This document shows positions 1-50,326 of a stretch of DNA of 50,326 bases, piece after piece. The DNA is from a virus (lineage: Duplodnaviria > Caudoviricetes). The stretch lies in the IMG/VR virus record IMGVR_UViG_3300027893_000005, positions 1-50,326 of that record, one strand, 5' to 3'. The translations under genes and the position numbers were made by a program. The notes beneath the pieces were generated by a model. That model made no database searches, was not told the origin of the DNA, and saw only the letters and a list, made by a program, of their open reading frames with translations. Numbering within the stretch: the stretch's first letter is position 1; every line of letters begins with the position of its first letter.

Positions 1-22
1 TGGCATCTTCATGTTCCGGCTC

Positions 23-238
23 CTACTTGATGACACCGGCATCAATCGCCTGGACGATGGTCAGCATAATGGCCTTCAACTCGATTAGGCCGTTGACGTT
101 CGCCTCGACAAGGTTGACGCTGTTGCCATCGGTCTCGATCACGATACGCCGCGTGGGGGCTACCCTCTTGGCCTTCAACTCAGTAACACCTTCAGGTAGC
201 CCCTGCGACTGACTCTTCTCTTTGGCTCGTCTAGCCAT
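23..238 (-). CDS. Small hypothetical late protein (71 aa)
   Basis: ATG at 238 preceded by AAGGAGG; co-oriented in the structural operon. The ORF-track start at 421 overlaps the upstream gene. Confidence 0.75.
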   Translation of the reverse strand: MARRAKEKSQSQGLPEGVTELKAKRVAPTRRIVIETDGNSVNLVEANVNGLIELKAIMLTIVQAIDAGVIK

Positions 239-267
239 CTCCCCTACCTCCTTATACCCCCTGCGGC

Positions 268-1203
268 CTACGTGGTACTGTCGAAGTAGGCCCAGGTCGG
301 GGAAGCTGCCGTACCCTGGTTGATGTACAAGCGCCCGTTGGTGGTGTCGATGTACAGCGAGCCCTTGCCACGCCCGGTGTTGATGCCGGACAGGACAGTG
401 GCCGGTGCGCCAGCGCCACACAGGATACCAACGTCGTCAGACGTGCCGAGGTGCGACAGCACGATGTGGAAGGAGCCCGCTGCCGAGTCCAGGGTCACGT
501 CGTTCAGCTTGATGCCGTACAGAAGGCGACCAGCGAGCCACAGGCCGTACACGGCGTGGTCGGCGCTGGAGTTGTTCTTGAAGTAGAACCCCGTGACGTT
601 ACCGGAACCGCCGGAGGCCAGGGTCAATTGACCGCCGTACATGATCCAGTTACGCGCGGGCGGGCTGGACGACTGCTCAAGGAAGTCGTACCAGGAACCG
701 CGCAGGTTTTTCAGAGAACCGCCAGACCCGACGTAGACCTGAATCTCGGAGCCTTTCACCCAGTTGGTGAGGGCCTTGTCGCTGTTGCGCATGTACAGGT
801 TGAGACCATGCCAGTCACCCAGCGTCTGGTCAACCGTCGCATTGATGCGGCCAGCGAAACAGGCCAGGTCGTCGTCGGCATTGGTCTTGATACCGGCATC
901 CTCAATGACGGCCAGGTAGCCAGCCACGGCACCGCCAGTGGCAGTAACCGAGATGCCGGTAGAGCCAGACGAAACGACCCCGAAGAGGGCACTGTACTGG
1001 GAGTTGCCGTAGTACATCCGGCTACCGTAGGACACCGTGAAGGCGTCCGGATGGTTGTCGGGATTCAGCTTGATGCCTACCCTCTGGGAGGTGCCGATCA
1101 TCTGGGGGCAGAACTCGCCCTGCCCAGGGTCGATCTTGGGCCACGTCCCGTCACTCTGCTGAGTGAACTCAGGAAGTGTCACCAGTCCCGTGATGCTATC
1201 CAT
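268..1203 (-). CDS. Virion structural protein, probable head fibre/decoration protein
   Basis: Gly/Ser/Thr-rich beta-type sequence; C-terminal GSLYIDTTNGRLYINQGTAASPTW motif typical of fibre proteins; GAGGTG RBS; two genes after the major capsid gene. Confidence 0.6.
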   Translation of the reverse strand: MDSITGLVTLPEFTQQSDGTWPKIDPGQGEFCPQMIGTSQRVGIKLNPDNHPDAFTVSYGSRMYYGNSQYSALFGVVSSGSTGISVTATGGAVAGYLAVIEDAGIKTNADDDLACFAGRINATVDQTLGDWHGLNLYMRNSDKALTNWVKGSEIQVYVGSGGSLKNLRGSWYDFLEQSSSPPARNWIMYGGQLTLASGGSGNVTGFYFKNNSSADHAVYGLWLAGRLLYGIKLNDVTLDSAAGSFHIVLSHLGTSDDVGILCGAGAPATVLSGINTGRGKGSLYIDTTNGRLYINQGTAASPTWAYFDSTT

Positions 1204-1214
1204 GTCTTCACCTC

Positions 1215-1252
1215 GTTCGGCCCCGTGTTGCTCCCACGGGGAACTTACGAAC
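1215..1252 (-). other. Intergenic stem-loop
   Basis: GTTCG...CCCCGTG-GGAGCAA-CACGGGG-C-CGAAC immediately upstream of the RBS of 268..1203. Confidence 0.45.
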
Positions 1253-1256
1253 TTGC

Positions 1257-1592
1257 CTACTCCTCCGGCGTTTCGCCAGAGGGCTTGTTGCTAGACTCAG
1301 CGGCCTCTACCTGGGCCATGCGCTTGCGCAGGCGGTTGTAGCCATCTACGCCTAGCTCGGCCTTCAGGTCAGCGGCCGGGTCGTCCGCACGCCAGACATC
1401 GGAGCGAGCGTCCAGGGCTTCGACAATCTCCGGGTCGTCGGTCTGGTAGACCCCATCCCGGAATCTGGCCTGCTTCACCTGCGGGTGCACAGAAGCGGCC
1501 GGGTCTTGCACCTGAGATGCTGCGCCCTTGACCTCAACGGTCAGGTTGTGCCTGTTGCTACGGTAGACCACCGGTTCTCGCAACTTCACCAT
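1257..1592 (-). CDS. Hypothetical capsid-associated protein (111 aa)
   Basis: AAGGAGG RBS; directly after the major capsid gene. Confidence 0.7.
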   Translation of the reverse strand: MVKLREPVVYRSNRHNLTVEVKGAASQVQDPAASVHPQVKQARFRDGVYQTDDPEIVEALDARSDVWRADDPAADLKAELGVDGYNRLRKRMAQVEAAESSNKPSGETPEE

Positions 1593-1614
1593 TTCGTCAA
1601 CCTCCTTGGCTCTC

Positions 1615-1651
1615 CCAGGAGGCCCTACCGGAGCCCGACAGGGCCTCCCAG
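1615..1651 (-). terminator. Long hairpin after the major capsid gene (attenuator or processing/stabilising stem)
   Basis: CTGGGAGGCCCTGTCGG-GCT-CCGGTAGGGCCTCCTGG, about 17 bp with G-U pairs; no U-tract, so termination is uncertain. Confidence 0.5.
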
Positions 1652-1671
1652 ACTAGACCACAGCCCCCTCA

Positions 1672-2907
1672 CTAGGAGGACTGGCTGTAGTTCATGACCT
1701 TCGCCATCGTGACGGGGTTCTTGATCTTGGCGGTGTAGTCACCGTAGACGTACCGCTGGAAGAAGTCACCCGTCCGAGCCGGGTTCTCACCGGTGTGCAG
1801 CCGACCGAGGCCAGCCATGTGACCCATGCTCACTTGGTCAGGCTGAAGGAACAGCATGACTCCGGGCGGCATGTTGTTGTCGGACAGGAACTGAACCTGA
1901 CCGATAACAGTGTCCATGCGCTGGACGATCAGACCAACCTCGTTCTCCTCGCGGGCCAGCCGAACGCTGGGCTCGAAGAAGGAGTTGATCTTGCGGTGTC
2001 CCCAGTAGTCGCACAGAATGGTGGTCGGCGCGTTCTCCTCCCCCACGATCTCAGCGACCTGCTGAAGCACGTCGTTGATGTCCTTGAGGGTGAGAGGGTT
2101 GCCAGCCTTGTCGGTCTCTACGACGTTGGCGTCGTAGCTGGAGTCCACGTACTCCAGAAGACCGCCGAACATGGAGGGGTCAGCGGTGCCCGTACCGACG
2201 TTCCGGCGACCGAGCAGCAGGCCCATCTCCAGGGACACCACGGCCCGCTTGAGAGCCTTGGCAACCTGCTCGTCGAAGTCCTGCCCGACACCACCCTGGC
2301 CGTAGCGGTTGATCCCCTCGTTGCGGAAGGTGCTCGACACGCTGTAGGCGATGATGGTCGGGTAGTTGTACTTGACGGCCTTCAGGCTGGTCAGGATGTC
2401 CGTCCAGGTCTGGTTCTCCGCGTGGGCGAAGCCAGCCACCCGGAACTTGGTGCCACTGACATAGTTAGTGCCAGGGTCGCTTGTCGGCCCGAAACCGCGC
2501 ACGACAGTCAGAGCGTCGGCAGAAGCCTGCGCCGTCACGAGCAGAAGCTCGCGGGCGTAGGTCGCGCCGTTGTCCTCGTCGTCCACGATCTCAATGACCG
2601 TGCCCTTCGGGTAGAGGTGAGCCTTGCCAGCGATGGGGAACGTCTGAACCGTGGTGTTGAAAGCACCAGAGATCACGTCCGCCCGGCGGTACAGGTCGTC
2701 CTCAACCCACTCGATCTTGCCAGCGTTGAACTCGAATCCGTCGAGCCCGCCCACCAGCTTGATGAGCTTCAGGGACTTGTAGTCGCTCACGTCAACGACC
2801 AGATCGTCAACGAAGCGAATGTTGAGAGAGGCAGCCTCATGCGGGTCGGTCGGGTATCCGGAAGGAATACCACCGAGACGCCGGGTGCCCGTTCCGTAAC
2901 CGGCCAT
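1672..2907 (-). CDS. Major capsid protein (HK97 fold, SU10/DUF5309-like)
   Basis: 411 aa after the scaffold; motifs EWVEDDL, LEMGLLLG..MFGGLL, LTLKDINDVLQ, YVYGDYTAKIKNP resemble this family. Confidence 0.85.
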   Translation of the reverse strand: MAGYGTGTRRLGGIPSGYPTDPHEAASLNIRFVDDLVVDVSDYKSLKLIKLVGGLDGFEFNAGKIEWVEDDLYRRADVISGAFNTTVQTFPIAGKAHLYPKGTVIEIVDDEDNGATYARELLLVTAQASADALTVVRGFGPTSDPGTNYVSGTKFRVAGFAHAENQTWTDILTSLKAVKYNYPTIIAYSVSSTFRNEGINRYGQGGVGQDFDEQVAKALKRAVVSLEMGLLLGRRNVGTGTADPSMFGGLLEYVDSSYDANVVETDKAGNPLTLKDINDVLQQVAEIVGEENAPTTILCDYWGHRKINSFFEPSVRLAREENEVGLIVQRMDTVIGQVQFLSDNNMPPGVMLFLQPDQVSMGHMAGLGRLHTGENPARTGDFFQRYVYGDYTAKIKNPVTMAKVMNYSQSS

Positions 2908-2909
2908 GT

Positions 2910-3728
2910 TTACTTTTCTCCTCTGTCGTCAGCCTCCCTCTGAAGCCGGAGCGCCTCGGCAAGGTTCTGCTCGCTCAGGCCCTTCTTCTCCTGGGATTCC
3001 CAAGGACGCCCAGAAGTCTTTGGCCCTCCAGAGCTTCCACCAGCCCCAGTAGCTCCGCCGCCTTTGCGACTAGGCTTCTGGGAGGCCGCTGGGGGCTTCT
3101 TGTCCTTATCGGACGTTCCACCCTTGATAGCCTCTGCGAGAGCCTTCTCCGCATGTTCTGCCCGCAAGGAAGCCGCACGCGCTTCCATCGCCTCCGGGGA
3201 GTCGAGGTCGAGGAAGGTTTCCTTGGTGATCCCTTCCACCCCCTTCTCGCGCAGGTCAAGGGCAAGTTCCCTGGCCTTTGCGTGCCGGAGGCCCTCGTTG
3301 GCGAAGCTAAGCCTCTGCCGTGCGTCCTCCTCCACGTCCTCCAACTCGGCCAACCGCTTGAGAGCGGCCTTCTCTGCTTCAGGCGCAGCAGCGATCCGGG
3401 CTTCCCGGATGTCCCGCTTCGTCTGCTTCAGTTCCTGCCGAGTCCGCTCAAGCTCCTTCCGCAGGGTCTCCAGCTTCGGGTCGTATGTGGTCTGGGCATT
3501 CTTCCCTGCATTGGCAGCAGCGGCGTCGGCAGCGGCCTTCTCACGGTCAGCGATGACCTGGAGGATGTCAAGACCTTCGGTCTCCTTGACGACCTTGCCT
3601 ACTCTCTCCAGGCGCTGCTCTAGCGTCTCGCCACCCTGGTCATCCGACTCAGGATTCGAGTCCGAGCCCCCGCCTGAAACACCGCCATTCCCCTCGTTGG
3701 GGTTGGCGTCGGTCTGTTCGTCAGACAT
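2910..3728 (-). CDS. Capsid scaffolding protein
   Basis: Acidic disordered N-terminus, coiled coil, Gly-rich linker, short C-terminal helix; directly upstream of the capsid gene. Confidence 0.75.
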   Translation of the reverse strand: MSDEQTDANPNEGNGGVSGGGSDSNPESDDQGGETLEQRLERVGKVVKETEGLDILQVIADREKAAADAAAANAGKNAQTTYDPKLETLRKELERTRQELKQTKRDIREARIAAAPEAEKAALKRLAELEDVEEDARQRLSFANEGLRHAKARELALDLREKGVEGITKETFLDLDSPEAMEARAASLRAEHAEKALAEAIKGGTSDKDKKPPAASQKPSRKGGGATGAGGSSGGPKTSGRPWESQEKKGLSEQNLAEALRLQREADDRGEK

Positions 3729-3741
3729 GGATACAAACCTC

Positions 3742-4203
3742 CTATTCGGTTGTTAGCGCTGCGTCCGAGTAGCGGCGCTCTGAAAGCTGCGCGAATCGAA
3801 GCCCGCGCAGCGCCAATTCTTCTTCTGATGGCCGAGAAGCTCTCGGCTTTATCAGCCCAGCAAATTCGATGACCGACCTGGCCTTGTCCTGCTTCACCTT
3901 GAGATGAGGAAGAATGTGACGCAGGAATCGAATTCCCTCCGTCTTGGCCAGTTGCCACAAGTAGAATGGTTCAGGCCCAGACCTTGAGTATATTCTACCA
4001 CCCCACCGATTCTGCAACCAGTGCAGCGGGGCCGGGTCTTTCTGCCCAATCCCGACAGTGATTGAGTACCTGACTGAATAGCCTGGCCTCTTCCCTGGCT
4101 GGCAGACAACGCTGACCCAGCCCTCACCGTCGAAGAATCCGGCAGCATAGGCCCTGTCGGTCTTATTAAGGTACTTGCTCTGTCGCTTGAAGCGCCTGAT
4201 CAC
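3742..4203 (-). mobile_element. Free-standing single-motif LAGLIDADG homing endonuclease
   Basis: YAAGFFDGEG motif, then the I-CreI-like pattern IGQKD..L..LQ..WGG..ILPHLKVKQDKA; lower GC than neighbours; probable GTG start at 4203 after GAGG. Confidence 0.9.
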
Positions 4204-7200
4204 TGTACCTCTTCTCGATGGAGTATTCGAGTCGCTCGGCTGGAGGGAACCCCACACCGGGGATCGCCAAGTCCCAGCGCCTCTCATCTCCGACTTTCAA
4301 CTGCTCCAAGGTTACCACAGGGAGTCCGAGAGTGTCAAGTATCTGGTTGAACTCGTCCAGCACAGAGTAGATGTAGTCCAGCCGGGCGACCCCATCCAAA
4401 GTGTAGTAGGTCTCACGAATCTCCATGAGTCGGCCGTAGGCAGCGGCAGCCTCGGAGGTAGTGAACCCTACCGGCTCATTACCGAAGAAACGTTCCAGAA
4501 GCGGGTGAGTCTCCCACCAATCCTCCTGTAGCGCCCGCCTCATCTTCGTGGGAACGCTGGTAAGCTCACCAATGGCCAGGTAGTATTCCATCTCCTGGCC
4601 AGCCTGCTTGTACAGTTCCTGCACCGCAGAGGGCGGCTGCTTCCCACGGTTGAGGAAGAGATTGAAGTCATACCGGGACACCAGGCGCTTGCCCTCTTCC
4701 AGAAGCAGGGCCTGATCCTTGTCCCGGCGCTCGATGATTCCGGGAATATCTCGCGTGCGATTTTTTCTGGTCGCTTCATTAAGCTCGTAGCTGGCCTGGA
4801 TCGCCCTGGCGTAGTGCTTGACCGCCAACTCGAACTGGGCAGTGGCACTCATGCGACCGGGCGGTAGGTCGAGGAGGAAGTTCTGCCGGGCCTCGTCGTA
4901 CTGCTCCCTGGCAGCGGTGACCTGCTCATCGGTGGCAGCCTCCAGCGTGACGCCCTTGGGCAGGAAGTCCTCGATGCGGATGTTGTAGTAGTCGTTCCGC
5001 AGCGTCATGAGTGCGCGAGTGAACGGGGGGTGAGAGGCAGAGGGAGTCAGATCAACGTCAGCGTACCGGGCGTAGACCTGGGACACCTCATCCTGGTACT
5101 TCTTGATGACTTGGGCCTGCTCCTGCTCGAACAGGTCGCGGTAGGTGCGACCCACCTTGGTGTTGTAGAACTCTTCCTTCTCCCGGATCGCGGCCAGGGC
5201 CTCGTTCACCGGGGCCAGTTCCCGGTCGCGGGCCTCCAAAGCATCGATCAGGTCGTGCCAGAACAGGGTCTTGTGAAGCTCGGCAGTGCGCTCCTCCGGC
5301 CCAGCAAGACCAGCCAGGGCCACCCGGCGCACCTGGTACTCAGGGAACCGCTCGTAGAACTCCTCAAGCTGGCCACGAGCAGCATAGTCGCGGTACACAG
5401 GATCGAGCGCCCGCATCATCTGCTCACCTTCCGGGTAAAGCTGGATGGGAGAGAACACCCAGGAGGACATGAACCGGATGCCAGCCTCCTTCGAGGCAAG
5501 CTCGCGGGCCTCCTCCCACAGAGGGCCGGACTTGGTATCCATCGCGGCCAGGTAATCGCGGAGCAGTTCCTTGGTCTGCTCAGGGCCAATCTCCGCAGCC
5601 TTCCGGGTGTAGAGCCCGGCCAACATGCGGTCGATACGATAGGTGTCCCACTGGTCGTCTGGAATACCGATCAGGCGCTGGAGCTTGTTCAGCGGCAGCC
5701 CAGAGCCCCCGATAAGCTGCCCCATGTCATCATCGGTGAGCCAGTCCGGTAGCTCAACGTCGGCACCGTTCAGGAAGGCCATCACGCCCATCTGAGCAGT
5801 CGTTCCAGGAAGACCAAGGGGCAGAGCACGCGGCCAGTTGCGGTTCAGCCACTCGTCCCGCTCCAGGAGGCCAACCATGCTTCCTGCAATCGGGACGAAA
5901 GGATGAACAGCCGGGCCATTGTTGGACATCCAGTCCAGGATGCGCCCGGCGACGGTGGTCTGGCGGCTCTCGAAGCTCCAGTCCTGCGCCCACTGCATGG
6001 TAGGGAACAGCATAGGGATCGGATTGAAGAAGACCTTGGTAGCCGGGCCGTAAGTGGATGCCATCATGTCGCCCAGGAAAGGCACGGGCAACTCGAAGTC
6101 GCCCTCGAAACGTTGGGGGATGTCGGTGGTCATCTCTTGCATCATGTCCCAGCCAAGGGCAACAGAGGCCACGGCACCAGGATTGGAGGACGTGCGCTGA
6201 GCCCACCGCCACATCGACCGGGTGGGCCAGAAGTGATAGGGGAACACCCACTGGAGCCACTTGTCGATCCCGTACTGGCGGGAGTAGTCAAGCATCGTCC
6301 AGTCGGCAGCGGCGCGTCCGGCATTGATGGAAGTAAGCTGCAAGTCCTTGTAGTCACCACGGAGACCGCCGATCCAGTCAATGGCCTGTTGGCGCAAGTG
6401 GACGGGGACACCCTCTGGCGGCTGGGTGAGCATGTTTAGCATCTTGGGCTCGGCCCAGTCCAAGAACTCCATCGCCCAGCGGTTCTCGCCGGTGATGGCC
6501 TCAGCGGTCACAGGCATCTCGTACATGCCCATGTTGTACTCGCGCGGGCGAGGGGCCAGGCCCATCAGGTCACGCTCAGTCCGCACCTCCTGGTTGATCC
6601 ATTCATGGATGCGGCGGCGTGTCGGCCCCATTAGCTCCGCCCGCTCGTAATAGCGAATGTCCTCCCCGGCCTCCAGCGCCATGCGGAGAGCGCGGTCGCG
6701 GGCTCGCAGGGAGTCCATACGCACATCGCGGATCACGCGGAAGCTGGGCAGAAGGTTGGGGTTGAACTGGGTAATGAGGGACTCCAGGCTCTCCATGTTC
6801 AGTTCAAGCTCCCGCAGGCGGGTCTTCTCATATTCGCGCCACAGGCGGTCGATGCCCTTTTCGCCCCCCTGGTGAGCAGCGAAGATGCGGGAGCGATCAT
6901 GGCGCAAGCGCTCGTACATGGCCCTGGTGCGGCCCAGGTACTCGTCGGCCTGTTCGCGCGGAACGCCGTGGGCCAGCAACCAACGGTCAGTCATCTCGAC
7001 GCGGGTGCGGCCGAGGGCATCGTCGGCCACTTCAATGCTATAAACGTTCTCGCCGGTAGAGCCCTGTGCCTTGCGAGCAGCGCGGATACGCTGGTCAAGG
7101 TCAGCGAACTCGTCCTCCAGGCGGGCGACCTCTTCGGGGTCGGTGACCCGGCCCTCCTGGATAATGTTCTTGATCTCCCGGCGGCGGGCAGTAAGCTCGG

Positions 7201-9589
7201 CCAGGTCTTCGGCGGGCTGAGCGTCGGCAAGCTGGCCAACCGGCTCCAGGTGCTGCATCTTGCGCACCTCGTCGATGTCGCGGCGCAGAGCCACGCGCAC
7301 CTCGTCCAGACGGCGCAGTAGGTCGTCCGCGTCGGTGGCAGCCTTGAACGTATCCTGGAGGTGGGTAACCAGGCCCATCTGGTCGAAGCGCTCCTTCATC
7401 AGGCGGCGCACAGCGGGCTCAAACTTTTGGCCGCTGGCCTTCTCGATCTCACGCAGCCACCGCTCCCTGAGCACACCAACGTGCAGGGGCGGGGCACCGT
7501 CGCGGATCATCTTCTCAGCATCGTCAAGCATCTCCAGGAAGCCAGCTTCCGGGGAGGAGTCCCAGAGAGCGTAGAGGTGCTCAGACATCTCTTCCGGCAT
7601 CCCCTTGAGAAGCTCATCAGGGATAGGCTTGGCAATCTTGTGCCAGTTGTGCCGATAGGAGCGGAGTACCCCAACCTCGAACGCCTTCAGCCTAGCCCAG
7701 CCATCGAGCCATGTGGCAGCCGAGACGAACGGCACCCAGAAGCGGAACTTGGACGGGCGCACGATCTGGCCGGTAGCGCCAGGCTTGGACACACGCTGCG
7801 TAACGCCCACAAGCTGGCCAAGGGCAGAGTCGCCAGCGTTGGCCACAATGACTGACTCGTCCAGGCCAACGTTCTTGAGGTTCCGCACCATCGTGGACTT
7901 GCGGAGACCGCCACGGAAGACGCCGAAGCCATAGTCGAAGAACATGGTGGCGAAGTTGTTGAGCCCATTCAGGAGCACGAAGGAGGGGGTGTTCAGGGTA
8001 GTGGCAGACAGCAGGCGCTTGTTGAGCCCGAACAGCTTATTCATGGCATTGTCCGGGTGGATGTCGTAGGCGGCAGCGATGGCCTTGTAGACCCGCTGGT
8101 TGACCTCCTCCAGGAACTGCATCCGCCAGGCGTCGTGCCCCCGCGAAAACTGGCGAGCGACCTTGGCCGCAGCCTTCGGGCTCTTGGCCATAGCCTCGCC
8201 CATGAGTGTATCGTACTCAGTGGGATCAAGGATTGTGCGCTTCAGGCTCTGGAAGGCGGACGGGCGTACCTGGTAGGCGTCGAAGATTTGCGACAGTCTC
8301 ACGGCCGTCTCATTCTGGGCAAACAGCCTGGGCATGTGGGCCGGAAGCTGGTCAACGTTGCCGGTGCGCATCGCGTCGAAGAACAAGGACACGTCCTCCG
8401 GGCGCACGCGGACATCACCGGTCATCTGCGCGAACATCGTGAACCCCTTGCGCCACAGCACGTCAGCATTGTGTTCCGGGGTAGCCTGCCACAGGCGAGC
8501 CCACCACGACGGCGGGCCAGTCTTCTCCCTGAAGCGCAGGCCACGTTCGATGATCCGCATGGAGCGGGCCTCGGCTTCCTCAATGGCCCGCAGCTTGTGA
8601 GGGGGGCCAAGGATAGAGCGAGCGAGGCTGGCTACCCGGCGCACACCGGGAATCTTGGAGATGACGGCCTCACTCCGAGCGGCCTTGTACAGGTTGATCG
8701 GGGCCTCGCCGCCACCGATCACGCCGAACTCGGCAATGAGACCAACCTTTCTCATTCCCTTGACACCCTGGAGCGGCTTGGCGATGAAGCCAGCGCCACC
8801 AACGAGCCACAGAGGGTCGTAGATGACCTTCAAGGCGGCGTCGGCCCAGAGGTTGCCATACTTCTGCATGATGCCAGGGTTCTCAGGGTCGTCGTTGTTC
8901 CAGTCCTCCCCCCGCTGCATGGCCCTCTCGACTTCCTTGATGTAGGTGCCAGAGAAGTCGCCATGCTGGAGAGAGGTTCCAATGATGTCGTAGTACATGG
9001 AGGCAAGCTCCCAGCGGGAGTAGCCGTCTGGCACGTCGTTGTACCAGACGTAGGTCATAGGGTAGCCCAGAACCTGCTCCGTCCGGTCTGATGTCCACTC
9101 CAGAGCGTCCATCGTGGCACCGAACACGTTGCCAGCCCGGTCAGCGAAAGCGCCGCCCAGCCTCTCCCAGAAGCCCCGGCTGGGCTTGGGGGCGACTAGC
9201 TTCCACTCCTCCTCGGTGACCGGCATGATACGACCGCCAGTCTCGGACTCGATCTCGCGGATGACGCGATAGCGCTCCGTCTCGGGAAGGAAGCGAAGAA
9301 GCTCACGCGAGAGAACCTCCTGTTTGGAGGGAGAGAGACTGGACATGGCCAGGTCAATGTCCTGGAAGACGGACACGCCCTCTGGCCAGTTGCCGGGCAA
9401 GACGTTCTGCTCGACCATGCGCTGGGTGAAGCCTAGAGGAGCACCCTCCACAGCCTCTGGCGCACGCTCAAGGTCACGCTCGGCTATGACAGCCTGCGGA
9501 TCAAAAGGAGGAGCCGTGGGCTTCGGGACGCCCTCATCAAGCGCCTGAAACTCACGCTCCGCTTGCGAGAGAAAGCGGTCGTCGGGCAT
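4166..9589 (-). CDS. Large internal virion (ejection) protein, 1807 aa
   Basis: Very long, mainly helical ORF between portal and scaffold, translationally coupled to the upstream gene; position typical of podovirus ejection proteins. Confidence 0.7.
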   Translation of the reverse strand: MPDDRFLSQAEREFQALDEGVPKPTAPPFDPQAVIAERDLERAPEAVEGAPLGFTQRMVEQNVLPGNWPEGVSVFQDIDLAMSSLSPSKQEVLSRELLRFLPETERYRVIREIESETGGRIMPVTEEEWKLVAPKPSRGFWERLGGAFADRAGNVFGATMDALEWTSDRTEQVLGYPMTYVWYNDVPDGYSRWELASMYYDIIGTSLQHGDFSGTYIKEVERAMQRGEDWNNDDPENPGIMQKYGNLWADAALKVIYDPLWLVGGAGFIAKPLQGVKGMRKVGLIAEFGVIGGGEAPINLYKAARSEAVISKIPGVRRVASLARSILGPPHKLRAIEEAEARSMRIIERGLRFREKTGPPSWWARLWQATPEHNADVLWRKGFTMFAQMTGDVRVRPEDVSLFFDAMRTGNVDQLPAHMPRLFAQNETAVRLSQIFDAYQVRPSAFQSLKRTILDPTEYDTLMGEAMAKSPKAAAKVARQFSRGHDAWRMQFLEEVNQRVYKAIAAAYDIHPDNAMNKLFGLNKRLLSATTLNTPSFVLLNGLNNFATMFFDYGFGVFRGGLRKSTMVRNLKNVGLDESVIVANAGDSALGQLVGVTQRVSKPGATGQIVRPSKFRFWVPFVSAATWLDGWARLKAFEVGVLRSYRHNWHKIAKPIPDELLKGMPEEMSEHLYALWDSSPEAGFLEMLDDAEKMIRDGAPPLHVGVLRERWLREIEKASGQKFEPAVRRLMKERFDQMGLVTHLQDTFKAATDADDLLRRLDEVRVALRRDIDEVRKMQHLEPVGQLADAQPAEDLAELTARRREIKNIIQEGRVTDPEEVARLEDEFADLDQRIRAARKAQGSTGENVYSIEVADDALGRTRVEMTDRWLLAHGVPREQADEYLGRTRAMYERLRHDRSRIFAAHQGGEKGIDRLWREYEKTRLRELELNMESLESLITQFNPNLLPSFRVIRDVRMDSLRARDRALRMALEAGEDIRYYERAELMGPTRRRIHEWINQEVRTERDLMGLAPRPREYNMGMYEMPVTAEAITGENRWAMEFLDWAEPKMLNMLTQPPEGVPVHLRQQAIDWIGGLRGDYKDLQLTSINAGRAAADWTMLDYSRQYGIDKWLQWVFPYHFWPTRSMWRWAQRTSSNPGAVASVALGWDMMQEMTTDIPQRFEGDFELPVPFLGDMMASTYGPATKVFFNPIPMLFPTMQWAQDWSFESRQTTVAGRILDWMSNNGPAVHPFVPIAGSMVGLLERDEWLNRNWPRALPLGLPGTTAQMGVMAFLNGADVELPDWLTDDDMGQLIGGSGLPLNKLQRLIGIPDDQWDTYRIDRMLAGLYTRKAAEIGPEQTKELLRDYLAAMDTKSGPLWEEARELASKEAGIRFMSSWVFSPIQLYPEGEQMMRALDPVYRDYAARGQLEEFYERFPEYQVRRVALAGLAGPEERTAELHKTLFWHDLIDALEARDRELAPVNEALAAIREKEEFYNTKVGRTYRDLFEQEQAQVIKKYQDEVSQVYARYADVDLTPSASHPPFTRALMTLRNDYYNIRIEDFLPKGVTLEAATDEQVTAAREQYDEARQNFLLDLPPGRMSATAQFELAVKHYARAIQASYELNEATRKNRTRDIPGIIERRDKDQALLLEEGKRLVSRYDFNLFLNRGKQPPSAVQELYKQAGQEMEYYLAIGELTSVPTKMRRALQEDWWETHPLLERFFGNEPVGFTTSEAAAAYGRLMEIRETYYTLDGVARLDYIYSVLDEFNQILDTLGLPVVTLEQLKVGDERRWDLAIPGVGFPPAERLEYSIEKRYSDQALQATEQVP

Positions 9590-10125
9590 TACCCCAGCAT
9601 CTCGTCCTGGCGGTTCACCAGGTTCTGGCGCACAGCGGCCAGAAGCTCGTCACGGGACGGTGGACGGCCCTGCTCGCGCTCGAACCGGCGACGCAGGCTA
9701 ATGATGGACAGATCGGCATCGGTCGGGTAACGACCGTACCGCCGATAGAAGCGCTCGCCAAAGTTGGTGGCAGCGACGTTCGTCCCCTTGGCGGTGGACT
9801 CCACCAAGTCCGAAATCGGGAACTCCTCGTCTACGGTAGGAATCGACATAAACCTTGACGCGGGTTCCGTCGTACCACGGGGGCGGGCTGGCGTCCGAAC
9901 CAGAGTGGTATCCGCAGCCTTCGGTGTCGAGGCAGGAGTACCCGCAGGCTGAGCAGACGACGCGGGCGCGGCTGGCGGTTGGCTCGGGCGGACGTTCACG
10001 GGCGGTGCCTGCTGGCCCACGCCACCGGGCTGTGGTACGTCCATCAGTTTCTGCTGGGTCTGGCCCCTGCGTAGCTCCCTGTCCAGGAACGGGGTTCCCC
10101 CTTGTCCCTTCTTCACTCCAGGCAT
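9589..10125 (-). CDS. Hypothetical virion protein, Pro/Ala-rich (178 aa)
   Basis: Stop overlaps the next start; lies in the structural operon. Confidence 0.65.
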   Translation of the reverse strand: MPGVKKGQGGTPFLDRELRRGQTQQKLMDVPQPGGVGQQAPPVNVRPSQPPAAPASSAQPAGTPASTPKAADTTLVRTPARPRGTTEPASRFMSIPTVDEEFPISDLVESTAKGTNVAATNFGERFYRRYGRYPTDADLSIISLRRRFEREQGRPPSRDELLAAVRQNLVNRQDEMLG

Positions 10126-10127
10126 GT

Positions 10128-10385
10128 CTAAATCCCCCTACGAACTTCCTTAGCAACCAACTTGTGAATGTCCTCGTCGGTAAGCTCACCCTTCTCCTCG
10201 ATAAGGCGAAAGAGTGCAGACCGTGGGACGGGCCGGTCGGTGATCCGAGCAACCCTGGCGTCCAGGTCATCGGCCTGTGTGCCCTTCTCAGCAGCCTCGC
10301 GCTCTTGGGCTATGCGCTCAGCCTCCCTACGCTCATCCATCAACTTGTCGATGTAGGCATCCGCCAACGGGTCGGGACTGTTCAT
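10128..10385 (-). CDS. Hypothetical protein (85 aa)
   Basis: TAATG coupling with the upstream gene; GAGG RBS. Confidence 0.65.
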   Translation of the reverse strand: MNSPDPLADAYIDKLMDERREAERIAQEREAAEKGTQADDLDARVARITDRPVPRSALFRLIEEKGELTDEDIHKLVAKEVRRGI

Positions 10386-10990
10386 TAGAACCTCAACCTC
10401 CGTGGCGTGATCGAAGGAACACCACCCCGGCGAGCCCCCCGGCGCTCCGGCGCGGCCATCTCCATCTCCTCGCGGACGTTGATACCACGCAGGAACTCGG
10501 CGGCTGTCAGGGTAGGAATCTCGCCGGTCTCAGCGAACTGCCGCTGCACCTGCTCCTCGTAGCGCTGCTCAAGCTCAGGCTCCATGTAGCGCAGGAACTC
10601 GGCCTCCTGGCGAGTCCAGCCAGGGGTAGGACGCCGGGCAGCCTCACCAACGAGGCCGGGCATCTGGGCCTGCTCCATGCGCGTGAGCCCACCGATCTCC
10701 TGGAGAAACGCAGGCGCGGAGAGCCAAGTGCGGAAGGCAGTCGTGAACTCCTTCAACATCTCCCCGAAAAGACCGCCAGCCTCTGCCTGCATCTCTCCAG
10801 TAGGAGCAGCAGACGGGGCCTGCGTCACCGAGGAGGCAACGGTTTCCGGTAGAGTCAGGGCAAGCCCCTCGACGAGCCCGTCCGCAGTAATCGCAGGATT
10901 CAGCGACAGAAGCTCGTCAAGGCTGATGCCCATGCGCTCTGCGAACTGCTCCAGGGTCTCACCCGCTCGTAGTTGTCCAGTGTTGGCCAT
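10385..10990 (-). CDS. LysM-domain virion protein
   Basis: N-terminal LRAGETLEQFAERMGISLDELLSLNP..LVEGLALTLP matches the LysM consensus. Confidence 0.8.
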   Translation of the reverse strand: MANTGQLRAGETLEQFAERMGISLDELLSLNPAITADGLVEGLALTLPETVASSVTQAPSAAPTGEMQAEAGGLFGEMLKEFTTAFRTWLSAPAFLQEIGGLTRMEQAQMPGLVGEAARRPTPGWTRQEAEFLRYMEPELEQRYEEQVQRQFAETGEIPTLTAAEFLRGINVREEMEMAAPERRGARRGGVPSITPRRLRF

Positions 10991-12243
10991 TATTCGTAGA
11001 TTCCCTCCTTCACTACGAAGGCCGGGGCTCCACTGCTGCTGACTCCGGGAGCGAGACCCCCTTCCTCAGCGACGAACTTGGCCCCTGCCTCCGGCTGATA
11101 AGCGGGAAGCTCAGGTATAGGATACCCCTCTTTGCGCAGCCAGTCAATGAAGTCGCCCTCGAAGACCCCACGGGCAGCGGCGGACAGGAAGCGGTCTCCC
11201 TGCACGGTGGCAGCCTGGCGGGAGAAGAGAGCACCACGCAGCGGCTCGCTCATCGTCGGGCCGAGCAGCCTGTCCAAGGTGCTCATGACGAAGGAAAACC
11301 GAGAGCGCGGGTCTTCGTACCCACCGGTCAGGAACTGGCGGGCGAAGCCACCCATGCCCTCGATACCGGCAATGACCGACTCGCGGGAGGGGAATCCCTC
11401 GGTAACGACTTGGTTAATGACTCGGTTAAGCTCGACGGCACCGCCAGGAGACTTCAGGATGTCCTGCCCCTCGCGGGTGGATGCCAGAAGCACCATCGAC
11501 GGCACCAGGTCTCGCAGGAAGCCATAGATGGGAGGCGACGGGACGACACCCGCCTTGTCGAACATGGCCTGGAGGAAGGCTTCCGGCTCCTCCAGGGCCA
11601 GGCGCTGGAGCCCAAACTTCTCACCGATGCCCTCGACGCCAAGCTCGTCCAGTTGTTCCGGTGTCAGGGCCGAGAAGACATCCCCGATCTGGCCAGCGAC
11701 TGCACCAACGTCGGGAGAGGCAGACGGGCCAGCCTCGGCAGCAGCGCGTCCCTCTTCGGTCGGGAACTCCCACACACCGCCTTCCCCCAACTTGGGGGCG
11801 TCGGCAGGGCGCTCACCACCGGCGTTGAGGTACTGCATGTACTCCTGGGGAGTCATGCCCATCATGGTAGCCTCGATCTGTATCTGCTGCGACAGCTTCT
11901 CGCCCAGGTAGGCAAACGGCTCGGTCAGCGGATCGCTCAAGGTGAGACCAAACGCGCGGGCCTCAGCAGCCTCGCCGGTGGTGGGCTTCTGGGCGGCACG
12001 CTCGTGCTGCCACGACGTGAACTCCTTGTCAAGCTGCTTCCGGGCACTCTTGATCCGCTCAAGGGCAGTCTTCTCATCAGGGAAAGCGTTCCAGAAGCCT
12101 TGCGCGGTAGCGTCAGGCCAGCCAGCCTTGTCCAGGTAGTTCAGATACCACACGATGAACTCGCGCGATAGGCCAGACCTGCGCACAAGCTCGTCCAAGG
12201 GATCACGCTTGGGTTCGTACTCCGGCTGTCCACCAATAGGCAT
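10990..12243 (-). CDS. Probable internal virion/ejection protein (417 aa)
   Basis: Coupled to the portal stop (TAATG); helical composition; synteny. Confidence 0.6.
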   Translation of the reverse strand: MPIGGQPEYEPKRDPLDELVRRSGLSREFIVWYLNYLDKAGWPDATAQGFWNAFPDEKTALERIKSARKQLDKEFTSWQHERAAQKPTTGEAAEARAFGLTLSDPLTEPFAYLGEKLSQQIQIEATMMGMTPQEYMQYLNAGGERPADAPKLGEGGVWEFPTEEGRAAAEAGPSASPDVGAVAGQIGDVFSALTPEQLDELGVEGIGEKFGLQRLALEEPEAFLQAMFDKAGVVPSPPIYGFLRDLVPSMVLLASTREGQDILKSPGGAVELNRVINQVVTEGFPSRESVIAGIEGMGGFARQFLTGGYEDPRSRFSFVMSTLDRLLGPTMSEPLRGALFSRQAATVQGDRFLSAAARGVFEGDFIDWLRKEGYPIPELPAYQPEAGAKFVAEEGGLAPGVSSSGAPAFVVKEGIYE

Positions 12244-14180
12244 TAGACTACTTCCTCAGCGGCACCGGCCGGGGTGGGCGCTACGCCCTCCCTTCCGGAC
12301 TCAATGCCCGCCGTTTCGGGCGGGGCTGCTTCGGGCCGTGCCATTGCAGGCGACGCGGTTACCGGTCTACCGGGGGCTCCGCCCTCACCGGCGAGTTGGG
12401 CCATTAGCCGAGCCTGCATGACCTGCTGGGCAAAGGCCATCATGAACGCCTTGTCACCGAAAATCTTGGCGATCTCCGGCATGCCACGAGCGGTCATCCG
12501 GCTCTGCAACCTCAACATTACCACAATCGGGTCAAGGTCTGCAATGTCATCGAACAGCAGCTTCTTCTCTCGCTCGGCGTCCTCCCATTCCAGCACCTGG
12601 TCGAAGATGGTCTGGATGCTGGCCAGTGGTCGGGCAGGATTGGCAAGCTGGGCGGCGATGTTGACGCGCACTGCCAAGTCGTCAGGCAGCGCGGGCTTTG
12701 CCTTCATCTCAACGTAGACGACCTCCTGGATAATGTCAGGGCCAAAGTTCAGCTTCATCAGGCGACGGCCGGAGCCCTCAGCGATGACCGTGAACTCCTT
12801 GCCGGACTTGTGGTAAAGCTGGTTCATCAGCGACTGGGCGATCTCTGTGGCCCAGAACTCGTAAGCCTCGATCCAGGGGCCGAGGGAGTTGAGCGCAGCG
12901 TTCTCCATCTGGGAGCGGAGGAAGCCGGAGCCCTGGAACTGCTCCAGACCGCGCAGCAAGCGCTGGTCAATCGTGCCCTGGGCAATCTGCATACCGATGA
13001 ACTCCAGGAGGCGGTAGGTGTCGGGGCTCGCAGCCATGCCAGCGACGCGCTCAAGCGACTCCCCGATCTTCATGGGGTTGACGGCATTGCCGCCGATGAT
13101 AACGTCACGAAGCTCTCCGGTGCGGGTGCGCTGCACCCAAGTGCCGAAGGCGTCGTTGTCCATGATCTGCCAGATGATGGACACGATCTCGTTGAATTGG
13201 GGCACCGCGTCCTCAACGGCAGCCAGGATGGAGCGGCCTTGGTCAGCTACCCAACCTCCCTGCCGCTTCCAGATGGGAAGGTCGGGCCTCTTGGTGATCA
13301 AGTCTTCGGGGCCACGGCCAATGATGTTGCTCTCGATCCGCTTGGGAGTGTTGAAGAACGGGAGGCCGTGGCTGGGAACGATAATGGCAGGACACGCCGG
13401 GTTGTCGCGCTCGTCCTTGATCTCGTGCAGGCTGGGCGGATCGGCCCAGACGAGCCACTCAGCCGGACGGCCGTAGTTGCGGGGATCGCCCGTGGCTCGC
13501 TTCTTCGGGTGGGTGATGGCCAGGCCCTCCTGGTAGCGATCCCAATACTCGTACTGGGTAACCCACATTCCCAAGTCTTGCTGGTACTTGCCCTCCCTCA
13601 GTAGCTCCTTGACCTTCAGGTTGTTCTCGATGTCGGGGAAGCTCTCCAGGATGTCACCCCAGGTAGTCAGCGACTCGTAGATGACGGACTGGAGCCCACG
13701 GCGGTCGAACATCGGGTAGACGAAGCGCATGTCCCAGGGCTCGTAGTCGAGGGGCTCGTCCTCGTCACGGACAACGAAGCGGGAGGCAGCCCACCCGCGC
13801 AGGAGCAACTGCCAGGCGGCGACCTTGCGAGCGGACGGAAGGCCACGCCGGTTCATCTGCCGATCAAGGTCACGGAAGCAGCCCTTGATCCCGAACTCCA
13901 GGAGCCCAACGTCGTCCCGCTTTGCATCGGGCTCAACGTAGGTCATCGGGATGCGAGGCTTGAACGGGTTCCTGGACATGGTACTCACGCTCAGGTCGAG
14001 CAGGGTGCGGGGCTCGTTGGAGGTGAAGCGGACGGTGCCCTTGGGCTTGGCAAGCTGATGCTCGTCTACGAGGAGGTACATCATGTGCCACACGTCCATC
14101 CGGTCGTCGCGTGGCTTCATATCGCGCTTGCGATACGTGATCTGCTGCTGAAGGTCTGGAATCTCAATCAGGTCGGGCAT
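12243..14180 (-). CDS. Portal protein
   Basis: About 645 aa downstream of the terminase, with podovirus portal size and pattern; likely start MPDLIEIP at 14180 after AGGTG. Confidence 0.8.
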   Translation of the reverse strand: MPDLIEIPDLQQQITYRKRDMKPRDDRMDVWHMMYLLVDEHQLAKPKGTVRFTSNEPRTLLDLSVSTMSRNPFKPRIPMTYVEPDAKRDDVGLLEFGIKGCFRDLDRQMNRRGLPSARKVAAWQLLLRGWAASRFVVRDEDEPLDYEPWDMRFVYPMFDRRGLQSVIYESLTTWGDILESFPDIENNLKVKELLREGKYQQDLGMWVTQYEYWDRYQEGLAITHPKKRATGDPRNYGRPAEWLVWADPPSLHEIKDERDNPACPAIIVPSHGLPFFNTPKRIESNIIGRGPEDLITKRPDLPIWKRQGGWVADQGRSILAAVEDAVPQFNEIVSIIWQIMDNDAFGTWVQRTRTGELRDVIIGGNAVNPMKIGESLERVAGMAASPDTYRLLEFIGMQIAQGTIDQRLLRGLEQFQGSGFLRSQMENAALNSLGPWIEAYEFWATEIAQSLMNQLYHKSGKEFTVIAEGSGRRLMKLNFGPDIIQEVVYVEMKAKPALPDDLAVRVNIAAQLANPARPLASIQTIFDQVLEWEDAEREKKLLFDDIADLDPIVVMLRLQSRMTARGMPEIAKIFGDKAFMMAFAQQVMQARLMAQLAGEGGAPGRPVTASPAMARPEAAPPETAGIESGREGVAPTPAGAAEEVV

Positions 14181-14185
14181 GTCAC

Positions 14186-14359
14186 CTACCCCGTGCTGTG
14201 CAACAGCGTCCACACACCGATGTCAATGCAGACGTAATGCTTCCTGGTATTGGTAGTGTAGAACTCGTCTCCGGGGTTGGGAGAGACGGCGTTCTTGTCG
14301 CTCTCGCTCCCCTTCCACACCTTGGTGCCGTTTCGGTCATGGATAAACACAGCGGCCAT
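14186..14359 (-). CDS. Small protein with fibre-like motif (57 aa)
   Basis: GGAGGG RBS; PNPGDEFYTTNTRKHYVC..GVW motif. Confidence 0.6.
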   Translation of the reverse strand: MAAVFIHDRNGTKVWKGSESDKNAVSPNPGDEFYTTNTRKHYVCIDIGVWTLLHSTG

Positions 14360-14370
14360 AGCACCCTCCA

Positions 14371-15981
14371 TTATAGCGTGTTGGGACGGAACTGTACAGG
14401 CTGAGTCCGTCCCTGATTTGACACCGGCGGCTGGAACTCGCGGGCAACGAGGCCAATGCCAAGGGCCATAGCGTAGTCATCGTGCTCGCCCGGCATGGCC
14501 TCCAGCCGGGGGCGACCAGACGAGCCTTCCTTCTTCGTCCAAACGAGACTGACCAACTCCTGCAACCCGCGCTGATCCCAGCAGACCAGGCTCCCGCCAG
14601 GAATGTGCTCCATCAGGGCAGACTGGAGCATCGGGCGAGTGCGAGCGTCAGTTCTCCAGCCCACGTCGCCTACGTACTCAGGACGGCGTGGGTCGATGCC
14701 GTAGTACAGATTCGGGTACTGCCACTTGTTCTCCAGGTCTTTGCCGGTGGCGTAGCCGATTCCGGGCCAGGTCTCAGGCACAAGCATGGCCTCATTATAG
14801 TAGTAGCCCATCTTGACCAGAATCTCAGCGGCCTCGGTGGGGTCAACCATGTTGTCGTAGTAAGCGGCCACCACCTCTAGAGTCTGGTAGTCGAGCACAG
14901 GGGCGGCAAAGAAGTCATCGCCGCAACCCTCAGAGATGTCGGCCGGGATGAGATACTGGCGACCGGGAAGCGGCTCCTTCCAAATCCACATGTGGTTGAC
15001 GTACCGGCGGAAGTCCTCACCAGGTCGCTCCGGCAGCCCCCTCTCTATTGGCTCCCGCGAGTCTCTCATCAGGCGCTGGATGGTCTTCATGTCAAAGGGA
15101 GACTTGGCACCAGCGGCGAAGCAGGTGATCGGGTCTTCCGGGTACTCCTGCTCGAACGGCTTATCAGTCAGGGCAAGCTCAGCAGCCTTCATCCTGCGCC
15201 AGTGGATATGGGCATAGGTCAGGCCGTGCTCACGCATAAGGTACTTCTCCTGCTGCGTGAGGTCTGTGATCGGATCATCCTTGTCCGAGATGTACTCAGC
15301 AGTCTCCCACCAAGGGTAGAAGAACAACTCCCAGTGACCGCCGATCCCGGCCTCACGGCCACCACCAGCGGCCTTGACCACGTTGTGGAAGACGCCACCG
15401 GCCCCATTGGGGGTGGACTCGATGTCAACTTCGCCATCCACCGGGACGGACTGAAGGGCACCGGTGACGGTCTCTACCGGGTGAGCCCAGTGCGCCACCT
15501 CGGTGCAGTGGAGACGATTGACCGTCCACGCGCGGCCCACGCCCTCACCCTCGGCAGTCTCAAACAGGATGCGCGAGCCCAGGCCGGGGAACTCCAGCAT
15601 GTCGGCATTGTCCTCGCCAACGACCGGTGCAAGCCCAATACGCTTCAGGTCGCTGAGATGCTGCTTATAGTGGGCGCGGAACAGCTTCAGGGTGGGGGCA
15701 TCCTGGGCGATCACGAGGACGGTAAAGTTGGGCGTGGTCATGGCATCCATCGCGTTGTGGGCAACAATGATGGCGGACTCCCCGATCTGGCGCGGCTTCA
15801 GGTGCACGCGACGCCGAGGATGGTCAACGACTGTAGCCCGCAGGATAAAGTCGCGCTGGTTGGGCCACAGTTTGAAGGCTACGATACGATTGTGCTTGTC
15901 CGGGACAGTCAGGAGCCCCTCAATCCGCTTGATCGGGTCGAAAAGCACCTCAGTCTCGGCCAAATCGGTGCCATTGCGCAT
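14371..15981 (-). CDS. terL: Terminase large subunit
   Basis: Walker A LKPRQIGES, Walker B LHCTEVAHW, coupling motif ESTPNG, RNase H-like nuclease motifs ADISEG and HDDYAMALGI. Confidence 0.95.
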   Translation of the reverse strand: MRNGTDLAETEVLFDPIKRIEGLLTVPDKHNRIVAFKLWPNQRDFILRATVVDHPRRRVHLKPRQIGESAIIVAHNAMDAMTTPNFTVLVIAQDAPTLKLFRAHYKQHLSDLKRIGLAPVVGEDNADMLEFPGLGSRILFETAEGEGVGRAWTVNRLHCTEVAHWAHPVETVTGALQSVPVDGEVDIESTPNGAGGVFHNVVKAAGGGREAGIGGHWELFFYPWWETAEYISDKDDPITDLTQQEKYLMREHGLTYAHIHWRRMKAAELALTDKPFEQEYPEDPITCFAAGAKSPFDMKTIQRLMRDSREPIERGLPERPGEDFRRYVNHMWIWKEPLPGRQYLIPADISEGCGDDFFAAPVLDYQTLEVVAAYYDNMVDPTEAAEILVKMGYYYNEAMLVPETWPGIGYATGKDLENKWQYPNLYYGIDPRRPEYVGDVGWRTDARTRPMLQSALMEHIPGGSLVCWDQRGLQELVSLVWTKKEGSSGRPRLEAMPGEHDDYAMALGIGLVAREFQPPVSNQGRTQPVQFRPNTL

Positions 15982-15997
15982 GAGCGCCTCCTTTTCG

Positions 15998-16276
15998 CTA
16001 CTTGGCAGCGGTCTTCTGGCCCTTCTTGAGCATGTTGAGGTACATCAGGGCCTGTTTCTTGGCCTTCGGGCCGTACCGACCGGCGGCAGCCGCCCGAACC
16101 TTGCTCTCAGGAATCTTCTCGTCCTCTGGGACACCCAGAGAGCGATGCAGACCGCCCTTCTCAAAGGTCACCGGCTCCTGCCCCTTCTTCTGGGGCTTCA
16201 TCGTGACCTTCTTTGACTTGGAACGGCCCTTCTTCCCCTTCAGGCCCTTCGCAATGCGAGACTCATGGGTTGCCAT
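15998..16276 (-). CDS. Small basic phage protein (92 aa)
   Basis: Lys-rich; KGGLHRSLGVPEDEKIP motif of a type seen in small phage proteins near terminase genes. Confidence 0.7.
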   Translation of the reverse strand: MATHESRIAKGLKGKKGRSKSKKVTMKPQKKGQEPVTFEKGGLHRSLGVPEDEKIPESKVRAAAAGRYGPKAKKQALMYLNMLKKGQKTAAK

Positions 16277-16280
16277 GCGC

Positions 16281-16451
16281 TCAATCCCCCCTCTTCTTGG
16301 GGCTGAACCGCCTCTTACGATTCCGCCGCTGCTTCATACAGCGCTTCCGCATCTCGACGGGGGTCTCCTTGACCATTTCCTTGCCCCACGCCTCGCCTCT
16401 ACCGGCTGCTGCGGCCGCTGCACGGTACTGATCACAGTTCTTAGCTGGCAT
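16281..16451 (-). CDS. Small basic protein (56 aa, below the ORF-track cutoff)
   Basis: Manual translation MPAKNCDQYRAAAAAAGRGEAWGKEMVKETPVEMRKRCMKQRRNRKRRFSPKKRGD; fills the gap in the operon. Confidence 0.65.
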   Translation of the reverse strand: MPAKNCDQYRAAAAAAGRGEAWGKEMVKETPVEMRKRCMKQRRNRKRRFSPKKRGD

Positions 16452-16710
16452 CTCTACCCTCTACGGCCCTCAAACGCTTGTCTAGCTCGGCCTCCAGGCC
16501 CACAATACGGGCCTGGGCGACCAAAACGGCCGTCTTGAGGTCAGAAATCTCGCTCCGGAGGCAATGAACCTCATCGTTGCACGCCTTTTTCGCCTTCAGG
16601 CAGGCATCCAGAGCCCTCTTCGACCGGAAATGGGCCAAAATCAGGCCAAAAGCGCCTCCCATGAGGGGCGGAACGACGGTTCTCAGGACTTCCAGAGCCA
16701 GATTTTCCAC
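16441..16710 (-). CDS. Single-TM coiled-coil protein, holin-like; first gene of the late operon
   Basis: GTG start with AGGAGG; N-terminal hydrophobic helix followed by heptad repeats. Confidence 0.55.
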   Translation of the reverse strand: MENLALEVLRTVVPPLMGGAFGLILAHFRSKRALDACLKAKKACNDEVHCLRSEISDLKTAVLVAQARIVGLEAELDKRLRAVEGRDAS

Positions 16711-16715
16711 TTTTT

Positions 16716-16828
16716 CCTCCTCGCTCTCCTATAGCTGTGGGGGCCGAGTGAAGGAGGCGGACACCCGACCCCCGGCGACGCATCCCCCGTAGGGGATATT
16801 GGGCAGCAGAGTGCGGAGAGCGGCACTC
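16716..16828 (-). ncRNA. Structured 5' leader RNA (three hairpins, two loop-RBS pairings)
   Basis: P1 GAGUGC/GCACUC, P2 AUCCCC-UACG-GGGGAU, P3 12-bp stem; loops complementary to GGAGAGCG and AGGAGG just before the start codon. Confidence 0.7.
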
Positions 16829-16834
16829 GACTAT

Positions 16835-16864
16835 AGCTTACGGGAGCGAAATCGGAGTTGTCAA
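16835..16864 (-). promoter_or_regulatory. Late-operon sigma70-type promoter
   Basis: TTGACA-18 nt-TAAGCT; predicted +1 at about 16828 coincides with the first base of hairpin P1. Confidence 0.75.
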
Positions 16865-16994
16865 GCTCTTTTCCGGGTTCTCATAGAAAATTTTTATCGG
16901 GAGGATGGTCTGGGCGGGCCTGGCGCATATCATTGAATCATTTAACACCCCTCTGACGACCTGACACTTATTAATATCTTAGGGTCTGGACGTG

Positions 16995-17023
16995 TTGCTT
17001 GATTAAATGTTTTGTGGTACAGT
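16995..17023 (+). promoter_or_regulatory. Promoter for the RHH-tRNA unit
   Basis: TTGCTT-17 nt-TACAGT with extended -10 TG. Confidence 0.65.
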
Positions 17024-17044
17024 AGTAGTGAGGAGGTGAGAGAG

Positions 17045-17293
17045 ATGATCTCACAGCATGTAGGAGTCCTCATCCCTGCCAAGCTGCTAGAGTGGCTCGA
17101 CGAAGAGGCCGAGAAGCGCGGCATGACCCGCAGTCGCACGGTCGCTACGATTCTCCTGGAGCAATCCGGGCTTGACCTGGAGCTTCCCCCGCGCGGGCGA
17201 AGGATCGAGACAGAACGCAAGCGTGCCATCCGGGAGATCGGAGAGGCCACCGGGCAGGTTCCCATTCCCGGCAGCAACCTGCCATACTATTAG
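17045..17293 (+). CDS. Ribbon-helix-helix (CopG/Arc-like) transcriptional regulator
   Basis: HVGVLIPAKLLEWLDEEAEKRGMTRSRTVATIL fits the RHH pattern; GAGGAGGTG RBS before ATG 17045. Confidence 0.8.
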   Translation: MISQHVGVLIPAKLLEWLDEEAEKRGMTRSRTVATILLEQSGLDLELPPRGRRIETERKRAIREIGEATGQVPIPGSNLPYY

Positions 17294-17298
17294 GGTAC

Positions 17299-17372
17299 GG
17301 GCGCTTAGTTTAACGGAAGAACGCTGCGCTCCAAATGCAGTAGCGGGGGTTCGATCCCTTCAGCGCCCGCCA
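17299..17372 (+). tRNA. trnW: tRNA-Trp(CCA)
   Basis: Acceptor GGGCGCT/AGCGCCC, anticodon arm CTGCG-CT-CCA-AA-TGCAG, TTCGA T-loop, G73, encoded CCA. Confidence 0.95.
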
Positions 17373-17375
17373 AGG

Positions 17376-17450
17376 TGCAGGGTCGTCTAGCGGTAGGACA
17401 CCTGGCTCTGAACCAGGAGATCGGAGGTTCGAATCCTCCCCCTGCATCCA
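17376..17450 (+). tRNA. trnQ: tRNA-Gln(CUG)
   Basis: Acceptor TGCAGGG/CCCTGCA (U1-A72), anticodon arm CCTGG-CT-CTG-AA-CCAGG, GGTTCGAATCC, encoded CCA. Confidence 0.95.
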
Positions 17451-17656
17451 CTCTCCCCCACTAGTAAAGCTCCCTTAACTTCCCCACATCGTTAATAAAG
17501 ATCGCGTAGGCTTCGTCCTGGTACGAGGTATATTTGGCCAATTTTCGCCCCGCGCTGTCAGAGGACTAGAAACAAATGGGTAACGGAGCCGGGTGCGCCG
17601 GAACGAAGCGGTGTGGAATTGAATCCGCGCCGCGCGGACATGATTTTGGTCGGCTC

Positions 17657-17817
17657 GAACAAATTTTCAGAACAAATGTGCCAAATGTGCGGAATTAGCA
17701 CAGGCGTTCTTGCGTATACGTGTATTCCCCCATCGATGACACATCTGTTTGCCAAGAACAAATGTTTCAGCGCGTGCGTACTATCCGGTCTGGTGTGAAA
17801 AAATCGCACGCATGTTC
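17657..17817. promoter_or_regulatory. Cluster of Gram-positive-type LexA (SOS) box-like sites
   Basis: Five 7/8 matches to GAAC-N4-GTTC at 17657, 17670, 17698, 17756 and 17806, all with RNRY spacers; a weaker one at 17739. Confidence 0.65.
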
Positions 17818-17913
17818 GCTCGTGCTGGCTACGTCAGCGTGCGACCAGATAAAGCACTCGCAGTTTAAACAGTCCTTACAGTTTTAACATGACAAACTGA
17901 CACTTATATCGCA

Positions 17914-17942
17914 ATGCACAACGTCTATGCACAACGTCTATG
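17914..17942 (+). repeat. Tandem 13-bp direct repeat
   Basis: ATGCACAACGTCT twice, followed by ATG, in the non-coding control region. Confidence 0.85.
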
Positions 17943-18072
17943 GGCACGCACGCGCGGAATAGAGAATGGCTATAGATTGGCATAGCCTATCACTCAGGGA
18001 GGTAGGTATCGAGGCCGTCTATATCGAGGCACCAATCGGCGGCTGATAATCTTAGGAAAAGGTTGACAAGCG

Positions 18073-18081
18073 TGGTAAAAT
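18073..18081 (+). promoter_or_regulatory. Probable early promoter (extended -10)
   Basis: TG-G-TAAAAT upstream of the first early gene; the nearby TTGACA (18063) is not at canonical spacing to it. Confidence 0.45.
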
Positions 18082-18156
18082 GACCCTAGAGACTGTAACA
18101 TCCGGAGGCTTCGAGCGTCTTTATATCTGGAGACGTTTCGAAGGGAGGCGAGGCAG

Positions 18157-18369
18157 ATGCTAAAGCTCGCACGCGAGCAGAAGATGGCCATGCGTTATCT
18201 CTCGCGCAAGGGCAAGGTTGTTTCCGCCCATAGCGTGAGGGAATATGTCAGGCACTACACGCATAGGCACCACGGGAAGCACGCTGGTGCGTTTGACCCG
18301 TGCGCGAACTTCCCGAAGCCTATGTTCCACTTGGTGCCTGCCTCGGAAGTGAGGCTAGACTATGCCTGA
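18157..18369 (+). CDS. Early hypothetical protein (70 aa)
   Basis: GGAGG/GAGG RBS; first of a chain of overlapping ORFs. Confidence 0.65.
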   Translation: MLKLAREQKMAMRYLSRKGKVVSAHSVREYVRHYTHRHHGKHAGAFDPCANFPKPMFHLVPASEVRLDYA

Positions 18370-18556
18370 ACCACGCATACCGAAGCTAACGCCAGAAGAG
18401 GCAAACATGGCGTACACGGCCGCGCATGCTGAGAATGTGACGCTGGCGTTTGTGCTCCACTATCTACACTGGGCAAAGGCACGAGCCCAGATGCTAGACA
18501 CCATTGTCCAGACGAGGCAGCTAACGCTCATAGGCGAGAAGGGAGGGAGCGAATGA
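18362..18556 (+). CDS. Early hypothetical protein (64 aa)
   Basis: GAGG RBS; overlaps neighbours at both ends. Confidence 0.6.
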   Translation: MPEPRIPKLTPEEANMAYTAAHAENVTLAFVLHYLHWAKARAQMLDTIVQTRQLTLIGEKGGSE

Positions 18557-18762
18557 AAAGCCTCGGAGAAATCCAGTACAGCGAACTCCTGCATGCGATA
18601 CAGATCGGCTACGTGGACATCGCAAACGTGGTAGTGGTCGGAAGTACCGTATGCGAGAAGAAGGGAGACGCGCTAATCCGTCACATACCATGCGCGTCTG
18701 AGCATGGCGCTGGGGTAGTGCGTGCTATCCTGGCAAGGGAGGCAGGTTGCGAAGGATGCTAG
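18553..18762 (+). CDS. Early hypothetical protein (69 aa)
   Basis: ATGA coupling; GGAGGGAG RBS. Confidence 0.6.
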   Translation: MKSLGEIQYSELLHAIQIGYVDIANVVVVGSTVCEKKGDALIRHIPCASEHGAGVVRAILAREAGCEGC

Positions 18763-18879
18763 GCGTTGCCCATCGACTCCGGAGAATAGGCAAGGCGAGG
18801 CAGGCACTGGCGAGGAGAGTCGCTCATGAGCGAACGATTCGCTGGTGTCTAGCCTCCATTCGCGGAAAGTGAGGGAGGC

Positions 18880-19152
18880 ATGATACTACAGCATTGCCCC
18901 AGGGAGTACAAGGGCAAGCCCTACGGTTGCGGGTATGGCCCAATCCATCCTACACGAGCGTTTCTTGACTATGGTGGCCGTTGCCCCAATTGCGGGAAGG
19001 CTTTCCGCCCATACCGGAAGCCTCGCCCAAAGGTTGCCCCATCTGGCCAGCTATGCGCGGTAACTAGCCTTGCCACTGGCAAGCGATACTGCGACCAACC
19101 CGCAGTCAACGGCCGTTACTGTCGCAGGCACGAGTATCTCAACTACGAGTGA
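18880..19152 (+). CDS. Cys/His-rich zinc-binding early protein (90 aa)
   Basis: CPNCG ribbon and C-terminal C..C..CRRH finger; GGGAGG RBS. Confidence 0.6.
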   Translation: MILQHCPREYKGKPYGCGYGPIHPTRAFLDYGGRCPNCGKAFRPYRKPRPKVAPSGQLCAVTSLATGKRYCDQPAVNGRYCRRHEYLNYE

Positions 19153-19844
19153 CTCGCGCAAGAGCTAAGCAACTACGCCTATTCCCGAAGCGCGACCGCA
19201 CGCTTGCGCAATACTTGGCCGTGCGTGCGGGCGAGCATAGGGAATGGGCCGCTATTATCGAGCCTTGTGGCTCCGAACAATCCGTCTACGATAGATACCT
19301 CTTCGCTTTTCTCTCAATCAACACTGCCTTTGCCCCTAACTGCGAGGCATTCGCCAGGATGCGAGGCAGATACTGGACAGATGAGACGGAGACACTCGCC
19401 AGCATCCGGTTGACTCCGAGTGTCTCTTTCGCCCCTACCAAAGCAAAGGACATTGCAGCGTTCACTAAGCGATACCTCGCCCATCCGGAGGCGTTCAGGA
19501 TTCGCCCATCAGAGACGCCTAGCGAGGCAAGAGAACGCCTCAACATTCAGGGATTAGGCCAGGCTAAGCTATCGTTTGCCCTAGCACTGGCGAGCCCTAC
19601 AATGGCTGACGTTGCCTGCCTCGATAGGCACGTACAACGATGGGCAACGGGTAGGGATAGGAAAGCCTTGTCTCCCAGGGAGTACAAGCGAATCGAGCGA
19701 GCCCTATCCCTCGTTGGCGAGCGTTACGGAGTGAGTACGTTCGTTGCCCAGTGGTGCGTATGGGACTGGATGCGAGGCTACGAGGAGAACCATCGAATCA
19801 TCGCAGACGAGAAGGGAGGTGACGAGCATGCCCAAGCAGGTTGA
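19149..19844 (+). CDS. HhH-GPD superfamily DNA glycosylase, OGG2-like
   Basis: ARERLNIQGLGQAK hairpin, VACLDRHV catalytic-Asp motif, YKRIE and QWCVW resemble archaeal/thermophile N-glycosylase/DNA lyases. Confidence 0.7.
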   Translation: MTRARAKQLRLFPKRDRTLAQYLAVRAGEHREWAAIIEPCGSEQSVYDRYLFAFLSINTAFAPNCEAFARMRGRYWTDETETLASIRLTPSVSFAPTKAKDIAAFTKRYLAHPEAFRIRPSETPSEARERLNIQGLGQAKLSFALALASPTMADVACLDRHVQRWATGRDRKALSPREYKRIERALSLVGERYGVSTFVAQWCVWDWMRGYEENHRIIADEKGGDEHAQAG

Positions 19845-20133
19845 GTTGTATGTGCCCCTTGCGTACAATGATGGCACGATTATAGACCCTAACACCCTCC
19901 GAGACGAGGAGAATTTCCTAAGCGAGCGTTTCGGAGGCGTGTCCATCATTCCCAATGTACGCGGACGCTGGTATCGCGATGGTGCAATACAGCGTGAATG
20001 TATCGAAATCTGGCGCATCATCGTAGACGAGTATGACCCTAGCTGGTGGAGCGGCTACAAGGTACGTGCTCGCAATATGTACGAACAGGAGGATTTCCTC
20101 ATCGTGGTTTCCGACGTTGGCCTTATCCTCTAG
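19828..20133 (+). CDS. Conserved hypothetical protein (DUF3574-like pattern)
   Basis: LYVPLAYNDG..RFGGVS..GRW..YEQE pattern; GGAGGTG RBS. Confidence 0.6.
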   Translation: MPKQVELYVPLAYNDGTIIDPNTLRDEENFLSERFGGVSIIPNVRGRWYRDGAIQRECIEIWRIIVDEYDPSWWSGYKVRARNMYEQEDFLIVVSDVGLIL

Positions 20134-20351
20134 GGTTATCCCTGGATAAGAGTCTAGCGTAAGGGAGGTGAAAGCGGAGGCTTCGGCTATCCCGCAAGCG
20201 GGCTAGTCGTAGGCTGGGGCGGGTGCCTGGCACCTTGGCCGGACGCCTGGCGTTGCCTGCCCTGGCCTGGCTCGCCCACCCTGGGAGAGTGGCTGGGCCT
20301 GGCTGGAGGAGATGGAACATTCGTATACACTTAGTCTGGGTCTAGTGTGTA

Positions 20352-20455
20352 TCGCTTCCATCTTGTTGCTTGTAGGCAATTGCTTGCGGATAGTCGCTTG
20401 CAGCCAATGTTCACTGAGTATTTACCTGGGTCGCTTGCAATCAGATTCGCTTAGG
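20352..20455 (+). repeat. TYGCTTGYR direct repeats, four at exact 14-bp spacing
   Basis: Copies at 20352, 20366, 20380, 20394, plus 20431 and 20447 overlapping a promoter. Confidence 0.7.
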
Positions 20456-20463
20456 TGTAAGGT
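20435..20463 (+). promoter_or_regulatory. Sigma70-type promoter of the second early block
   Basis: TTGCAA-17 nt-TAAGGT followed by AAAGGAGG and GTG at 20489. Confidence 0.7.
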
Positions 20464-20488
20464 AGGTATAGGAAAGGAGGTTTCCCCT

Positions 20489-20689
20489 GTGGAGAAGCTG
20501 GCAACGCTAGTGCTCCTCATCCTGCTGGTCTTTGCGATGTATCACCTTTACACCAGCGAGGTTATGCCAATGGCCGGTGGCTACGTGCTCACTGAGCGCC
20601 ACTGTGCCGAGGACGAGGTGCTAGACTGGATAGCCGACGACGTGCGCGGGTGCGTGCACATCGACGAGCTATGCCAAGAAGGGAGATAG
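20489..20689 (+). CDS. Small membrane-anchored protein (66 aa)
   Basis: Strong RBS; N-terminal hydrophobic helix. Confidence 0.65.
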   Translation: MEKLATLVLLILLVFAMYHLYTSEVMPMAGGYVLTERHCAEDEVLDWIADDVRGCVHIDELCQEGR

Positions 20690-20690
20690 C

Positions 20691-21002
20691 ATGACTGAGA
20701 ACGGCGCGGCAAGCGCCTTTGCCAATGACCCCATCGTCATCGCAATCCGTGATAATAGGTGGGGCGGCGTGTTCGGTGACGTCTTCGACAATGACCCCAT
20801 ATACTACGAGCACCACGAGGGCAAGGCTGACCACCCCTATCCAGAGGGCAACGGCGACTACCATCCAGGTATCACCGATGGCTTTGTCCGGCGCGGCAAC
20901 CACTACGTGTTGGTCTTCGTGACCAAGCAGGGCGAGGTCAACATAGACATGGGCTACCACGAGGACGAGATACCGGCCCATGCCTTCAGGATGGGGACGT
21001 AG
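20691..21002 (+). CDS. Acidic, His-rich hypothetical protein (103 aa)
   Basis: RBS and tight packing with neighbours. Confidence 0.65.
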   Translation: MTENGAASAFANDPIVIAIRDNRWGGVFGDVFDNDPIYYEHHEGKADHPYPEGNGDYHPGITDGFVRRGNHYVLVFVTKQGEVNIDMGYHEDEIPAHAFRMGT

Positions 21003-21003
21003 C

Positions 21004-21192
21004 ATGGCTGACCTGACATCCCTTATCATAGCCTTCGAGTCCGGCGAGCTAGACGAGGAGGAGACTATCGCCCTGTTTCAGGAGTTAGTTGACACTGGCA
21101 TGGCCTGGCAGTTGCAGGGCAGCTACGGCCGGATGGCCCGGTGTCTCATCGAGGCTGGCCTGGTTCGGCCAAGAAAGGGGGCGGCATGCTAG
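21004..21192 (+). CDS. Conserved small phage protein
   Basis: ESGELDEEETIALFQELVDTGMAWQLQGSYGRMA is a motif recurrent among phage early genes. Confidence 0.75.
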   Translation: MADLTSLIIAFESGELDEEETIALFQELVDTGMAWQLQGSYGRMARCLIEAGLVRPRKGAAC

Positions 21193-21291
21193 ACCCTAAG
21201 CACTACCCTATGTTGGGCGGCGAGTGCGGCTGCCCCACCTGCAAGGAATCGAAGACCACCACCCTTGCAGACCTACAGGAAGGAGACAAGG

Positions 21292-21501
21292 ATGGCAACA
21301 AGCGGTAAGGTGAAGACCATCATCCGGTGTCCCAAGGGCACCGCCAGGCGAGAGGTTCCCCTGGCTGAGGTGCAGGTGCCCGACCTATGGCATACCGGCC
21401 AGTGGCTGAAGGAGCAAGGCTGCCCGAAGGCTGGCGAGGCAGTGCTAGAGTGCTGGGGCCTGGCCCATGACCTGCTGGCTAACCTGAGAGGAGAGGTCTA
21501 G
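21292..21501 (+). CDS. Hypothetical protein (69 aa)
   Basis: AAGGAG RBS; VPDLWH..VLECWGLAHDLL. Confidence 0.6.
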   Translation: MATSGKVKTIIRCPKGTARREVPLAEVQVPDLWHTGQWLKEQGCPKAGEAVLECWGLAHDLLANLRGEV

Positions 21502-21660
21502 CGTGACCAAGCAGCGTAAGAAGAAGCGGAGCGAGAAGGCCAAGCCGGAGGGACTGAGCGGGTACGCTGCACGGCGGCGCTTGCCCTGGAGTGAGCGCCA
21601 CCCCAGGCACACCGTACCCGTGCACGCCTGCCCCCACTGCGTCCCTCAGAAAGGAGCGGC

Positions 21661-21903
21661 ATGAGAAACTGCCAAGTAGCGGCGGCATGGGCGGCTGGTC
21701 GCACGGCCAGCACCCAGCACATGACGACCGATGGCGACCGCCTATGGAGCTACAACCTGGTCATCGGCTTCACCGAGGACGACGGCAGCAAGGTGGCAAT
21801 TGACTACACTGCGCCCCACTTCGTCAGCATGACCACCTCCTGTCACGTCGGGCTTGCGAAGCGTGTAGCAGACTGGGCCGAACCGCCGAGGAAGGACAGG
21901 TAA
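21661..21903 (+). CDS. Conserved phage hypothetical protein (80 aa)
   Basis: AAAGGAG RBS; LWSYNLVIG..SMTTSCH pattern. Confidence 0.65.
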   Translation: MRNCQVAAAWAAGRTASTQHMTTDGDRLWSYNLVIGFTEDDGSKVAIDYTAPHFVSMTTSCHVGLAKRVADWAEPPRKDR

Positions 21904-21904
21904 G

Positions 21905-22147
21905 ATGCTCGAACATCGCAAGCACCAATCACCCTGTCCCCACTGCGTCGCTGAGGTCATCGCCGGTCTTGACGTATACGACCTGGCTGTCAGCATCCCT
22001 GGCTACCAGGCCAACCGCAAGTGCGTGAACAAGCGCCACCTCGTTGTCCATATCGGTGACCTGTTCGCCGCCTTTGACCCTGGCTTCGACCGCCAGGCAT
22101 TCGAGGAGGCGTGCGGCGAGGGGGCCGAGCCTGGCAAGGTGTACTGA
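21905..22147 (+). CDS. Hypothetical protein (80 aa)
   Basis: CPHC motif and C-terminal PGFDRQAFEEACG. Confidence 0.6.
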   Translation: MLEHRKHQSPCPHCVAEVIAGLDVYDLAVSIPGYQANRKCVNKRHLVVHIGDLFAAFDPGFDRQAFEEACGEGAEPGKVY

Positions 22148-22311
22148 TGGCCAGCGACAAGAAGGCCCGCAAGATGGCCCGCATTGGGAAGGAGCGGGCG
22201 GAGCCGGTCGAGAAAGAACCGCTCCGGATGTGGTACACTGTAAATGAGAGAGGGAACTTTGCCCTTCGACGGAGTTGGCGATACACAGTGAGAGGGGCAA
22301 GGCATAGCTAG
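22147..22311 (+). CDS. Small basic protein (54 aa)
   Basis: TGATG coupling with the upstream gene. Confidence 0.5.
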   Translation: MASDKKARKMARIGKERAEPVEKEPLRMWYTVNERGNFALRRSWRYTVRGARHS

Positions 22312-22354
22312 TTCGCTTGTGCTTAGTCGCTTGCGACTAGAAAGGAGGCACCCC

Positions 22355-22657
22355 GTGAACGAAGACCAACCAGTTGAGCGACGTTGCGCCAAGTATGACA
22401 TGTTCAAGTACGTGCTTCTCGGTATCTACAACAACCGGCCCTACTACATGGGTGAGCACATCGAGGAGCACCTGAAGGGTTTCGTCCCGCCAGTGCCACC
22501 GTACCTCACCAAGCTGGTGCTGGATGCGACACAGTCTGGGGCCAAGTACCAGCACTACGTCATCCTCGCTACCCGTGTGGACAGGGCAGAGGTCACCACC
22601 TGGCTGTTCCACGCTGAGATCGTGGTGCCTACCCCGATGGTGGAGTGGAGCACATAG
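22355..22657 (+). CDS. Hypothetical protein (100 aa)
   Basis: AAAGGAGG RBS before GTG 22355. Confidence 0.6.
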   Translation: MNEDQPVERRCAKYDMFKYVLLGIYNNRPYYMGEHIEEHLKGFVPPVPPYLTKLVLDATQSGAKYQHYVILATRVDRAEVTTWLFHAEIVVPTPMVEWST

Positions 22658-22658
22658 G

Positions 22659-23060
22659 ATGGCGTGGCGAGAGCTTCGAGCCCATGACCCTCCTCCACCT
22701 GACCCCTTCGCCAAGCCTGGCATGGGGCAGGGATTGGTTGACACCCACCCCGACACGGAGTCACAGCATGGGCGGCAGTATCACTCTCAGCACGCACGCA
22801 AGGCTATCGATGGCGTGCTGCGTCGTGACCTGCCGGAGCTTGTCATCAAGGGTTGCCCCCACTGCGGCGGCGACCTGTGCAAGGAGCACGAGGACTTCGG
22901 GTATGGGGACTACTCATGTAAGGACTGTGGCCGTGCCTGGGACGTGGCCTCAGTCGCCCGGATTGGCGGACGTTGGCGCATCACCTTCGGGAGAGTCGGC
23001 CACTACCTTGACCAGACTCCTCCGAAGAGGAAGAGACGCGGGAAGTACGGATACGATTAG
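22659..23060 (+). CDS. Zn-ribbon protein (133 aa)
   Basis: CPHCGG..CKDCG motif. Confidence 0.6.
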   Translation: MAWRELRAHDPPPPDPFAKPGMGQGLVDTHPDTESQHGRQYHSQHARKAIDGVLRRDLPELVIKGCPHCGGDLCKEHEDFGYGDYSCKDCGRAWDVASVARIGGRWRITFGRVGHYLDQTPPKRKRRGKYGYD

Positions 23061-23075
23061 GAAGGAGGTGCACAG

Positions 23076-23375
23076 ATGGCGAACGAGCTAGGCTCGCATG
23101 ACTACACCGTTTGGGTGAACGAGGGTCACGGTCTGGCTGGCCGGTTCGACCCTGCTGGTGACTCCAAGCTCGTCAGGCTGGAGATTCTGCCGGAGGGGAC
23201 GGTCACCGCCTGGCCGGAGGACAAGTTCTATCTGTTCTTCCGCAGAGGAGCCGACCTGAAGCGGACGGCGGAGACCTTCCGCACCCTGGCCAAGCAGATA
23301 GACGACTACCTGTACCCGACCCTCGACCTGGAGGAGGCCCTGGAGATGGGCCTGAGCATGGGGGTGATGGGATGA
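23076..23375 (+). CDS. Hypothetical protein (99 aa)
   Basis: AAGGAGGTG RBS. Confidence 0.65.
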   Translation: MANELGSHDYTVWVNEGHGLAGRFDPAGDSKLVRLEILPEGTVTAWPEDKFYLFFRRGADLKRTAETFRTLAKQIDDYLYPTLDLEEALEMGLSMGVMG

Positions 23376-23899
23376 GCGACTACAACGCCATCCATACATA
23401 CCAGATACACGATTACCAGGAGGGCAACCGGCTGCGGGAGAAGTGGCACCGCAAGGTGGAGAGGTTGAAGGGCCAAGGTCTGGACTCCTTCGTTGCCCTG
23501 CACAAGGCTGGCCACATGCCCACCGCTCCGCTTGTAACTAGGGTGGTGCCCAATCCTCTCAGCCTTGAGCTTCGCATCGTCCTTGGCTACTTCTGGGAGA
23601 TATACGGGGATAACCTGTACTTGGCCAGCCGCTACCGACAAGGGCTGGAGGGGGACTGCGACCCGCAAGCTAGGGAAGAGTTCGCGCAACGATGCGAGGT
23701 GGAGGCAGCAAATTGCCTCACCCATGCGCGTAACATCTGCTTCGACCTGTTCAGCCCTGCTTCCCCACATTCCCATATCCACGTTCACTCGGAGTATGGC
23801 TGCAACGACGATGACTGCCTGGCCTGGGCGTCCGGCTTTGAGGCAGCCAAGGAATCGGTGGGCGACTGGTATCAGCCGGAGCCCCCGTATTCAGTATAG
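23372..23899 (+). CDS. Hypothetical protein (175 aa)
   Basis: ATGA coupling; coding-like codon pattern. Confidence 0.6.
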   Translation: MSDYNAIHTYQIHDYQEGNRLREKWHRKVERLKGQGLDSFVALHKAGHMPTAPLVTRVVPNPLSLELRIVLGYFWEIYGDNLYLASRYRQGLEGDCDPQAREEFAQRCEVEAANCLTHARNICFDLFSPASPHSHIHVHSEYGCNDDDCLAWASGFEAAKESVGDWYQPEPPYSV

Positions 23900-23911
23900 G
23901 AGGTGCCTGTC

Positions 23912-24577
23912 ATGACAGGACTAGAGATTGGCCTGGCCATGGCGCTGGGCCTAGTCGCCGTCTTTGGTGCCCTGGTCATCCTGGGTGCCTGCATTGAGCA
24001 GGAGGGCCTGGTCAAGAGCAGGGACATTGCCCTGGTTGAGCGGGACGATGCCAAGGCGAGCGCTGACTTCTGGCGTCGGTGCCTAGATAACCGCAGCCGC
24101 TTGTTCCGAGAGCTTGACCACAAGGTGGGAGCGGCCATCGTTCGCATCATCGGTGCCCACTCTGAGACCTGCGTCAAAGCGTCAGAGAAGAGGAGCGATC
24201 CCTCCACTTACTACGGCAAGGAGTACGACTTCAGGGCTGCCGGTATGCGCGAGGCTCTCAACATCCTGGAGCAGGAGACTGACCGGATTCGGGATGAGCG
24301 CCCGCCTGAGCCCCCGCATCGCCCGCCGACTGAGCCCTGCATCGTATGCGGGAAGCCTGCCTGTACCTACCGGTGGGGCCAGTGCACCACCTATTTCAGA
24401 TTCCTCCTACCCGGTGATGAGCCTCGCACCACGGCCGTCACCAGGGAGCAGGACTTCGACCCGAACATTAGCACGGGCTGGCTACCGCTGTGCTCGACCG
24501 ATGCCTTCATCCTGGACGACCACGGCAACGTGACCTGTCCGGCCAGGCTCAAGCACAAGGGACTGAGGCCATGCTAG
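23912..24577 (+). CDS. Membrane-anchored hypothetical protein with Cys-rich C-terminus
   Basis: AGGAGGTG RBS; N-terminal TM helix; CIVCG motif. Confidence 0.6.
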   Translation: MTGLEIGLAMALGLVAVFGALVILGACIEQEGLVKSRDIALVERDDAKASADFWRRCLDNRSRLFRELDHKVGAAIVRIIGAHSETCVKASEKRSDPSTYYGKEYDFRAAGMREALNILEQETDRIRDERPPEPPHRPPTEPCIVCGKPACTYRWGQCTTYFRFLLPGDEPRTTAVTREQDFDPNISTGWLPLCSTDAFILDDHGNVTCPARLKHKGLRPC

Positions 24578-24912
24578 GAGAGAGCCCGAAGTTGCACCGG
24601 CCACGGCCTGCTCACATGGTGCAGCCAGACAAGTGCTATCACGGCACTGACTTGGAGCATCGGGCACCCGTTCCTTGCGCTAGTGACCGTCACTGCCTGC
24701 ACAAGCGGAGGATTTTCCGGCGGGTTGGTATCTTCAAGGAGACTTGGGAAGTCTCTTCTTGCTGCCGCTGCTCCGAGAACCGCCTGTATCTTCTGTCGAG
24801 GCTTCCTTCACTGGAACCTCTACTACTTCTCCCTCTATCACGGAAGGTTCGGGGAGGGCTTTATAACGGTCGGGAAAATACTCCAGCACTAGGTCACGGA
24901 GGGCAGGGCTGA
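24571..24912 (+). CDS. Possible Cys/His-rich protein
   Basis: Coupled to the upstream gene, but overlaps a convergent gene by about 180 bp. Confidence 0.35.
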   Translation: MLGESPKLHRPRPAHMVQPDKCYHGTDLEHRAPVPCASDRHCLHKRRIFRRVGIFKETWEVSSCCRCSENRLYLLSRLPSLEPLLLLPLSRKVRGGLYNGRENTPALGHGGQG

Positions 24913-25417
24913 TAGCCATGCCACGCTCAAGCAGCGCCAGGCCAAGCCTAGCCTCGTATGGGATGACGGTGTGCATGGTCTCGACCAGCACCTTCTCCAG
25001 GCCCAGCACCTTGAGGTACTTGTCCACAATCCAGCGCTGTGTCTTGGTCAGTTCCTCACCGTCGAGCGCCTGCCGCACCAAGCTGAGAATGCCAGGGGCC
25101 AGGGCATCGAGCCCACCCTTGACTTGCTCGGTGATGGTACGAGGGAGGAGGGCCTGGTATGCGCCCTCGAAGTCGGGCTCGTCCCGCCAATGGATGAGGT
25201 CAACCATCTTACAGTTAGCCTCGTCCAGTGCCTCCCGGTCGCTGATGGTAAAGAGGCGGGCCTTGAGGAACCGGCGCTGGTCTCTGGTCAGGCCGTGCTC
25301 ATCCCGTGGCTCCCGCTTGCTCATCTCCTCAAGCAGGTCGTCAATCAGTAGGTGTCCCGGTCTGTTTCTCATTTCAATGGGAGCATACCAGACCCCGGAA
25401 CCACTGTCAAATGTCAT
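24734..25417 (-). CDS. HTH protein, candidate terminase small subunit
   Basis: LTRDQRRFL..SDREALDEA..IHWRDEPDFEGAY helix-turn-helix followed by helices and an IEGEVVE tail; start uncertain. Confidence 0.55.
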   Translation of the reverse strand: MTFDSGSGVWYAPIEMRNRPGHLLIDDLLEEMSKREPRDEHGLTRDQRRFLKARLFTISDREALDEANCKMVDLIHWRDEPDFEGAYQALLPRTITEQVKGGLDALAPGILSLVRQALDGEELTKTQRWIVDKYLKVLGLEKVLVETMHTVIPYEARLGLALLERGMAISPALRDLVLEYFPDRYKALPEPSVIEGEVVEVPVKEASTEDTGGSRSSGSKKRLPKSP

Positions 25418-25522
25418 CCTCCGGGGCTGGCCGGGGGGTAGAACCGGGCTCCAGCCGCAAAGATGTGGTTTGCTACGGGCTGGCGCTGAAGTGCGTTGGC
25501 CCAGATAGGAAGAGGCTCTGAG

Positions 25523-25744
25523 ATGGACGAGAACGGGTCTGATAAGAAGGAACACTCGCTTGCGATCAGTCCAAAATCAGATGAGGGCTTAGCTTTCTTC
25601 AACTCTTACATGCCCCCCGTCGAGGTGCACACAGTGGATGGTGAGGTGCTGCTGGTGCCCTTCGCTGAGTTGGATGAGAAGCTGGCGACACTGAGGCAGA
25701 CCTACAAGGAGAGGAGGAAACATGGTAACGGGCGAGATTCTTGA
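25523..25744 (+). CDS. Hypothetical protein (73 aa)
   Basis: GAGG RBS; restarts the plus-strand operon. Confidence 0.5.
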   Translation: MDENGSDKKEHSLAISPKSDEGLAFFNSYMPPVEVHTVDGEVLLVPFAELDEKLATLRQTYKERRKHGNGRDS

Positions 25745-25961
25745 GATTAGCCTGGGCACGCCCATGACTCCGGACGGGCTCAGCGTCCTGTGTCGGAGGG
25801 TCTGGTCAGATGGGATGCTTGGCCCCATCAAGCTGTTCTACCTGACGCTGAGAAGCGGCAGCCCCTACTTTGACAGGGAGTGGCCACCATGCAGGCTGGG
25901 CCTGGTCATCGTTAGCGTGGCAGCGGCCGCTATCGAGGAGGAGTTGAATGACAAGTTCTGA
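25722..25961 (+). CDS. Hypothetical protein (79 aa)
   Basis: GAGGAGG RBS. Confidence 0.55.
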   Translation: MVTGEILEISLGTPMTPDGLSVLCRRVWSDGMLGPIKLFYLTLRSGSPYFDREWPPCRLGLVIVSVAAAAIEEELNDKF

Positions 25962-26571
25962 GCTAGATTACTTCGAGGCCAGGCTGAGGGAGGCTGACCA
26001 GTTCAATCAGAACTTCTTTGCCAGCGAGATGCGCAAGTGTGAGCGGTGCCATCTCAAGGACATCAGGGGCGTGGTCTGCCCCGGCTTCTTCGTCTCCCTT
26101 CCTGTGGACATCCTCTTCGTGGGCATGAACCCAGGCATGGACGAGGATGACCCGGAGTATGGTGGCCGTCCCTTCGTGGGCCGGGCCGGGAAGAAGCTAA
26201 TGGAGCTTGCTGATAGTATCAATCTCATCACTCCTGACACTATCATTGGCTTCACCAACATCATCCGGTGCCACACTCCGGACAACCGCCCGCCCACTGG
26301 CCAGGAAATCTCTGCCTGCTCGAAGTGGATGGAGACCGAGCTTGACATGGCAGAGCCCAAGGTGGTACTGTTATTGGGGAACACGGCCATCGGCCTTGCC
26401 TTCGAGGGCAAGATCGGCCAGGTGGCCGGAAGTGCGAGAGCTATGGGCAGCAGCGTCCACATTGCGTGTTACCATCCCGCTGCGATTCTGCACAAGCGGA
26501 GTCCTGCTATCCTGGACAGCATCGTGCAGTCCCTGAAGCTCGCAAAGGAAGTGCTCGATGCCGTACATTGA
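25948..26571 (+). CDS. Uracil-DNA glycosylase, family 4-like (Fe-S)
   Basis: CxxC, GMNPG.DED..PFVGRAG, TNIIRC..NRPP..EI.AC and YHPAA motifs. Confidence 0.9.
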   Translation: MTSSELDYFEARLREADQFNQNFFASEMRKCERCHLKDIRGVVCPGFFVSLPVDILFVGMNPGMDEDDPEYGGRPFVGRAGKKLMELADSINLITPDTIIGFTNIIRCHTPDNRPPTGQEISACSKWMETELDMAEPKVVLLLGNTAIGLAFEGKIGQVAGSARAMGSSVHIACYHPAAILHKRSPAILDSIVQSLKLAKEVLDAVH

Positions 26572-26938
26572 TGATGAGAAGCGGGCAGCACTCGACCCTG
26601 CTATCCACCTGTTGGGCCTCGCTCTGCGAGCCAACTTTCCCACCGGCAAGGAGTTGGCTGGCCCCCTCAACTATGCCATCACCCGCCTTCTTCTGGAGAC
26701 CCTACCGGAGGCGACCACCTACTCCCGTACTGCCCTGCTCATTGGCGTACTGGAGACACTCAAGCTGGAGTTCTACCGCCGGGTGGCTGTGCCCTACGAG
26801 GTGCGCAAGGCCGAGGAGAATGGCGACGTGTACGATTGCCCGCACGACCGAGAGGTGCCCTGCCTGGACAAGGGCGGCACCTTTACCATCTGTGCCGACT
26901 GTGGGCAGGAGGTCAACGATGGATCAGAGGGAGAATGA
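26558..26938 (+). CDS. Conserved phage protein
   Basis: MPYI..GPLNYAIT..KLEFYRRVAVPYE..NGDVY motif common in phage nucleotide-metabolism clusters. Confidence 0.75.
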   Translation: MPYIDDEKRAALDPAIHLLGLALRANFPTGKELAGPLNYAITRLLLETLPEATTYSRTALLIGVLETLKLEFYRRVAVPYEVRKAEENGDVYDCPHDREVPCLDKGGTFTICADCGQEVNDGSEGE

Positions 26939-27413
26939 ACTGGTCAGTGTGTATCTGAGTGGGCCTATCCGTGGCCAGAGCTACGCCGGTGCGACCGGCT
27001 GGCGGGAGACACTGACCGGGCTGCTAGTCCCGCACGGGTTCATAATCTATGATCCCATGCGTGGCAAGGAGTACCTGGCCCGCAAGAAGAAGATCACGGG
27101 CTCCTACGAGGAGCACCCCTTGTCCAGCCAGCGGGCTATCTGGATGCGCGACATGTGGGACGTGCGCCGGTGTGACATCATGGCTGTCTACCTGCTAGAG
27201 GCAGGCGACGTGGTGAGCATTGGCACCATGCTGGAGATCGGCGGTGCTGCCATCCTCAACAAGCCTATGGTAGGGTGCTGGGAGGATAACACTCCGCACG
27301 ACCATCCCATGCTGCGCGAGGCCATCAGCGTCCGAGCCAAAGACCTTGACGAGTTGGCCGAGCTTATCATCGGGCTCAAGGGGGCTCAGCATGAGCAGAC
27401 CCTGGATAGTTGA
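26919..27413 (+). CDS. Nucleoside 2-deoxyribosyltransferase-fold protein (NDT/DNPH1-like)
   Basis: VYLSGPI, D..DVRRCD, SIGTMLEIG (catalytic Glu), KPMV. Confidence 0.85.
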   Translation: MDQRENELVSVYLSGPIRGQSYAGATGWRETLTGLLVPHGFIIYDPMRGKEYLARKKKITGSYEEHPLSSQRAIWMRDMWDVRRCDIMAVYLLEAGDVVSIGTMLEIGGAAILNKPMVGCWEDNTPHDHPMLREAISVRAKDLDELAELIIGLKGAQHEQTLDS

Positions 27414-27762
27414 CGAGGGTCAGCGTGACCCGAAGGAGCGTGACCACATGGGAGCAGGGAAGCATGACCGTCTCTGGTTCTCTATGTCGCCCACTGGCCA
27501 GTCAGTCCCTACCTCCGTGCCGGAGACGGTGCGGAAACTGTGCCAGCGGCTGACCGGCAAGGGCAAGGGCAGCTACATCTCTACCATCCTGCGTGATTGC
27601 ACCGTGACGGTGGAGGTGCTCAGCTTTGACATGTTGTGGAAGTGGGAAGTGAAGAAGGGCGGTGAGGTCGTGGACTACGGTATCGCCAAGGCCACCCTCA
27701 GTGAGTACGGCTTCGACATCGCCCTGGAGAAGGAGGAAGGTTATGATCGGGACATATCATAG
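27391..27762 (+). CDS. Hypothetical protein (123 aa)
   Basis: Operon packing. Confidence 0.55.
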   Translation: MSRPWIVDEGQRDPKERDHMGAGKHDRLWFSMSPTGQSVPTSVPETVRKLCQRLTGKGKGSYISTILRDCTVTVEVLSFDMLWKWEVKKGGEVVDYGIAKATLSEYGFDIALEKEEGYDRDIS

Positions 27763-28558
27763 GATGCCGGGCAGCTTGCTCATCTTCAGCCCCCGGCCCG
27801 GTATTACCGTCACCGGAGCGTCCGGTGCCTGCGTCGAGTTCGAGACTCCACCCAACGAGGGACTGATCATCATGGTCACGCCCATCGATCCTCTCTGCGT
27901 GCTCGTCCTTCTGGACAACTGGCCCGACAACCCCGGCATCGCCATCCACCAGCACCCGCACCCTGCCCCCTTCGGTGCCGTGTGGGACTTGCAGCACAAC
28001 CTGACGCCGCAAGCCATATCCGGGAATCCTACCCGCTTCCAGCCCGTCGAGGAGGTGGCGCTGGTAGGAGCCCCCAACGGGGCCGTGCTGCTTATCAACG
28101 ACTGCGACCAACCCTCCTCGATCACGGACTACGTGCGCAGTCACCCAGCCTACGAGCCATTGCCACTCGCTGAGCAGGCATTCCGGGCCTACGCTACGGC
28201 CGCTCTGGAAGCTGGCGTTGCAGCCATCCCTATCCACTTTGGCATTGACAATATCGCCAACCTCTTCGGTGCCGGTGTCTCCTTTGCCCACCGCTACCCG
28301 ACCATCGTCAAGTGGGCGCTCAGGCGGACGCAGTACCCCTATGTTGTCTGGGATGGCAGCCAGGGGTTCATGAAGGAGAAGCTAGACAACCTTGAGAGCG
28401 TCCTGACCGAGCACGCCGGAGAGTGGGAGGGCGTGCGCGTTGAGGGCGAGGAGGCGGCAGGGCTGGAGGCAGAGTTGCCGGACTTCCTCAAGGGTCAGCT
28501 TCACGACCTACTGCGCGACTTGAACCTGGGCGAGGGGGACGATGGCCCGGTATCTTGA
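27743..28558 (+). CDS. Hypothetical protein (271 aa)
   Basis: AAGGAGG RBS; directly upstream of the polymerase. Confidence 0.6.
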   Translation: MIGTYHRMPGSLLIFSPRPGITVTGASGACVEFETPPNEGLIIMVTPIDPLCVLVLLDNWPDNPGIAIHQHPHPAPFGAVWDLQHNLTPQAISGNPTRFQPVEEVALVGAPNGAVLLINDCDQPSSITDYVRSHPAYEPLPLAEQAFRAYATAALEAGVAAIPIHFGIDNIANLFGAGVSFAHRYPTIVKWALRRTQYPYVVWDGSQGFMKEKLDNLESVLTEHAGEWEGVRVEGEEAAGLEAELPDFLKGQLHDLLRDLNLGEGDDGPVS

Positions 28559-30647
28559 TGTCCCCCATAGGTGGAGACAGACCAGCGAGCCCGAACTGTC
28601 CACAGAGGGCACGTTCATTGTGCTCTCAGACGGGCGGGTCAAGACCCTCCTGCACCTGATTGAGCACGGTAGGCCGGGCGACGTGATGAGCGTGCACCCC
28701 GACCGTCTGGACTTTTGGTTGTGTCTGCCCGACTACGTGACGTTGCGCACCTACCCCGATGGCGAGGAGATTCGCAAGCGCCTGAGCCCGTGGGACTGGG
28801 CCTGCAAACTGCTTGGCGTTCCTTCCCAATACAGGAAGAAGAAGCCCAGCGAGCGGTCTAAGTTCCTCTATGCCTGGAATGGTGCCTTCGAGTTGGCCGT
28901 ACAGGTCGGGACAGCTTATGAGAAGCGCAACGCCCGCCATGCTGCCACCACCGATGAGCCCATACCCTTGGACAAGATGAGGGCTGCCCCCCGCCTGGCC
29001 CTGGACACTGAGGTGGACGTTATCAAGAAGAACAAGCCCATGCCCACCCGCGATCCCATCCTGGGTGTGTCCATTGGGTGGGAGGACGGCGAGTGCTGGA
29101 TACCGACCGAGCAGATCATCGATCCGCGCACCGGTGGCTGGACTAACCTGGCTCACCAGTTGGCCAGCATCCTCTACGATCCTGCCAAGACTCTTATCGG
29201 GCACCATGCCAAGTTCGACGAGATCGTCATGCACCGCCTGGGATTCCACGAGTTCAAGTTCGACCATGACACCATGCTCCTGTCCTACATGCACGGTGGC
29301 CGCTACCCGGCCGGTCTGAAGAAGCTCATCTATGCCCTGCGCAGACGCCCGGCGCAGGAGATTGGGCCACTCATCGACCGGTACGGTCGGGTCTCCAACA
29401 TTCCCAAGGCTACCCTCATCCCTTACGCCAAGGCCGACGCTCGCAATACCTACGATGCCGACGAGGACTTGGAGAAGCTGCCCATTGACCCCATGTATGA
29501 CGAGATCGAGATGCCCATCTCCCGCCTCCTCTGCTCAATGGAGGAGCAGGGTTGGCAGGTTGACAATAGCCGTCTCGACCAGGTAGAATCCGAACTAGAG
29601 AAAGCGATGGAGGCGGCAGCGGAGAAGCTCGCGCCCTACGGCATCACGTCTCCCACCAAGAACCAGGAGGTAGCTGCCTTCTTCATCGGGGAGGGATTCG
29701 ACCTGCCCATGACGCAGATTGGCTACAGCGTGGACAAGGACGTGCTGCGTACTATCGATCATCCCGCTGTCGAGCATCTCCTGGACTACCGTGAGGCCCA
29801 CAAGCGAGCCACCAACTGGGTGCGTGCCATGCGCCGGACTCAGGACGAGCGTGGCTACATCCATCCCAACTTCAGACAGGCCCCTGTCAGTGGGCGTCTG
29901 TCCTGCTCTAATCCCAACGTTCAGAACTACACCTACGACATTCGATCCTGCCTAGTGCCTGACCCCGGCCAGTGGCTGGTCGCAGCAGACATGTCCCAGT
30001 TCGAGATGCGTATCATGGCCAAGGCTTCGGGCGACCCCACCCTTATCCGGGAGTATCTGGATAACGTAGACGTGCACGCCCTTAACCAGGCAGCGCTCCA
30101 TTTGCCCACCCGTCGTGCCGCCAAGGATACGATGTACGGCATCGGCTACGGTCTGGGTGAGGCGACGCTGGCTGCGAACCTGACCAAGAAGGGTGAGCCC
30201 ACCACCATCCCGGAAGCCAGGGCCTTCATGAATTCCATCTACGGCAAGTACAACCGTCTCCGGCCCTGGAAGAAGGAGGAGCTTGCCCGCTTCCGGGCCA
30301 ATGGCTGCATCGCCCTGACTATGGCTGGCCGTCCCCGCTGGCTGCCAGAGCTTCTCTTCGATGACGTTGAGCTTCGGGGCCATGCCGAGCGTGCGGCCGT
30401 CAACCACATCATTCAGGGCACAGCGGCCGACCTGATGAAGATCGGCATGCTTATCCTGGAGGAGTACCTGCCTCGACATGGTGCCCGCCAATTGGCTCAG
30501 GTTCATGACGAGTTTGTGATCAGCACGCCCAACCCCTTCGCTACTTGGGACGCGCTGATGGTAGTGATGGAAGAGTTTCAGCGCTGGCTCGACCCCGTGC
30601 CGGTGGGCATTGATGTGCTGGTTGGGCTACACTGGGGCTTCAAGTGA
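28542..30647 (+). CDS. polA: DNA polymerase family A with 3'-5' exonuclease
   Basis: Exo I LDTE, Exo II HAKFD, Exo III YAKAD; GRLS..PNVQN; motif A DMSQFEMR, motif B RRAAKDTMYG..YG (Tyr at the 762-equivalent site), motif C VHDE. Confidence 0.95.
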   Translation: MARYLDVPHRWRQTSEPELSTEGTFIVLSDGRVKTLLHLIEHGRPGDVMSVHPDRLDFWLCLPDYVTLRTYPDGEEIRKRLSPWDWACKLLGVPSQYRKKKPSERSKFLYAWNGAFELAVQVGTAYEKRNARHAATTDEPIPLDKMRAAPRLALDTEVDVIKKNKPMPTRDPILGVSIGWEDGECWIPTEQIIDPRTGGWTNLAHQLASILYDPAKTLIGHHAKFDEIVMHRLGFHEFKFDHDTMLLSYMHGGRYPAGLKKLIYALRRRPAQEIGPLIDRYGRVSNIPKATLIPYAKADARNTYDADEDLEKLPIDPMYDEIEMPISRLLCSMEEQGWQVDNSRLDQVESELEKAMEAAAEKLAPYGITSPTKNQEVAAFFIGEGFDLPMTQIGYSVDKDVLRTIDHPAVEHLLDYREAHKRATNWVRAMRRTQDERGYIHPNFRQAPVSGRLSCSNPNVQNYTYDIRSCLVPDPGQWLVAADMSQFEMRIMAKASGDPTLIREYLDNVDVHALNQAALHLPTRRAAKDTMYGIGYGLGEATLAANLTKKGEPTTIPEARAFMNSIYGKYNRLRPWKKEELARFRANGCIALTMAGRPRWLPELLFDDVELRGHAERAAVNHIIQGTAADLMKIGMLILEEYLPRHGARQLAQVHDEFVISTPNPFATWDALMVVMEEFQRWLDPVPVGIDVLVGLHWGFK

Positions 30648-30655
30648 GGTGAGCT

Positions 30656-30940
30656 ATGTGGACTGATTGCCGGAAGACCGGCGGCTGGCTGAGCGAGGAC
30701 TTGGAGTGCGGGATCGACACCGACCCAATGTGTGACCACCACCGCCTGGTGAACGACCACCCGCTCGTCACGTTCCGGGCCAGGGGAGAGCCGGAACCCA
30801 GCATTGAGGAGTACCTGGACATGCTGTGCGGTGACCGCAACCACCGGCTCACCGTCCGGCACCTGTTCCTCTGCCTGCTGGTGTGCGTCCCGGTGTGCGC
30901 CACTGTGTGCATCATCCTGGACAAGCTGATCGGAGGCTGA
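30656..30940 (+). CDS. Small protein with C-terminal TM helix
   Basis: GAGGTG RBS. Confidence 0.55.
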   Translation: MWTDCRKTGGWLSEDLECGIDTDPMCDHHRLVNDHPLVTFRARGEPEPSIEEYLDMLCGDRNHRLTVRHLFLCLLVCVPVCATVCIILDKLIGG

Positions 30941-30941
30941 T

Positions 30942-31139
30942 ATGGAAAGCTGCGACATGTGCAACGTTGACCTTGGCGGCACCTGCGACCACTGTGGGGC
31001 CAGGGTCTGCGAACAGTGCGTCCGCGTCTGTAATGAGTGCGGCGACACCTGCTGCTCCGGCTGCTACGACGACGAGAAGGACATGTGCCTCACCTGCGTC
31101 GAAGAGGGCCAGGAGCACGAGGAGGATGACGATGAATAG
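30942..31139 (+). CDS. Cys-rich acidic mini-protein (65 aa, 13 Cys)
   Basis: Six CxxC pairs; GGAGG RBS. Confidence 0.65.
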   Translation: MESCDMCNVDLGGTCDHCGARVCEQCVRVCNECGDTCCSGCYDDEKDMCLTCVEEGQEHEEDDDE

Positions 31140-31503
31140 CGCAGACTTCATGAAGCTGCGACAGGTGCTGGACAACCAGTGCCTGGACATACTGGAAGAC
31201 CGTGGCCCGAAGTACGCCGGGATCGGTGAGCAACGAGACCGCTTCGCCAACTTCAAGCTCATCGCTGAGTTGTTCACCAACTTCGGCGTGGACACGGCCA
31301 CCCCGGAGGGCGTGCTGGCCGTCTACATGATGAAGCACGTCTTCTCCATCCTGTCCTACCTGGGCAACAATCGCAACGACGAGACCCGCAAGACCGTGCT
31401 CACCAGCAATATCCCGGATACCCGCAACTACCTCGACCTGCTCTATGCCCTCATCCGGGAAGGCATCTCTCTGGAGCGCTTCGCTCCCCAGCCGGAGAAG
31501 TAG
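31132..31503 (+). CDS. MazG-like / nucleotide-modification-associated helical protein
   Basis: RGPKYA..DRFANF..MMKH..DTRNYL pattern. Confidence 0.6.
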   Translation: MNSADFMKLRQVLDNQCLDILEDRGPKYAGIGEQRDRFANFKLIAELFTNFGVDTATPEGVLAVYMMKHVFSILSYLGNNRNDETRKTVLTSNIPDTRNYLDLLYALIREGISLERFAPQPEK

Positions 31504-31506
31504 CCA

Positions 31507-32199
31507 GTGGGGAACCCGCCCGACAAGCCCTCGTCCCGCGCCAAGCAGGTCGTCCACCATCCGGGCGCTATCAGTGACCCGTCCGAGATCGTGGTGCCAC
31601 CTCCCCACATCCGGGAGGACGCTAACGAGCGCGGGTACATGGGCACCTTCCAGGACAGCAAGGAGGCGGCTGAGACCCAAACGCAGTACGTTCGCCTGCC
31701 GGTGGACATCATGCGCCTGGTGTACCAGATCGTCAACGATCCCCAGGAGGTGTACGGGGGCAATGCCGCTGCCTTCTTCCGGCACGCTGCCTACGAGCTT
31801 ATCTACGCCCACTACGAGCGGCGGCTGGGGAAGCGCAACGCGCCTCAGATTGTCCAGTATCTGCGCCAGGTGGAGCTTGCCCGTGAGCACGCCTGGGAGA
31901 TGCACGCCGTCCGTGGCCTGAAGGACTTCATCCGTGGCTTCACAATGTTCCTGGCCCAGGCCATCGAACACCGCAACAGTATGGACGTGCACCGCAAGCT
32001 GGACGGGCTCGCTACCCTCATGCAAAAGAGCAAGTCCGATACCTGGACAGCGGAGTTCAAGGGTCTGATCCGCCACGACTCAACGATCAGGGCCGCAGTC
32101 AACTTCCTGACCAGGGAATGGACGGACTCTGAGGATAGGTGGAAGCGCAAGCAGCAGGAGCGTTGGTCTGCCTGGCTGCAAGGACTAGAGGAGGTCTAG
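31507..32199 (+). CDS. Hypothetical protein (230 aa)
   Basis: Long coding-like ORF in the operon. Confidence 0.6.
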   Translation: MGNPPDKPSSRAKQVVHHPGAISDPSEIVVPPPHIREDANERGYMGTFQDSKEAAETQTQYVRLPVDIMRLVYQIVNDPQEVYGGNAAAFFRHAAYELIYAHYERRLGKRNAPQIVQYLRQVELAREHAWEMHAVRGLKDFIRGFTMFLAQAIEHRNSMDVHRKLDGLATLMQKSKSDTWTAEFKGLIRHDSTIRAAVNFLTREWTDSEDRWKRKQQERWSAWLQGLEEV

Positions 32200-33716
32200 T
32201 GCTCAAGTACACTCCCAAGCAGCTAGGGTTCCCGTACCCCTCGTGGCACCCTGGCCAGGAGCAGGCTATGGAGTGGCTCCTGGACAACTACCAGGATACC
32301 CACGTCATGCTGCTCGACGCGCCTACCGCATCGGGCAAGTCGGCCATCGCCAAGGCTATCGAGCAATTGACCGGCGAGTGGGTGTATGATGCCACCTGGT
32401 CTCGCAAGCTCCAGAAGCAGTACACTGAGGAGTTCCACGTGCCGAACATCATGGGCCGGGGCAACTTCGAGTGCAAGCCCGGCGCTGAACACGGTGCTGA
32501 GTTCTGCGACCTGCGCTTCTGTGACGACGACGACCCGGCCAGGGGCTACCCTGGCGAGCTTGCTCCCCACTGTCCCTTCATTCAGCAATTCAACGCCGGG
32601 ACTGCGGCCCCCTTCGCCGTGCTCAACTACCTTGTGCTGTTCAACTACCTGGGCCATCCCAAGCGGCCCCTGCCCCGACGCGAGTGGCTCGTGTGCGACG
32701 AGGGGCACATGCTGGAGGACGCCATTGGCCAGTACGTTGACGTGTATCTCGACCGGGTGTGGTTCGAGAAGATCGGATTCCCTGTCGAGCTACCCATAGA
32801 CGGGAAGGTCAAGGCCAACATCCTTGACTGGTCTGAGGCGGCTGGCGAAGTGGAGACCATGCGTGAGGACAAGAAGACGCAACTGGCCTGGAACGAAGCT
32901 AAGCGGATGGCTGCCCAGGCTGCCAACAAGATCGCCAAGGGGTTCATCGTTGACGACGATGGCCTGGTCATCTCCATCCGGTGCCTCTGGCCGCTGGAGC
33001 AAGCGCGTGAACTGTTCATTGACTTCTTCCCCCACGTGCTCGTCATGTCTGCCACCATCGGGGACATGGACGCCCTGGCCCGTGCGATGGGCCTGCCGAA
33101 GGATAGCTACAAGAAGCTGTCCGTCCCGTCCTGCATTCCCGTGGGCCAGCGTCCCATCTACATCGAGCCCATCTCCAGCCTCAGCTATAATGCCGAGCCC
33201 GTTGACTACGAACGCATGGCGGATGCTATAATAGATTGGGCACAGAACCAGTTCCCCAGCGAGAAGGGCCTTGTTCATGTGTCCTCGTACATGATGGCGA
33301 AGCGGCTGGGCAGGCTGCTCGCCACTAGGGGCCTGGGTAACCGGGTGGTCATCCAGGACAGACGTGACCCGAAGATACAGGAGTATTGGGAGCGGACAAG
33401 TGGCACCATCCTCTGTTCACCAGTGGCCGGTCTCGGCCTTGATCTCCCCTATCTCTTCGGCTGGCAAGTCATTGCCAAGCTCGCCTACCCTTCCCTATCT
33501 GACAAGATTGTGCGTATGCGCAAGGACATCGACATCAATTGGTATCTCCGGCAGACGGCCAACAAGACCGTGCAGATGGCTGGGCGTGTTTGCCGGACAC
33601 CTACAGACGAGGGGATCACGATCATCGCTGACTCCTCGTTCAAGAACAATGTCTGGAGGCGAGCCCGGAACAGCTTTCCGGGCTGGTTTGCAGAAGCGTT
33701 AAGGTGGCCACAGTAG
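32199..33716 (+). CDS. DinG/XPD-family SF2 helicase
   Basis: Q motif, APTASGKS, four-Cys Fe-S region, DEGH, MSAT, GLDLP, QMAGRVCR..DEG; GTG start after GAGGAGG. Confidence 0.9.
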   Translation: MLKYTPKQLGFPYPSWHPGQEQAMEWLLDNYQDTHVMLLDAPTASGKSAIAKAIEQLTGEWVYDATWSRKLQKQYTEEFHVPNIMGRGNFECKPGAEHGAEFCDLRFCDDDDPARGYPGELAPHCPFIQQFNAGTAAPFAVLNYLVLFNYLGHPKRPLPRREWLVCDEGHMLEDAIGQYVDVYLDRVWFEKIGFPVELPIDGKVKANILDWSEAAGEVETMREDKKTQLAWNEAKRMAAQAANKIAKGFIVDDDGLVISIRCLWPLEQARELFIDFFPHVLVMSATIGDMDALARAMGLPKDSYKKLSVPSCIPVGQRPIYIEPISSLSYNAEPVDYERMADAIIDWAQNQFPSEKGLVHVSSYMMAKRLGRLLATRGLGNRVVIQDRRDPKIQEYWERTSGTILCSPVAGLGLDLPYLFGWQVIAKLAYPSLSDKIVRMRKDIDINWYLRQTANKTVQMAGRVCRTPTDEGITIIADSSFKNNVWRRARNSFPGWFAEALRWPQ

Positions 33717-33719
33717 CGC

Positions 33720-33755
33720 AAGGAGGTGTATCACTATGCCGCTACGGTTCAACAC
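33720..33755 (+). repeat. 36-bp direct repeat, copy 1 (RBS plus first codons)
   Basis: AAGGAGGTGTATCACTATGCCGCTACGGTTCAACAC, identical to 34728-34763. Confidence 0.95.
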
Positions 33756-34638
33756 AAGGAAGGCTGCTGAAGAGGGTGATGAGTTCAGCTACATCGCCCG
33801 CGTGCAGACCTTCCAAGAGGTAGACCTGACGCCGGACGAGCGGGCTGATTATGGTGCCAAGGAGGGCACCGACCAGTTCCAGCTTCTCATCTCTCTGGAG
33901 GGCGTCAGCGTCGAGTGGGTTGGGGACGAAGGCAACCTTCGCACCTTCTGGGCGAAGCGCACCCAGCCCGATGGCCAATCCAAGAAGGGCCGGAACAACA
34001 AGTCGTACCAGATACTCCAGTACCTGATTGCCCCGACTGACCCTGACGACGCAGAGGCGGAGGGCTTCGTGGACAAGGCCGGTAATCCTATCACCGGTCT
34101 GGGCTACGACGACGACGCCCCCGACTTCCCTCAGTGCCTTGAGGGGAAGATCGTCAAGGTAGCTCACCGTTGGGTGACGTTCGGGCGCGACCCGGAGACC
34201 AAGGAGCCCATGCGCTCCATGATCCCGGCGATCCTGGAGATACTGGACGACGACTACGTGCACGAGGGCCAGGTGCCGAAGATCACCTACAAGGGTCGGC
34301 GCACTTCTTCCCGCGAGGAGGGGGAGCCTACCGGCGGTACGGGTGAGGCCAAGGCACCGGAAGAGGTCGAGGCTGCCGATCCGGAGGAGTTCTTCGCGGC
34401 TATCGATGGCAAGCAGCTTCATCTCCAGTCCCTGCACGAGGCCGTCAAGGACAACCCCGGTCTTCAGGTGGAGCCCTACCGCACACTCTACGCTTCCAAG
34501 GCCGGGCGCAAGGCCCTCGTCGATTCCGGCTGCATCAGTGTGGATGACAGCACCCCGCCGGTCATCACGGTCGAGGAGGCCCTTGACCTTGAGGCCCTAG
34601 AGGAGCTTGCTGACTCCGCACGGAAGGCCAAGAAGTAG
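33736..34638 (+). CDS. Acidic replication protein, possible ssDNA-binding protein (300 aa)
   Basis: Very strong RBS; acidic; between helicase and exonuclease. Confidence 0.5.
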   Translation: MPLRFNTRKAAEEGDEFSYIARVQTFQEVDLTPDERADYGAKEGTDQFQLLISLEGVSVEWVGDEGNLRTFWAKRTQPDGQSKKGRNNKSYQILQYLIAPTDPDDAEAEGFVDKAGNPITGLGYDDDAPDFPQCLEGKIVKVAHRWVTFGRDPETKEPMRSMIPAILEILDDDYVHEGQVPKITYKGRRTSSREEGEPTGGTGEAKAPEEVEAADPEEFFAAIDGKQLHLQSLHEAVKDNPGLQVEPYRTLYASKAGRKALVDSGCISVDDSTPPVITVEEALDLEALEELADSARKAKK

Positions 34639-34727
34639 CTTCGGCTCTAGGTTGGTAGGGGCAGGCCGGTCATAGGCGTTTGGCGGAAGGCTGACCTGCC
34701 CCACCTGGAGTGCAGCTAGGAGGCTAT

Positions 34728-34763
34728 AAGGAGGTGTATCACTATGCCGCTACGGTTCAACAC
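34728..34763 (+). repeat. 36-bp direct repeat, copy 2
   Basis: Identical to 33720-33755. Confidence 0.95.
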
Positions 34764-35091
34764 CATGAAAGATATACTGGAACGCTGGCTGAAGGAGGTC
34801 GGGCTACGCAGTGCCCAGTTCCGCTTTTCCCAACAGGGGGAGATTGACAGCCAGTTCGTCACGATCTGCACCCCGGCGCACACGTACCGCCTGCACTTCA
34901 GTGATCGCTATCTGGGCGCTCAGGCCACGTGCCGCCGTGTCCGGGCTGGCGAAGACTGGCTACGCGGGAATGACCTGCCGGACGGCCCGTTCTGTCGGGA
35001 CACGTTCGACCGGATCATGCTGGCTATCGTCGTCTATGAGGCCGTGGAACTGGAGCCGGTGCACAGCTACACCGCCGAGAGCGGGGTGTGA
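34744..35091 (+). CDS. Hypothetical protein (115 aa) sharing N-terminal MPLRFNT with the upstream gene
   Basis: YLGA..RAGEDWLRGNDLPDGPF motif. Confidence 0.7.
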   Translation: MPLRFNTMKDILERWLKEVGLRSAQFRFSQQGEIDSQFVTICTPAHTYRLHFSDRYLGAQATCRRVRAGEDWLRGNDLPDGPFCRDTFDRIMLAIVVYEAVELEPVHSYTAESGV

Positions 35092-35097
35092 CCCACG

Positions 35098-36069
35098 ATG
35101 GATATTGACGGAGAGTTCCTGACCAAGCTGCGTGACGCCATGCTGGATGCTGTGGTGCGGACTCCGATGTACCCCTGGCCAGGGCCACCGCCAGGGATGG
35201 AGGCCAAACCGTCTAGCTCCTACATGGGCGAGCACGCCTGCATGCGCCGGGTCTACCTGGAGCTTATGGCCCGGCTACACCCGGATGACTTCGAAGTTCT
35301 ACAGCGCCCCGGTGACCAACAGGTTCCGGCGCAGCGGGGGTGGGCTCTGGAGAACACCCTGCGCTATTGGCTTGGGATGGCCCAGATGCCTGAGTGCCAG
35401 ATCAGCATCCGGCACTTTGATGGCGCTGTCCTTGGCCCTGGCGCTCGTTACTTCGGGCACCCGGACGACTGGGTACAGTTCACCCCGCCTGCTGGTGAGC
35501 CTGTGCGGTTCCTGCTGGAGTACAAGCACCAGCGGGTCATGGCCTACAGTCAGTTCCTGAAACAGGGCGTCCTTGGGGCCGAGCCGTTGTACTACGCTCA
35601 GGCCCAGTCCATGCTTGCGGCCGACGAGGTAAAGAAGCTGGGCATCAACGCCTGCCTCTTCATCATCACGCCGTTCGACGTGTCTGCGGCCAAGGGCAAC
35701 ATCACAATGGGCAAGCGTCGCAAGGATTACGCCGGTGAGCTAGAGCCGGACTTCCGCACAGTGCCTGACTGCTCCGGCGTACACCCGGTCTTCTACCTGG
35801 AGCTTATCCCGGCCATGCCATCCTTCCAGCGCGGGCTCCTGGCCTGGGCCAAGAAGATCGATGGCTATGTGGAGTCACAGACCTGTCCGCCCCGTAAGTA
35901 CGAGGTCGGCAAGGACTGGCAGTGCGACTACTGCGACCTGCGGTACGCCTGCGAGCAGGCTGGCCCGTGTCTTGGTGGGTGTGAGCATGCGTTCTGCGCC
36001 TCTCAGTACCGGATGAGCGAGGGTGAGCCTTGGGAGTCTGTGGGCACGGAGGAGGATGACGATGACTGA
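35098..36069 (+). CDS. Cas4/AddB-like PD-(D/E)XK exonuclease
   Basis: N-terminal C.RR, GHPD..LLEYK, QAQ motif, C-terminal CDYCDLRYAC Fe-S cysteines. Confidence 0.8.
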   Translation: MDIDGEFLTKLRDAMLDAVVRTPMYPWPGPPPGMEAKPSSSYMGEHACMRRVYLELMARLHPDDFEVLQRPGDQQVPAQRGWALENTLRYWLGMAQMPECQISIRHFDGAVLGPGARYFGHPDDWVQFTPPAGEPVRFLLEYKHQRVMAYSQFLKQGVLGAEPLYYAQAQSMLAADEVKKLGINACLFIITPFDVSAAKGNITMGKRRKDYAGELEPDFRTVPDCSGVHPVFYLELIPAMPSFQRGLLAWAKKIDGYVESQTCPPRKYEVGKDWQCDYCDLRYACEQAGPCLGGCEHAFCASQYRMSEGEPWESVGTEEDDDD

Positions 36070-36862
36070 GGCTAAGCTGTCCGATCTGTGGCTGCCAGCC
36101 GAGTCCGTGCTGGCCCCTACCCGATGGAGTGTCGGACTATGGGGGCCTGCGGGCGGCGGGAAGTCACACGTCATCGTCAACTCCTGCCCCGGCCCGGTCT
36201 TTATCGCCAACTTCGACCGCGACGTTTCCGCCCTGGTCAAGAAGTCCGGGCGCAAGGACATCTACATCGCCAACCTGCACACGGCTGGCCTAGTGCTGAC
36301 TGACAAGCGGGCTGAGCAACTGATCGAGCGATTCCAGAAGGCGCTGGAGGAGGTCACCACAATGACCGAGGGCACGTTTGCCCTCGACGGTGGCTCTGCC
36401 TTCCACCACATCCTGGAGCAACTAGAGTTGTCCCGGCTCAATGCCAGTCAGCGAAAGCGTGCCGCCAAGGGCAAGGATGCCGAGACCTACGAGAAGCTCC
36501 CGGCCCTGTACCGTGGTGGCATCAACGCTCAGATCAACGCCATGCTCGCCTCCATCTCCAACTCTCCCGTCAACTTTGTCATCACCCACCAGCAGCGGGA
36601 GATATGGGATCAGACCGGCAAGCCCACCGGGGAGTTCGAGCCCCGTGAGAACACTCAGGTCGCCTACGGTGTGGACATGGAAGTCCGCATCTTCTCGGCC
36701 TGGACATCTGCCAAGCGCGACCCCAAGACGAAGAAGGAGATACCGAAGATGCTGGAGCACTACGGCCGGGTGACCATGTGCAAGCATGACGAGAGCGTCA
36801 TCGACACCAAGATCAAGAACCCGACCTGGGAGTACCTGGTCGGGCTCATGGAGTTGGACTAG
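36062..36862 (+). CDS. P-loop ATPase, Sak4/AAA_24-like recombination protein
   Basis: GPAGGGKS Walker A, FALDG Walker B, VITHQ; adjacent to the exonuclease. Confidence 0.75.
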   Translation: MTEAKLSDLWLPAESVLAPTRWSVGLWGPAGGGKSHVIVNSCPGPVFIANFDRDVSALVKKSGRKDIYIANLHTAGLVLTDKRAEQLIERFQKALEEVTTMTEGTFALDGGSAFHHILEQLELSRLNASQRKRAAKGKDAETYEKLPALYRGGINAQINAMLASISNSPVNFVITHQQREIWDQTGKPTGEFEPRENTQVAYGVDMEVRIFSAWTSAKRDPKTKKEIPKMLEHYGRVTMCKHDESVIDTKIKNPTWEYLVGLMELD

Positions 36863-36873
36863 GAGGCAGCGGC

Positions 36874-37053
36874 ATGGAGGTTCATGGGGGGCTCCCAGTC
36901 CTCGCCAAGGTCGTTCCTTCCGCCTTGGCTGCTCTGCTTGGTGCTGCGAATGCCTCGCCCACATTCGTCGTACCCTACCTCGTCGCCGTCGTCACCTCCA
37001 TTGCCGTCACGCTCCTCCTGTTCGGGAACCCCCCGCCACTGGAATCATCATGA
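36874..37053 (+). CDS. Small two-TM membrane protein (59 aa, below the ORF-track cutoff)
   Basis: AGGAGG RBS; hydrophobic; ATGA coupling to the next gene. Confidence 0.55.
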   Translation: MEVHGGLPVLAKVVPSALAALLGAANASPTFVVPYLVAVVTSIAVTLLLFGNPPPLESS

Positions 37054-37820
37054 GCAAGATTATCGATACCATCTATGCCGCTCGAAGCGAGCCCCAGCGC
37101 CTGAAAGAGGAGGCTGCTGAAGAGGCCGACCTTCTCGTTGACGACACTGACGAGATCGATTGGCAGTTCTTCGGCAACGGGCGCGGGGCTCTCTTCGAGA
37201 GGAAGACCGCCCAGGACTTGATCAATTCATTCCTGGAAGCGAACGAGGCCACCGGCGAGCCCCGTGTAGTTGCCCAGCTCCGCCGGTTAGAGAAGACCCG
37301 CTACGTTCTCCACTGGAATCCGGAGAAGCACGGCTACGACTACATGCCTCTCCTGCCCGTGCTCCTCGTAGAGGGGCACATCTACAATCGGAGGGGCTAC
37401 GCCTACGCTGACGGGGCCAAGCGCAACATCCCCTTCAATGCCGTGGACAACTTCCTCCTCCTTGTCCAGCGCTGGGGCATCCTCGTGGCCCGGTCTGCCT
37501 CCCTCAACCACACGATGGCTCGCATGGTGTCCATCGCTGAGAGTTGGCTGAACACCGGCGACAAGGCTCCCATCATCATGCTGCCCAAGGCCCCGGTGCC
37601 GCAGCTTCGCACCCTGATGACCCTGCCCCGGATCGGGTACAAGAGCGCGAAGAAGGCCCTGACTCCGTTCCGAGTAGATGACCACATGGAGCACCCGACG
37701 TTGCGCGACGTGCTCCACGACCTGGTGCACGGCAATCCTACCGTCTTCGGCCCCGCTGCTGACAAGCGCATACAGGAGTACCTCAATGGCCCTATCTCTT
37801 CTCAGAAGGAGGGAGAGTAA
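37050..37820 (+). CDS. ERCC4/XPF-Mus81 family nuclease
   Basis: ERKTAQDLINS, QLRRL, LLVEG and C-terminal HhH LPRIGYKSA. Confidence 0.85.
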   Translation: MSKIIDTIYAARSEPQRLKEEAAEEADLLVDDTDEIDWQFFGNGRGALFERKTAQDLINSFLEANEATGEPRVVAQLRRLEKTRYVLHWNPEKHGYDYMPLLPVLLVEGHIYNRRGYAYADGAKRNIPFNAVDNFLLLVQRWGILVARSASLNHTMARMVSIAESWLNTGDKAPIIMLPKAPVPQLRTLMTLPRIGYKSAKKALTPFRVDDHMEHPTLRDVLHDLVHGNPTVFGPAADKRIQEYLNGPISSQKEGE

Positions 37821-38191
37821 TGGCGAAGCGTCAGAAGCGTCAGCCACCGATCAAGCCACAGCCAGCGCTCACACCGGCGCAGGAAGTTGGCAGACTCCTG
37901 GCATTGGTGCGGCCATCGCTTGAGACCATCCTGCTGATGATCGCGCAGGGACGGCCCGGTGCAGCCCTGGAGGTTACCTTCATGTACGGCTGCGCCCAAG
38001 GTATCCGCCTCGCTCGCCAGGACATGCGCACCGCCAAGAGGATCGAGCAGGGTGTGGACAACATCCTTGGTGAAGGGCAGGTAGAAGTGGACGTGAAGGG
38101 CAAGACTATGGAGGAGGCCCAGAAGGAGATCAAGGAGGTTGCGGCTAAGGGGCAACGGCCTGCTATCTGGACACCGGGGGGAGAGGTCTGA
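37820..38191 (+). CDS. Hypothetical protein (123 aa)
   Basis: TAATG coupling; strong RBS. Confidence 0.6.
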   Translation: MAKRQKRQPPIKPQPALTPAQEVGRLLALVRPSLETILLMIAQGRPGAALEVTFMYGCAQGIRLARQDMRTAKRIEQGVDNILGEGQVEVDVKGKTMEEAQKEIKEVAAKGQRPAIWTPGGEV

Positions 38192-38610
38192 TGGAAGATC
38201 AGCACGGTGTCACCCTGCCAGTGGTTTACTACACCAGGCGCTGGCCTGCCCCAGATAAGACCACCAAGAAGGTTGCCAAAGTATTCCAGGATGAGCATGG
38301 GCGTGTGGTTATCTTCAAGGATGTCTACCCAGAAGACCCCCTCTTTAAAGAAGATCGCGCTGTCGGATTTGACGTGCGCGTGACTGATCGTATCGAGGTG
38401 CACCGCTTCCTCATCTACATCTGGGAGACCCGCAACTATGCCTACGTCGATTGGCCACCCCAGAACCCCCACAAGTGTGACCAGGGAGAAGGCGAGCAGT
38501 GGCGCATCCCGCTCCGTCAGTTCACGGTGCAGGGCATCAGCGCCTACACCCAGAGGCAGCTAGAACACTGGGTGCACCAGGAGGTGAGCCTGGATGTTGC
38601 ACAAGGTTGA
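38191..38610 (+). CDS. Hypothetical protein (139 aa)
   Basis: TGATG coupling. Confidence 0.6.
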   Translation: MEDQHGVTLPVVYYTRRWPAPDKTTKKVAKVFQDEHGRVVIFKDVYPEDPLFKEDRAVGFDVRVTDRIEVHRFLIYIWETRNYAYVDWPPQNPHKCDQGEGEQWRIPLRQFTVQGISAYTQRQLEHWVHQEVSLDVAQG

Positions 38611-38872
38611 AGACCCGCTGGGCCAGACCTGGTATGTTGGCAAGGGCGACCCCGCCCACGAAGCTGTCCAGAAGCTCCGGGCGCAGCACTACACTTGGAT
38701 CGTCCTGCCAAGAGAGATCATCATGGGCACCACTCTCGGCATTGGCACCGGCCCTGGTGGTCGTATCTCTTGTCGGCGGGCCTTGAAAGCTGCCCGCCAG
38801 ATGGGGTACAATAGTGAGGGAGGCAGACGACATCTGCGCCTAGCTGAGTGCCTCCGCCTCTTGGGAGGATGA
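38594..38872 (+). CDS. Hypothetical protein (92 aa)
   Basis: AGGAGGTG RBS. Confidence 0.55.
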   Translation: MLHKVEDPLGQTWYVGKGDPAHEAVQKLRAQHYTWIVLPREIIMGTTLGIGTGPGGRISCRRALKAARQMGYNSEGGRRHLRLAECLRLLGG

Positions 38873-38873
38873 C

Positions 38874-39758
38874 ATGGAACTTGTTGACAGCCTGGTAAAG
38901 ACCCGCCTCTCGACCACTCTGCCCCTGCGCGAAGTCCTCATCATGCCCATCGGGGACATCCACGAGGACAGCACCGGTGCCGCCGACCTGGAGAAGCTAC
39001 GCCGACACGTCGAGTGGGGCATGGAGCGCGACGCCTACTTCCTGGGCATGGCTGACTACGTTGACCTGGCATCCCCCAGCAATCGCCAGACCCTGACCGG
39101 TGCCAAGGTCTACGACTCCGTGCGGGATGCACTCGATGACCAGGCCCGCGCTGCTGCCAACCGGGTGTACCACGTGCTGGAGCCCACGAAGGGTCACTGG
39201 CTGGGCATGCTCAGTGGCCACCACTACTGGGAGTTCCAGGACGGAGACACAACCGACACCTGGCTGGCCCGGAAGCTGGAGGCTCCCTACCTTGGGGACT
39301 CCGCCTTCATCCGTTGCATCTTCCAAGGCCAGAAAAGTCGGGCTCACTTTACCATCTTCTGCCACCACGGTGTGGGCTCCGGGCTCACCCTGGCCGCTCC
39401 CCTCAACCGGCTGGAGCGGGTGGTGGAATACTTCGATGCTGACATCTACCTGATCGGTCACCAGCACAAGCTCGTAGGCGCTCCGATGGACAGGCTGTAC
39501 GTGAACTGGAACACTGACCCGCCCCAGATCGAGCACAAGACAATCATCGTGGCCTGCACTGGTGGCTGGCTACGTGGCTACCGTGAGCGTCACCGACGTG
39601 GTGGCCGTGCCCAGGGCACCTATGTGGAGAAGAAGCTGCTCTCGCCTACGGCCCTGGGTGGGGTAGTCATCTCGGCCCGGCCAACGGTCAAGCACTACGA
39701 GACGAGCGCTGGCAAGCGGGCCTCGTTGTACGGAGTAGACCTGAACATCTCGCTGTAA
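38874..39758 (+). CDS. Calcineurin-like metallophosphoesterase
   Basis: GDIH, ADYVD, GHH, HHG and GHQH metal-binding motifs. Confidence 0.85.
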   Translation: MELVDSLVKTRLSTTLPLREVLIMPIGDIHEDSTGAADLEKLRRHVEWGMERDAYFLGMADYVDLASPSNRQTLTGAKVYDSVRDALDDQARAAANRVYHVLEPTKGHWLGMLSGHHYWEFQDGDTTDTWLARKLEAPYLGDSAFIRCIFQGQKSRAHFTIFCHHGVGSGLTLAAPLNRLERVVEYFDADIYLIGHQHKLVGAPMDRLYVNWNTDPPQIEHKTIIVACTGGWLRGYRERHRRGGRAQGTYVEKKLLSPTALGGVVISARPTVKHYETSAGKRASLYGVDLNISL

Positions 39759-39770
39759 GGAGGCGACATC

Positions 39771-40289
39771 ATGGGTGGAGGCAGCGGAGCCCCCATATTC
39801 CTCACTGGCCCGGAACAACGGGCGCTCATTATCACGCAGGAGGAAGCCTGGCTTCTGAATGATCGGGTGCGTGACATCATCACCGAGTCCTTCAAGGACG
39901 TGCCCTACGATCCAGAGGACGGCGATACCGTCATCAGGCACTTGACTGACTGTCGCCCCCTGGCCCTCCAGATCGTCCGTGCTCTCCGGGACTTGCAATC
40001 TATGTCCGAGACGAGTATCATCGTGAGTGAAGAAGAGTGCTGGTTCCTGGAGCGCCGGTTCCGCCACAACGACCGCGAGCCCGCAGCCAGGACGCTGCTC
40101 CTGAAGCTGCACGAGCTTATACTGTTCTTTCACCCGGAGCTTGAACCGCCGCTCCCCGACCCGGAGCTTGAACCGGAGGTAGAGGCCAATGCCGACAGAA
40201 CCTACAGAGACGCCATCCAGAGCGCCAACGAGGACGCCAACCCCGACGAGGACGCCGGGGCCGAGCCGGGCACCGGAGACGGGGCCTGA
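39771..40289 (+). CDS. Hypothetical protein with internal duplication and acidic tail
   Basis: LIITQEEAWLLNDRVR versus IIVSEEECWFLERRFR; AAGGAGG RBS. Confidence 0.65.
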   Translation: MGGGSGAPIFLTGPEQRALIITQEEAWLLNDRVRDIITESFKDVPYDPEDGDTVIRHLTDCRPLALQIVRALRDLQSMSETSIIVSEEECWFLERRFRHNDREPAARTLLLKLHELILFFHPELEPPLPDPELEPEVEANADRTYRDAIQSANEDANPDEDAGAEPGTGDGA

Positions 40290-40310
40290 GCCCTACTTGC
40301 CGAGCAGGAC

Positions 40311-41255
40311 ATGTCCACAGCAGAAGGGCGACGGCGTTCGAAGGGTTATCCCTACCCTGCCATAGAGATACCACTGCGAAGGCGTCTGACCGTCGCTGAG
40401 GTAACGATCAATGCTGCCCTCGACCATGTGCTGCAAGTGCCCACCATCAGGGTTCCCGTGCCCAGGGGGTGGGAGCTTGAGGAACTGCTGGAGCAGCATG
40501 GCGCATACGTCGAGGTCAACGACGAGAGAGGTCACTACATGTACTGGGTAGGCCCGGAGAACTTTGAGGGCATGAGCGACACCGACCTGCTGTCCTGGCT
40601 GGAGGCAATCGAGGCCACTTACGGCGAGGAGGTTGCTATCGAGCTTGGCCAGATGGCGGGCCTGTCTCAGCGCCTGGAGGCCAGCGGCATCAACCCGGAG
40701 TACGCCGCCAAGATACGAGACCACGTGTCCAAGAGCCACGTCCGCGTCCAGGCCAAGAACATGATTCAGGACATAGGCGAGATCATCGGGTACGCCGCTG
40801 ACAAGCTCGTCCTTGGCACCCTGGAACCGGTCACCCACTGCCTGGGCAAGCCAGTCAAGGTTCCCCACATGGAGCCCGACCTGGTATGGAAGATGGCCAC
40901 CGCCTTCTGGCATGAGATCGTGCATCGGGGGATGGAGATTGGCAAGAAGGAGTCCTTCTGGGTCAAGGGCATCGGTGAGTTCTCCTACGACGAGGTTCTC
41001 CTGTTCGCGCAACACATCTGGGAGGCGTTCTTGCGGGTCACCCGGCTGGACTTCACCGTCCCGGCCGAGAGCGCGGCCATCAAGTTCTGGTTGGGGTTGA
41101 GCGACAAGTGGTCAGACCGGGAGCACGCGCCGGACATCGGCCGTCTCAGCCCGGAGGACAAGAAGGATCGGCTCCACCACTATATCGGCTACGGTGGCCC
41201 CAGCCGCGCACTCATGGAAGAGATGGGGATAGACCTGGATGCTTATGCTTCTTGA
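40311..41255 (+). CDS. Hypothetical protein (314 aa)
   Basis: Long coding-like ORF. Confidence 0.65.
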   Translation: MSTAEGRRRSKGYPYPAIEIPLRRRLTVAEVTINAALDHVLQVPTIRVPVPRGWELEELLEQHGAYVEVNDERGHYMYWVGPENFEGMSDTDLLSWLEAIEATYGEEVAIELGQMAGLSQRLEASGINPEYAAKIRDHVSKSHVRVQAKNMIQDIGEIIGYAADKLVLGTLEPVTHCLGKPVKVPHMEPDLVWKMATAFWHEIVHRGMEIGKKESFWVKGIGEFSYDEVLLFAQHIWEAFLRVTRLDFTVPAESAAIKFWLGLSDKWSDREHAPDIGRLSPEDKKDRLHHYIGYGGPSRALMEEMGIDLDAYAS

Positions 41256-41541
41256 GCCCTACGCCGACTACATCCTGTCTGTCTGCCACACCGTAATCTG
41301 CCTTGGTATCATCCCGACAATCTGGACTGGTCGCAGGGAGCAACACATTCCTTACGCCACCAGCTTGACATTCATCATCGTGCTATCAGTCCTGGGCCTC
41401 GCTCTGCTATCTCAGGGCCTGGTCTTCGGAGCCGCCACGGACATGCTGGGCGCTGGCCTCTGGTGTGTCGTGGCAGGAGAGAGAAGATTGTGGCAACGAA
41501 GAGAAAGAAGAAGCGCCAGCCGTCGCACAAGGCTCTCCTAG
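41239..41541 (+). CDS. Three-TM membrane protein, PQ-loop/SemiSWEET-like
   Basis: Three hydrophobic helices with IIPTIW after TM1. Confidence 0.5.
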   Translation: MLMLLEPYADYILSVCHTVICLGIIPTIWTGRREQHIPYATSLTFIIVLSVLGLALLSQGLVFGAATDMLGAGLWCVVAGERRLWQRRERRSASRRTRLS

Positions 41542-41948
41542 CTAGGGCAGTCAGGCGAGCCCTGACCAAGTACCACAACCTGTACCGGCTCCCGAACTGG
41601 CCGGTCTACTATCGGGCCGTCCAGTCCATCAAGCGGGCATGGGACGGGGCCGATTGCGCCGCCGGGATGGACATCGAGCACCATTCTTGCGAAGTCTGCC
41701 TGGACTACCGGGAAGACCTGAAGCTGGAGGAGGTTGACCTGATTATCGCCCACGAGTTCGCCCACTGGCTGACCAACGACCTTGACATCTTTCTGAAGTC
41801 AATGCTCTCGAAGAGGCAGTACCTTCATGCCAAGGAATTGCTGGAGACCGTGGTCGAGGCCATCGCCATCGCCGTGACCAAGCCTGAGCGGTCTCAGCCG
41901 AAGACGCTGATCCGCCTGACAGTGGAGGAGAAAGGTGGCAACGGTTGA
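41490..41948 (+). CDS. Zincin-like metallopeptidase
   Basis: IIAHEFAH (HExxH) with a downstream Glu-containing helix. Confidence 0.6.
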   Translation: MATKRKKKRQPSHKALLARAVRRALTKYHNLYRLPNWPVYYRAVQSIKRAWDGADCAAGMDIEHHSCEVCLDYREDLKLEEVDLIIAHEFAHWLTNDLDIFLKSMLSKRQYLHAKELLETVVEAIAIAVTKPERSQPKTLIRLTVEEKGGNG

Positions 41949-42132
41949 ACATGGCCTGACCCTTACCGGCGTGGCGGAGGTTCGCCTGATAGAGGAGTTC
42001 GCCAAGTGGCTACGGGCCAGGAGAGCAGCGCACGTGCGCAGCGACAACGGCGTGCAGCGCTACAGCAAGCACGTGAGCGACCAGTCGTTCAGGATCGAGG
42101 TTGGCGAGGGTGCCGAGAAACGCGCGTGGTAA
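41935..42132 (+). CDS. Hypothetical protein (65 aa)
   Basis: GGAGGAG RBS. Confidence 0.5.
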   Translation: MATVEHGLTLTGVAEVRLIEEFAKWLRARRAAHVRSDNGVQRYSKHVSDQSFRIEVGEGAEKRAW

Positions 42133-42358
42133 CTGGCAGTGCCCCCGGTGCCGGATGAAGACCCCCAACAAGCACAAGAAGTGCGACCATTGCGGGCGGT
42201 CTCGCCGGGCCGATGTGGGCTCTAGCTACCTGGGCCGTCATGCCCTGGCCGAGATGGGAATCATTCTGCCCAAGGGACAGGTAGTCCCGGTAGGCTTTAT
42301 CAAAGTGAAGCGAGTGAAGAATGCGCTCGACGCCGCGAAGGAGGAGAAGAAGTCATGA
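42110..42358 (+). CDS. Zn-ribbon protein (RanBP2-like)
   Basis: WQCPRC-x10-CDHCG. Confidence 0.55.
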   Translation: MPRNARGNWQCPRCRMKTPNKHKKCDHCGRSRRADVGSSYLGRHALAEMGIILPKGQVVPVGFIKVKRVKNALDAAKEEKKS

Positions 42359-43356
42359 AGTCACCAGCGTGGATATGGCAGTTCAACACCTGCTATCCCC
42401 CGGCGGGTAGCTCGTTCACCCACCAGGGTGCAAGCATCCCGCTCATTGGCCCGAACGACCTGGAGGCCCCAATATGCGACGCATACGTGAAGTCCCACGA
42501 CGGGCTGTACTGGATGTCCGGGCTCTACAGCCACCCCTTGGCCCCGAACAGCGAACGCCTTGCCAAACTACGCCAGATATACTACGACCAGGGCATCGAG
42601 CTTACTCCGTGGTGCGTGCCCAAGGGCCACTGGCCGGTCGAAGAGGCGCTGATCGCCAACCGTGTCCTGGAAGTCACCAACCGCCTGATCCTGGACATTG
42701 AGCCTTACGCCTACTTCTGGACGGCCCCCTTCGAAAACCTGCATGCGTACATGCAGCGCATCCGGCAGGCCCATCCCAATGCCTGGATAGGGCTCAGCTT
42801 CGATCCCAGGTACGGCAACTACCACGGCGTGCAGGTGGACAAGTACCGGGACATCCACTTCGAGGAGTGGATTCCCTACGTGGACGCCCTGCTTCCGCAA
42901 GACTACTGGGAGACCTTCCAGGTCAACCCGGAGTGGGAGATTGATCACACCACTGCCCGCATCGCTGACTATGGCCTGGAGATCATCCATGCCATCCCCG
43001 GACACGCCTCGTCCGACAGCTTCCGCCGGGCCGTGGAGACCATTCTGCGCTACGGGAACCGGTTCTCGATCTGGCGGCGCGGCACATACGCAACCTACAA
43101 TGCCGAGTATGTCGACAGCATCCAGACTGCCCCTACTCCCCCCCCACCCGACTGCTCGGCGCTGGAGGCTGAGGTGGCCCGGCTCATCGGGGAGACCGCT
43201 ACGCTCAAGGCGACCCTCCAACAGACCGGGGATGAGTCGCTGCGTCGCCTGTCCCGCATTCGTCAGTACGAGAACAAGCTGAAGGCTGGCGCTCAGGCCA
43301 TGCGAAACACGGCCAACGCGCTAGAGGTGGATATTCCCTATGTCTCCGGCAGTTAA
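42355..43356 (+). CDS. Probable endolysin (TIM-barrel glycoside hydrolase-like with coiled-coil tail)
   Basis: YVKSHDG, LILDIE (DxE as in GH25-type muramidases), PQDYW; Pro linker then heptad repeats. Confidence 0.55.
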   Translation: MKSPAWIWQFNTCYPPAGSSFTHQGASIPLIGPNDLEAPICDAYVKSHDGLYWMSGLYSHPLAPNSERLAKLRQIYYDQGIELTPWCVPKGHWPVEEALIANRVLEVTNRLILDIEPYAYFWTAPFENLHAYMQRIRQAHPNAWIGLSFDPRYGNYHGVQVDKYRDIHFEEWIPYVDALLPQDYWETFQVNPEWEIDHTTARIADYGLEIIHAIPGHASSDSFRRAVETILRYGNRFSIWRRGTYATYNAEYVDSIQTAPTPPPPDCSALEAEVARLIGETATLKATLQQTGDESLRRLSRIRQYENKLKAGAQAMRNTANALEVDIPYVSGS

Positions 43357-43546
43357 CGTCCTGAACGTAGACCTGTCGCTGCTGCTCCAGATGATCGGGG
43401 AGCGAGAGGTACAGATTGCCCTATTGCAGCAGCAGGTGGCTGGGCTGACGAAGCAGGTGGAGACCATGAGCAAGATCAGGGCTGGCCGGACTAAACAGCG
43501 TAAAGAGGAATCTTGTAGTCCACCCCATTCAACTCCACCCGAATAG
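43340..43546 (+). CDS. Small coiled-coil protein (68 aa)
   Basis: GAGGTG RBS; its 3' end overlaps the convergent tail spike gene by 56 bp. Confidence 0.55.
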   Translation: MSPAVNVLNVDLSLLLQMIGEREVQIALLQQQVAGLTKQVETMSKIRAGRTKQRKEESCSPPHSTPPE

Positions 43547-46148
43547 AGGCATCCGAGTCAATTGTCGAGGTGGCGATGGCCCCTTCGTCCTGGCCGTCGA
43601 AGTCGATGAAGGGCTCGTCAACGTCATCCTGCACAAGGTTGAGGCAGGCCCCCACACCGGTAGCGCTATCCTGGTGAACCTTCATCACCGGGTTCGTGGC
43701 GCTTGCGACATTCCTCGTCACGCGCATCCCGATGTAGTTCCCGTTGGGATCAAACTCGCCCGTGCCCCGGTCGGCCCTGACCATGTAGGTCAGGCCGGAG
43801 TAGTTCCCGGAGTACCCACGCACGATGGCCCCATTGATGATCTCTTGCCAGGCCGGGGTCTGGCCCATGTTCCAGTTGAAGTATTTCACCCCTGTGCTTG
43901 CCTTGAAGAGGAGCATCTGCTCACCAGCATCGGCCGCGCCGCTGATCTGGGCAACCTGCTGAGCCCAGTTCCCGGCGAAGAAGCGGAAGTGGGTGGCATT
44001 GATCAGGTCAAGCGCCGGGATCGCGGTGCTGAAGTTCAGCTTGTCAGTCCCGGCCAGGTTGCGGATCACGAAGGTCTCGCCGTCAGCCACCTTGGGAGAC
44101 AACTTCAGCGGGCCGTCAGGGGTCAAGAAGTTGTTGACCACCCGGCTGCTGTTGCCTACCAGGGAGTACGGAGTCGTGACACTGTTTTGGGTGTTGCAGT
44201 TGGTGTAGTTGTTCCAGATACCGGAGCCGCCGGTCTCCTCAAAGCCCACGTCGCAGAAGTGGGGCTGGACGTGGAAGACGAAGGTGCCGGACACGTTGTC
44301 GATCTTGATCCCGCTCACCGCAGCCACGTTGTTAGCGTAGTTGCCATCCACCTGGAGGTCGCGGATGCTACAGTCGGCCGCTGTGACGTTGATGATGGCA
44401 GCCAGTTCCGCACCGTTGATCTGCTTGATGATGGTCACACCATCTCCGGAGCCGATCAAGTCCTTGCCCCAATCAGAGACGACAACCATCCCGTCGATGT
44501 TGTAGGTGCCAGGCATGAGAAGTACGCGCACGCGGGAGGCTGAGTTGAGGGCCAGGTTGATCTCCTCCTGGTCGCTGGTGCCGTCGCACACGTAGTCGGC
44601 CCACGCCTTGGCCTGGGTAGTGGAGTTGTCAGCGGCCACGATCTTGTCGAAGAAGCGCTGCGGGGCTCCACCAGCACCGGACGGATAGTTGGCATCGATG
44701 ACGTTGCCGTTCACGTTGTTGAGTAGGTTGGTCAGGTCATCGTGGTCGCGGACAGAGTTGCCCACGATGACGGTGTAGCTTGTGGTAGTGTGACCGTAGA
44801 TGCCGTAGGTGGTGGCAGCACCGGCCTTGCCACGCAGGACGTTGCTGGTCACGGAGCCATAGTCCCACCCGCCGATGTAAACGGAGTGGGTGTCCCCGCC
44901 GTTCTTGACGATGTTGCCGTCGATGACGAAGTGCTCACCACCGCCAGAGATGGGCGTCTCCAGTTGGATACCATAGGACTCGAAACCGGCGATCCGACAG
45001 TCCACGATCTGGATGTCGTTGCAATACCCGGCCACCGCGATGCCCACTCTCGGAGTAGACTGACCGCTGTTGCAGGAGAGGCGACAGTCACTGATCTCGA
45101 TGCCAAGGCCGATGCCATCACAGTCAATCCCGACACCATCCTGCACATCCAGGATACAGCCGTCGATGGTTACTTCGGTGGTGCCCCCGATCAGGATTCC
45201 CTTGGTAGCGACACCAGTGGCCACAATCCGGCAGTTGCTCAACTGTACGTCGTTCGCGGCTCCTATCCGGAGGGCATAGGTACTTCCACCACCGAAGCGG
45301 CAGTTGCTGATCCTGGCCCCAGTGATGGCCGAAACGCCACTGATGTAGAGGCCCGTCCCCGCGCAATAGAATTTGCAGCCATCCACCAGGAGATCAGTTA
45401 CCTCTAGCTGACCGGCCTGGATCACGGTGGACTCCATCACAATGTCGCGCAGGGTAAACTTACTGGCACCATTAGAGTCACTCATATCAATACCCATAGC
45501 GCCAGAGACCATGCGCAAGTCCAGGAAGTCGAACTGGGTGGGAATGCCACCGGCCACCGAGTCAATGTAGATAAGGGTCTGGGAGCCAGCGTGATCAACC
45601 GTCATGTGCTCCATGCGGAACCGCGTGACCCCGCCCGTGCCAACAGCATTTATCGTCACAGTGGGGCTAGCAGCCGTACCCTGGAGCAGGACTTCGCCTC
45701 GGCCTGCTCCCACGAGCCACAAGTCGGCAGTCTTGCCAGCAATGGTCAGGTTCTCCTGGTACGTCCCGGAGCATATCCAGACCAGACCACCGGTGATGCC
45801 CAGTGAGTTGATCGCGGCCTGGATGGTTGTGTGCGTCCCTATCCCAGGCGTGGGGTGCACGAAGGCGGCGTAGCACATCTTGCCACCACCGCCCATGCCG
45901 GAGGGAACCATGACCTGGATACGGATGTCGTCGCGGGTGATCCTGGGCCGAGCGTAGTACATGCCAGGGGCCAGGCCCGTGAAGGTGGCGGTGCCTGAGT
46001 CGTCCGTGGTCTCCACCCCGGCAACGTGCTGGATAGGGTCGCGGGCAGAGGTGGTGAACAGGTTGACATCAATAGCCTCGACTTCCACCCCGATCAGGGG
46101 GTTGCCGTGCTTGTCGGTCACGTTGCACTTGAAGACGAAGTTGCTCAT
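43491..46148 (-). CDS. Tail spike / receptor-binding protein with parallel beta-helix (pectate-lyase-like) domains
   Basis: TTIQAAIN..GTYQENLTI and DQEEINLALN..PGTY cap motifs, each followed by beta-helix repeats; N-terminal Ig-like segment. Confidence 0.85.
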   Translation of the reverse strand: MSNFVFKCNVTDKHGNPLIGVEVEAIDVNLFTTSARDPIQHVAGVETTDDSGTATFTGLAPGMYYARPRITRDDIRIQVMVPSGMGGGGKMCYAAFVHPTPGIGTHTTIQAAINSLGITGGLVWICSGTYQENLTIAGKTADLWLVGAGRGEVLLQGTAASPTVTINAVGTGGVTRFRMEHMTVDHAGSQTLIYIDSVAGGIPTQFDFLDLRMVSGAMGIDMSDSNGASKFTLRDIVMESTVIQAGQLEVTDLLVDGCKFYCAGTGLYISGVSAITGARISNCRFGGGSTYALRIGAANDVQLSNCRIVATGVATKGILIGGTTEVTIDGCILDVQDGVGIDCDGIGLGIEISDCRLSCNSGQSTPRVGIAVAGYCNDIQIVDCRIAGFESYGIQLETPISGGGEHFVIDGNIVKNGGDTHSVYIGGWDYGSVTSNVLRGKAGAATTYGIYGHTTTSYTVIVGNSVRDHDDLTNLLNNVNGNVIDANYPSGAGGAPQRFFDKIVAADNSTTQAKAWADYVCDGTSDQEEINLALNSASRVRVLLMPGTYNIDGMVVVSDWGKDLIGSGDGVTIIKQINGAELAAIINVTAADCSIRDLQVDGNYANNVAAVSGIKIDNVSGTFVFHVQPHFCDVGFEETGGSGIWNNYTNCNTQNSVTTPYSLVGNSSRVVNNFLTPDGPLKLSPKVADGETFVIRNLAGTDKLNFSTAIPALDLINATHFRFFAGNWAQQVAQISGAADAGEQMLLFKASTGVKYFNWNMGQTPAWQEIINGAIVRGYSGNYSGLTYMVRADRGTGEFDPNGNYIGMRVTRNVASATNPVMKVHQDSATGVGACLNLVQDDVDEPFIDFDGQDEGAIATSTIDSDASIRVELNGVDYKIPLYAV

Positions 46149-46672
46149 TAGGAGCCGCCCTCGTGCAGGCTGCGCACCTGCTCACCATTCCAGGCATGGC
46201 TCAGCACCCAGTTCCGGCGCTGTAGCACATCCTGGGCAAAGATGTCGATCACGATGTACCCGACAGCGGCCAGGTTCATCTTCTGCATGATGTCGGACGC
46301 TTCCTTAGCGGGATTCCCGATATGGAAGAACTCGCCCTGGACACGCCAGGCCATCCGCTGAGAGGGAAAGTCGAAGTCTACCACGGCACCACCGTAAAGC
46401 TGGCGACCGCCCATGCGGGAGGACTGGAAGATGAAGTCGTCCATCGGTTCCAGGCCCTTCTTGACCAGCCAGTCGAAGACAAGGAACTCAGGAAAGGTGC
46501 CGCTCCATTGGGCCTCCCAGCGCAGGTAACGGCGCACAATGTCCGGCGGCTGTGGCGGCTCTTGTACGGGCGGCTCTGGCAGCACGGGCACCTTGCGCTG
46601 GACTTCTACCCCGCGCACGCGGCGGGGAGAAATCCCGGTCAGGCTGGAGGCTCCACCGTCGAATGTGCTCAT
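46148..46672 (-). CDS. Vsr/DUF559-like nuclease-fold protein within the tail module
   Basis: FQ..VDFDFP..AWRVQGEFFH..D..L...GYIVIDIF. Confidence 0.6.
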   Translation of the reverse strand: MSTFDGGASSLTGISPRRVRGVEVQRKVPVLPEPPVQEPPQPPDIVRRYLRWEAQWSGTFPEFLVFDWLVKKGLEPMDDFIFQSSRMGGRQLYGGAVVDFDFPSQRMAWRVQGEFFHIGNPAKEASDIMQKMNLAAVGYIVIDIFAQDVLQRRNWVLSHAWNGEQVRSLHEGGS

Positions 46673-48651
46673 TACCAGTCCACCGGCTCCATGACCTGGA
46701 CAGCCACGCGGCCCCGGCGACGGCTGGAGACGATCTCCTGCTCCGAGGTAGGCATGGATACCAGGTCAACCTTGGTCGCGGTCACGTCGGCGTAGGAGAA
46801 GGCGACCAGGCGCTTCGTGTTCCACAGTACCCTCAACTGGGCGTACAGGGTCTCGAAGTTGGCCACGACCCCCTCGTCGATGTTGCGGGACACGTCCACT
46901 GTGAACAGGTAGCTCATGCGCAGGCCAGGCTTCTTGCGAAAGACGAAGGTCATGGGCAGTGGCTGTGGGGTGCTGGTATCGTCACCGGTGTCTCCGTACA
47001 GGGTGAAACGGAACTTGATCGTGGTGAACTCCTGACCCTCGACGACCGTACCAGCGACAGCGCCGGTGGCGTTGTGCTTGAAGTTGAAGTGCGTCTGCGT
47101 CCCGTTGAAGGTGCCCAGGGTGTACCAGGTACTGTCGTCGCCATCGACCGCGTACTGCACCTTGCAGGAGGTGTTGGTGTCGAAGTCCCCAGCGCACCAC
47201 ATTTGGAAGGCGGCTCCCACAAGCTCGCGGAACCCGCCGTCCAGCCAGGGTGTCTCCAGCTTGTAGCCCCCAGCATCGTTCTCGAAGTGGCCGGTGCCCA
47301 CCAGGGGGTTGTCGGAGCCCTCGTTGAAGTCAATGGAGAAAGCGGTGGGAGTCTGAGAGAACTGCCAGATGCGCTTCTGGGGAGCAGCCAGGCCCCAGTT
47401 GCTGTGACTCTTGTCAGTGACCAGGAGCCCGGCGGGGACTCCGGTCTGCCTCTTTCCGATGGGATGCCAGGTGGCTCCCCGGTACTCCCAAATCCACATG
47501 TAGGTTCCATCCGTGATCTGGGCATAGAGGTAGCCACCGATGTCGCCCCAGAGGGCATCGACGTACCAAGCCTCACCGTCGAGGAAGCCCTGGTCGCGCA
47601 CGATGTCGATGGGACGGACGACTCCGGGATCGCCGGGCACGTAGTGGACGATGTGGAGCCCGTCAGTGAGCACCAGACCGTCCTGCCACACGCACCCTGC
47701 CCGGATGTCAGAGATGTCCAAAGGGACGGGATAATACCTGCGTGCGTAGAAGTCGAGCACGTACAGCTTGTTGGCCATGTAGTAGGGAGCAAGTTCACCC
47801 CACGGTGAACGGGCCGGGCCAATGAACCTCCCGATGGTAGAGTTGGGGAGTCGCCAGATGGGATCGGGCTGAGCCCCGCCGGAGTCCTTGACCAAGGTGT
47901 CACCGTCCAGCGAAACGTAAACGTGGCCAGGGCGTACCCAGATACCGGCAGCAATCTCGAAGGTGGCATTGGCCAGAACGAGCAGCTTGTTGTCATACTC
48001 CATGAGCGTTCTGGCCGGGAAGCTCTCGGTGAGCGCAGTCCATGTGCCTCCGCCCCCAGACGGGGTAAAATGGCCCAGGCCATTGTTGCCGGGAGCGGCC
48101 GTGGTATCCAGGTTGCAGACGAATAGGCGAGGTACGCCAGACTGCCCCAGCGTTCCCTCGACTGGCTGGTACTGATCCATGTCCTGGAGCTTTTGCCCGC
48201 TTGCGGGCTCGCCCTCGTCTACCCAGGCGGAGCCATCGGCGGCTGCTGAGTAAAGGTGGGTGCCAGATAGGAAGACAATGCGAACGGCTGCACCCATTAC
48301 CTCGTAGTGCATGGCTGTGCGCCGCCTACGGGCGAAGACGTTGCCAGCGCCGCCCGCGATGCCAGTACCGGCCGTAGCCTTGAGCGGAAGGGTGGCCTGC
48401 CTGGGGATGCGCGTGTCTACGCCGGTGGTGTGGGCAAACCGGGCCAAGTCCTCGCGGGAGAGGCCGTGAGAAATGCCAGGCCCGCCGGAAAAGTCCTCAA
48501 AGACGTTGAAGCCCGCGCCCTGGCGGGCGTCATAGGACTCTTCACCAATTCGGATGTTGGCAGCAAAGTCGCTGACCGGCTGCGATACTACCTGCCCACG
48601 GACGTAATACTCCGTACCTCCGAGCTTTACCTTGTTGATTTTGGAGGCCAC
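46672..48651 (-). CDS. Tail nozzle / tubular protein B-like
   Basis: 659 aa, beta-rich, after the adaptor genes; LETPWLDGG motif. Confidence 0.7.
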   Translation of the reverse strand: MASKINKVKLGGTEYYVRGQVVSQPVSDFAANIRIGEESYDARQGAGFNVFEDFSGGPGISHGLSREDLARFAHTTGVDTRIPRQATLPLKATAGTGIAGGAGNVFARRRRTAMHYEVMGAAVRIVFLSGTHLYSAAADGSAWVDEGEPASGQKLQDMDQYQPVEGTLGQSGVPRLFVCNLDTTAAPGNNGLGHFTPSGGGGTWTALTESFPARTLMEYDNKLLVLANATFEIAAGIWVRPGHVYVSLDGDTLVKDSGGAQPDPIWRLPNSTIGRFIGPARSPWGELAPYYMANKLYVLDFYARRYYPVPLDISDIRAGCVWQDGLVLTDGLHIVHYVPGDPGVVRPIDIVRDQGFLDGEAWYVDALWGDIGGYLYAQITDGTYMWIWEYRGATWHPIGKRQTGVPAGLLVTDKSHSNWGLAAPQKRIWQFSQTPTAFSIDFNEGSDNPLVGTGHFENDAGGYKLETPWLDGGFRELVGAAFQMWCAGDFDTNTSCKVQYAVDGDDSTWYTLGTFNGTQTHFNFKHNATGAVAGTVVEGQEFTTIKFRFTLYGDTGDDTSTPQPLPMTFVFRKKPGLRMSYLFTVDVSRNIDEGVVANFETLYAQLRVLWNTKRLVAFSYADVTATKVDLVSMPTSEQEIVSSRRRGRVAVQVMEPVDW

Positions 48652-48655
48652 GGGA

Positions 48656-49222
48656 CTAGTTCCTCACGCGCTGGGCATCTGGAAATGGCAAGAACGACGA
48701 CCGCTGCCTGGCATCCTCGGCCAGGCGGTGAGCCGACGCCTCGCGCGGGCTCCCAAGGTTGCCCAGGAGGATGGCGGCAGCCTTGTTGACCACATAGGCG
48801 TCGGAGATGTAGAGCACGTCGTCCCCGGCGGACAGGCTATCCTGGAACGCCTGGCCCTCGATCCGCAGCTTCCTGGAATCGAGCGGAGTCCACATCCTCT
48901 CATCGAACACTAGCTTAGGGCCAGCAATGATTCGGTATTGATAAGGCCAAACGATGTTAGTGGTAGGGAAGTCCCCGTCAGCGTCAGCCATTGTGACGCG
49001 GTAGATGTAATCCATGCCAACCCCAGAGATGTCGTACTCGTAGGTGTCCTCCGAGAGCGTAACGGTTGTCTCGTCCGGGTCAACGTGGTACGGCATCTCA
49101 GTCCGCACCTCGTCAATGGCGTCATTGATGGCCTGCTCAAGCTCCTCGTCAGTGACTTGGGGAGCGAGCCCCTTGCCAACGCGGGCCATGACCCGGCGCT
49201 TGATGGTGTCGAGCATCTGCAT
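48656..49222 (-). CDS. Head-tail adaptor protein
   Basis: N-terminal helices DEELEQAINDAI, then TLSEDTYEYD; size and synteny. Confidence 0.7.
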   Translation of the reverse strand: MQMLDTIKRRVMARVGKGLAPQVTDEELEQAINDAIDEVRTEMPYHVDPDETTVTLSEDTYEYDISGVGMDYIYRVTMADADGDFPTTNIVWPYQYRIIAGPKLVFDERMWTPLDSRKLRIEGQAFQDSLSAGDDVLYISDAYVVNKAAAILLGNLGSPREASAHRLAEDARQRSSFLPFPDAQRVRN

Positions 49223-49569
49223 TACTTCTTATCCTCCCTGTGCCACTGATGGAACCTCCACCACCAGTGACCGGCAACGGCGGTCGCAATGGCAGCGGGC
49301 CAGCCGTGCCAGAAGACCGACTCCCAAGTCTCAAAGCTGGGCCGGTGGGAGAAGAGTCCGGCCCAGCCCCAGCAGTGGCCACTCTCGGCCACATGATTGC
49401 GCAAGGCAATACCGAGACCACCGAACCCGATGGTCGCGCCCCAGAAGAACAGGACAAGCTCCAGGTAGGGTCTCCAGGGAGACCTGCGTAGCCACAGGAG
49501 GCTGGCCACCAGCAGGGCCACGATCCCGGCCGCTGTCGGAGTCATCAGCCTGCGCCTCCATTTCCCCAT
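49222..49569 (-). CDS. Three-TM membrane protein, holin candidate
   Basis: Three hydrophobic Trp-rich segments, charged termini; TAATG coupling on both sides. Confidence 0.55.
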   Translation of the reverse strand: MGKWRRRLMTPTAAGIVALLVASLLWLRRSPWRPYLELVLFFWGATIGFGGLGIALRNHVAESGHCWGWAGLFSHRPSFETWESVFWHGWPAAIATAVAGHWWWRFHQWHREDKK

Positions 49570-50222
49570 TACTGAGCCCTCCCAGGCACGATCCTCGCAC
49601 CCGGAGTCGGGCGGTACTTGGGCGGAATGGTGGGCACTAGCTCGTCGCGCAACCGGCGCTCCGCCTTCTGGTCAAGCCGGGTCTCAGCGGACTCTAGCTT
49701 GTGCCAGTCGGACAGATCAGAAGCAGTGCCACCGAGGGCCGCATGTAGAGCGCTCAGGCACGCCTGGATCAACCAGCCGGGCTCGATCTGGATGATGTCG
49801 GTATCGGCCGTGATGGTTGCCTTGTTAGCACCGGAGGCAGGCTTCACGGTGTTGGCCTCCCATCCAGCAATGACCGGGTTCTGGCTCGTGGTAGGGGTAA
49901 AGAACGGGGGCCGGAAGCAAAGCTGGGGCTCAGTGGTGCCACCGGATACACCGGCCCGGATGTCCCAGGCGTAGTCAGGAAGCTGGCGACCGTTGGCGTC
50001 CCAAACGGCCTGGATGTACAGGAACTTGTCAGGCACGTCGTACTCGCTGGTGCCGGTGGTCATGGAGATAGTGGCGGGCTCTACGACCACCACCAGGTCG
50101 CCGTACACGGCAAGCAAGGCAGCGTTCATGGCTGCCATGAGAACCTCGTCTGCGACAGATGCGGAGGTCTCCCCGATCAGGTGGCGAACTATGTCGTCCA
50201 TCAAGGACTTCCACGTAATCAT
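49569..50222 (-). CDS. Head-tail adaptor-like protein (paralogue of 48656..49222)
   Basis: DEVLMAAMNAAL..SMTTGTSEYDVP parallels the other adaptor. Confidence 0.65.
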   Translation of the reverse strand: MITWKSLMDDIVRHLIGETSASVADEVLMAAMNAALLAVYGDLVVVVEPATISMTTGTSEYDVPDKFLYIQAVWDANGRQLPDYAWDIRAGVSGGTTEPQLCFRPPFFTPTTSQNPVIAGWEANTVKPASGANKATITADTDIIQIEPGWLIQACLSALHAALGGTASDLSDWHKLESAETRLDQKAERRLRDELVPTIPPKYRPTPGARIVPGRAQ

Positions 50223-50232
50223 GACTCACCTC

Positions 50233-50299
50233 TGGTGGAGGAGGGCGGGAGTCTCACCCGCCGTTTCCCGACCGGAGCCGGGGCCTCATACACTCCCCC
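50233..50299 (-). ncRNA. 67-nt tRNA-like element lacking D-stem and anticodon loop
   Basis: GGGGGAG/CUCCUCC acceptor with G3-U70, A73 and CCA; GGCGGG-UGAGACU-CCCGCC T-arm; CCCGGC-UCCG-GUCGGG hairpin. Confidence 0.7.
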
Positions 50300-50326
50300 A
50301 CAAAAGATTAGACAGTGCCCACTTCC

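Follow-up and report, generated by a model that had tools for sequence, protein, structure and literature searches.

Read on the minus strand, positions 16828-16716 of the phage DNA analyzed here form the 5' leader of the structural operon (terminase, portal and head/tail genes), and comparison of five related leaders indicates that this leader is a folded RNA, conserved in evolution, with which the structural-gene mRNA begins. It would represent an RNA family that is new and very small, of a regulatory kind already known. We tentatively favor the explanation that it attenuates translation in cis through anti-Shine-Dalgarno pairing and also caps the 5' end of the message; for this, we infer pairing in vivo, repression and any relieving factor. 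The window, meaning the whole stretch of 50,326 nucleotides, comes from a record that is a whole, 99%-complete uncultured virus (Caudoviricetes, IMG/VR record IMGVR_UViG_3300027893_000005).

Architecture of the leader and its promoter

The promoter, leader and first cistron comprise the following features, given in window coordinates in the direction of transcription:

16859..16864, minus strand: -35 hexamer TTGACA
16835..16840, minus strand: -10 hexamer TAAGCT, after an 18-nt spacer and followed by 6 nt and then P1
16828-16809, minus strand: P1, GAGUGC[CGCUCUCC]GCACUC, 6 bp, with the 8-nt loop CGCUCUCC (loop 1) at 16815-16822
16804..16807, minus strand: GCUG, 5' strand of a possible junction-closing helix in the window MFE fold
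16797-16782, minus strand: P2, AUCCCC[UACG]GGGGAU, a variable, optional hairpin
16773-16739, minus strand: P3, GGGGGUCGGGUG[UCCGCCUCCUU]CACUCGGCCCCC, 12 bp and GC-rich, with the 11-nt loop UCCGCCUCCUU (loop 3) at 16751-16761
16738-16730, minus strand: ACAGCUAUA, directly after P3
16734..16737, minus strand: CAGC, 3' strand of the possible closing helix in the window MFE fold
16716..16729, minus strand: purine-rich ribosome-binding tract GGAGAGCG-AGGAGG, a distal GGAG motif plus the Shine-Dalgarno (SD) sequence
16729-16722, minus strand: GGAGAGCG, distal half of the tract
16721-16716, minus strand: AGGAGG, the SD, followed by AAAAA and then GUG at 16710-16708
16441..16710, minus strand: first cistron, GTG start, 89 aa, with a hydrophobic N-terminus, a coiled coil and a conserved CNDEVH motif

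All helices, loops and the 14-nt purine tract lie exactly where the original prediction had placed them in its minus-strand reading. Upstream of P1, TTGACA is invariant in the alignment of the five leaders, and the arrangement TTGACA-N17/18-(-10 hexamer)-N6 followed by P1 is the same in each, with -10 hexamers of TAAGAT (L002), TATCCT (L004), TAATAT (L130) and TAGTAT (L129) in the relatives. A sigma-70 promoter scan of window positions 15500-18500 called 0 sites; the operon promoter was passed over because its -10 hexamer matches at only three of six positions. The +1 is therefore taken from the geometry kept in all five leaders and is predicted to fall at or next to G16828; since P1 begins 6 nt past the -10 hexamer in every leader, it is predicted to be flush with the +1. 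This shared geometry agrees with the earlier claim of a leader RNA running from about the +1 of a host-type promoter ahead of the structural operon, the +1 itself being a prediction. We rejected a second -10-like hexamer, TATAGT, as the true -10, given that its spacer would be 23 nt and that it is absent from L129 and L130. Just upstream lie a divergent ribbon-helix-helix gene and an inverted repeat, a possible alternative timing control. No RNA sequencing runs carrying the stretch were found, and contigs from four DNA runs showed no difference from the window in any part of 16400-17050 that they covered, leaving no micro-variation to exploit.

The 121-nt window leader has a fold z-score of -2.49; over 131 nt the z-score is -2.14, with 5 of 200 shuffles folding equally well. 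The GCUG/CAGC helix that may close the junction has GCCC/GGGC counterparts at the same offsets in L129 and L130 (in L129 as part of the MFE fold) and is by eye absent from L002 and L004; it is a tentative part of the model. P3 was dismissed as an intrinsic terminator for lack of a U-tract, ACAGCUAUAGG coming next, and a scan for minus-strand terminator-like sites called none between the leader and the gene. Also discarded was a 47-aa small open reading frame within the leader (16683-16826), whose frame is broken across the relatives because P2 differs in length between them. A scan with Rfam 15 of both strands of 15500-18500 (E<=10) placed nothing within 16708-16832, leaving two tRNAs as the only significant matches. 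The closest weak ones, at 16569-16610 (15.8 bits, E 3.3) and 16908-16970 (13.9 bits, E 1.4), are far below gathering; the leader had been described as no known riboswitch or ribozyme, and this search matched it to no family.

Conservation of the helices in relatives

The leader was recovered in four relatives, comprising two viral contigs and two metagenome contigs (L002, L004, L129 and L130), all environmental. Common to the five leaders are a 6-bp P1 with an 8-nt CU-rich loop, a P3 of 10-12 bp whose loop retains the anti-SD-like GCCUCC carried by UCCGCCUCCUU in the window, and a GA-rich tract with two GGAG motifs. Across P1 and P3, all 85 of 85 alignment cells (five sequences) are paired, with 6 of the 18 pairs changed on both sides. 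Since ten of these cells are G-U and none is mismatched, the pairing is that of the RNA of this strand. P1 keeps all six pairs in every leader, two of them changed on both sides (A-U to G-C and C-G to U-A), while P3, likewise paired in all cells, has 4 of 12 pairs changed on both sides and one column that is G-U in four of five leaders. In this alignment, which was fitted to the model structure and is biased towards it, the covariation score is 0.522, compared with 0.272 in shuffles (0 of 500 reach 0.522) and at most 0.111 in slid controls, and RNAalifold recovers P1, P3 and part of P2. With five members falling into two subgroups, the independent events are therefore few. Given this covariation check on homologous leaders, with compensatory changes in the four others, we consider P1 and P3 to be real helices; of the arguments against a chance origin, this comparative one is the strongest.

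While the stems vary, loop 1 retains CUCU(CC) and loop 3 retains GCCUCC in all five leaders. The junction bases GCCC that follow P1 are also kept throughout, and few unpaired junction bases are conserved across both subgroups. The proposed P2 with its UNCG tetraloop turned out not to be conserved: L004 and L129 have a different hairpin at its site, L002 has a much longer one, and L130 has none.

Complementarity of the loops to the ribosome-binding tract

In the window, loop 1 is a perfect 8-bp complement of GGAGAGCG, and loop 3 offers CCUCCU(U) to (G)AGGAGG, forming 7 bp with GAGGAGG. The predicted loop 1-tract duplex of -15.3 kcal/mol is reached by a fraction of 0.0003 of 3000 random window 8-mers, and the loop 3-tract duplex of -12.6 kcal/mol by a fraction of 0.024 of random k-mers. 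Over the five leaders these duplex energies range from -7.7 to -15.3 kcal/mol, and nine of the ten loop/tract combinations are in the best 5% of random genomic k-mers; the exception, loop 1 of L130, is within the best 14% of random 8-mers. Both loops (CU) and tract (GA) are low-complexity sequences for which many pairing registers are possible. Two GGAG motifs precede the start codon in all five leaders, and tandem GGAG motifs also stand ahead of other genes in this phage, where purine-rich tandem SDs are common.

Each loop has at least five contiguous pairs to the tract in every leader, with register and partner order varying. The loop 1 match is 8 nt and exact in the window alone; L002 and L004 form 6 bp, and L129 and L130 form 5-7 bp including G-U pairs. 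Of the claim that the loops are complementary to the ribosome-binding region, the general part is supported (CU-rich loops with at least five pairs in five of five), and the exact 8-nt match proved to be particular to the window. The order in which loop 1 pairs with the distal motif and loop 3 with the SD is feasible at 5 bp or more in only four of the five: in L004, the sole partner of loop 3 of at least 5 bp lies upstream of that of loop 1, and the reverse order is feasible in some other leaders. With neither register nor order fixed, the two-loop 'double pseudoknot' of the original prediction is not established as a fixed structure. Simultaneous pairing of all eight nucleotides of an 8-nt loop is also sterically doubtful, as judged from H-type pseudoknots. 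We noted a single candidate compensatory change between loop 1 and the tract, from UCUCUAC:GUGGAGG in L130 to CCUCUGC:GCGGAGG in L129, which replaces A-U with G-C.

In nested MFE folds, the 5' CU-rich segment, or loop 3 together with the 3' strand of P3, is paired with the tract in four of five leaders (the window, L004, L129 and L130). The nested ensemble leaves the proximal SD 0.26 unpaired, mid-range among 62 candidate starts of which many are spurious, a value that is uninformative because the nested model ignores pseudoknots.

Downstream genes

The end of the first cistron overlaps the start of the second, an overlap that is conserved in relatives, and later operon genes show 1-nt overlaps. 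The gene 1 proteins share 33-47% identity among relatives and have no Pfam or PHROG match, with Atlas returning only unnamed clusters. In L004 gene 1 is missing and the leader directly precedes the gene 2 homolog. The description of the first gene as holin-like thus found no backing in these databases, and the gene itself is dispensed with in that relative. Cistrons 2 and 3 encode small basic, Lys/Arg-rich products. The large terminase gene lies about 0.75-0.85 kb downstream of P1/P3, within an operon of about 17 kb.

Proposed mechanism

In the attenuator explanation, transcription from the conserved TTGACA-N17/18-TAnnnT promoter would begin at P1's first base or an adjacent one, and the nascent RNA would fold in the order 5'-terminal P1 with its CU-rich loop, the dispensable P2 and then the strong P3, whose loop would present in GCCUCC the same core as the ribosomal anti-SD. 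When the GA-rich tract emerges about 10 nt after P3, the preformed loops could pair with it in loop-to-single-strand (pseudoknot-type) contacts; in some members the pairing may instead be a nested, long-range helix, with P1 or P3 opened. Either type of contact would vie with 30S subunits and so reduce translation initiation on the first cistron, and P1, at the extreme 5' end, probably also protects the message. Because the following cistrons overlap or abut, a translational effect could spread down the operon. The principle has precedent, in that unpaired C-rich loop motifs pair with SD sequences and block initiation, as described in PMC2790875.

A more specific proposal, that two preformed loops, one of them an anti-SD mimic, jointly clamp the tandem SD in a double pseudoknot and so gate the structural operon until a phage or host factor releases it for late timing, is possible if doubtful. 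In the E. coli alpha operon (S4) and rpsO (S15), as in the arrangement proposed here, a pseudoknot formed where ribosomes bind ahead of the first cistron controls translation of the operon; these pseudoknots depend on a repressor protein and work by entrapment (PMC10931766). The phage leader is unrelated to both in fold and sequence, and two separate loops could each touch its single tandem SD tract.

Alternative explanations and known systems

Among the alternatives to the attenuator, we think it unlikely that the leader is mainly an mRNA stabilizer, in which P1 and the stable P3 block 5'-end-dependent decay and the loop complementarity is a by-product. Stabilizer hairpins such as that of the ompA leader stand flush with the 5' end and need neither a conserved loop nor a complement to the ribosome-binding site. 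The position of P1 at about +1 in all five leaders would suit this role, as would the preservation of the stems by compensatory changes, the abundance of purine-rich tandem SDs in the phage, the unfixed loop-tract register and the stabilizing role of 5' hairpins that is mentioned in PMC2790875. A stabilizer leaves unexplained, however, why the CUCU and GCCUCC loops are retained in five of five leaders amid changing stems, and equally the candidate compensatory change between loop and tract. Somewhat less probable again is a platform for a protein or RNA polymerase, either a put-like cis antiterminator or the operator of a phage RNA-binding protein, with the loops as recognition elements. The HK022 put RNA consists of cis hairpins right after a phage promoter, suppresses terminators via RNA polymerase and is not known to carry anti-SD loops. 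Our leader also places hairpins directly after the promoter of a long operon, as put does, conserves its loops and the GCCC after P1, and stays with the promoter even where L004 has no cistron 1, and the Lys/Arg-rich proteins of cistrons 2 and 3 would be candidate binders. Against a platform, terminator-like sites are no commoner in the operon than in shuffles, numbering 8 over positions 1-17000 compared with a shuffle mean of 9.8 (Rho-dependent sites lie outside the reach of the scan) and 3 around the leader compared with 2.5; nor is there an Rfam match or a protein linked to the RNA.

A ligand- or temperature-sensing switch, with P1 or P3 alternating with a long-range helix that sequesters the tract, appears quite improbable. 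It would account for the nested MFE folds that open P1 in the window, L004 and L129 (in these three, enforcing P1 costs 3.6-9.3 kcal/mol relative to the MFE) and open P3 in L130, where the freed strand pairs with the tract, and P2 would then be a variable peripheral stem like those of many riboswitches. The alternative helices differ by member, though, and the scarcity of unpaired junction bases conserved across the two subgroups also speaks against a switch, as does the lack of any Rfam riboswitch match. In the preQ1-II and SAM-II riboswitches the SD joins a pseudoknot helix with a hairpin loop, and both have ligand pockets and a defined consensus; the Rfam scan (E<=10) matched neither. We consider it very unlikely that the processed leader serves as a trans-acting, 5'UTR-derived small RNA whose C-rich loops mask host or phage SDs late in infection. 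Its two unpaired C-rich loops do resemble the UCCC-loop regulators of Firmicutes (RNAIII, RsaE/RoxS), in which, as PMC2790875 describes, there are likewise SD-pairing C-rich hairpin loops, several per RNA, and a 5' hairpin. Those regulators are independent trans transcripts with their own terminators (PMC2790875), whereas the leader carries loops and target on one mRNA, matches no Rfam family, and from P3 to the start codon shows neither a terminator nor an obvious site for processing; the best complement of its loops is in cis, only about 10-25 nt away, after P3. The least probable of these alternatives, with barely any weight in our assessment, is an element acting as DNA, such as palindromic operators or a packaging site adjoining the terminase genes. 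P1 and P3 are indeed inverted repeats at a short distance upstream of the large terminase gene, but the G-U cells (10 of 85) would be A-C mismatches in DNA or the other strand, and mismatches of the opposite sort do not occur.

Searches for further members

A distant blastn search of the INPHARED phage collection with positions 15900-17300 gave no match. In viral contigs, a loose two-block DNA pattern hit at least 117 stretches; among the matches listed for it, model R1 recognized only L112 (the L002 contig) and a chance match, L108 (12.1 bits). A P1 20-mer matched L112, L125 (the L004 contig) and L124, the last of which we set aside as a chance match in a coding region without P3. Similarly excluded was L143, the sole match to an 18-mer of the L129/L130 type, which lies within a polymerase-like coding region. 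A second L129/L130 pattern gave 11 stretches, none matched by R1, and a degenerate promoter-plus-P1 pattern that left the loop and P3 free returned L112 and L125 only. In genome contigs, terminase alignment A3 found no relative and a composite leader pattern found 3 stretches, all below 10 bits with model R2; gene 1 alignment A5 found only the L002 contig among viral contigs. With filters off, R2 did not detect a further copy elsewhere in the window, and it gave no credible hit among 16 loci that were distant or truncated; the top score there, 13.8 bits in L136, was rejected for lying within a coding region. Upstream sequence is too short for a leader in L126, L127 and L131, and L132 contains only the 3' part of the terminase gene. 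A literature search on phage anti-SD pseudoknots returned general reviews only.

Significance

To our knowledge, phage late operons have yielded few structured cis-regulatory RNAs, with uncultured phages contributing almost none. The helices of this leader have comparative support and its loop design is simple; its reach is limited to five members, all environmental contigs. If the loops do clamp the tandem SD, the leader would be a cis use of the principle by which trans-acting small RNAs set a C-rich loop against an SD, and would make a compact, portable translational throttle. If they do not, the leader would nonetheless add a new conserved motif by which the beginning of the structural operon can be recognized in this phage group.

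A leader RNA at the start of the structural operon

The minus strand upstream of the structural operon agrees letter for letter with the original prediction in all elements, which read in the sequence as follows:

16828-16809, minus strand, hairpin P1, GAGUGC[CGCUCUCC]GCACUC
16797-16782, minus strand, hairpin P2, AUCCCC[UACG]GGGGAU
16773-16739, minus strand, hairpin P3, GGGGGUCGGGUG[UCCGCCUCCUU]CACUCGGCCCCC
16738-16730, minus strand, linker, ACAGCUAUA
16729-16722, minus strand, distal motif, GGAGAGCG
16721-16716, minus strand, Shine-Dalgarno (SD) sequence, AGGAGG
16710-16708, minus strand, GUG start codon, preceded by the spacer AAAAA

As had been proposed, in the window loop 1 (of P1) is the perfect complement of the distal motif GGAGAGCG, and loop 3 (of P3) is complementary to the SD region, with seven positions paired with GAGGAGG. 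Duplexes with the ribosome-binding tract (distal motif plus SD) reach -15.3 kcal/mol for loop 1 and -12.6 kcal/mol for loop 3, energies attained by fractions of 0.0003 of random 8-mers and 0.024 of random 11-mers, respectively (3000 drawn from the window). The fold of the leader is more stable than those of dinucleotide shuffles, if not dramatically so (z of -2.14 for 131 nt and -2.49 for 121 nt). It had not been recognised as a known riboswitch or ribozyme, and an Rfam search returned no Rfam 15 family for it at E<=10.

Searching viral contigs with the large terminase identified two close relatives (L002, 87%; L004, 78%), leaving out a third terminase relative, L003, whose upstream stretch is too short, and terminase alignment against metagenome contigs added L129 (69%) and L130 (72%). 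R1, a covariance model trained on the first three leaders, matches L130 (29.2 bits, E 2.7e-6) and L129 (15.9 bits, E 0.018), in both cases at the expected position upstream of the same gene set. No further members came from a degenerate promoter-plus-P1 pattern, and sequence patterns for both subgroups (the window, L002 and L004 versus L129 and L130) gave no new member among the matches listed. Neither a gene-1 protein search, 185,579 representative genomes nor a filter-free search of distant terminase loci yielded an additional leader. The family in these searches thus numbers five, all environmental; the coded runs containing the window sequence carry marine sediment or seawater metagenome labels and show no differences across the leader region.

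Conserved helices and promoter

P1 is a 6-bp hairpin with an 8-nt loop in all five leaders. In a model-guided alignment (n=5), P1 and P3 have standard pairs in 85 of 85 cells, with both sides changed in 6 of 18 pairs. The covariation score is 0.522, compared with 0.272 in column shuffles (0/500 reach 0.522) and no more than 0.111 with partners displaced by 1-3 columns, in an alignment fitted to, and so biased towards, that structure. RNAalifold independently recovers P1, part of P2 and P3 from the same alignment rows, and the P3 stems differ at half of their positions between the two subgroups. These results confirm that the leader RNA is real and conserved. P2 varies, being a different hairpin in L004 and L129, much longer in L002 and missing in L130, so that the UNCG tetraloop is confined to the window. 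The junction-closing helix is a candidate only: it could form at matching offsets in three leaders (window, GCUG/CAGC; L129 and L130, GCCC/GGGC) and is absent in L002 and L004, for which inspection by eye suggests other pairings of 4-6 bp.

All five leaders share one promoter layout, with TTGACA, an unconserved 17- or 18-nt spacer, a -10 hexamer (TAAGCT, TAAGAT, TATCCT, TAATAT or TAGTAT) and exactly 6 nt before P1, from which P1 is predicted to begin at +1. The promoter scan did not call the window site because its -10 matches at only 3/6 positions. A second -10-like hexamer lies at window 16831-16836 (minus strand) and at the same offset in L002 and L004 (TATAGT, TTAAGT and TATAAT), in the window's subgroup only, overlapping the last two -10 bases and the six nucleotides before P1; at 23 nt it is too far from the -35 to serve as a -10.

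Loops and the ribosome-binding tract

Loop sequences of the five leaders
Window and L002: loop 1 CGCUCUCC; loop 3 UCCGCCUCCUU
L004: loop 1 CGCUCUCC; loop 3 CGCCUCCC
L130: loop 1 CUCUCUAC; loop 3 UUGCCUCCG
L129: loop 1 CCUCUGCG; loop 3 UUGCCUCCG
(As taken from the alignment, the loop-3 strings of L129 and L130 contain the G-C pair that closes the loop.)

The loops retain their character as the stems change, and the loop 3 core GCCUCC is invariant in all five; by comparison, the gene 1 protein is only 33-47% identical. Every leader has a GA-rich tract with at least two GGAG motifs, leaving 3-5 nt to the start codon, and each loop can form at least five contiguous pairs with it. Duplex energies of loops with their own tracts range from -7.7 to -15.3 kcal/mol, nine of ten ranking among the best 5% of random genomic k-mers (loop 1 of L130 is at 14%). 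The pairing differs in its details between leaders: the window's 8-bp helix of loop 1 with the tract is reduced to 6 bp in L002 and L004, and within the 9-nt loop 3 of L129 and L130 the tract helix is either 8 bp, including 2-3 G-U pairs, or 6 bp.

The proposed order, loop 1 on the distal motif and loop 3 on the SD, is available at 5 bp or longer in the window, L002, L129 and L130. It fails in L004, where the sole partner of loop 3 of at least 5 bp lies upstream of that of loop 1, and pairing of loop 1 to the proximal SD is possible at this length in all five. There is one candidate compensatory change (UCUCUAC:GUGGAGG in L130 versus CCUCUGC:GCGGAGG in L129), which depends on the register. Other genes of the same phage are also preceded by tandem GGAG motifs, so the 'double' tract is not unique. 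The double pseudoknot is therefore possible but not established.

Nested minimum free energy (MFE) folds pair the tract with a 5' CU-rich segment, opening P1, in the window, L004 and L129, and with loop 3 and the 3' strand of P3, opening P3, in L130. Enforcing P1 costs 3.6-9.3 kcal/mol over the MFE in the first three, and the MFE already keeps it in L130 and L002. For L002, part of the tract pairs only with the linker just 3' of P3, and the loops still have 5-6 contiguous pairs to the tract. These folds point to a strong upstream intramolecular partner of the tract in four of five leaders, which could be either a pseudoknot with closed hairpins or a competing helix.

Genome setting

The window is one whole record, an uncultured virus contig of 50,326 bases with an estimated completeness of 99%, and has a minus-strand gene run from ~16.8 kb down to base 1. 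Features around the leader are:

16441-16710, minus strand, gene 1 (cistron 1), 89 aa
16281-16451, minus strand, gene 2 (cistron 2), 56 aa
15998-16276, minus strand, gene 3 (cistron 3), 92 aa
14371-15981, minus strand, large terminase (PHROG 2, E 1.5e-25)
12243-14213, minus strand, putative portal by our reading, 656-aa ORF
17012-17293, plus strand, ribbon-helix-helix (RHH)-like gene, 93 aa (weak RHH_1/RHH_5 Pfam matches below cut-off; PHROG transcriptional repressor, E 0.0029)
17299-17450, plus strand, tRNA-Trp(CCA) and tRNA-Gln(CUG), directly 3' of the RHH-like gene

The remaining minus-strand ORFs of the run are tightly packed, many with one-base overlaps, and are taken to be structural genes; gene content suggests the 'late' label for the operon. 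The RHH-like gene is transcribed away from the operon; by eye, L002, L004 and L129 carry it upstream of their leaders too. Other plus-strand genes diverge from the same region as this gene and the tRNAs. Given this layout, we place the leader in the control region between divergent genes, where the structural operon begins.

The gene 1 protein had been described as holin-like, which is unsupported since no family was found for it (Pfam, PHROG; Atlas). Cistrons 2 and 3 likewise gave no Pfam or PHROG family; their products are small and very basic with Lys/Arg-rich tails, making them candidate nucleic-acid-binding proteins. In each of the four contigs having cistron 1, its final codons are overlapped by the beginning of cistron 2 (ATGCCAGCTAA/G; window 16441-16451, L002 970-980, L129 2399-2409, L130 366-376), which suggests translational coupling. 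In L131, a close relative (terminase 88%), a 145-aa ORF at 165-602 takes the place of cistrons 2 and 3; it has a LAGLIDADG-like motif (..AAGLLDGEGTVG..) and may be an inserted homing endonuclease gene.

Between the RHH-like gene and the operon promoter, long inverted repeats surround a partly conserved core in relatives:

Window 16880-17012, both strands, inverted-repeat region
L002 370-470, inverted-repeat region, arms ~21 nt by eye
L004 3320-3410, inverted-repeat region, arms ~29 nt by eye
L129 1800-1945, inverted-repeat region, arms ~20 nt by eye

The core in the window and L002 is ..TAATAAGTG.CAG.TCG.CAGAGGGGT.., and a repeat search of the window found only a 10-nt, 90% repeat (16936-16945 / 17003-17012). 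These repeats may serve the RHH protein as an operator, or may represent a further RNA.

Proposed function and alternatives

We tentatively favor, at somewhat short of an even chance, a putative cis-acting anti-Shine-Dalgarno attenuator. The hairpins would form first, the tract, emerging ~10 nt after P3, would be captured by the CU-rich loops, and the 30S subunit would then have to compete with them for it. P1, flush with the predicted 5' end, probably also stabilizes the message. L004 lacks gene 1, and its leader directly precedes a gene-2 homologue (55% identity over 40 aa, E 6e-9), which ties the leader to the operon start and not to gene 1. With the cistron 1/2 overlap and the one-base overlaps further on, the setting of the first ribosome-binding site could propagate down the operon.

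A pure mRNA stabilizer, an unlikely though credible reading, would account for P1 and P3 but leaves the conserved loop sequences unexplained. Those loops would suit a putative binding element for a protein or for the polymerase, for instance a put-like antiterminator, a reading that we rate as rather doubtful and to which terminator scans give no support. Competing helices are compatible with a putative sensing switch, an improbable reading given neither a conserved pocket nor an Rfam match. G-U pairs in ten paired cells, with zero mismatches, fit an RNA of the minus strand rather than a palindrome in DNA or pairing on the other strand; a DNA-level element is the hardest reading to credit, and a processed sRNA acting in trans is very unlikely. 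Timing could instead be set at the transcription level by the RHH-like gene and the promoter-adjoining inverted repeats.

Riboswitch pseudoknots, put RNA and ompA-type stabilizers offer further comparisons. In mechanism, the nearest system is the C-rich-loop regulators of Firmicutes, whose unpaired UCCC motifs prevent initiation by binding to SD sequences; unlike the window leader, those regulators are separate transcripts acting in trans (PMC2790875). Next nearest are the alpha and rpsO operon pseudoknots at the ribosome-binding site, which need a ribosomal protein (PMC10931766). We file the window leader as SD sequestration in a structured leader, in no named family: the kind of control is known, and what is new is a tiny family (n=5) of window-type leaders.

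Follow-up and report, generated by a model that had tools for sequence, protein, structure and literature searches.

A conserved tRNA-like element with an alanine identity set and no anticodon upstream of the head-tail adaptor gene in a phage of the Caudoviricetes

Introduction

Why would a phage place the acceptor end of an alanine tRNA, complete with an encoded CCA but devoid of a D arm and an anticodon, immediately in front of its head-tail adaptor gene? The question is raised by a 67-nt element on the minus strand of the IMG/VR record IMGVR_UViG_3300027893_000005 (Duplodnaviria; Caudoviricetes), whose positions 1 to 50,326 are the stretch of DNA analysed here (the window). A sequence-only reading had described this element and offered several uses for it: a message-less mimic of the tRNA-like domain of tmRNA that interferes with ribosome rescue, a decoy for toxins that attack CCA ends, or an RNase P signal that separates head from tail mRNAs. 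We conclude that the element is very probably a conserved functional RNA. The reading we consider best is that it imitates the acceptor/T half of tRNA-Ala or tmRNA, without a D arm and without an anticodon, either as a diverged relative or else as an analogue of the message-less ("TLD-only") tmRNAs of mycobacteriophage DS6A and some organelles.

Results

Sequence and fold of the element

The minus strand carries the element base for base as it was first described (Table 1). The acceptor stem with G3.U70, the discriminator A73, the encoded CCA, the missing D stem and the UNCG-type cap are exact in the sequence and RNAfold agrees, both the MFE and the centroid structures being a three-way junction (-35.0 kcal/mol); the Shine-Dalgarno sequence (SD) GAGGUG is likewise found directly 3′ of the CCA. 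The sequence AAAC stands between the middle arm and the T-like arm, a U at position -1 (50300) precedes the acceptor 5′ strand, and only 30 nt, with no mRNA-like domain, lie between that strand and the T arm. The alanine identity set of G3.U70, A73 and CCA is present. The tRNA-like architecture holds in part: it is conserved, strand-specific and free of an anticodon, but the acceptor/T stack has 7+6 = 13 bp rather than the canonical 7+5 (12 bp).

Table 1. Positions of the element, its parts and the genes around it in the window, with the DS6A RNA used for comparison
Feature	Position	Strand	Remark
Whole tRNA-like element, 67 nt	50233..50299	-	G1 = 50299, CCA end = 50233
Acceptor 5′ strand GGGGGAG	50293..50299	-	7/7 pairs with 50237-50243
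Single-stranded linker UGUAUGAGGC, 10 nt, in place of D arm	50283..50292	-	unpaired in MFE fold
Middle arm, 6 bp, UCCG tetraloop, C-G closing pair, at place of anticodon arm	50267..50282	-	sequence and fold
T-like arm GGCGGG-UGAGACU-CCCGCC, 6-bp stem, 7-nt loop	50244..50262	-	sequence and fold
Acceptor 3′ strand CUCCUCC, U70 = 50239, giving G3.U70	50237..50243	-	sequence and fold
Discriminator A (50236) and encoded CCA (50235-50233)	50233..50236	-	sequence
Shine-Dalgarno-like GAGGUG of adaptor gene, directly after CCA	50227..50232	-	sequence
Open frame over element, 35 codons, 5′-open	50219..50326	-	judged not a gene
SU10-type head-tail adaptor gene, 217 aa	49569..50222	-	Pfam PF24175
Major capsid protein gene, SU10 type	1672..2907	-	PF17236, E = 2.4e-36
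71-aa ORF, upstream neighbour if record circular or permuted	23..238	-	no Pfam or PHROG match
DS6A message-less tmRNA, about 83 nt	JN698994, 28478-28560	+	

The bare shape of the element is, by itself, at chance level and not significant. Its fold has a z-score of -1.59, with 18 of 200 shuffles folding as well or better, and a descriptor comprising a 7-bp stem with at most one G.U pair, an abutting 6-bp/7-nt hairpin and NCCA matched 36 times in 200 first-order Markov random windows, or 0.18 times per window; adding G3.U70 and A73 to the requirements left 2 matches (0.01 per window). The canonical 7/5 descriptor picked out only the two real tRNAs of the phage, and a model built in this analysis (R1, 88.1 bits for the element) found no other copy in the window. 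The evidence that lifts the element beyond chance is comparative.

Genomic context

The downstream gene matches PF24175 at E = 1.1e-05 (26.4 bits, just under the cut-off of 27) and has 18 metagenomic homologues at 57-79% identity, several of them with a precomputed PF24175 assignment. The major capsid protein, which also matches the phrog_1328 major head protein (E = 5.6e-23), is encoded upstream of the element in the same strand block. Only 27 nt separate the element from position 50326, where the record ends, so both its placement inside an operon and a 39-aa peptide read across it rest on joining the two ends. We found no end repeats or tandem repeats that would explain the ends of the record. 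Contigs of four sequencing runs (Logan) continue beyond position 50326, and in two metagenomic relatives, L011 and L013, the element is located mid-contig; it is therefore not a genome terminus. The seven runs listed for the sequence include no RNA run, and the contigs examined are DNA. No phage-encoded SmpB was found, and Pfam searches of 40 ORFs (shorter ones excluded) detected neither an integrase nor a tRNA-related enzyme domain.

Conservation among relatives

Eight metagenomic relatives have sequence upstream of the adaptor gene. The element is present in two of these (L011 and L013) and missing from the other six, including L003 and L004 of the same clade, and is therefore dispensable. 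Where it is present it stays with the adaptor gene, while three different genes are found on the upstream side. Comparison rests on few sequences, only three from the family of the window and about five lineages overall. Within the family two blocks are identical at 12/12 and 28/30 bases, while the adaptor genes have only 66-71% DNA identity to one another and their third positions in conserved four-fold-type codons are 45-57% identical, i.e., synonymous sites are near saturation.

In all three sequences one and the same three-way junction is the MFE as well as the centroid structure (z = -1.6 for the window, and -3.4 and -2.6 for the two relatives). In L011 and L013 the middle arm differs in sequence and in length and its helix is kept, and the hairpin of L011 that resembles that of the window has undergone a G-C to A-U double change. 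The U at position -1, the acceptor 5′ strand, the four bases UGUA at the start of the linker and the T-like stem are invariant, with the T loop being UGCAACU in L011; the 3′ end is ACCA in L011 and ACCG in L013, and the distance from CCA to the ATG of the adaptor gene is 10 nt in all three. The sequence-only reading had named conservation of the overlapping 39-aa peptide instead of the base pairs as an outcome that would speak against an RNA; it is the base pairs, not the peptide, that relatives conserve.

Further copies of the window's family were sought in IMG/VR with a 19-mer of the 3′ block and with both blocks separated by a gap (no matches), and IMG/VR searches by single-protein loci and by adaptor alignment also found nothing. 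Among GenBank phages, blastn with the element returned only a 25-nt match to Bacillus phage Eldridge (E = 0.7) and tblastn with the adaptor returned nothing. Two patterns run against the genomes of 185,579 species gave no host counterpart; on this comparison of sequences the element is not a fragment of a host gene.

Tests against tRNA and tmRNA models

As had been predicted, standard finders miss the element. ARAGORN called only tRNA-Trp and tRNA-Gln genes (17299-17450) in the window and no tmRNA, standard or permuted, and neither the Rfam tRNA model RF00005 nor the tmRNA model RF00023 gave a match at E <= 10 in positions 49900-50326. RF00023 does recognise message-less forms: DS6A scored 43.2 bits (E = 6.6e-14) and six viral message-less forms 38.2-67.1 bits, and message-less canonical tmRNAs are common in viral contigs by this model, one of them adjoining a tRNA gene in L173. 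A model that we built from viral message-less tmRNAs only (R2) aligned to the element from end to end at 22.9 bits with filters off, the element being unreported with default filters. On the scale of R2, ordinary tRNAs score 13-30 bits and held-out true members 39-68 bits; the element thus lies in the range of ordinary tRNAs, and homology to tmRNA is putative at most.

Three signatures of tmRNA are absent from the window, namely the GGaUUCGAC-type analogue of the D loop, a GGAC preceding the T arm and a UUCGA T loop; the element instead of this consensus has UGUAUGAGGC and then AAAC before its 6-bp T stem; the resume codon and tag reading frame of a full tmRNA are absent as well. Nor is the element a cloverleaf, having no D stem, a 4-nt loop instead of an anticodon loop and UGAGACU as its T loop. 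The proposal of a tmRNA-domain mimic without a message has a published precedent in DS6A, but the element has no match to RF00023 at E <= 10.

Similar elements in other viral contigs

Pattern scans revealed other phage lineages whose elements likewise lack an anticodon and combine a 7-bp acceptor with G3.U70, A73 and CCA with a T stem of 6 bp (7/6-type elements); none of these elements is called by ARAGORN or Rfam. The full G3.U70/ACCA acceptor occurs in 18 of 62 viral loci having the same T arm and in 20 of the 24 loci that match a 7/6-specific pattern. G3.U70 and A73 are invariant in all ten distinct sequences of three lineages (the window's family, W, and groups A and B), and because the G.U pair would be a C.A mismatch on the opposite strand, its retention in 10/10 is evidence for the RNA strand. 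Pairs 1-4 and A73 are constant across these lineages, as is CCA save for CCG in L013, while pairs 5-68 and 6-67 of the acceptor differ on both sides when the window's family is set against groups A and B. For these two groups the T arm was fixed by the search pattern itself; T-stem pairs covary in the related phage elements L107 and L155. The linker start N-G-Y-A is common to other 7/6-type phage elements, position -1 is U or C in all members, and in each of the three lineages the flanking genes run in the same direction as the element. The distance from CCA to the start codon is 10-11 nt in groups A and B, 23 nt in L133 and 13 nt in L155. L133 and L155 (GAUCGA) and group B (GGACGGG) have a partial likeness to tmRNA signatures, which hints at a graded series. 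The acceptor stem of groups A and B is the same as that of the tRNA-Ala genes of viral contigs (GGGGCCG/CGGCUCC). The T-arm hairpin was also seen by itself between genes in numerous unrelated viral contigs.

Several candidates were rejected. Four loci from the 7/6 scan (L192-L195) have no acceptor 5′ strand at a tRNA-like position; in L193 a complementary 7-mer does occur 104 nt upstream, yet no tRNA-like fold accompanies it. About 40 of the 58 distinct scan rows that were negative in ARAGORN were read as chance matches in GC-rich coding DNA, where the acceptor is not abutted by a T arm. For group A, a further helix was considered that would pair the region 5′ of G1 with the sequence leading into the T arm; inspected by hand, the six distinct group A sequences include uncompensated changes in L060 and L073. 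Group B could be read as a permuted two-piece tmRNA, but RF04321 gives it only 16.7 bits (E = 0.12), ARAGORN gives no call, and the downstream candidate for the 5′ strand is mismatched whereas the upstream one pairs perfectly. A hairpin sequestering the SD (CCUC/GAGG) can be drawn for the window's family; it is not general, since the 3′ strand of groups A and B differs.

Groups A and B were not found among GenBank phages. In the literature within our scope, short of most subscription papers and of the entries of a published catalogue of 10,006 viral candidate RNAs (PMC10690425), neither 7/6-type elements nor a late-operon location for RNAs like these had been described.

Discussion

What, then, is the element for? 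We put the probability at roughly 0.45 that it is a processed mimic of tRNA-Ala or tmRNA whose identity set serves a trans-acting purpose. In the tmRNA database papers mycobacteriophage DS6A is entered with a "TLD only" tmRNA, and a molecule similar to this form is stated to inhibit tmRNA strongly, perhaps by titrating SmpB. Like the window element, the DS6A RNA is phage-encoded, intergenic and on the coding strand, it has no tag frame, no D stem and no anticodon, its 7-bp acceptor has G3.U70 and a discriminator A, and a capped helix stands where the long P2 helix of tmRNA begins. It differs in matching RF00023, in having a 5-bp T stem, a UUCGAUU loop and a CGAC-type D-loop analogue as opposed to a 6-bp stem, UGAGACU and a shorter UGUA-type linker, and in ending with CUA where the window element encodes CCA. 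The reduced tmRNAs of jakobid mitochondria and the CDS-less plastid tmRNAs (~65 bp), for which the published accounts consulted presume a role in ribosome release only, have likewise lost the mRNA-like domain while keeping the third-pair G.U and A73. These organellar forms, however, are mostly two-piece (permuted), are found by dedicated tmRNA covariance models and co-occur with SmpB, whereas the phage encodes no SmpB and would depend on that of its host. With tRNA-Ala and canonical tmRNA the window element shares G1-C72, G2-C71, G3.U70, G4-C69, A73 and CCA, and the pairs 1-4, A73 and CCA that are constant in our comparison match the tRNA-Ala identity set given in the literature consulted; it departs from both in its missing D arm and anticodon, its 13-bp rather than 12-bp stack and its non-canonical T loop.

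If we assume that the element is such a mimic, then its use could proceed in four steps: 1. it would be co-transcribed with the late structural genes, from a position after the head genes and before the adaptor, as gene order and the shared strand suggest; 2. host tRNA-maturation enzymes would recognise the acceptor/T stack and ACCA, with RNase P cutting between U(-1) and G1, which would split head from tail mRNA, and 3′ trimming or CCA repair yielding an RNA of ~67 nt with a CCA end; 3. by the known identity rules, G1-C72, G2-C71, G3.U70, G4-C69 and A73 would make this RNA a substrate or ligand of AlaRS; and 4. by analogy, it would act in trans on the factors that handle tmRNA and Ala-tRNA, namely SmpB, EF-Tu and AlaRS, the most plausible effect, on the analogy of DS6A, being that host trans-translation is damped or redirected late in infection. 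Recognition by RNase P or other tRNA enzymes is probable, alanylation is a possibility that we place a little short of even, and it is unlikely that the whole chain applies, including a trans role in ribosome rescue. The 13-bp stack and the G at loop position 2 could impair AlaRS, EF-Tu, SmpB or RNase P, and if 3′ maturation went all the way to the CCA, the cut would fall right at the border of the adaptor ribosome-binding site.

The explanation that competes best with a trans-acting mimic, although we hold it to be somewhat unlikely, is a signal acting solely in cis on mRNA cutting or stability, with no charging and no trans role, as in the t-elements of plant mitochondria. We know of no description of t-elements from phages. 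An RNase P cut at G1 would in this case separate the abundant head mRNA from the low-copy tail mRNA, and the remaining fold would be a protective 5′ cap or an insulator that frees the adaptor ribosome-binding site. The element is invariably found between cistrons and in the sense orientation, accompanies the adaptor gene behind different upstream genes, has U or C at position -1 and, in lineages W, A and B, keeps its CCA 10-11 nt ahead of the following start codon, all of which this explanation would accommodate, as it would the encoded CCA, which hinders RNase Z. From the publications consulted, an encoded RCCA aids RNase P, and t-elements have ends that coincide with those of mRNAs processed by RNase P and RNase Z. 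A t-element is a non-canonical acceptor and T-arm fold embedded in an mRNA precursor, and the window likewise has a tRNA-like acceptor/T fold between cistrons on the sense strand, but t-elements have the canonical GGTTCRANYCC T-arm motif and no particular amino-acid identity set. As to this last point, RNase P needs shape and not alanine identity, so that, under the cis explanation, the invariance of G3.U70 and pairs 1-4, while pairs 5-6 covary, is left unexplained. In addition, the tight spacing between CCA and start codon may equal simple genome compaction and is not kept in L133 and L155, the canonical message-less tmRNAs of other phages are free-standing genes, e.g., beside the tRNA gene in L173, and, because there is one copy per genome, the element is not a general punctuation system.

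A more radical idea, which we consider quite improbable, is that these elements are a new class of anticodon-less alanine acceptors, with a 13-bp helix and a UGNRA T loop, that would have diverged from tmRNA and so escaped ordinary use in ribosome rescue. Such RNAs, cut in large amounts from the late mRNA together with the capsid message, might be sacrificial ends that absorb abortive-infection toxins of the host acting on tRNA CCA ends or aminoacyl-tRNAs, or else private alanyl carriers for a Mom-like phage enzyme, the Gly-tRNA-dependent Mom reaction being, from what is published on it, a precedent for the latter. Marginally less probable again is a decoy, made in bulk with the capsid mRNA, for defence toxins that hit tRNA acceptor ends or aminoacyl-tRNA. 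Candidate toxin families are CapRel/toxSAS, MenT-type nucleotidyltransferases and acetyltransferase toxins. An exposed ACCA on a stable minihelix adjoining the most highly expressed late genes would suit such a role, as would the restriction of the class to viral contigs and its absence from the cellular genomes searched; but no defence or anti-defence gene context was found, and a general CCA decoy has no need of an alanine identity set.

Could the likeness to tRNA be incidental? A terminator or attenuator, or a site acting at the DNA level (packaging, recombination or an att remnant), seems very improbable. T7-like phages have a terminator after their head genes. The GC-rich hairpins of the element would follow the head genes in the same way, its T-arm hairpin stands alone between genes of many unrelated viral contigs, and it lies close to the end of the record. 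However, no terminator-like site was found in 48500-50326 and the hairpin is followed by CUCCUCCACCA and no U tract, while the conserved G.U, the single-stranded linker and the ACCA are RNA features, and a DNA site is further opposed by the mid-contig copies and by the lack of an integrase domain among the 40 ORFs and of a host counterpart in the genomes searched. That the fold arose by chance, or is a decaying relic with no function, is more improbable still: the modest z-score, the 0.18 matches expected per random window and the absence from 6/8 relatives speak for it, but the blocks are invariant in relatives whose synonymous sites are near saturation, the variable arm is kept by compensatory change and the same design recurs in other phage lineages. 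Least credible of all is a small protein gene of 39 aa, coupled to the adaptor by an ATGA overlap, because, although the frame, which reaches 39 aa only if joined to the ATG at 12-10 across the record ends, has AGGAG 7 nt before that ATG, stays open into 50326-50219 and holds the 3′ block (GKRRV[R/Q]LPPSST) in the window, L011 and L013 alike, that join is putative, the 5′ block reads GGVY in the window and GEC in L013 and L011, the frame with the 3′ block in L011 starts 3′ of the 5′ block so that no single frame spans both, the 40 invariant positions have zero synonymous changes beside synonymous sites near saturation, and the ATGA is merely the Met-Ile of the adaptor, present also in relatives without the element.

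A message-less tmRNA was already known from DS6A; what is added here is a 7/6-type variant that ARAGORN and Rfam miss, and to which annotation pipelines are blind. At 67 nt the element is near a minimal natural substrate for RNase P, the CCA-adding enzyme and AlaRS, and its natural extension of the stack by one pair is useful for how those enzymes measure tRNA. If the cis explanation is true, the element would be the counterpart, in a bacterial virus, of t-element punctuation in plant mitochondria. If, instead, the trans-acting mimic that we favor is true, it becomes testable whether lytic phages, late in infection, manipulate the rescue of ribosomes or the surveillance of tRNA ends and, should the RNA prove to be processed and charged, many uncultured phages would carry a small trans-acting RNA directed against the alanine-tRNA/tmRNA machinery.

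The element and its setting

The 67-nt sequence proposed for the minus strand just ahead of the adaptor gene agreed exactly with the window, and both the MFE and the centroid structure from RNAfold gave the three-way junction described for it (-35.0 kcal/mol). It has a 7-bp acceptor-like stem with a G3.U70 pair, a single-stranded linker of 10 nt, a middle arm of 6 bp with a UCCG tetraloop, followed by AAAC, and a T-like arm with a 6-bp stem and a 7-nt loop (UGAGACU) stacked straight onto the acceptor. The 3' end consists of A and an encoded CCA; GAGGUG comes next, and 10 nt separate the CCA from the adaptor ATG. The sequence-only reading had expected standard tRNA finders to overlook the element, and they did: ARAGORN called only the tRNA-Trp and tRNA-Gln genes of the window, and Rfam, at E <= 10 over 49900-50326, returned only a Tymovirus tRNA-like match (12.6 bits, E = 4.1) and one unrelated match.

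The IMG/VR virus record (50,326 bp, classed as linear, 99% complete) is the genome of an SU10-type podophage. Metagenomic homologues of its adaptor protein number 18, with identities of 57-79%. We found no promoter-like or terminator-like sites in 48500-50326. The element, which shares the sense strand with the head genes on one side and the adaptor gene on the other, is 27 nt short of the record end; however, Logan contigs of four DNA runs continue beyond position 50326 (X1 and X2 with one 49,722-nt contig each, X3, which additionally has a separate contig of 18,980 nt, and X4 with a 378-nt contig reaching 132 nt past the end) and the element is mid-contig in its relatives, from which we conclude that the record end is an assembly break and not a genome terminus. 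Most likely the low-coordinate head genes lie ahead of the element, on its own strand. X1, X2 and X3 may represent the source samples.

Several other features of the record were observed. The X1 and X2 contigs are 604 nt shorter than the record and, by arithmetic, the missing stretch would be ~34130-34733 if the contig wrapped around the record ends exactly; no tandem repeat was found there. In X3 two contigs end and begin either side of 50228-50251, which spans the 3' strands of the T stem and acceptor and the ribosome-binding site, and one variant letter is recorded within 50252-50326; this break may reflect differences between strains within the element, or an artefact of assembly. The clustered base-excision/nucleoside-exchange type domains (Table) may hint at modified DNA bases in the phage.

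Table. Features of the window and RNAs located in other viral sequences
Feature	Sequence	Position	Strand	Details
13-nt exact direct repeat	Window	70-82, 169-181	+	99 nt apart, inside a minus-strand 71-aa ORF upstream of the element; recurring ELKA peptide motif of that ORF
SU10 major capsid protein	Window	1672-2907	-	PF17236, E = 2.4e-36; phrog_1328
LAGLIDADG homing-endonuclease domain in 181-aa ORF	Window	3742-4287	-	PF00961, E = 8e-05, 23.9 bits (cut-off 23.1); within structural gene block, overlapping start of 1807-aa ORF
tRNA-Trp (CCA), tRNA-Gln (CTG)	Window	17299-17450	+	3 nt apart; normal T loops; strand opposite to element
Ogg-HhH, UDG superfamily, nucleoside 2-deoxyribosyltransferase domains	Window	19149-19844, 25948-26571, 26466-27413	+	Clustered
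Family A DNA polymerase, helicase	Window		+	
Beta-helix tail protein	Window	43491-46148	-	
SU10-type adaptor, 217 aa	Window	49569-50222	-	PF24175, 26.4 bits (cut-off 27)
tRNA-like element	Window	50233-50299	-	67 nt
TLD-only tmRNA	L173	154-233	-	RF00023, 67.1 bits; 3 nt from tRNA gene
TLD-only tmRNA	L091	2135-2214	-	RF00023, 65.1 bits
TLD-only tmRNA	L095	187-266	-	RF00023, 54.5 bits
TLD-only tmRNA	L086	10494-10574	+	RF00023, 53.3 bits
TLD-only tmRNA	L125	558-633	+	RF00023, 46.0 bits
TLD-only tmRNA	L090	1045-1120	-	RF00023, 38.2 bits
TLD-only element	Phage DS6A	28478-28560		Rfam tmRNA model, 43.2 bits, E = 6.6e-14
Group I intron	L155	5914-6130	+	84.4 bits
Type II hammerhead ribozyme	L173	2716-2781	-	38.3 bits

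Conservation of the element

Is this fold more than chance would produce? Taken alone, without its relatives, it is not: its z-score was -1.59, with 18 of 200 shuffles equally good, and among 200 random windows matched in dinucleotide composition a descriptor of the bare architecture found 36 matches (0.18 per window), or two once G3.U70 and A73 were added. An alignment-based scan of JGI metagenomes retrieved 12 adaptor loci, eight of them extending 399 nt or more upstream of the adaptor start, and two of these eight (L011 and L013, which with the window copy make up the W family) have the element at the same site; the other six (L003-L008) are without it and have a stop codon directly before the ribosome-binding site.

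Across the W family the 5' block (U(-1), GGGGGAG and UGUA) is identical at 12/12 positions and the 3' block, which starts at the C preceding the T stem and runs to the end of ACC, at 28/30 in the three-way alignment, both differences being in the T loop. The adjoining adaptor genes have a DNA identity of 66-71%, falling to 45-57% at third positions of conserved four-fold-type codons, and such near-invariant blocks beside far more diverged genes indicate strong nucleotide-level selection. The middle arm differs in all three sequences and is 26 nt longer in L011, where a hairpin like the window's, with UUCG and a G-C to A-U double change, lies 6.9 kcal/mol above the MFE. In all three, MFE and centroid nevertheless agree on one shared overall junction (z = -3.4 for L011, -2.6 for L013). 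Their upstream genes are three different ones, and the adaptor ribosome-binding site always abuts the element. We built a maximum-likelihood tree from the N-termini of the adaptors, keeping all 10 rows and using a midpoint root only for display. In it L005-L008 form a clade without the element, and the other well-supported clade holds the three W sequences with it and the L003/L004 pair without; a single gain and a single loss account for this most simply.

Could an overlapping peptide have been what was conserved? The sequence-only reading had set the base pairs against a 39-aa peptide, a putative ORF across the joined record ends, which we rejected because the relatives' frames disagree over the 5' block. 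All three sequences give GKRRV[R/Q]LPPSST for the 3' block when read in the frame whose terminal ATGA overlaps the adaptor start, but the 5' block gives GGVY in the window versus GEC in L013, and in L011 this frame opens downstream of the 5' block while the frame over that block finishes in a different one. The ATGA itself supplies Met-Ile of the adaptor and is present too in relatives without the element. This inconsistency favours the RNA, and we conclude that the element is a genuine, conserved RNA with a strand-specific fold and the tRNA-Ala identity set.

Related elements in other phages

Scanning IMG/VR for the T arm, with two loop positions left free, yielded 62 loci, and in 18 of them the 7 nt past the T arm pair with an upstream GGGGCCG, giving G3.U70 and then ACCA. 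These are group A (14 loci, element length 72 nt, ahead of an FmdB-like zinc-ribbon gene) and group B (four loci, 97 nt, between the small and large terminase genes); neither ARAGORN nor Rfam made a call on the group A and B loci tested. Model R1, built from the three W sequences, scored 86-96 bits on the W family, 49-54 on group A, 37-40 on group B and about 19-20 on T-arm-only sites. In the R1-fitted alignment of 10 distinct sequences, in which the T arm is fixed by the search pattern and each group represents one evolutionary event, 148/148 cells were paired, G3.U70 was kept in 10/10, and pairs 5-68 and 6-67 showed a two-sided change (G-C and A-U in W versus C-G and C-G in groups A and B).

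A second scan looked for GGGGCCG and CGGCTCCACCA at a spacing of 45-75 nt and found at least 114 loci. Among the 114 matches listed, ARAGORN called 51 tRNAs, 49 of them tRNA-Ala, and left 63 uncalled (58 distinct sequences). By reading of their folds, these 58 among the matches listed comprise about 15 canonical message-less tmRNAs, about 40 chance matches, which we discarded, and three of the window's type (L107, L133/L141 and L155). The T stem covaries from G-C to A-U in both L107 and L155, and since the L155 change falls in the outermost pair, the sixth pair is real. A last scan specific to the 7/6 geometry (7-bp acceptor, 6-bp T stem) gave 24 loci, 20 with such elements and four without. 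In all members position -1 is a pyrimidine, positions 1-4 are GGGG, the linker starts N-G-Y-A, A-C stands immediately 5' of the 6-bp T stem, and the element carries U70 and ACCA. The gap between the CCA and the next start codon measures 10-11 nt in W and in groups A and B, and is wider in L133 (23 nt) and L155 (13 nt). No match to either of two patterns for such 3' ends turned up in one genome each of 185,579 prokaryotic species, and the elements are therefore neither host tRNA or tmRNA genes nor att-site copies.

The T-arm hairpin GGCGGG-UGNNACU-CCCGCC was also seen without an acceptor stem, its loop mostly UGAAACU (L022, L025, L028, L039, L046, L047, L051, L053, L055, L061, L063, L068), in intergenic regions of viral contigs that are unrelated and in many cases AT-rich. 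A ribosome-binding site and ATG usually follow a few tens of bases downstream, and the hairpin may represent a T-loop-type motif that recurs, a terminator or what is left of the tRNA-like elements. Elsewhere it is nested in other conserved stems: group C (L017, L018, L020, L021, L027, L045, L057, L070, L072; for example GGGGUGG...CCACCCC), group D (L024, L036, L037, L050, L058, L064, L074) and group E (L038, L044, L056). These three groups are without G3.U70 and CCA, and the members tested gave nothing at Rfam gathering thresholds.

Relationship to message-less tmRNAs

Message-less phage tmRNAs are an already known kind, common in viral contigs. [quoted passage not shown] In IMG/VR contigs TLD-only tmRNAs of 65-82 nt are frequent, and ARAGORN calls none of those found. 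When nine viral loci were run against Rfam at an E-value threshold, six matched RF00023 (Table), four of them above the gathering cut-off, and L094, L133 and L155 had no tmRNA match at E <= 1. Further TLD-only loci are L088, L160, L176, L184, L167, L150 and L094, the last with two adjacent matches to model R2. The intron and ribozyme in the Table lie in contigs that also bear a tRNA-like or TLD-only element.

Model R2, built from seven message-less tmRNAs only, gave held-out true members 39-68 bits and 7/6-type elements 25-34 bits at default filters, with the window copy and L013 not reported; with filters off the window element scored 22.9 bits, within the range of ordinary tRNAs (13-30 bits). 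Because of this overlap, tmRNA homology is no more than plausible, although the shared architecture and a graded linker series (GAUCGA in L133/L155, GGACGGG in group B) favour it. The sequence signatures of the tmRNA family were not found in the window element, and neither it nor its 7/6-type relatives are recognised as message-less tmRNAs by the tests run. The suggestion of a message-less mimic of the tmRNA domain thus survives as the best-supported direction, with a phage precedent in DS6A, but membership of the tmRNA family was not borne out by these tests.

What might the element do?

The element may act in trans on the alanine-tRNA/tmRNA machinery or may punctuate the late mRNA in cis. 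RNase P would recognise it at U(-1)/G1, and an RCCA end is described as aiding this enzyme. A 67-nt CCA-ended RNA would then be released or retained and might be alanylated and act in trans.

A purely cis role may also be envisaged, by analogy with plant-mitochondrial t-elements, its closest known analogue, which are described as non-canonical tRNA-like folds whose ends match the mRNA termini that RNase P and RNase Z produce. Across lineages, however, pairs 1-4, the G.U and A73 never vary while pairs 5-6 covary freely. AlaRS reads exactly pairs 1-4, the G.U and A73, and RNase P needs shape only, so that this invariant alanine identity pattern disfavours a purely cis signal. Yet action in trans has evidence against it as well, namely the non-canonical T loop and 13-bp stack, the dispensability of the element in close relatives, and exact 3' maturation, whose cut would fall at the edge of the ribosome-binding site for the adaptor (the cut reported for E. 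coli RNase E is 1-3 nt past the encoded CCA). A phage-encoded partner is likewise absent from what was scanned: we found no phage SmpB, nor any tRNA-related enzyme in the 40 window ORFs scanned, and any trans partner would therefore be the host's. The element and its relatives constitute a variant class that is invisible to current annotation and present in several uncultured phage lineages.
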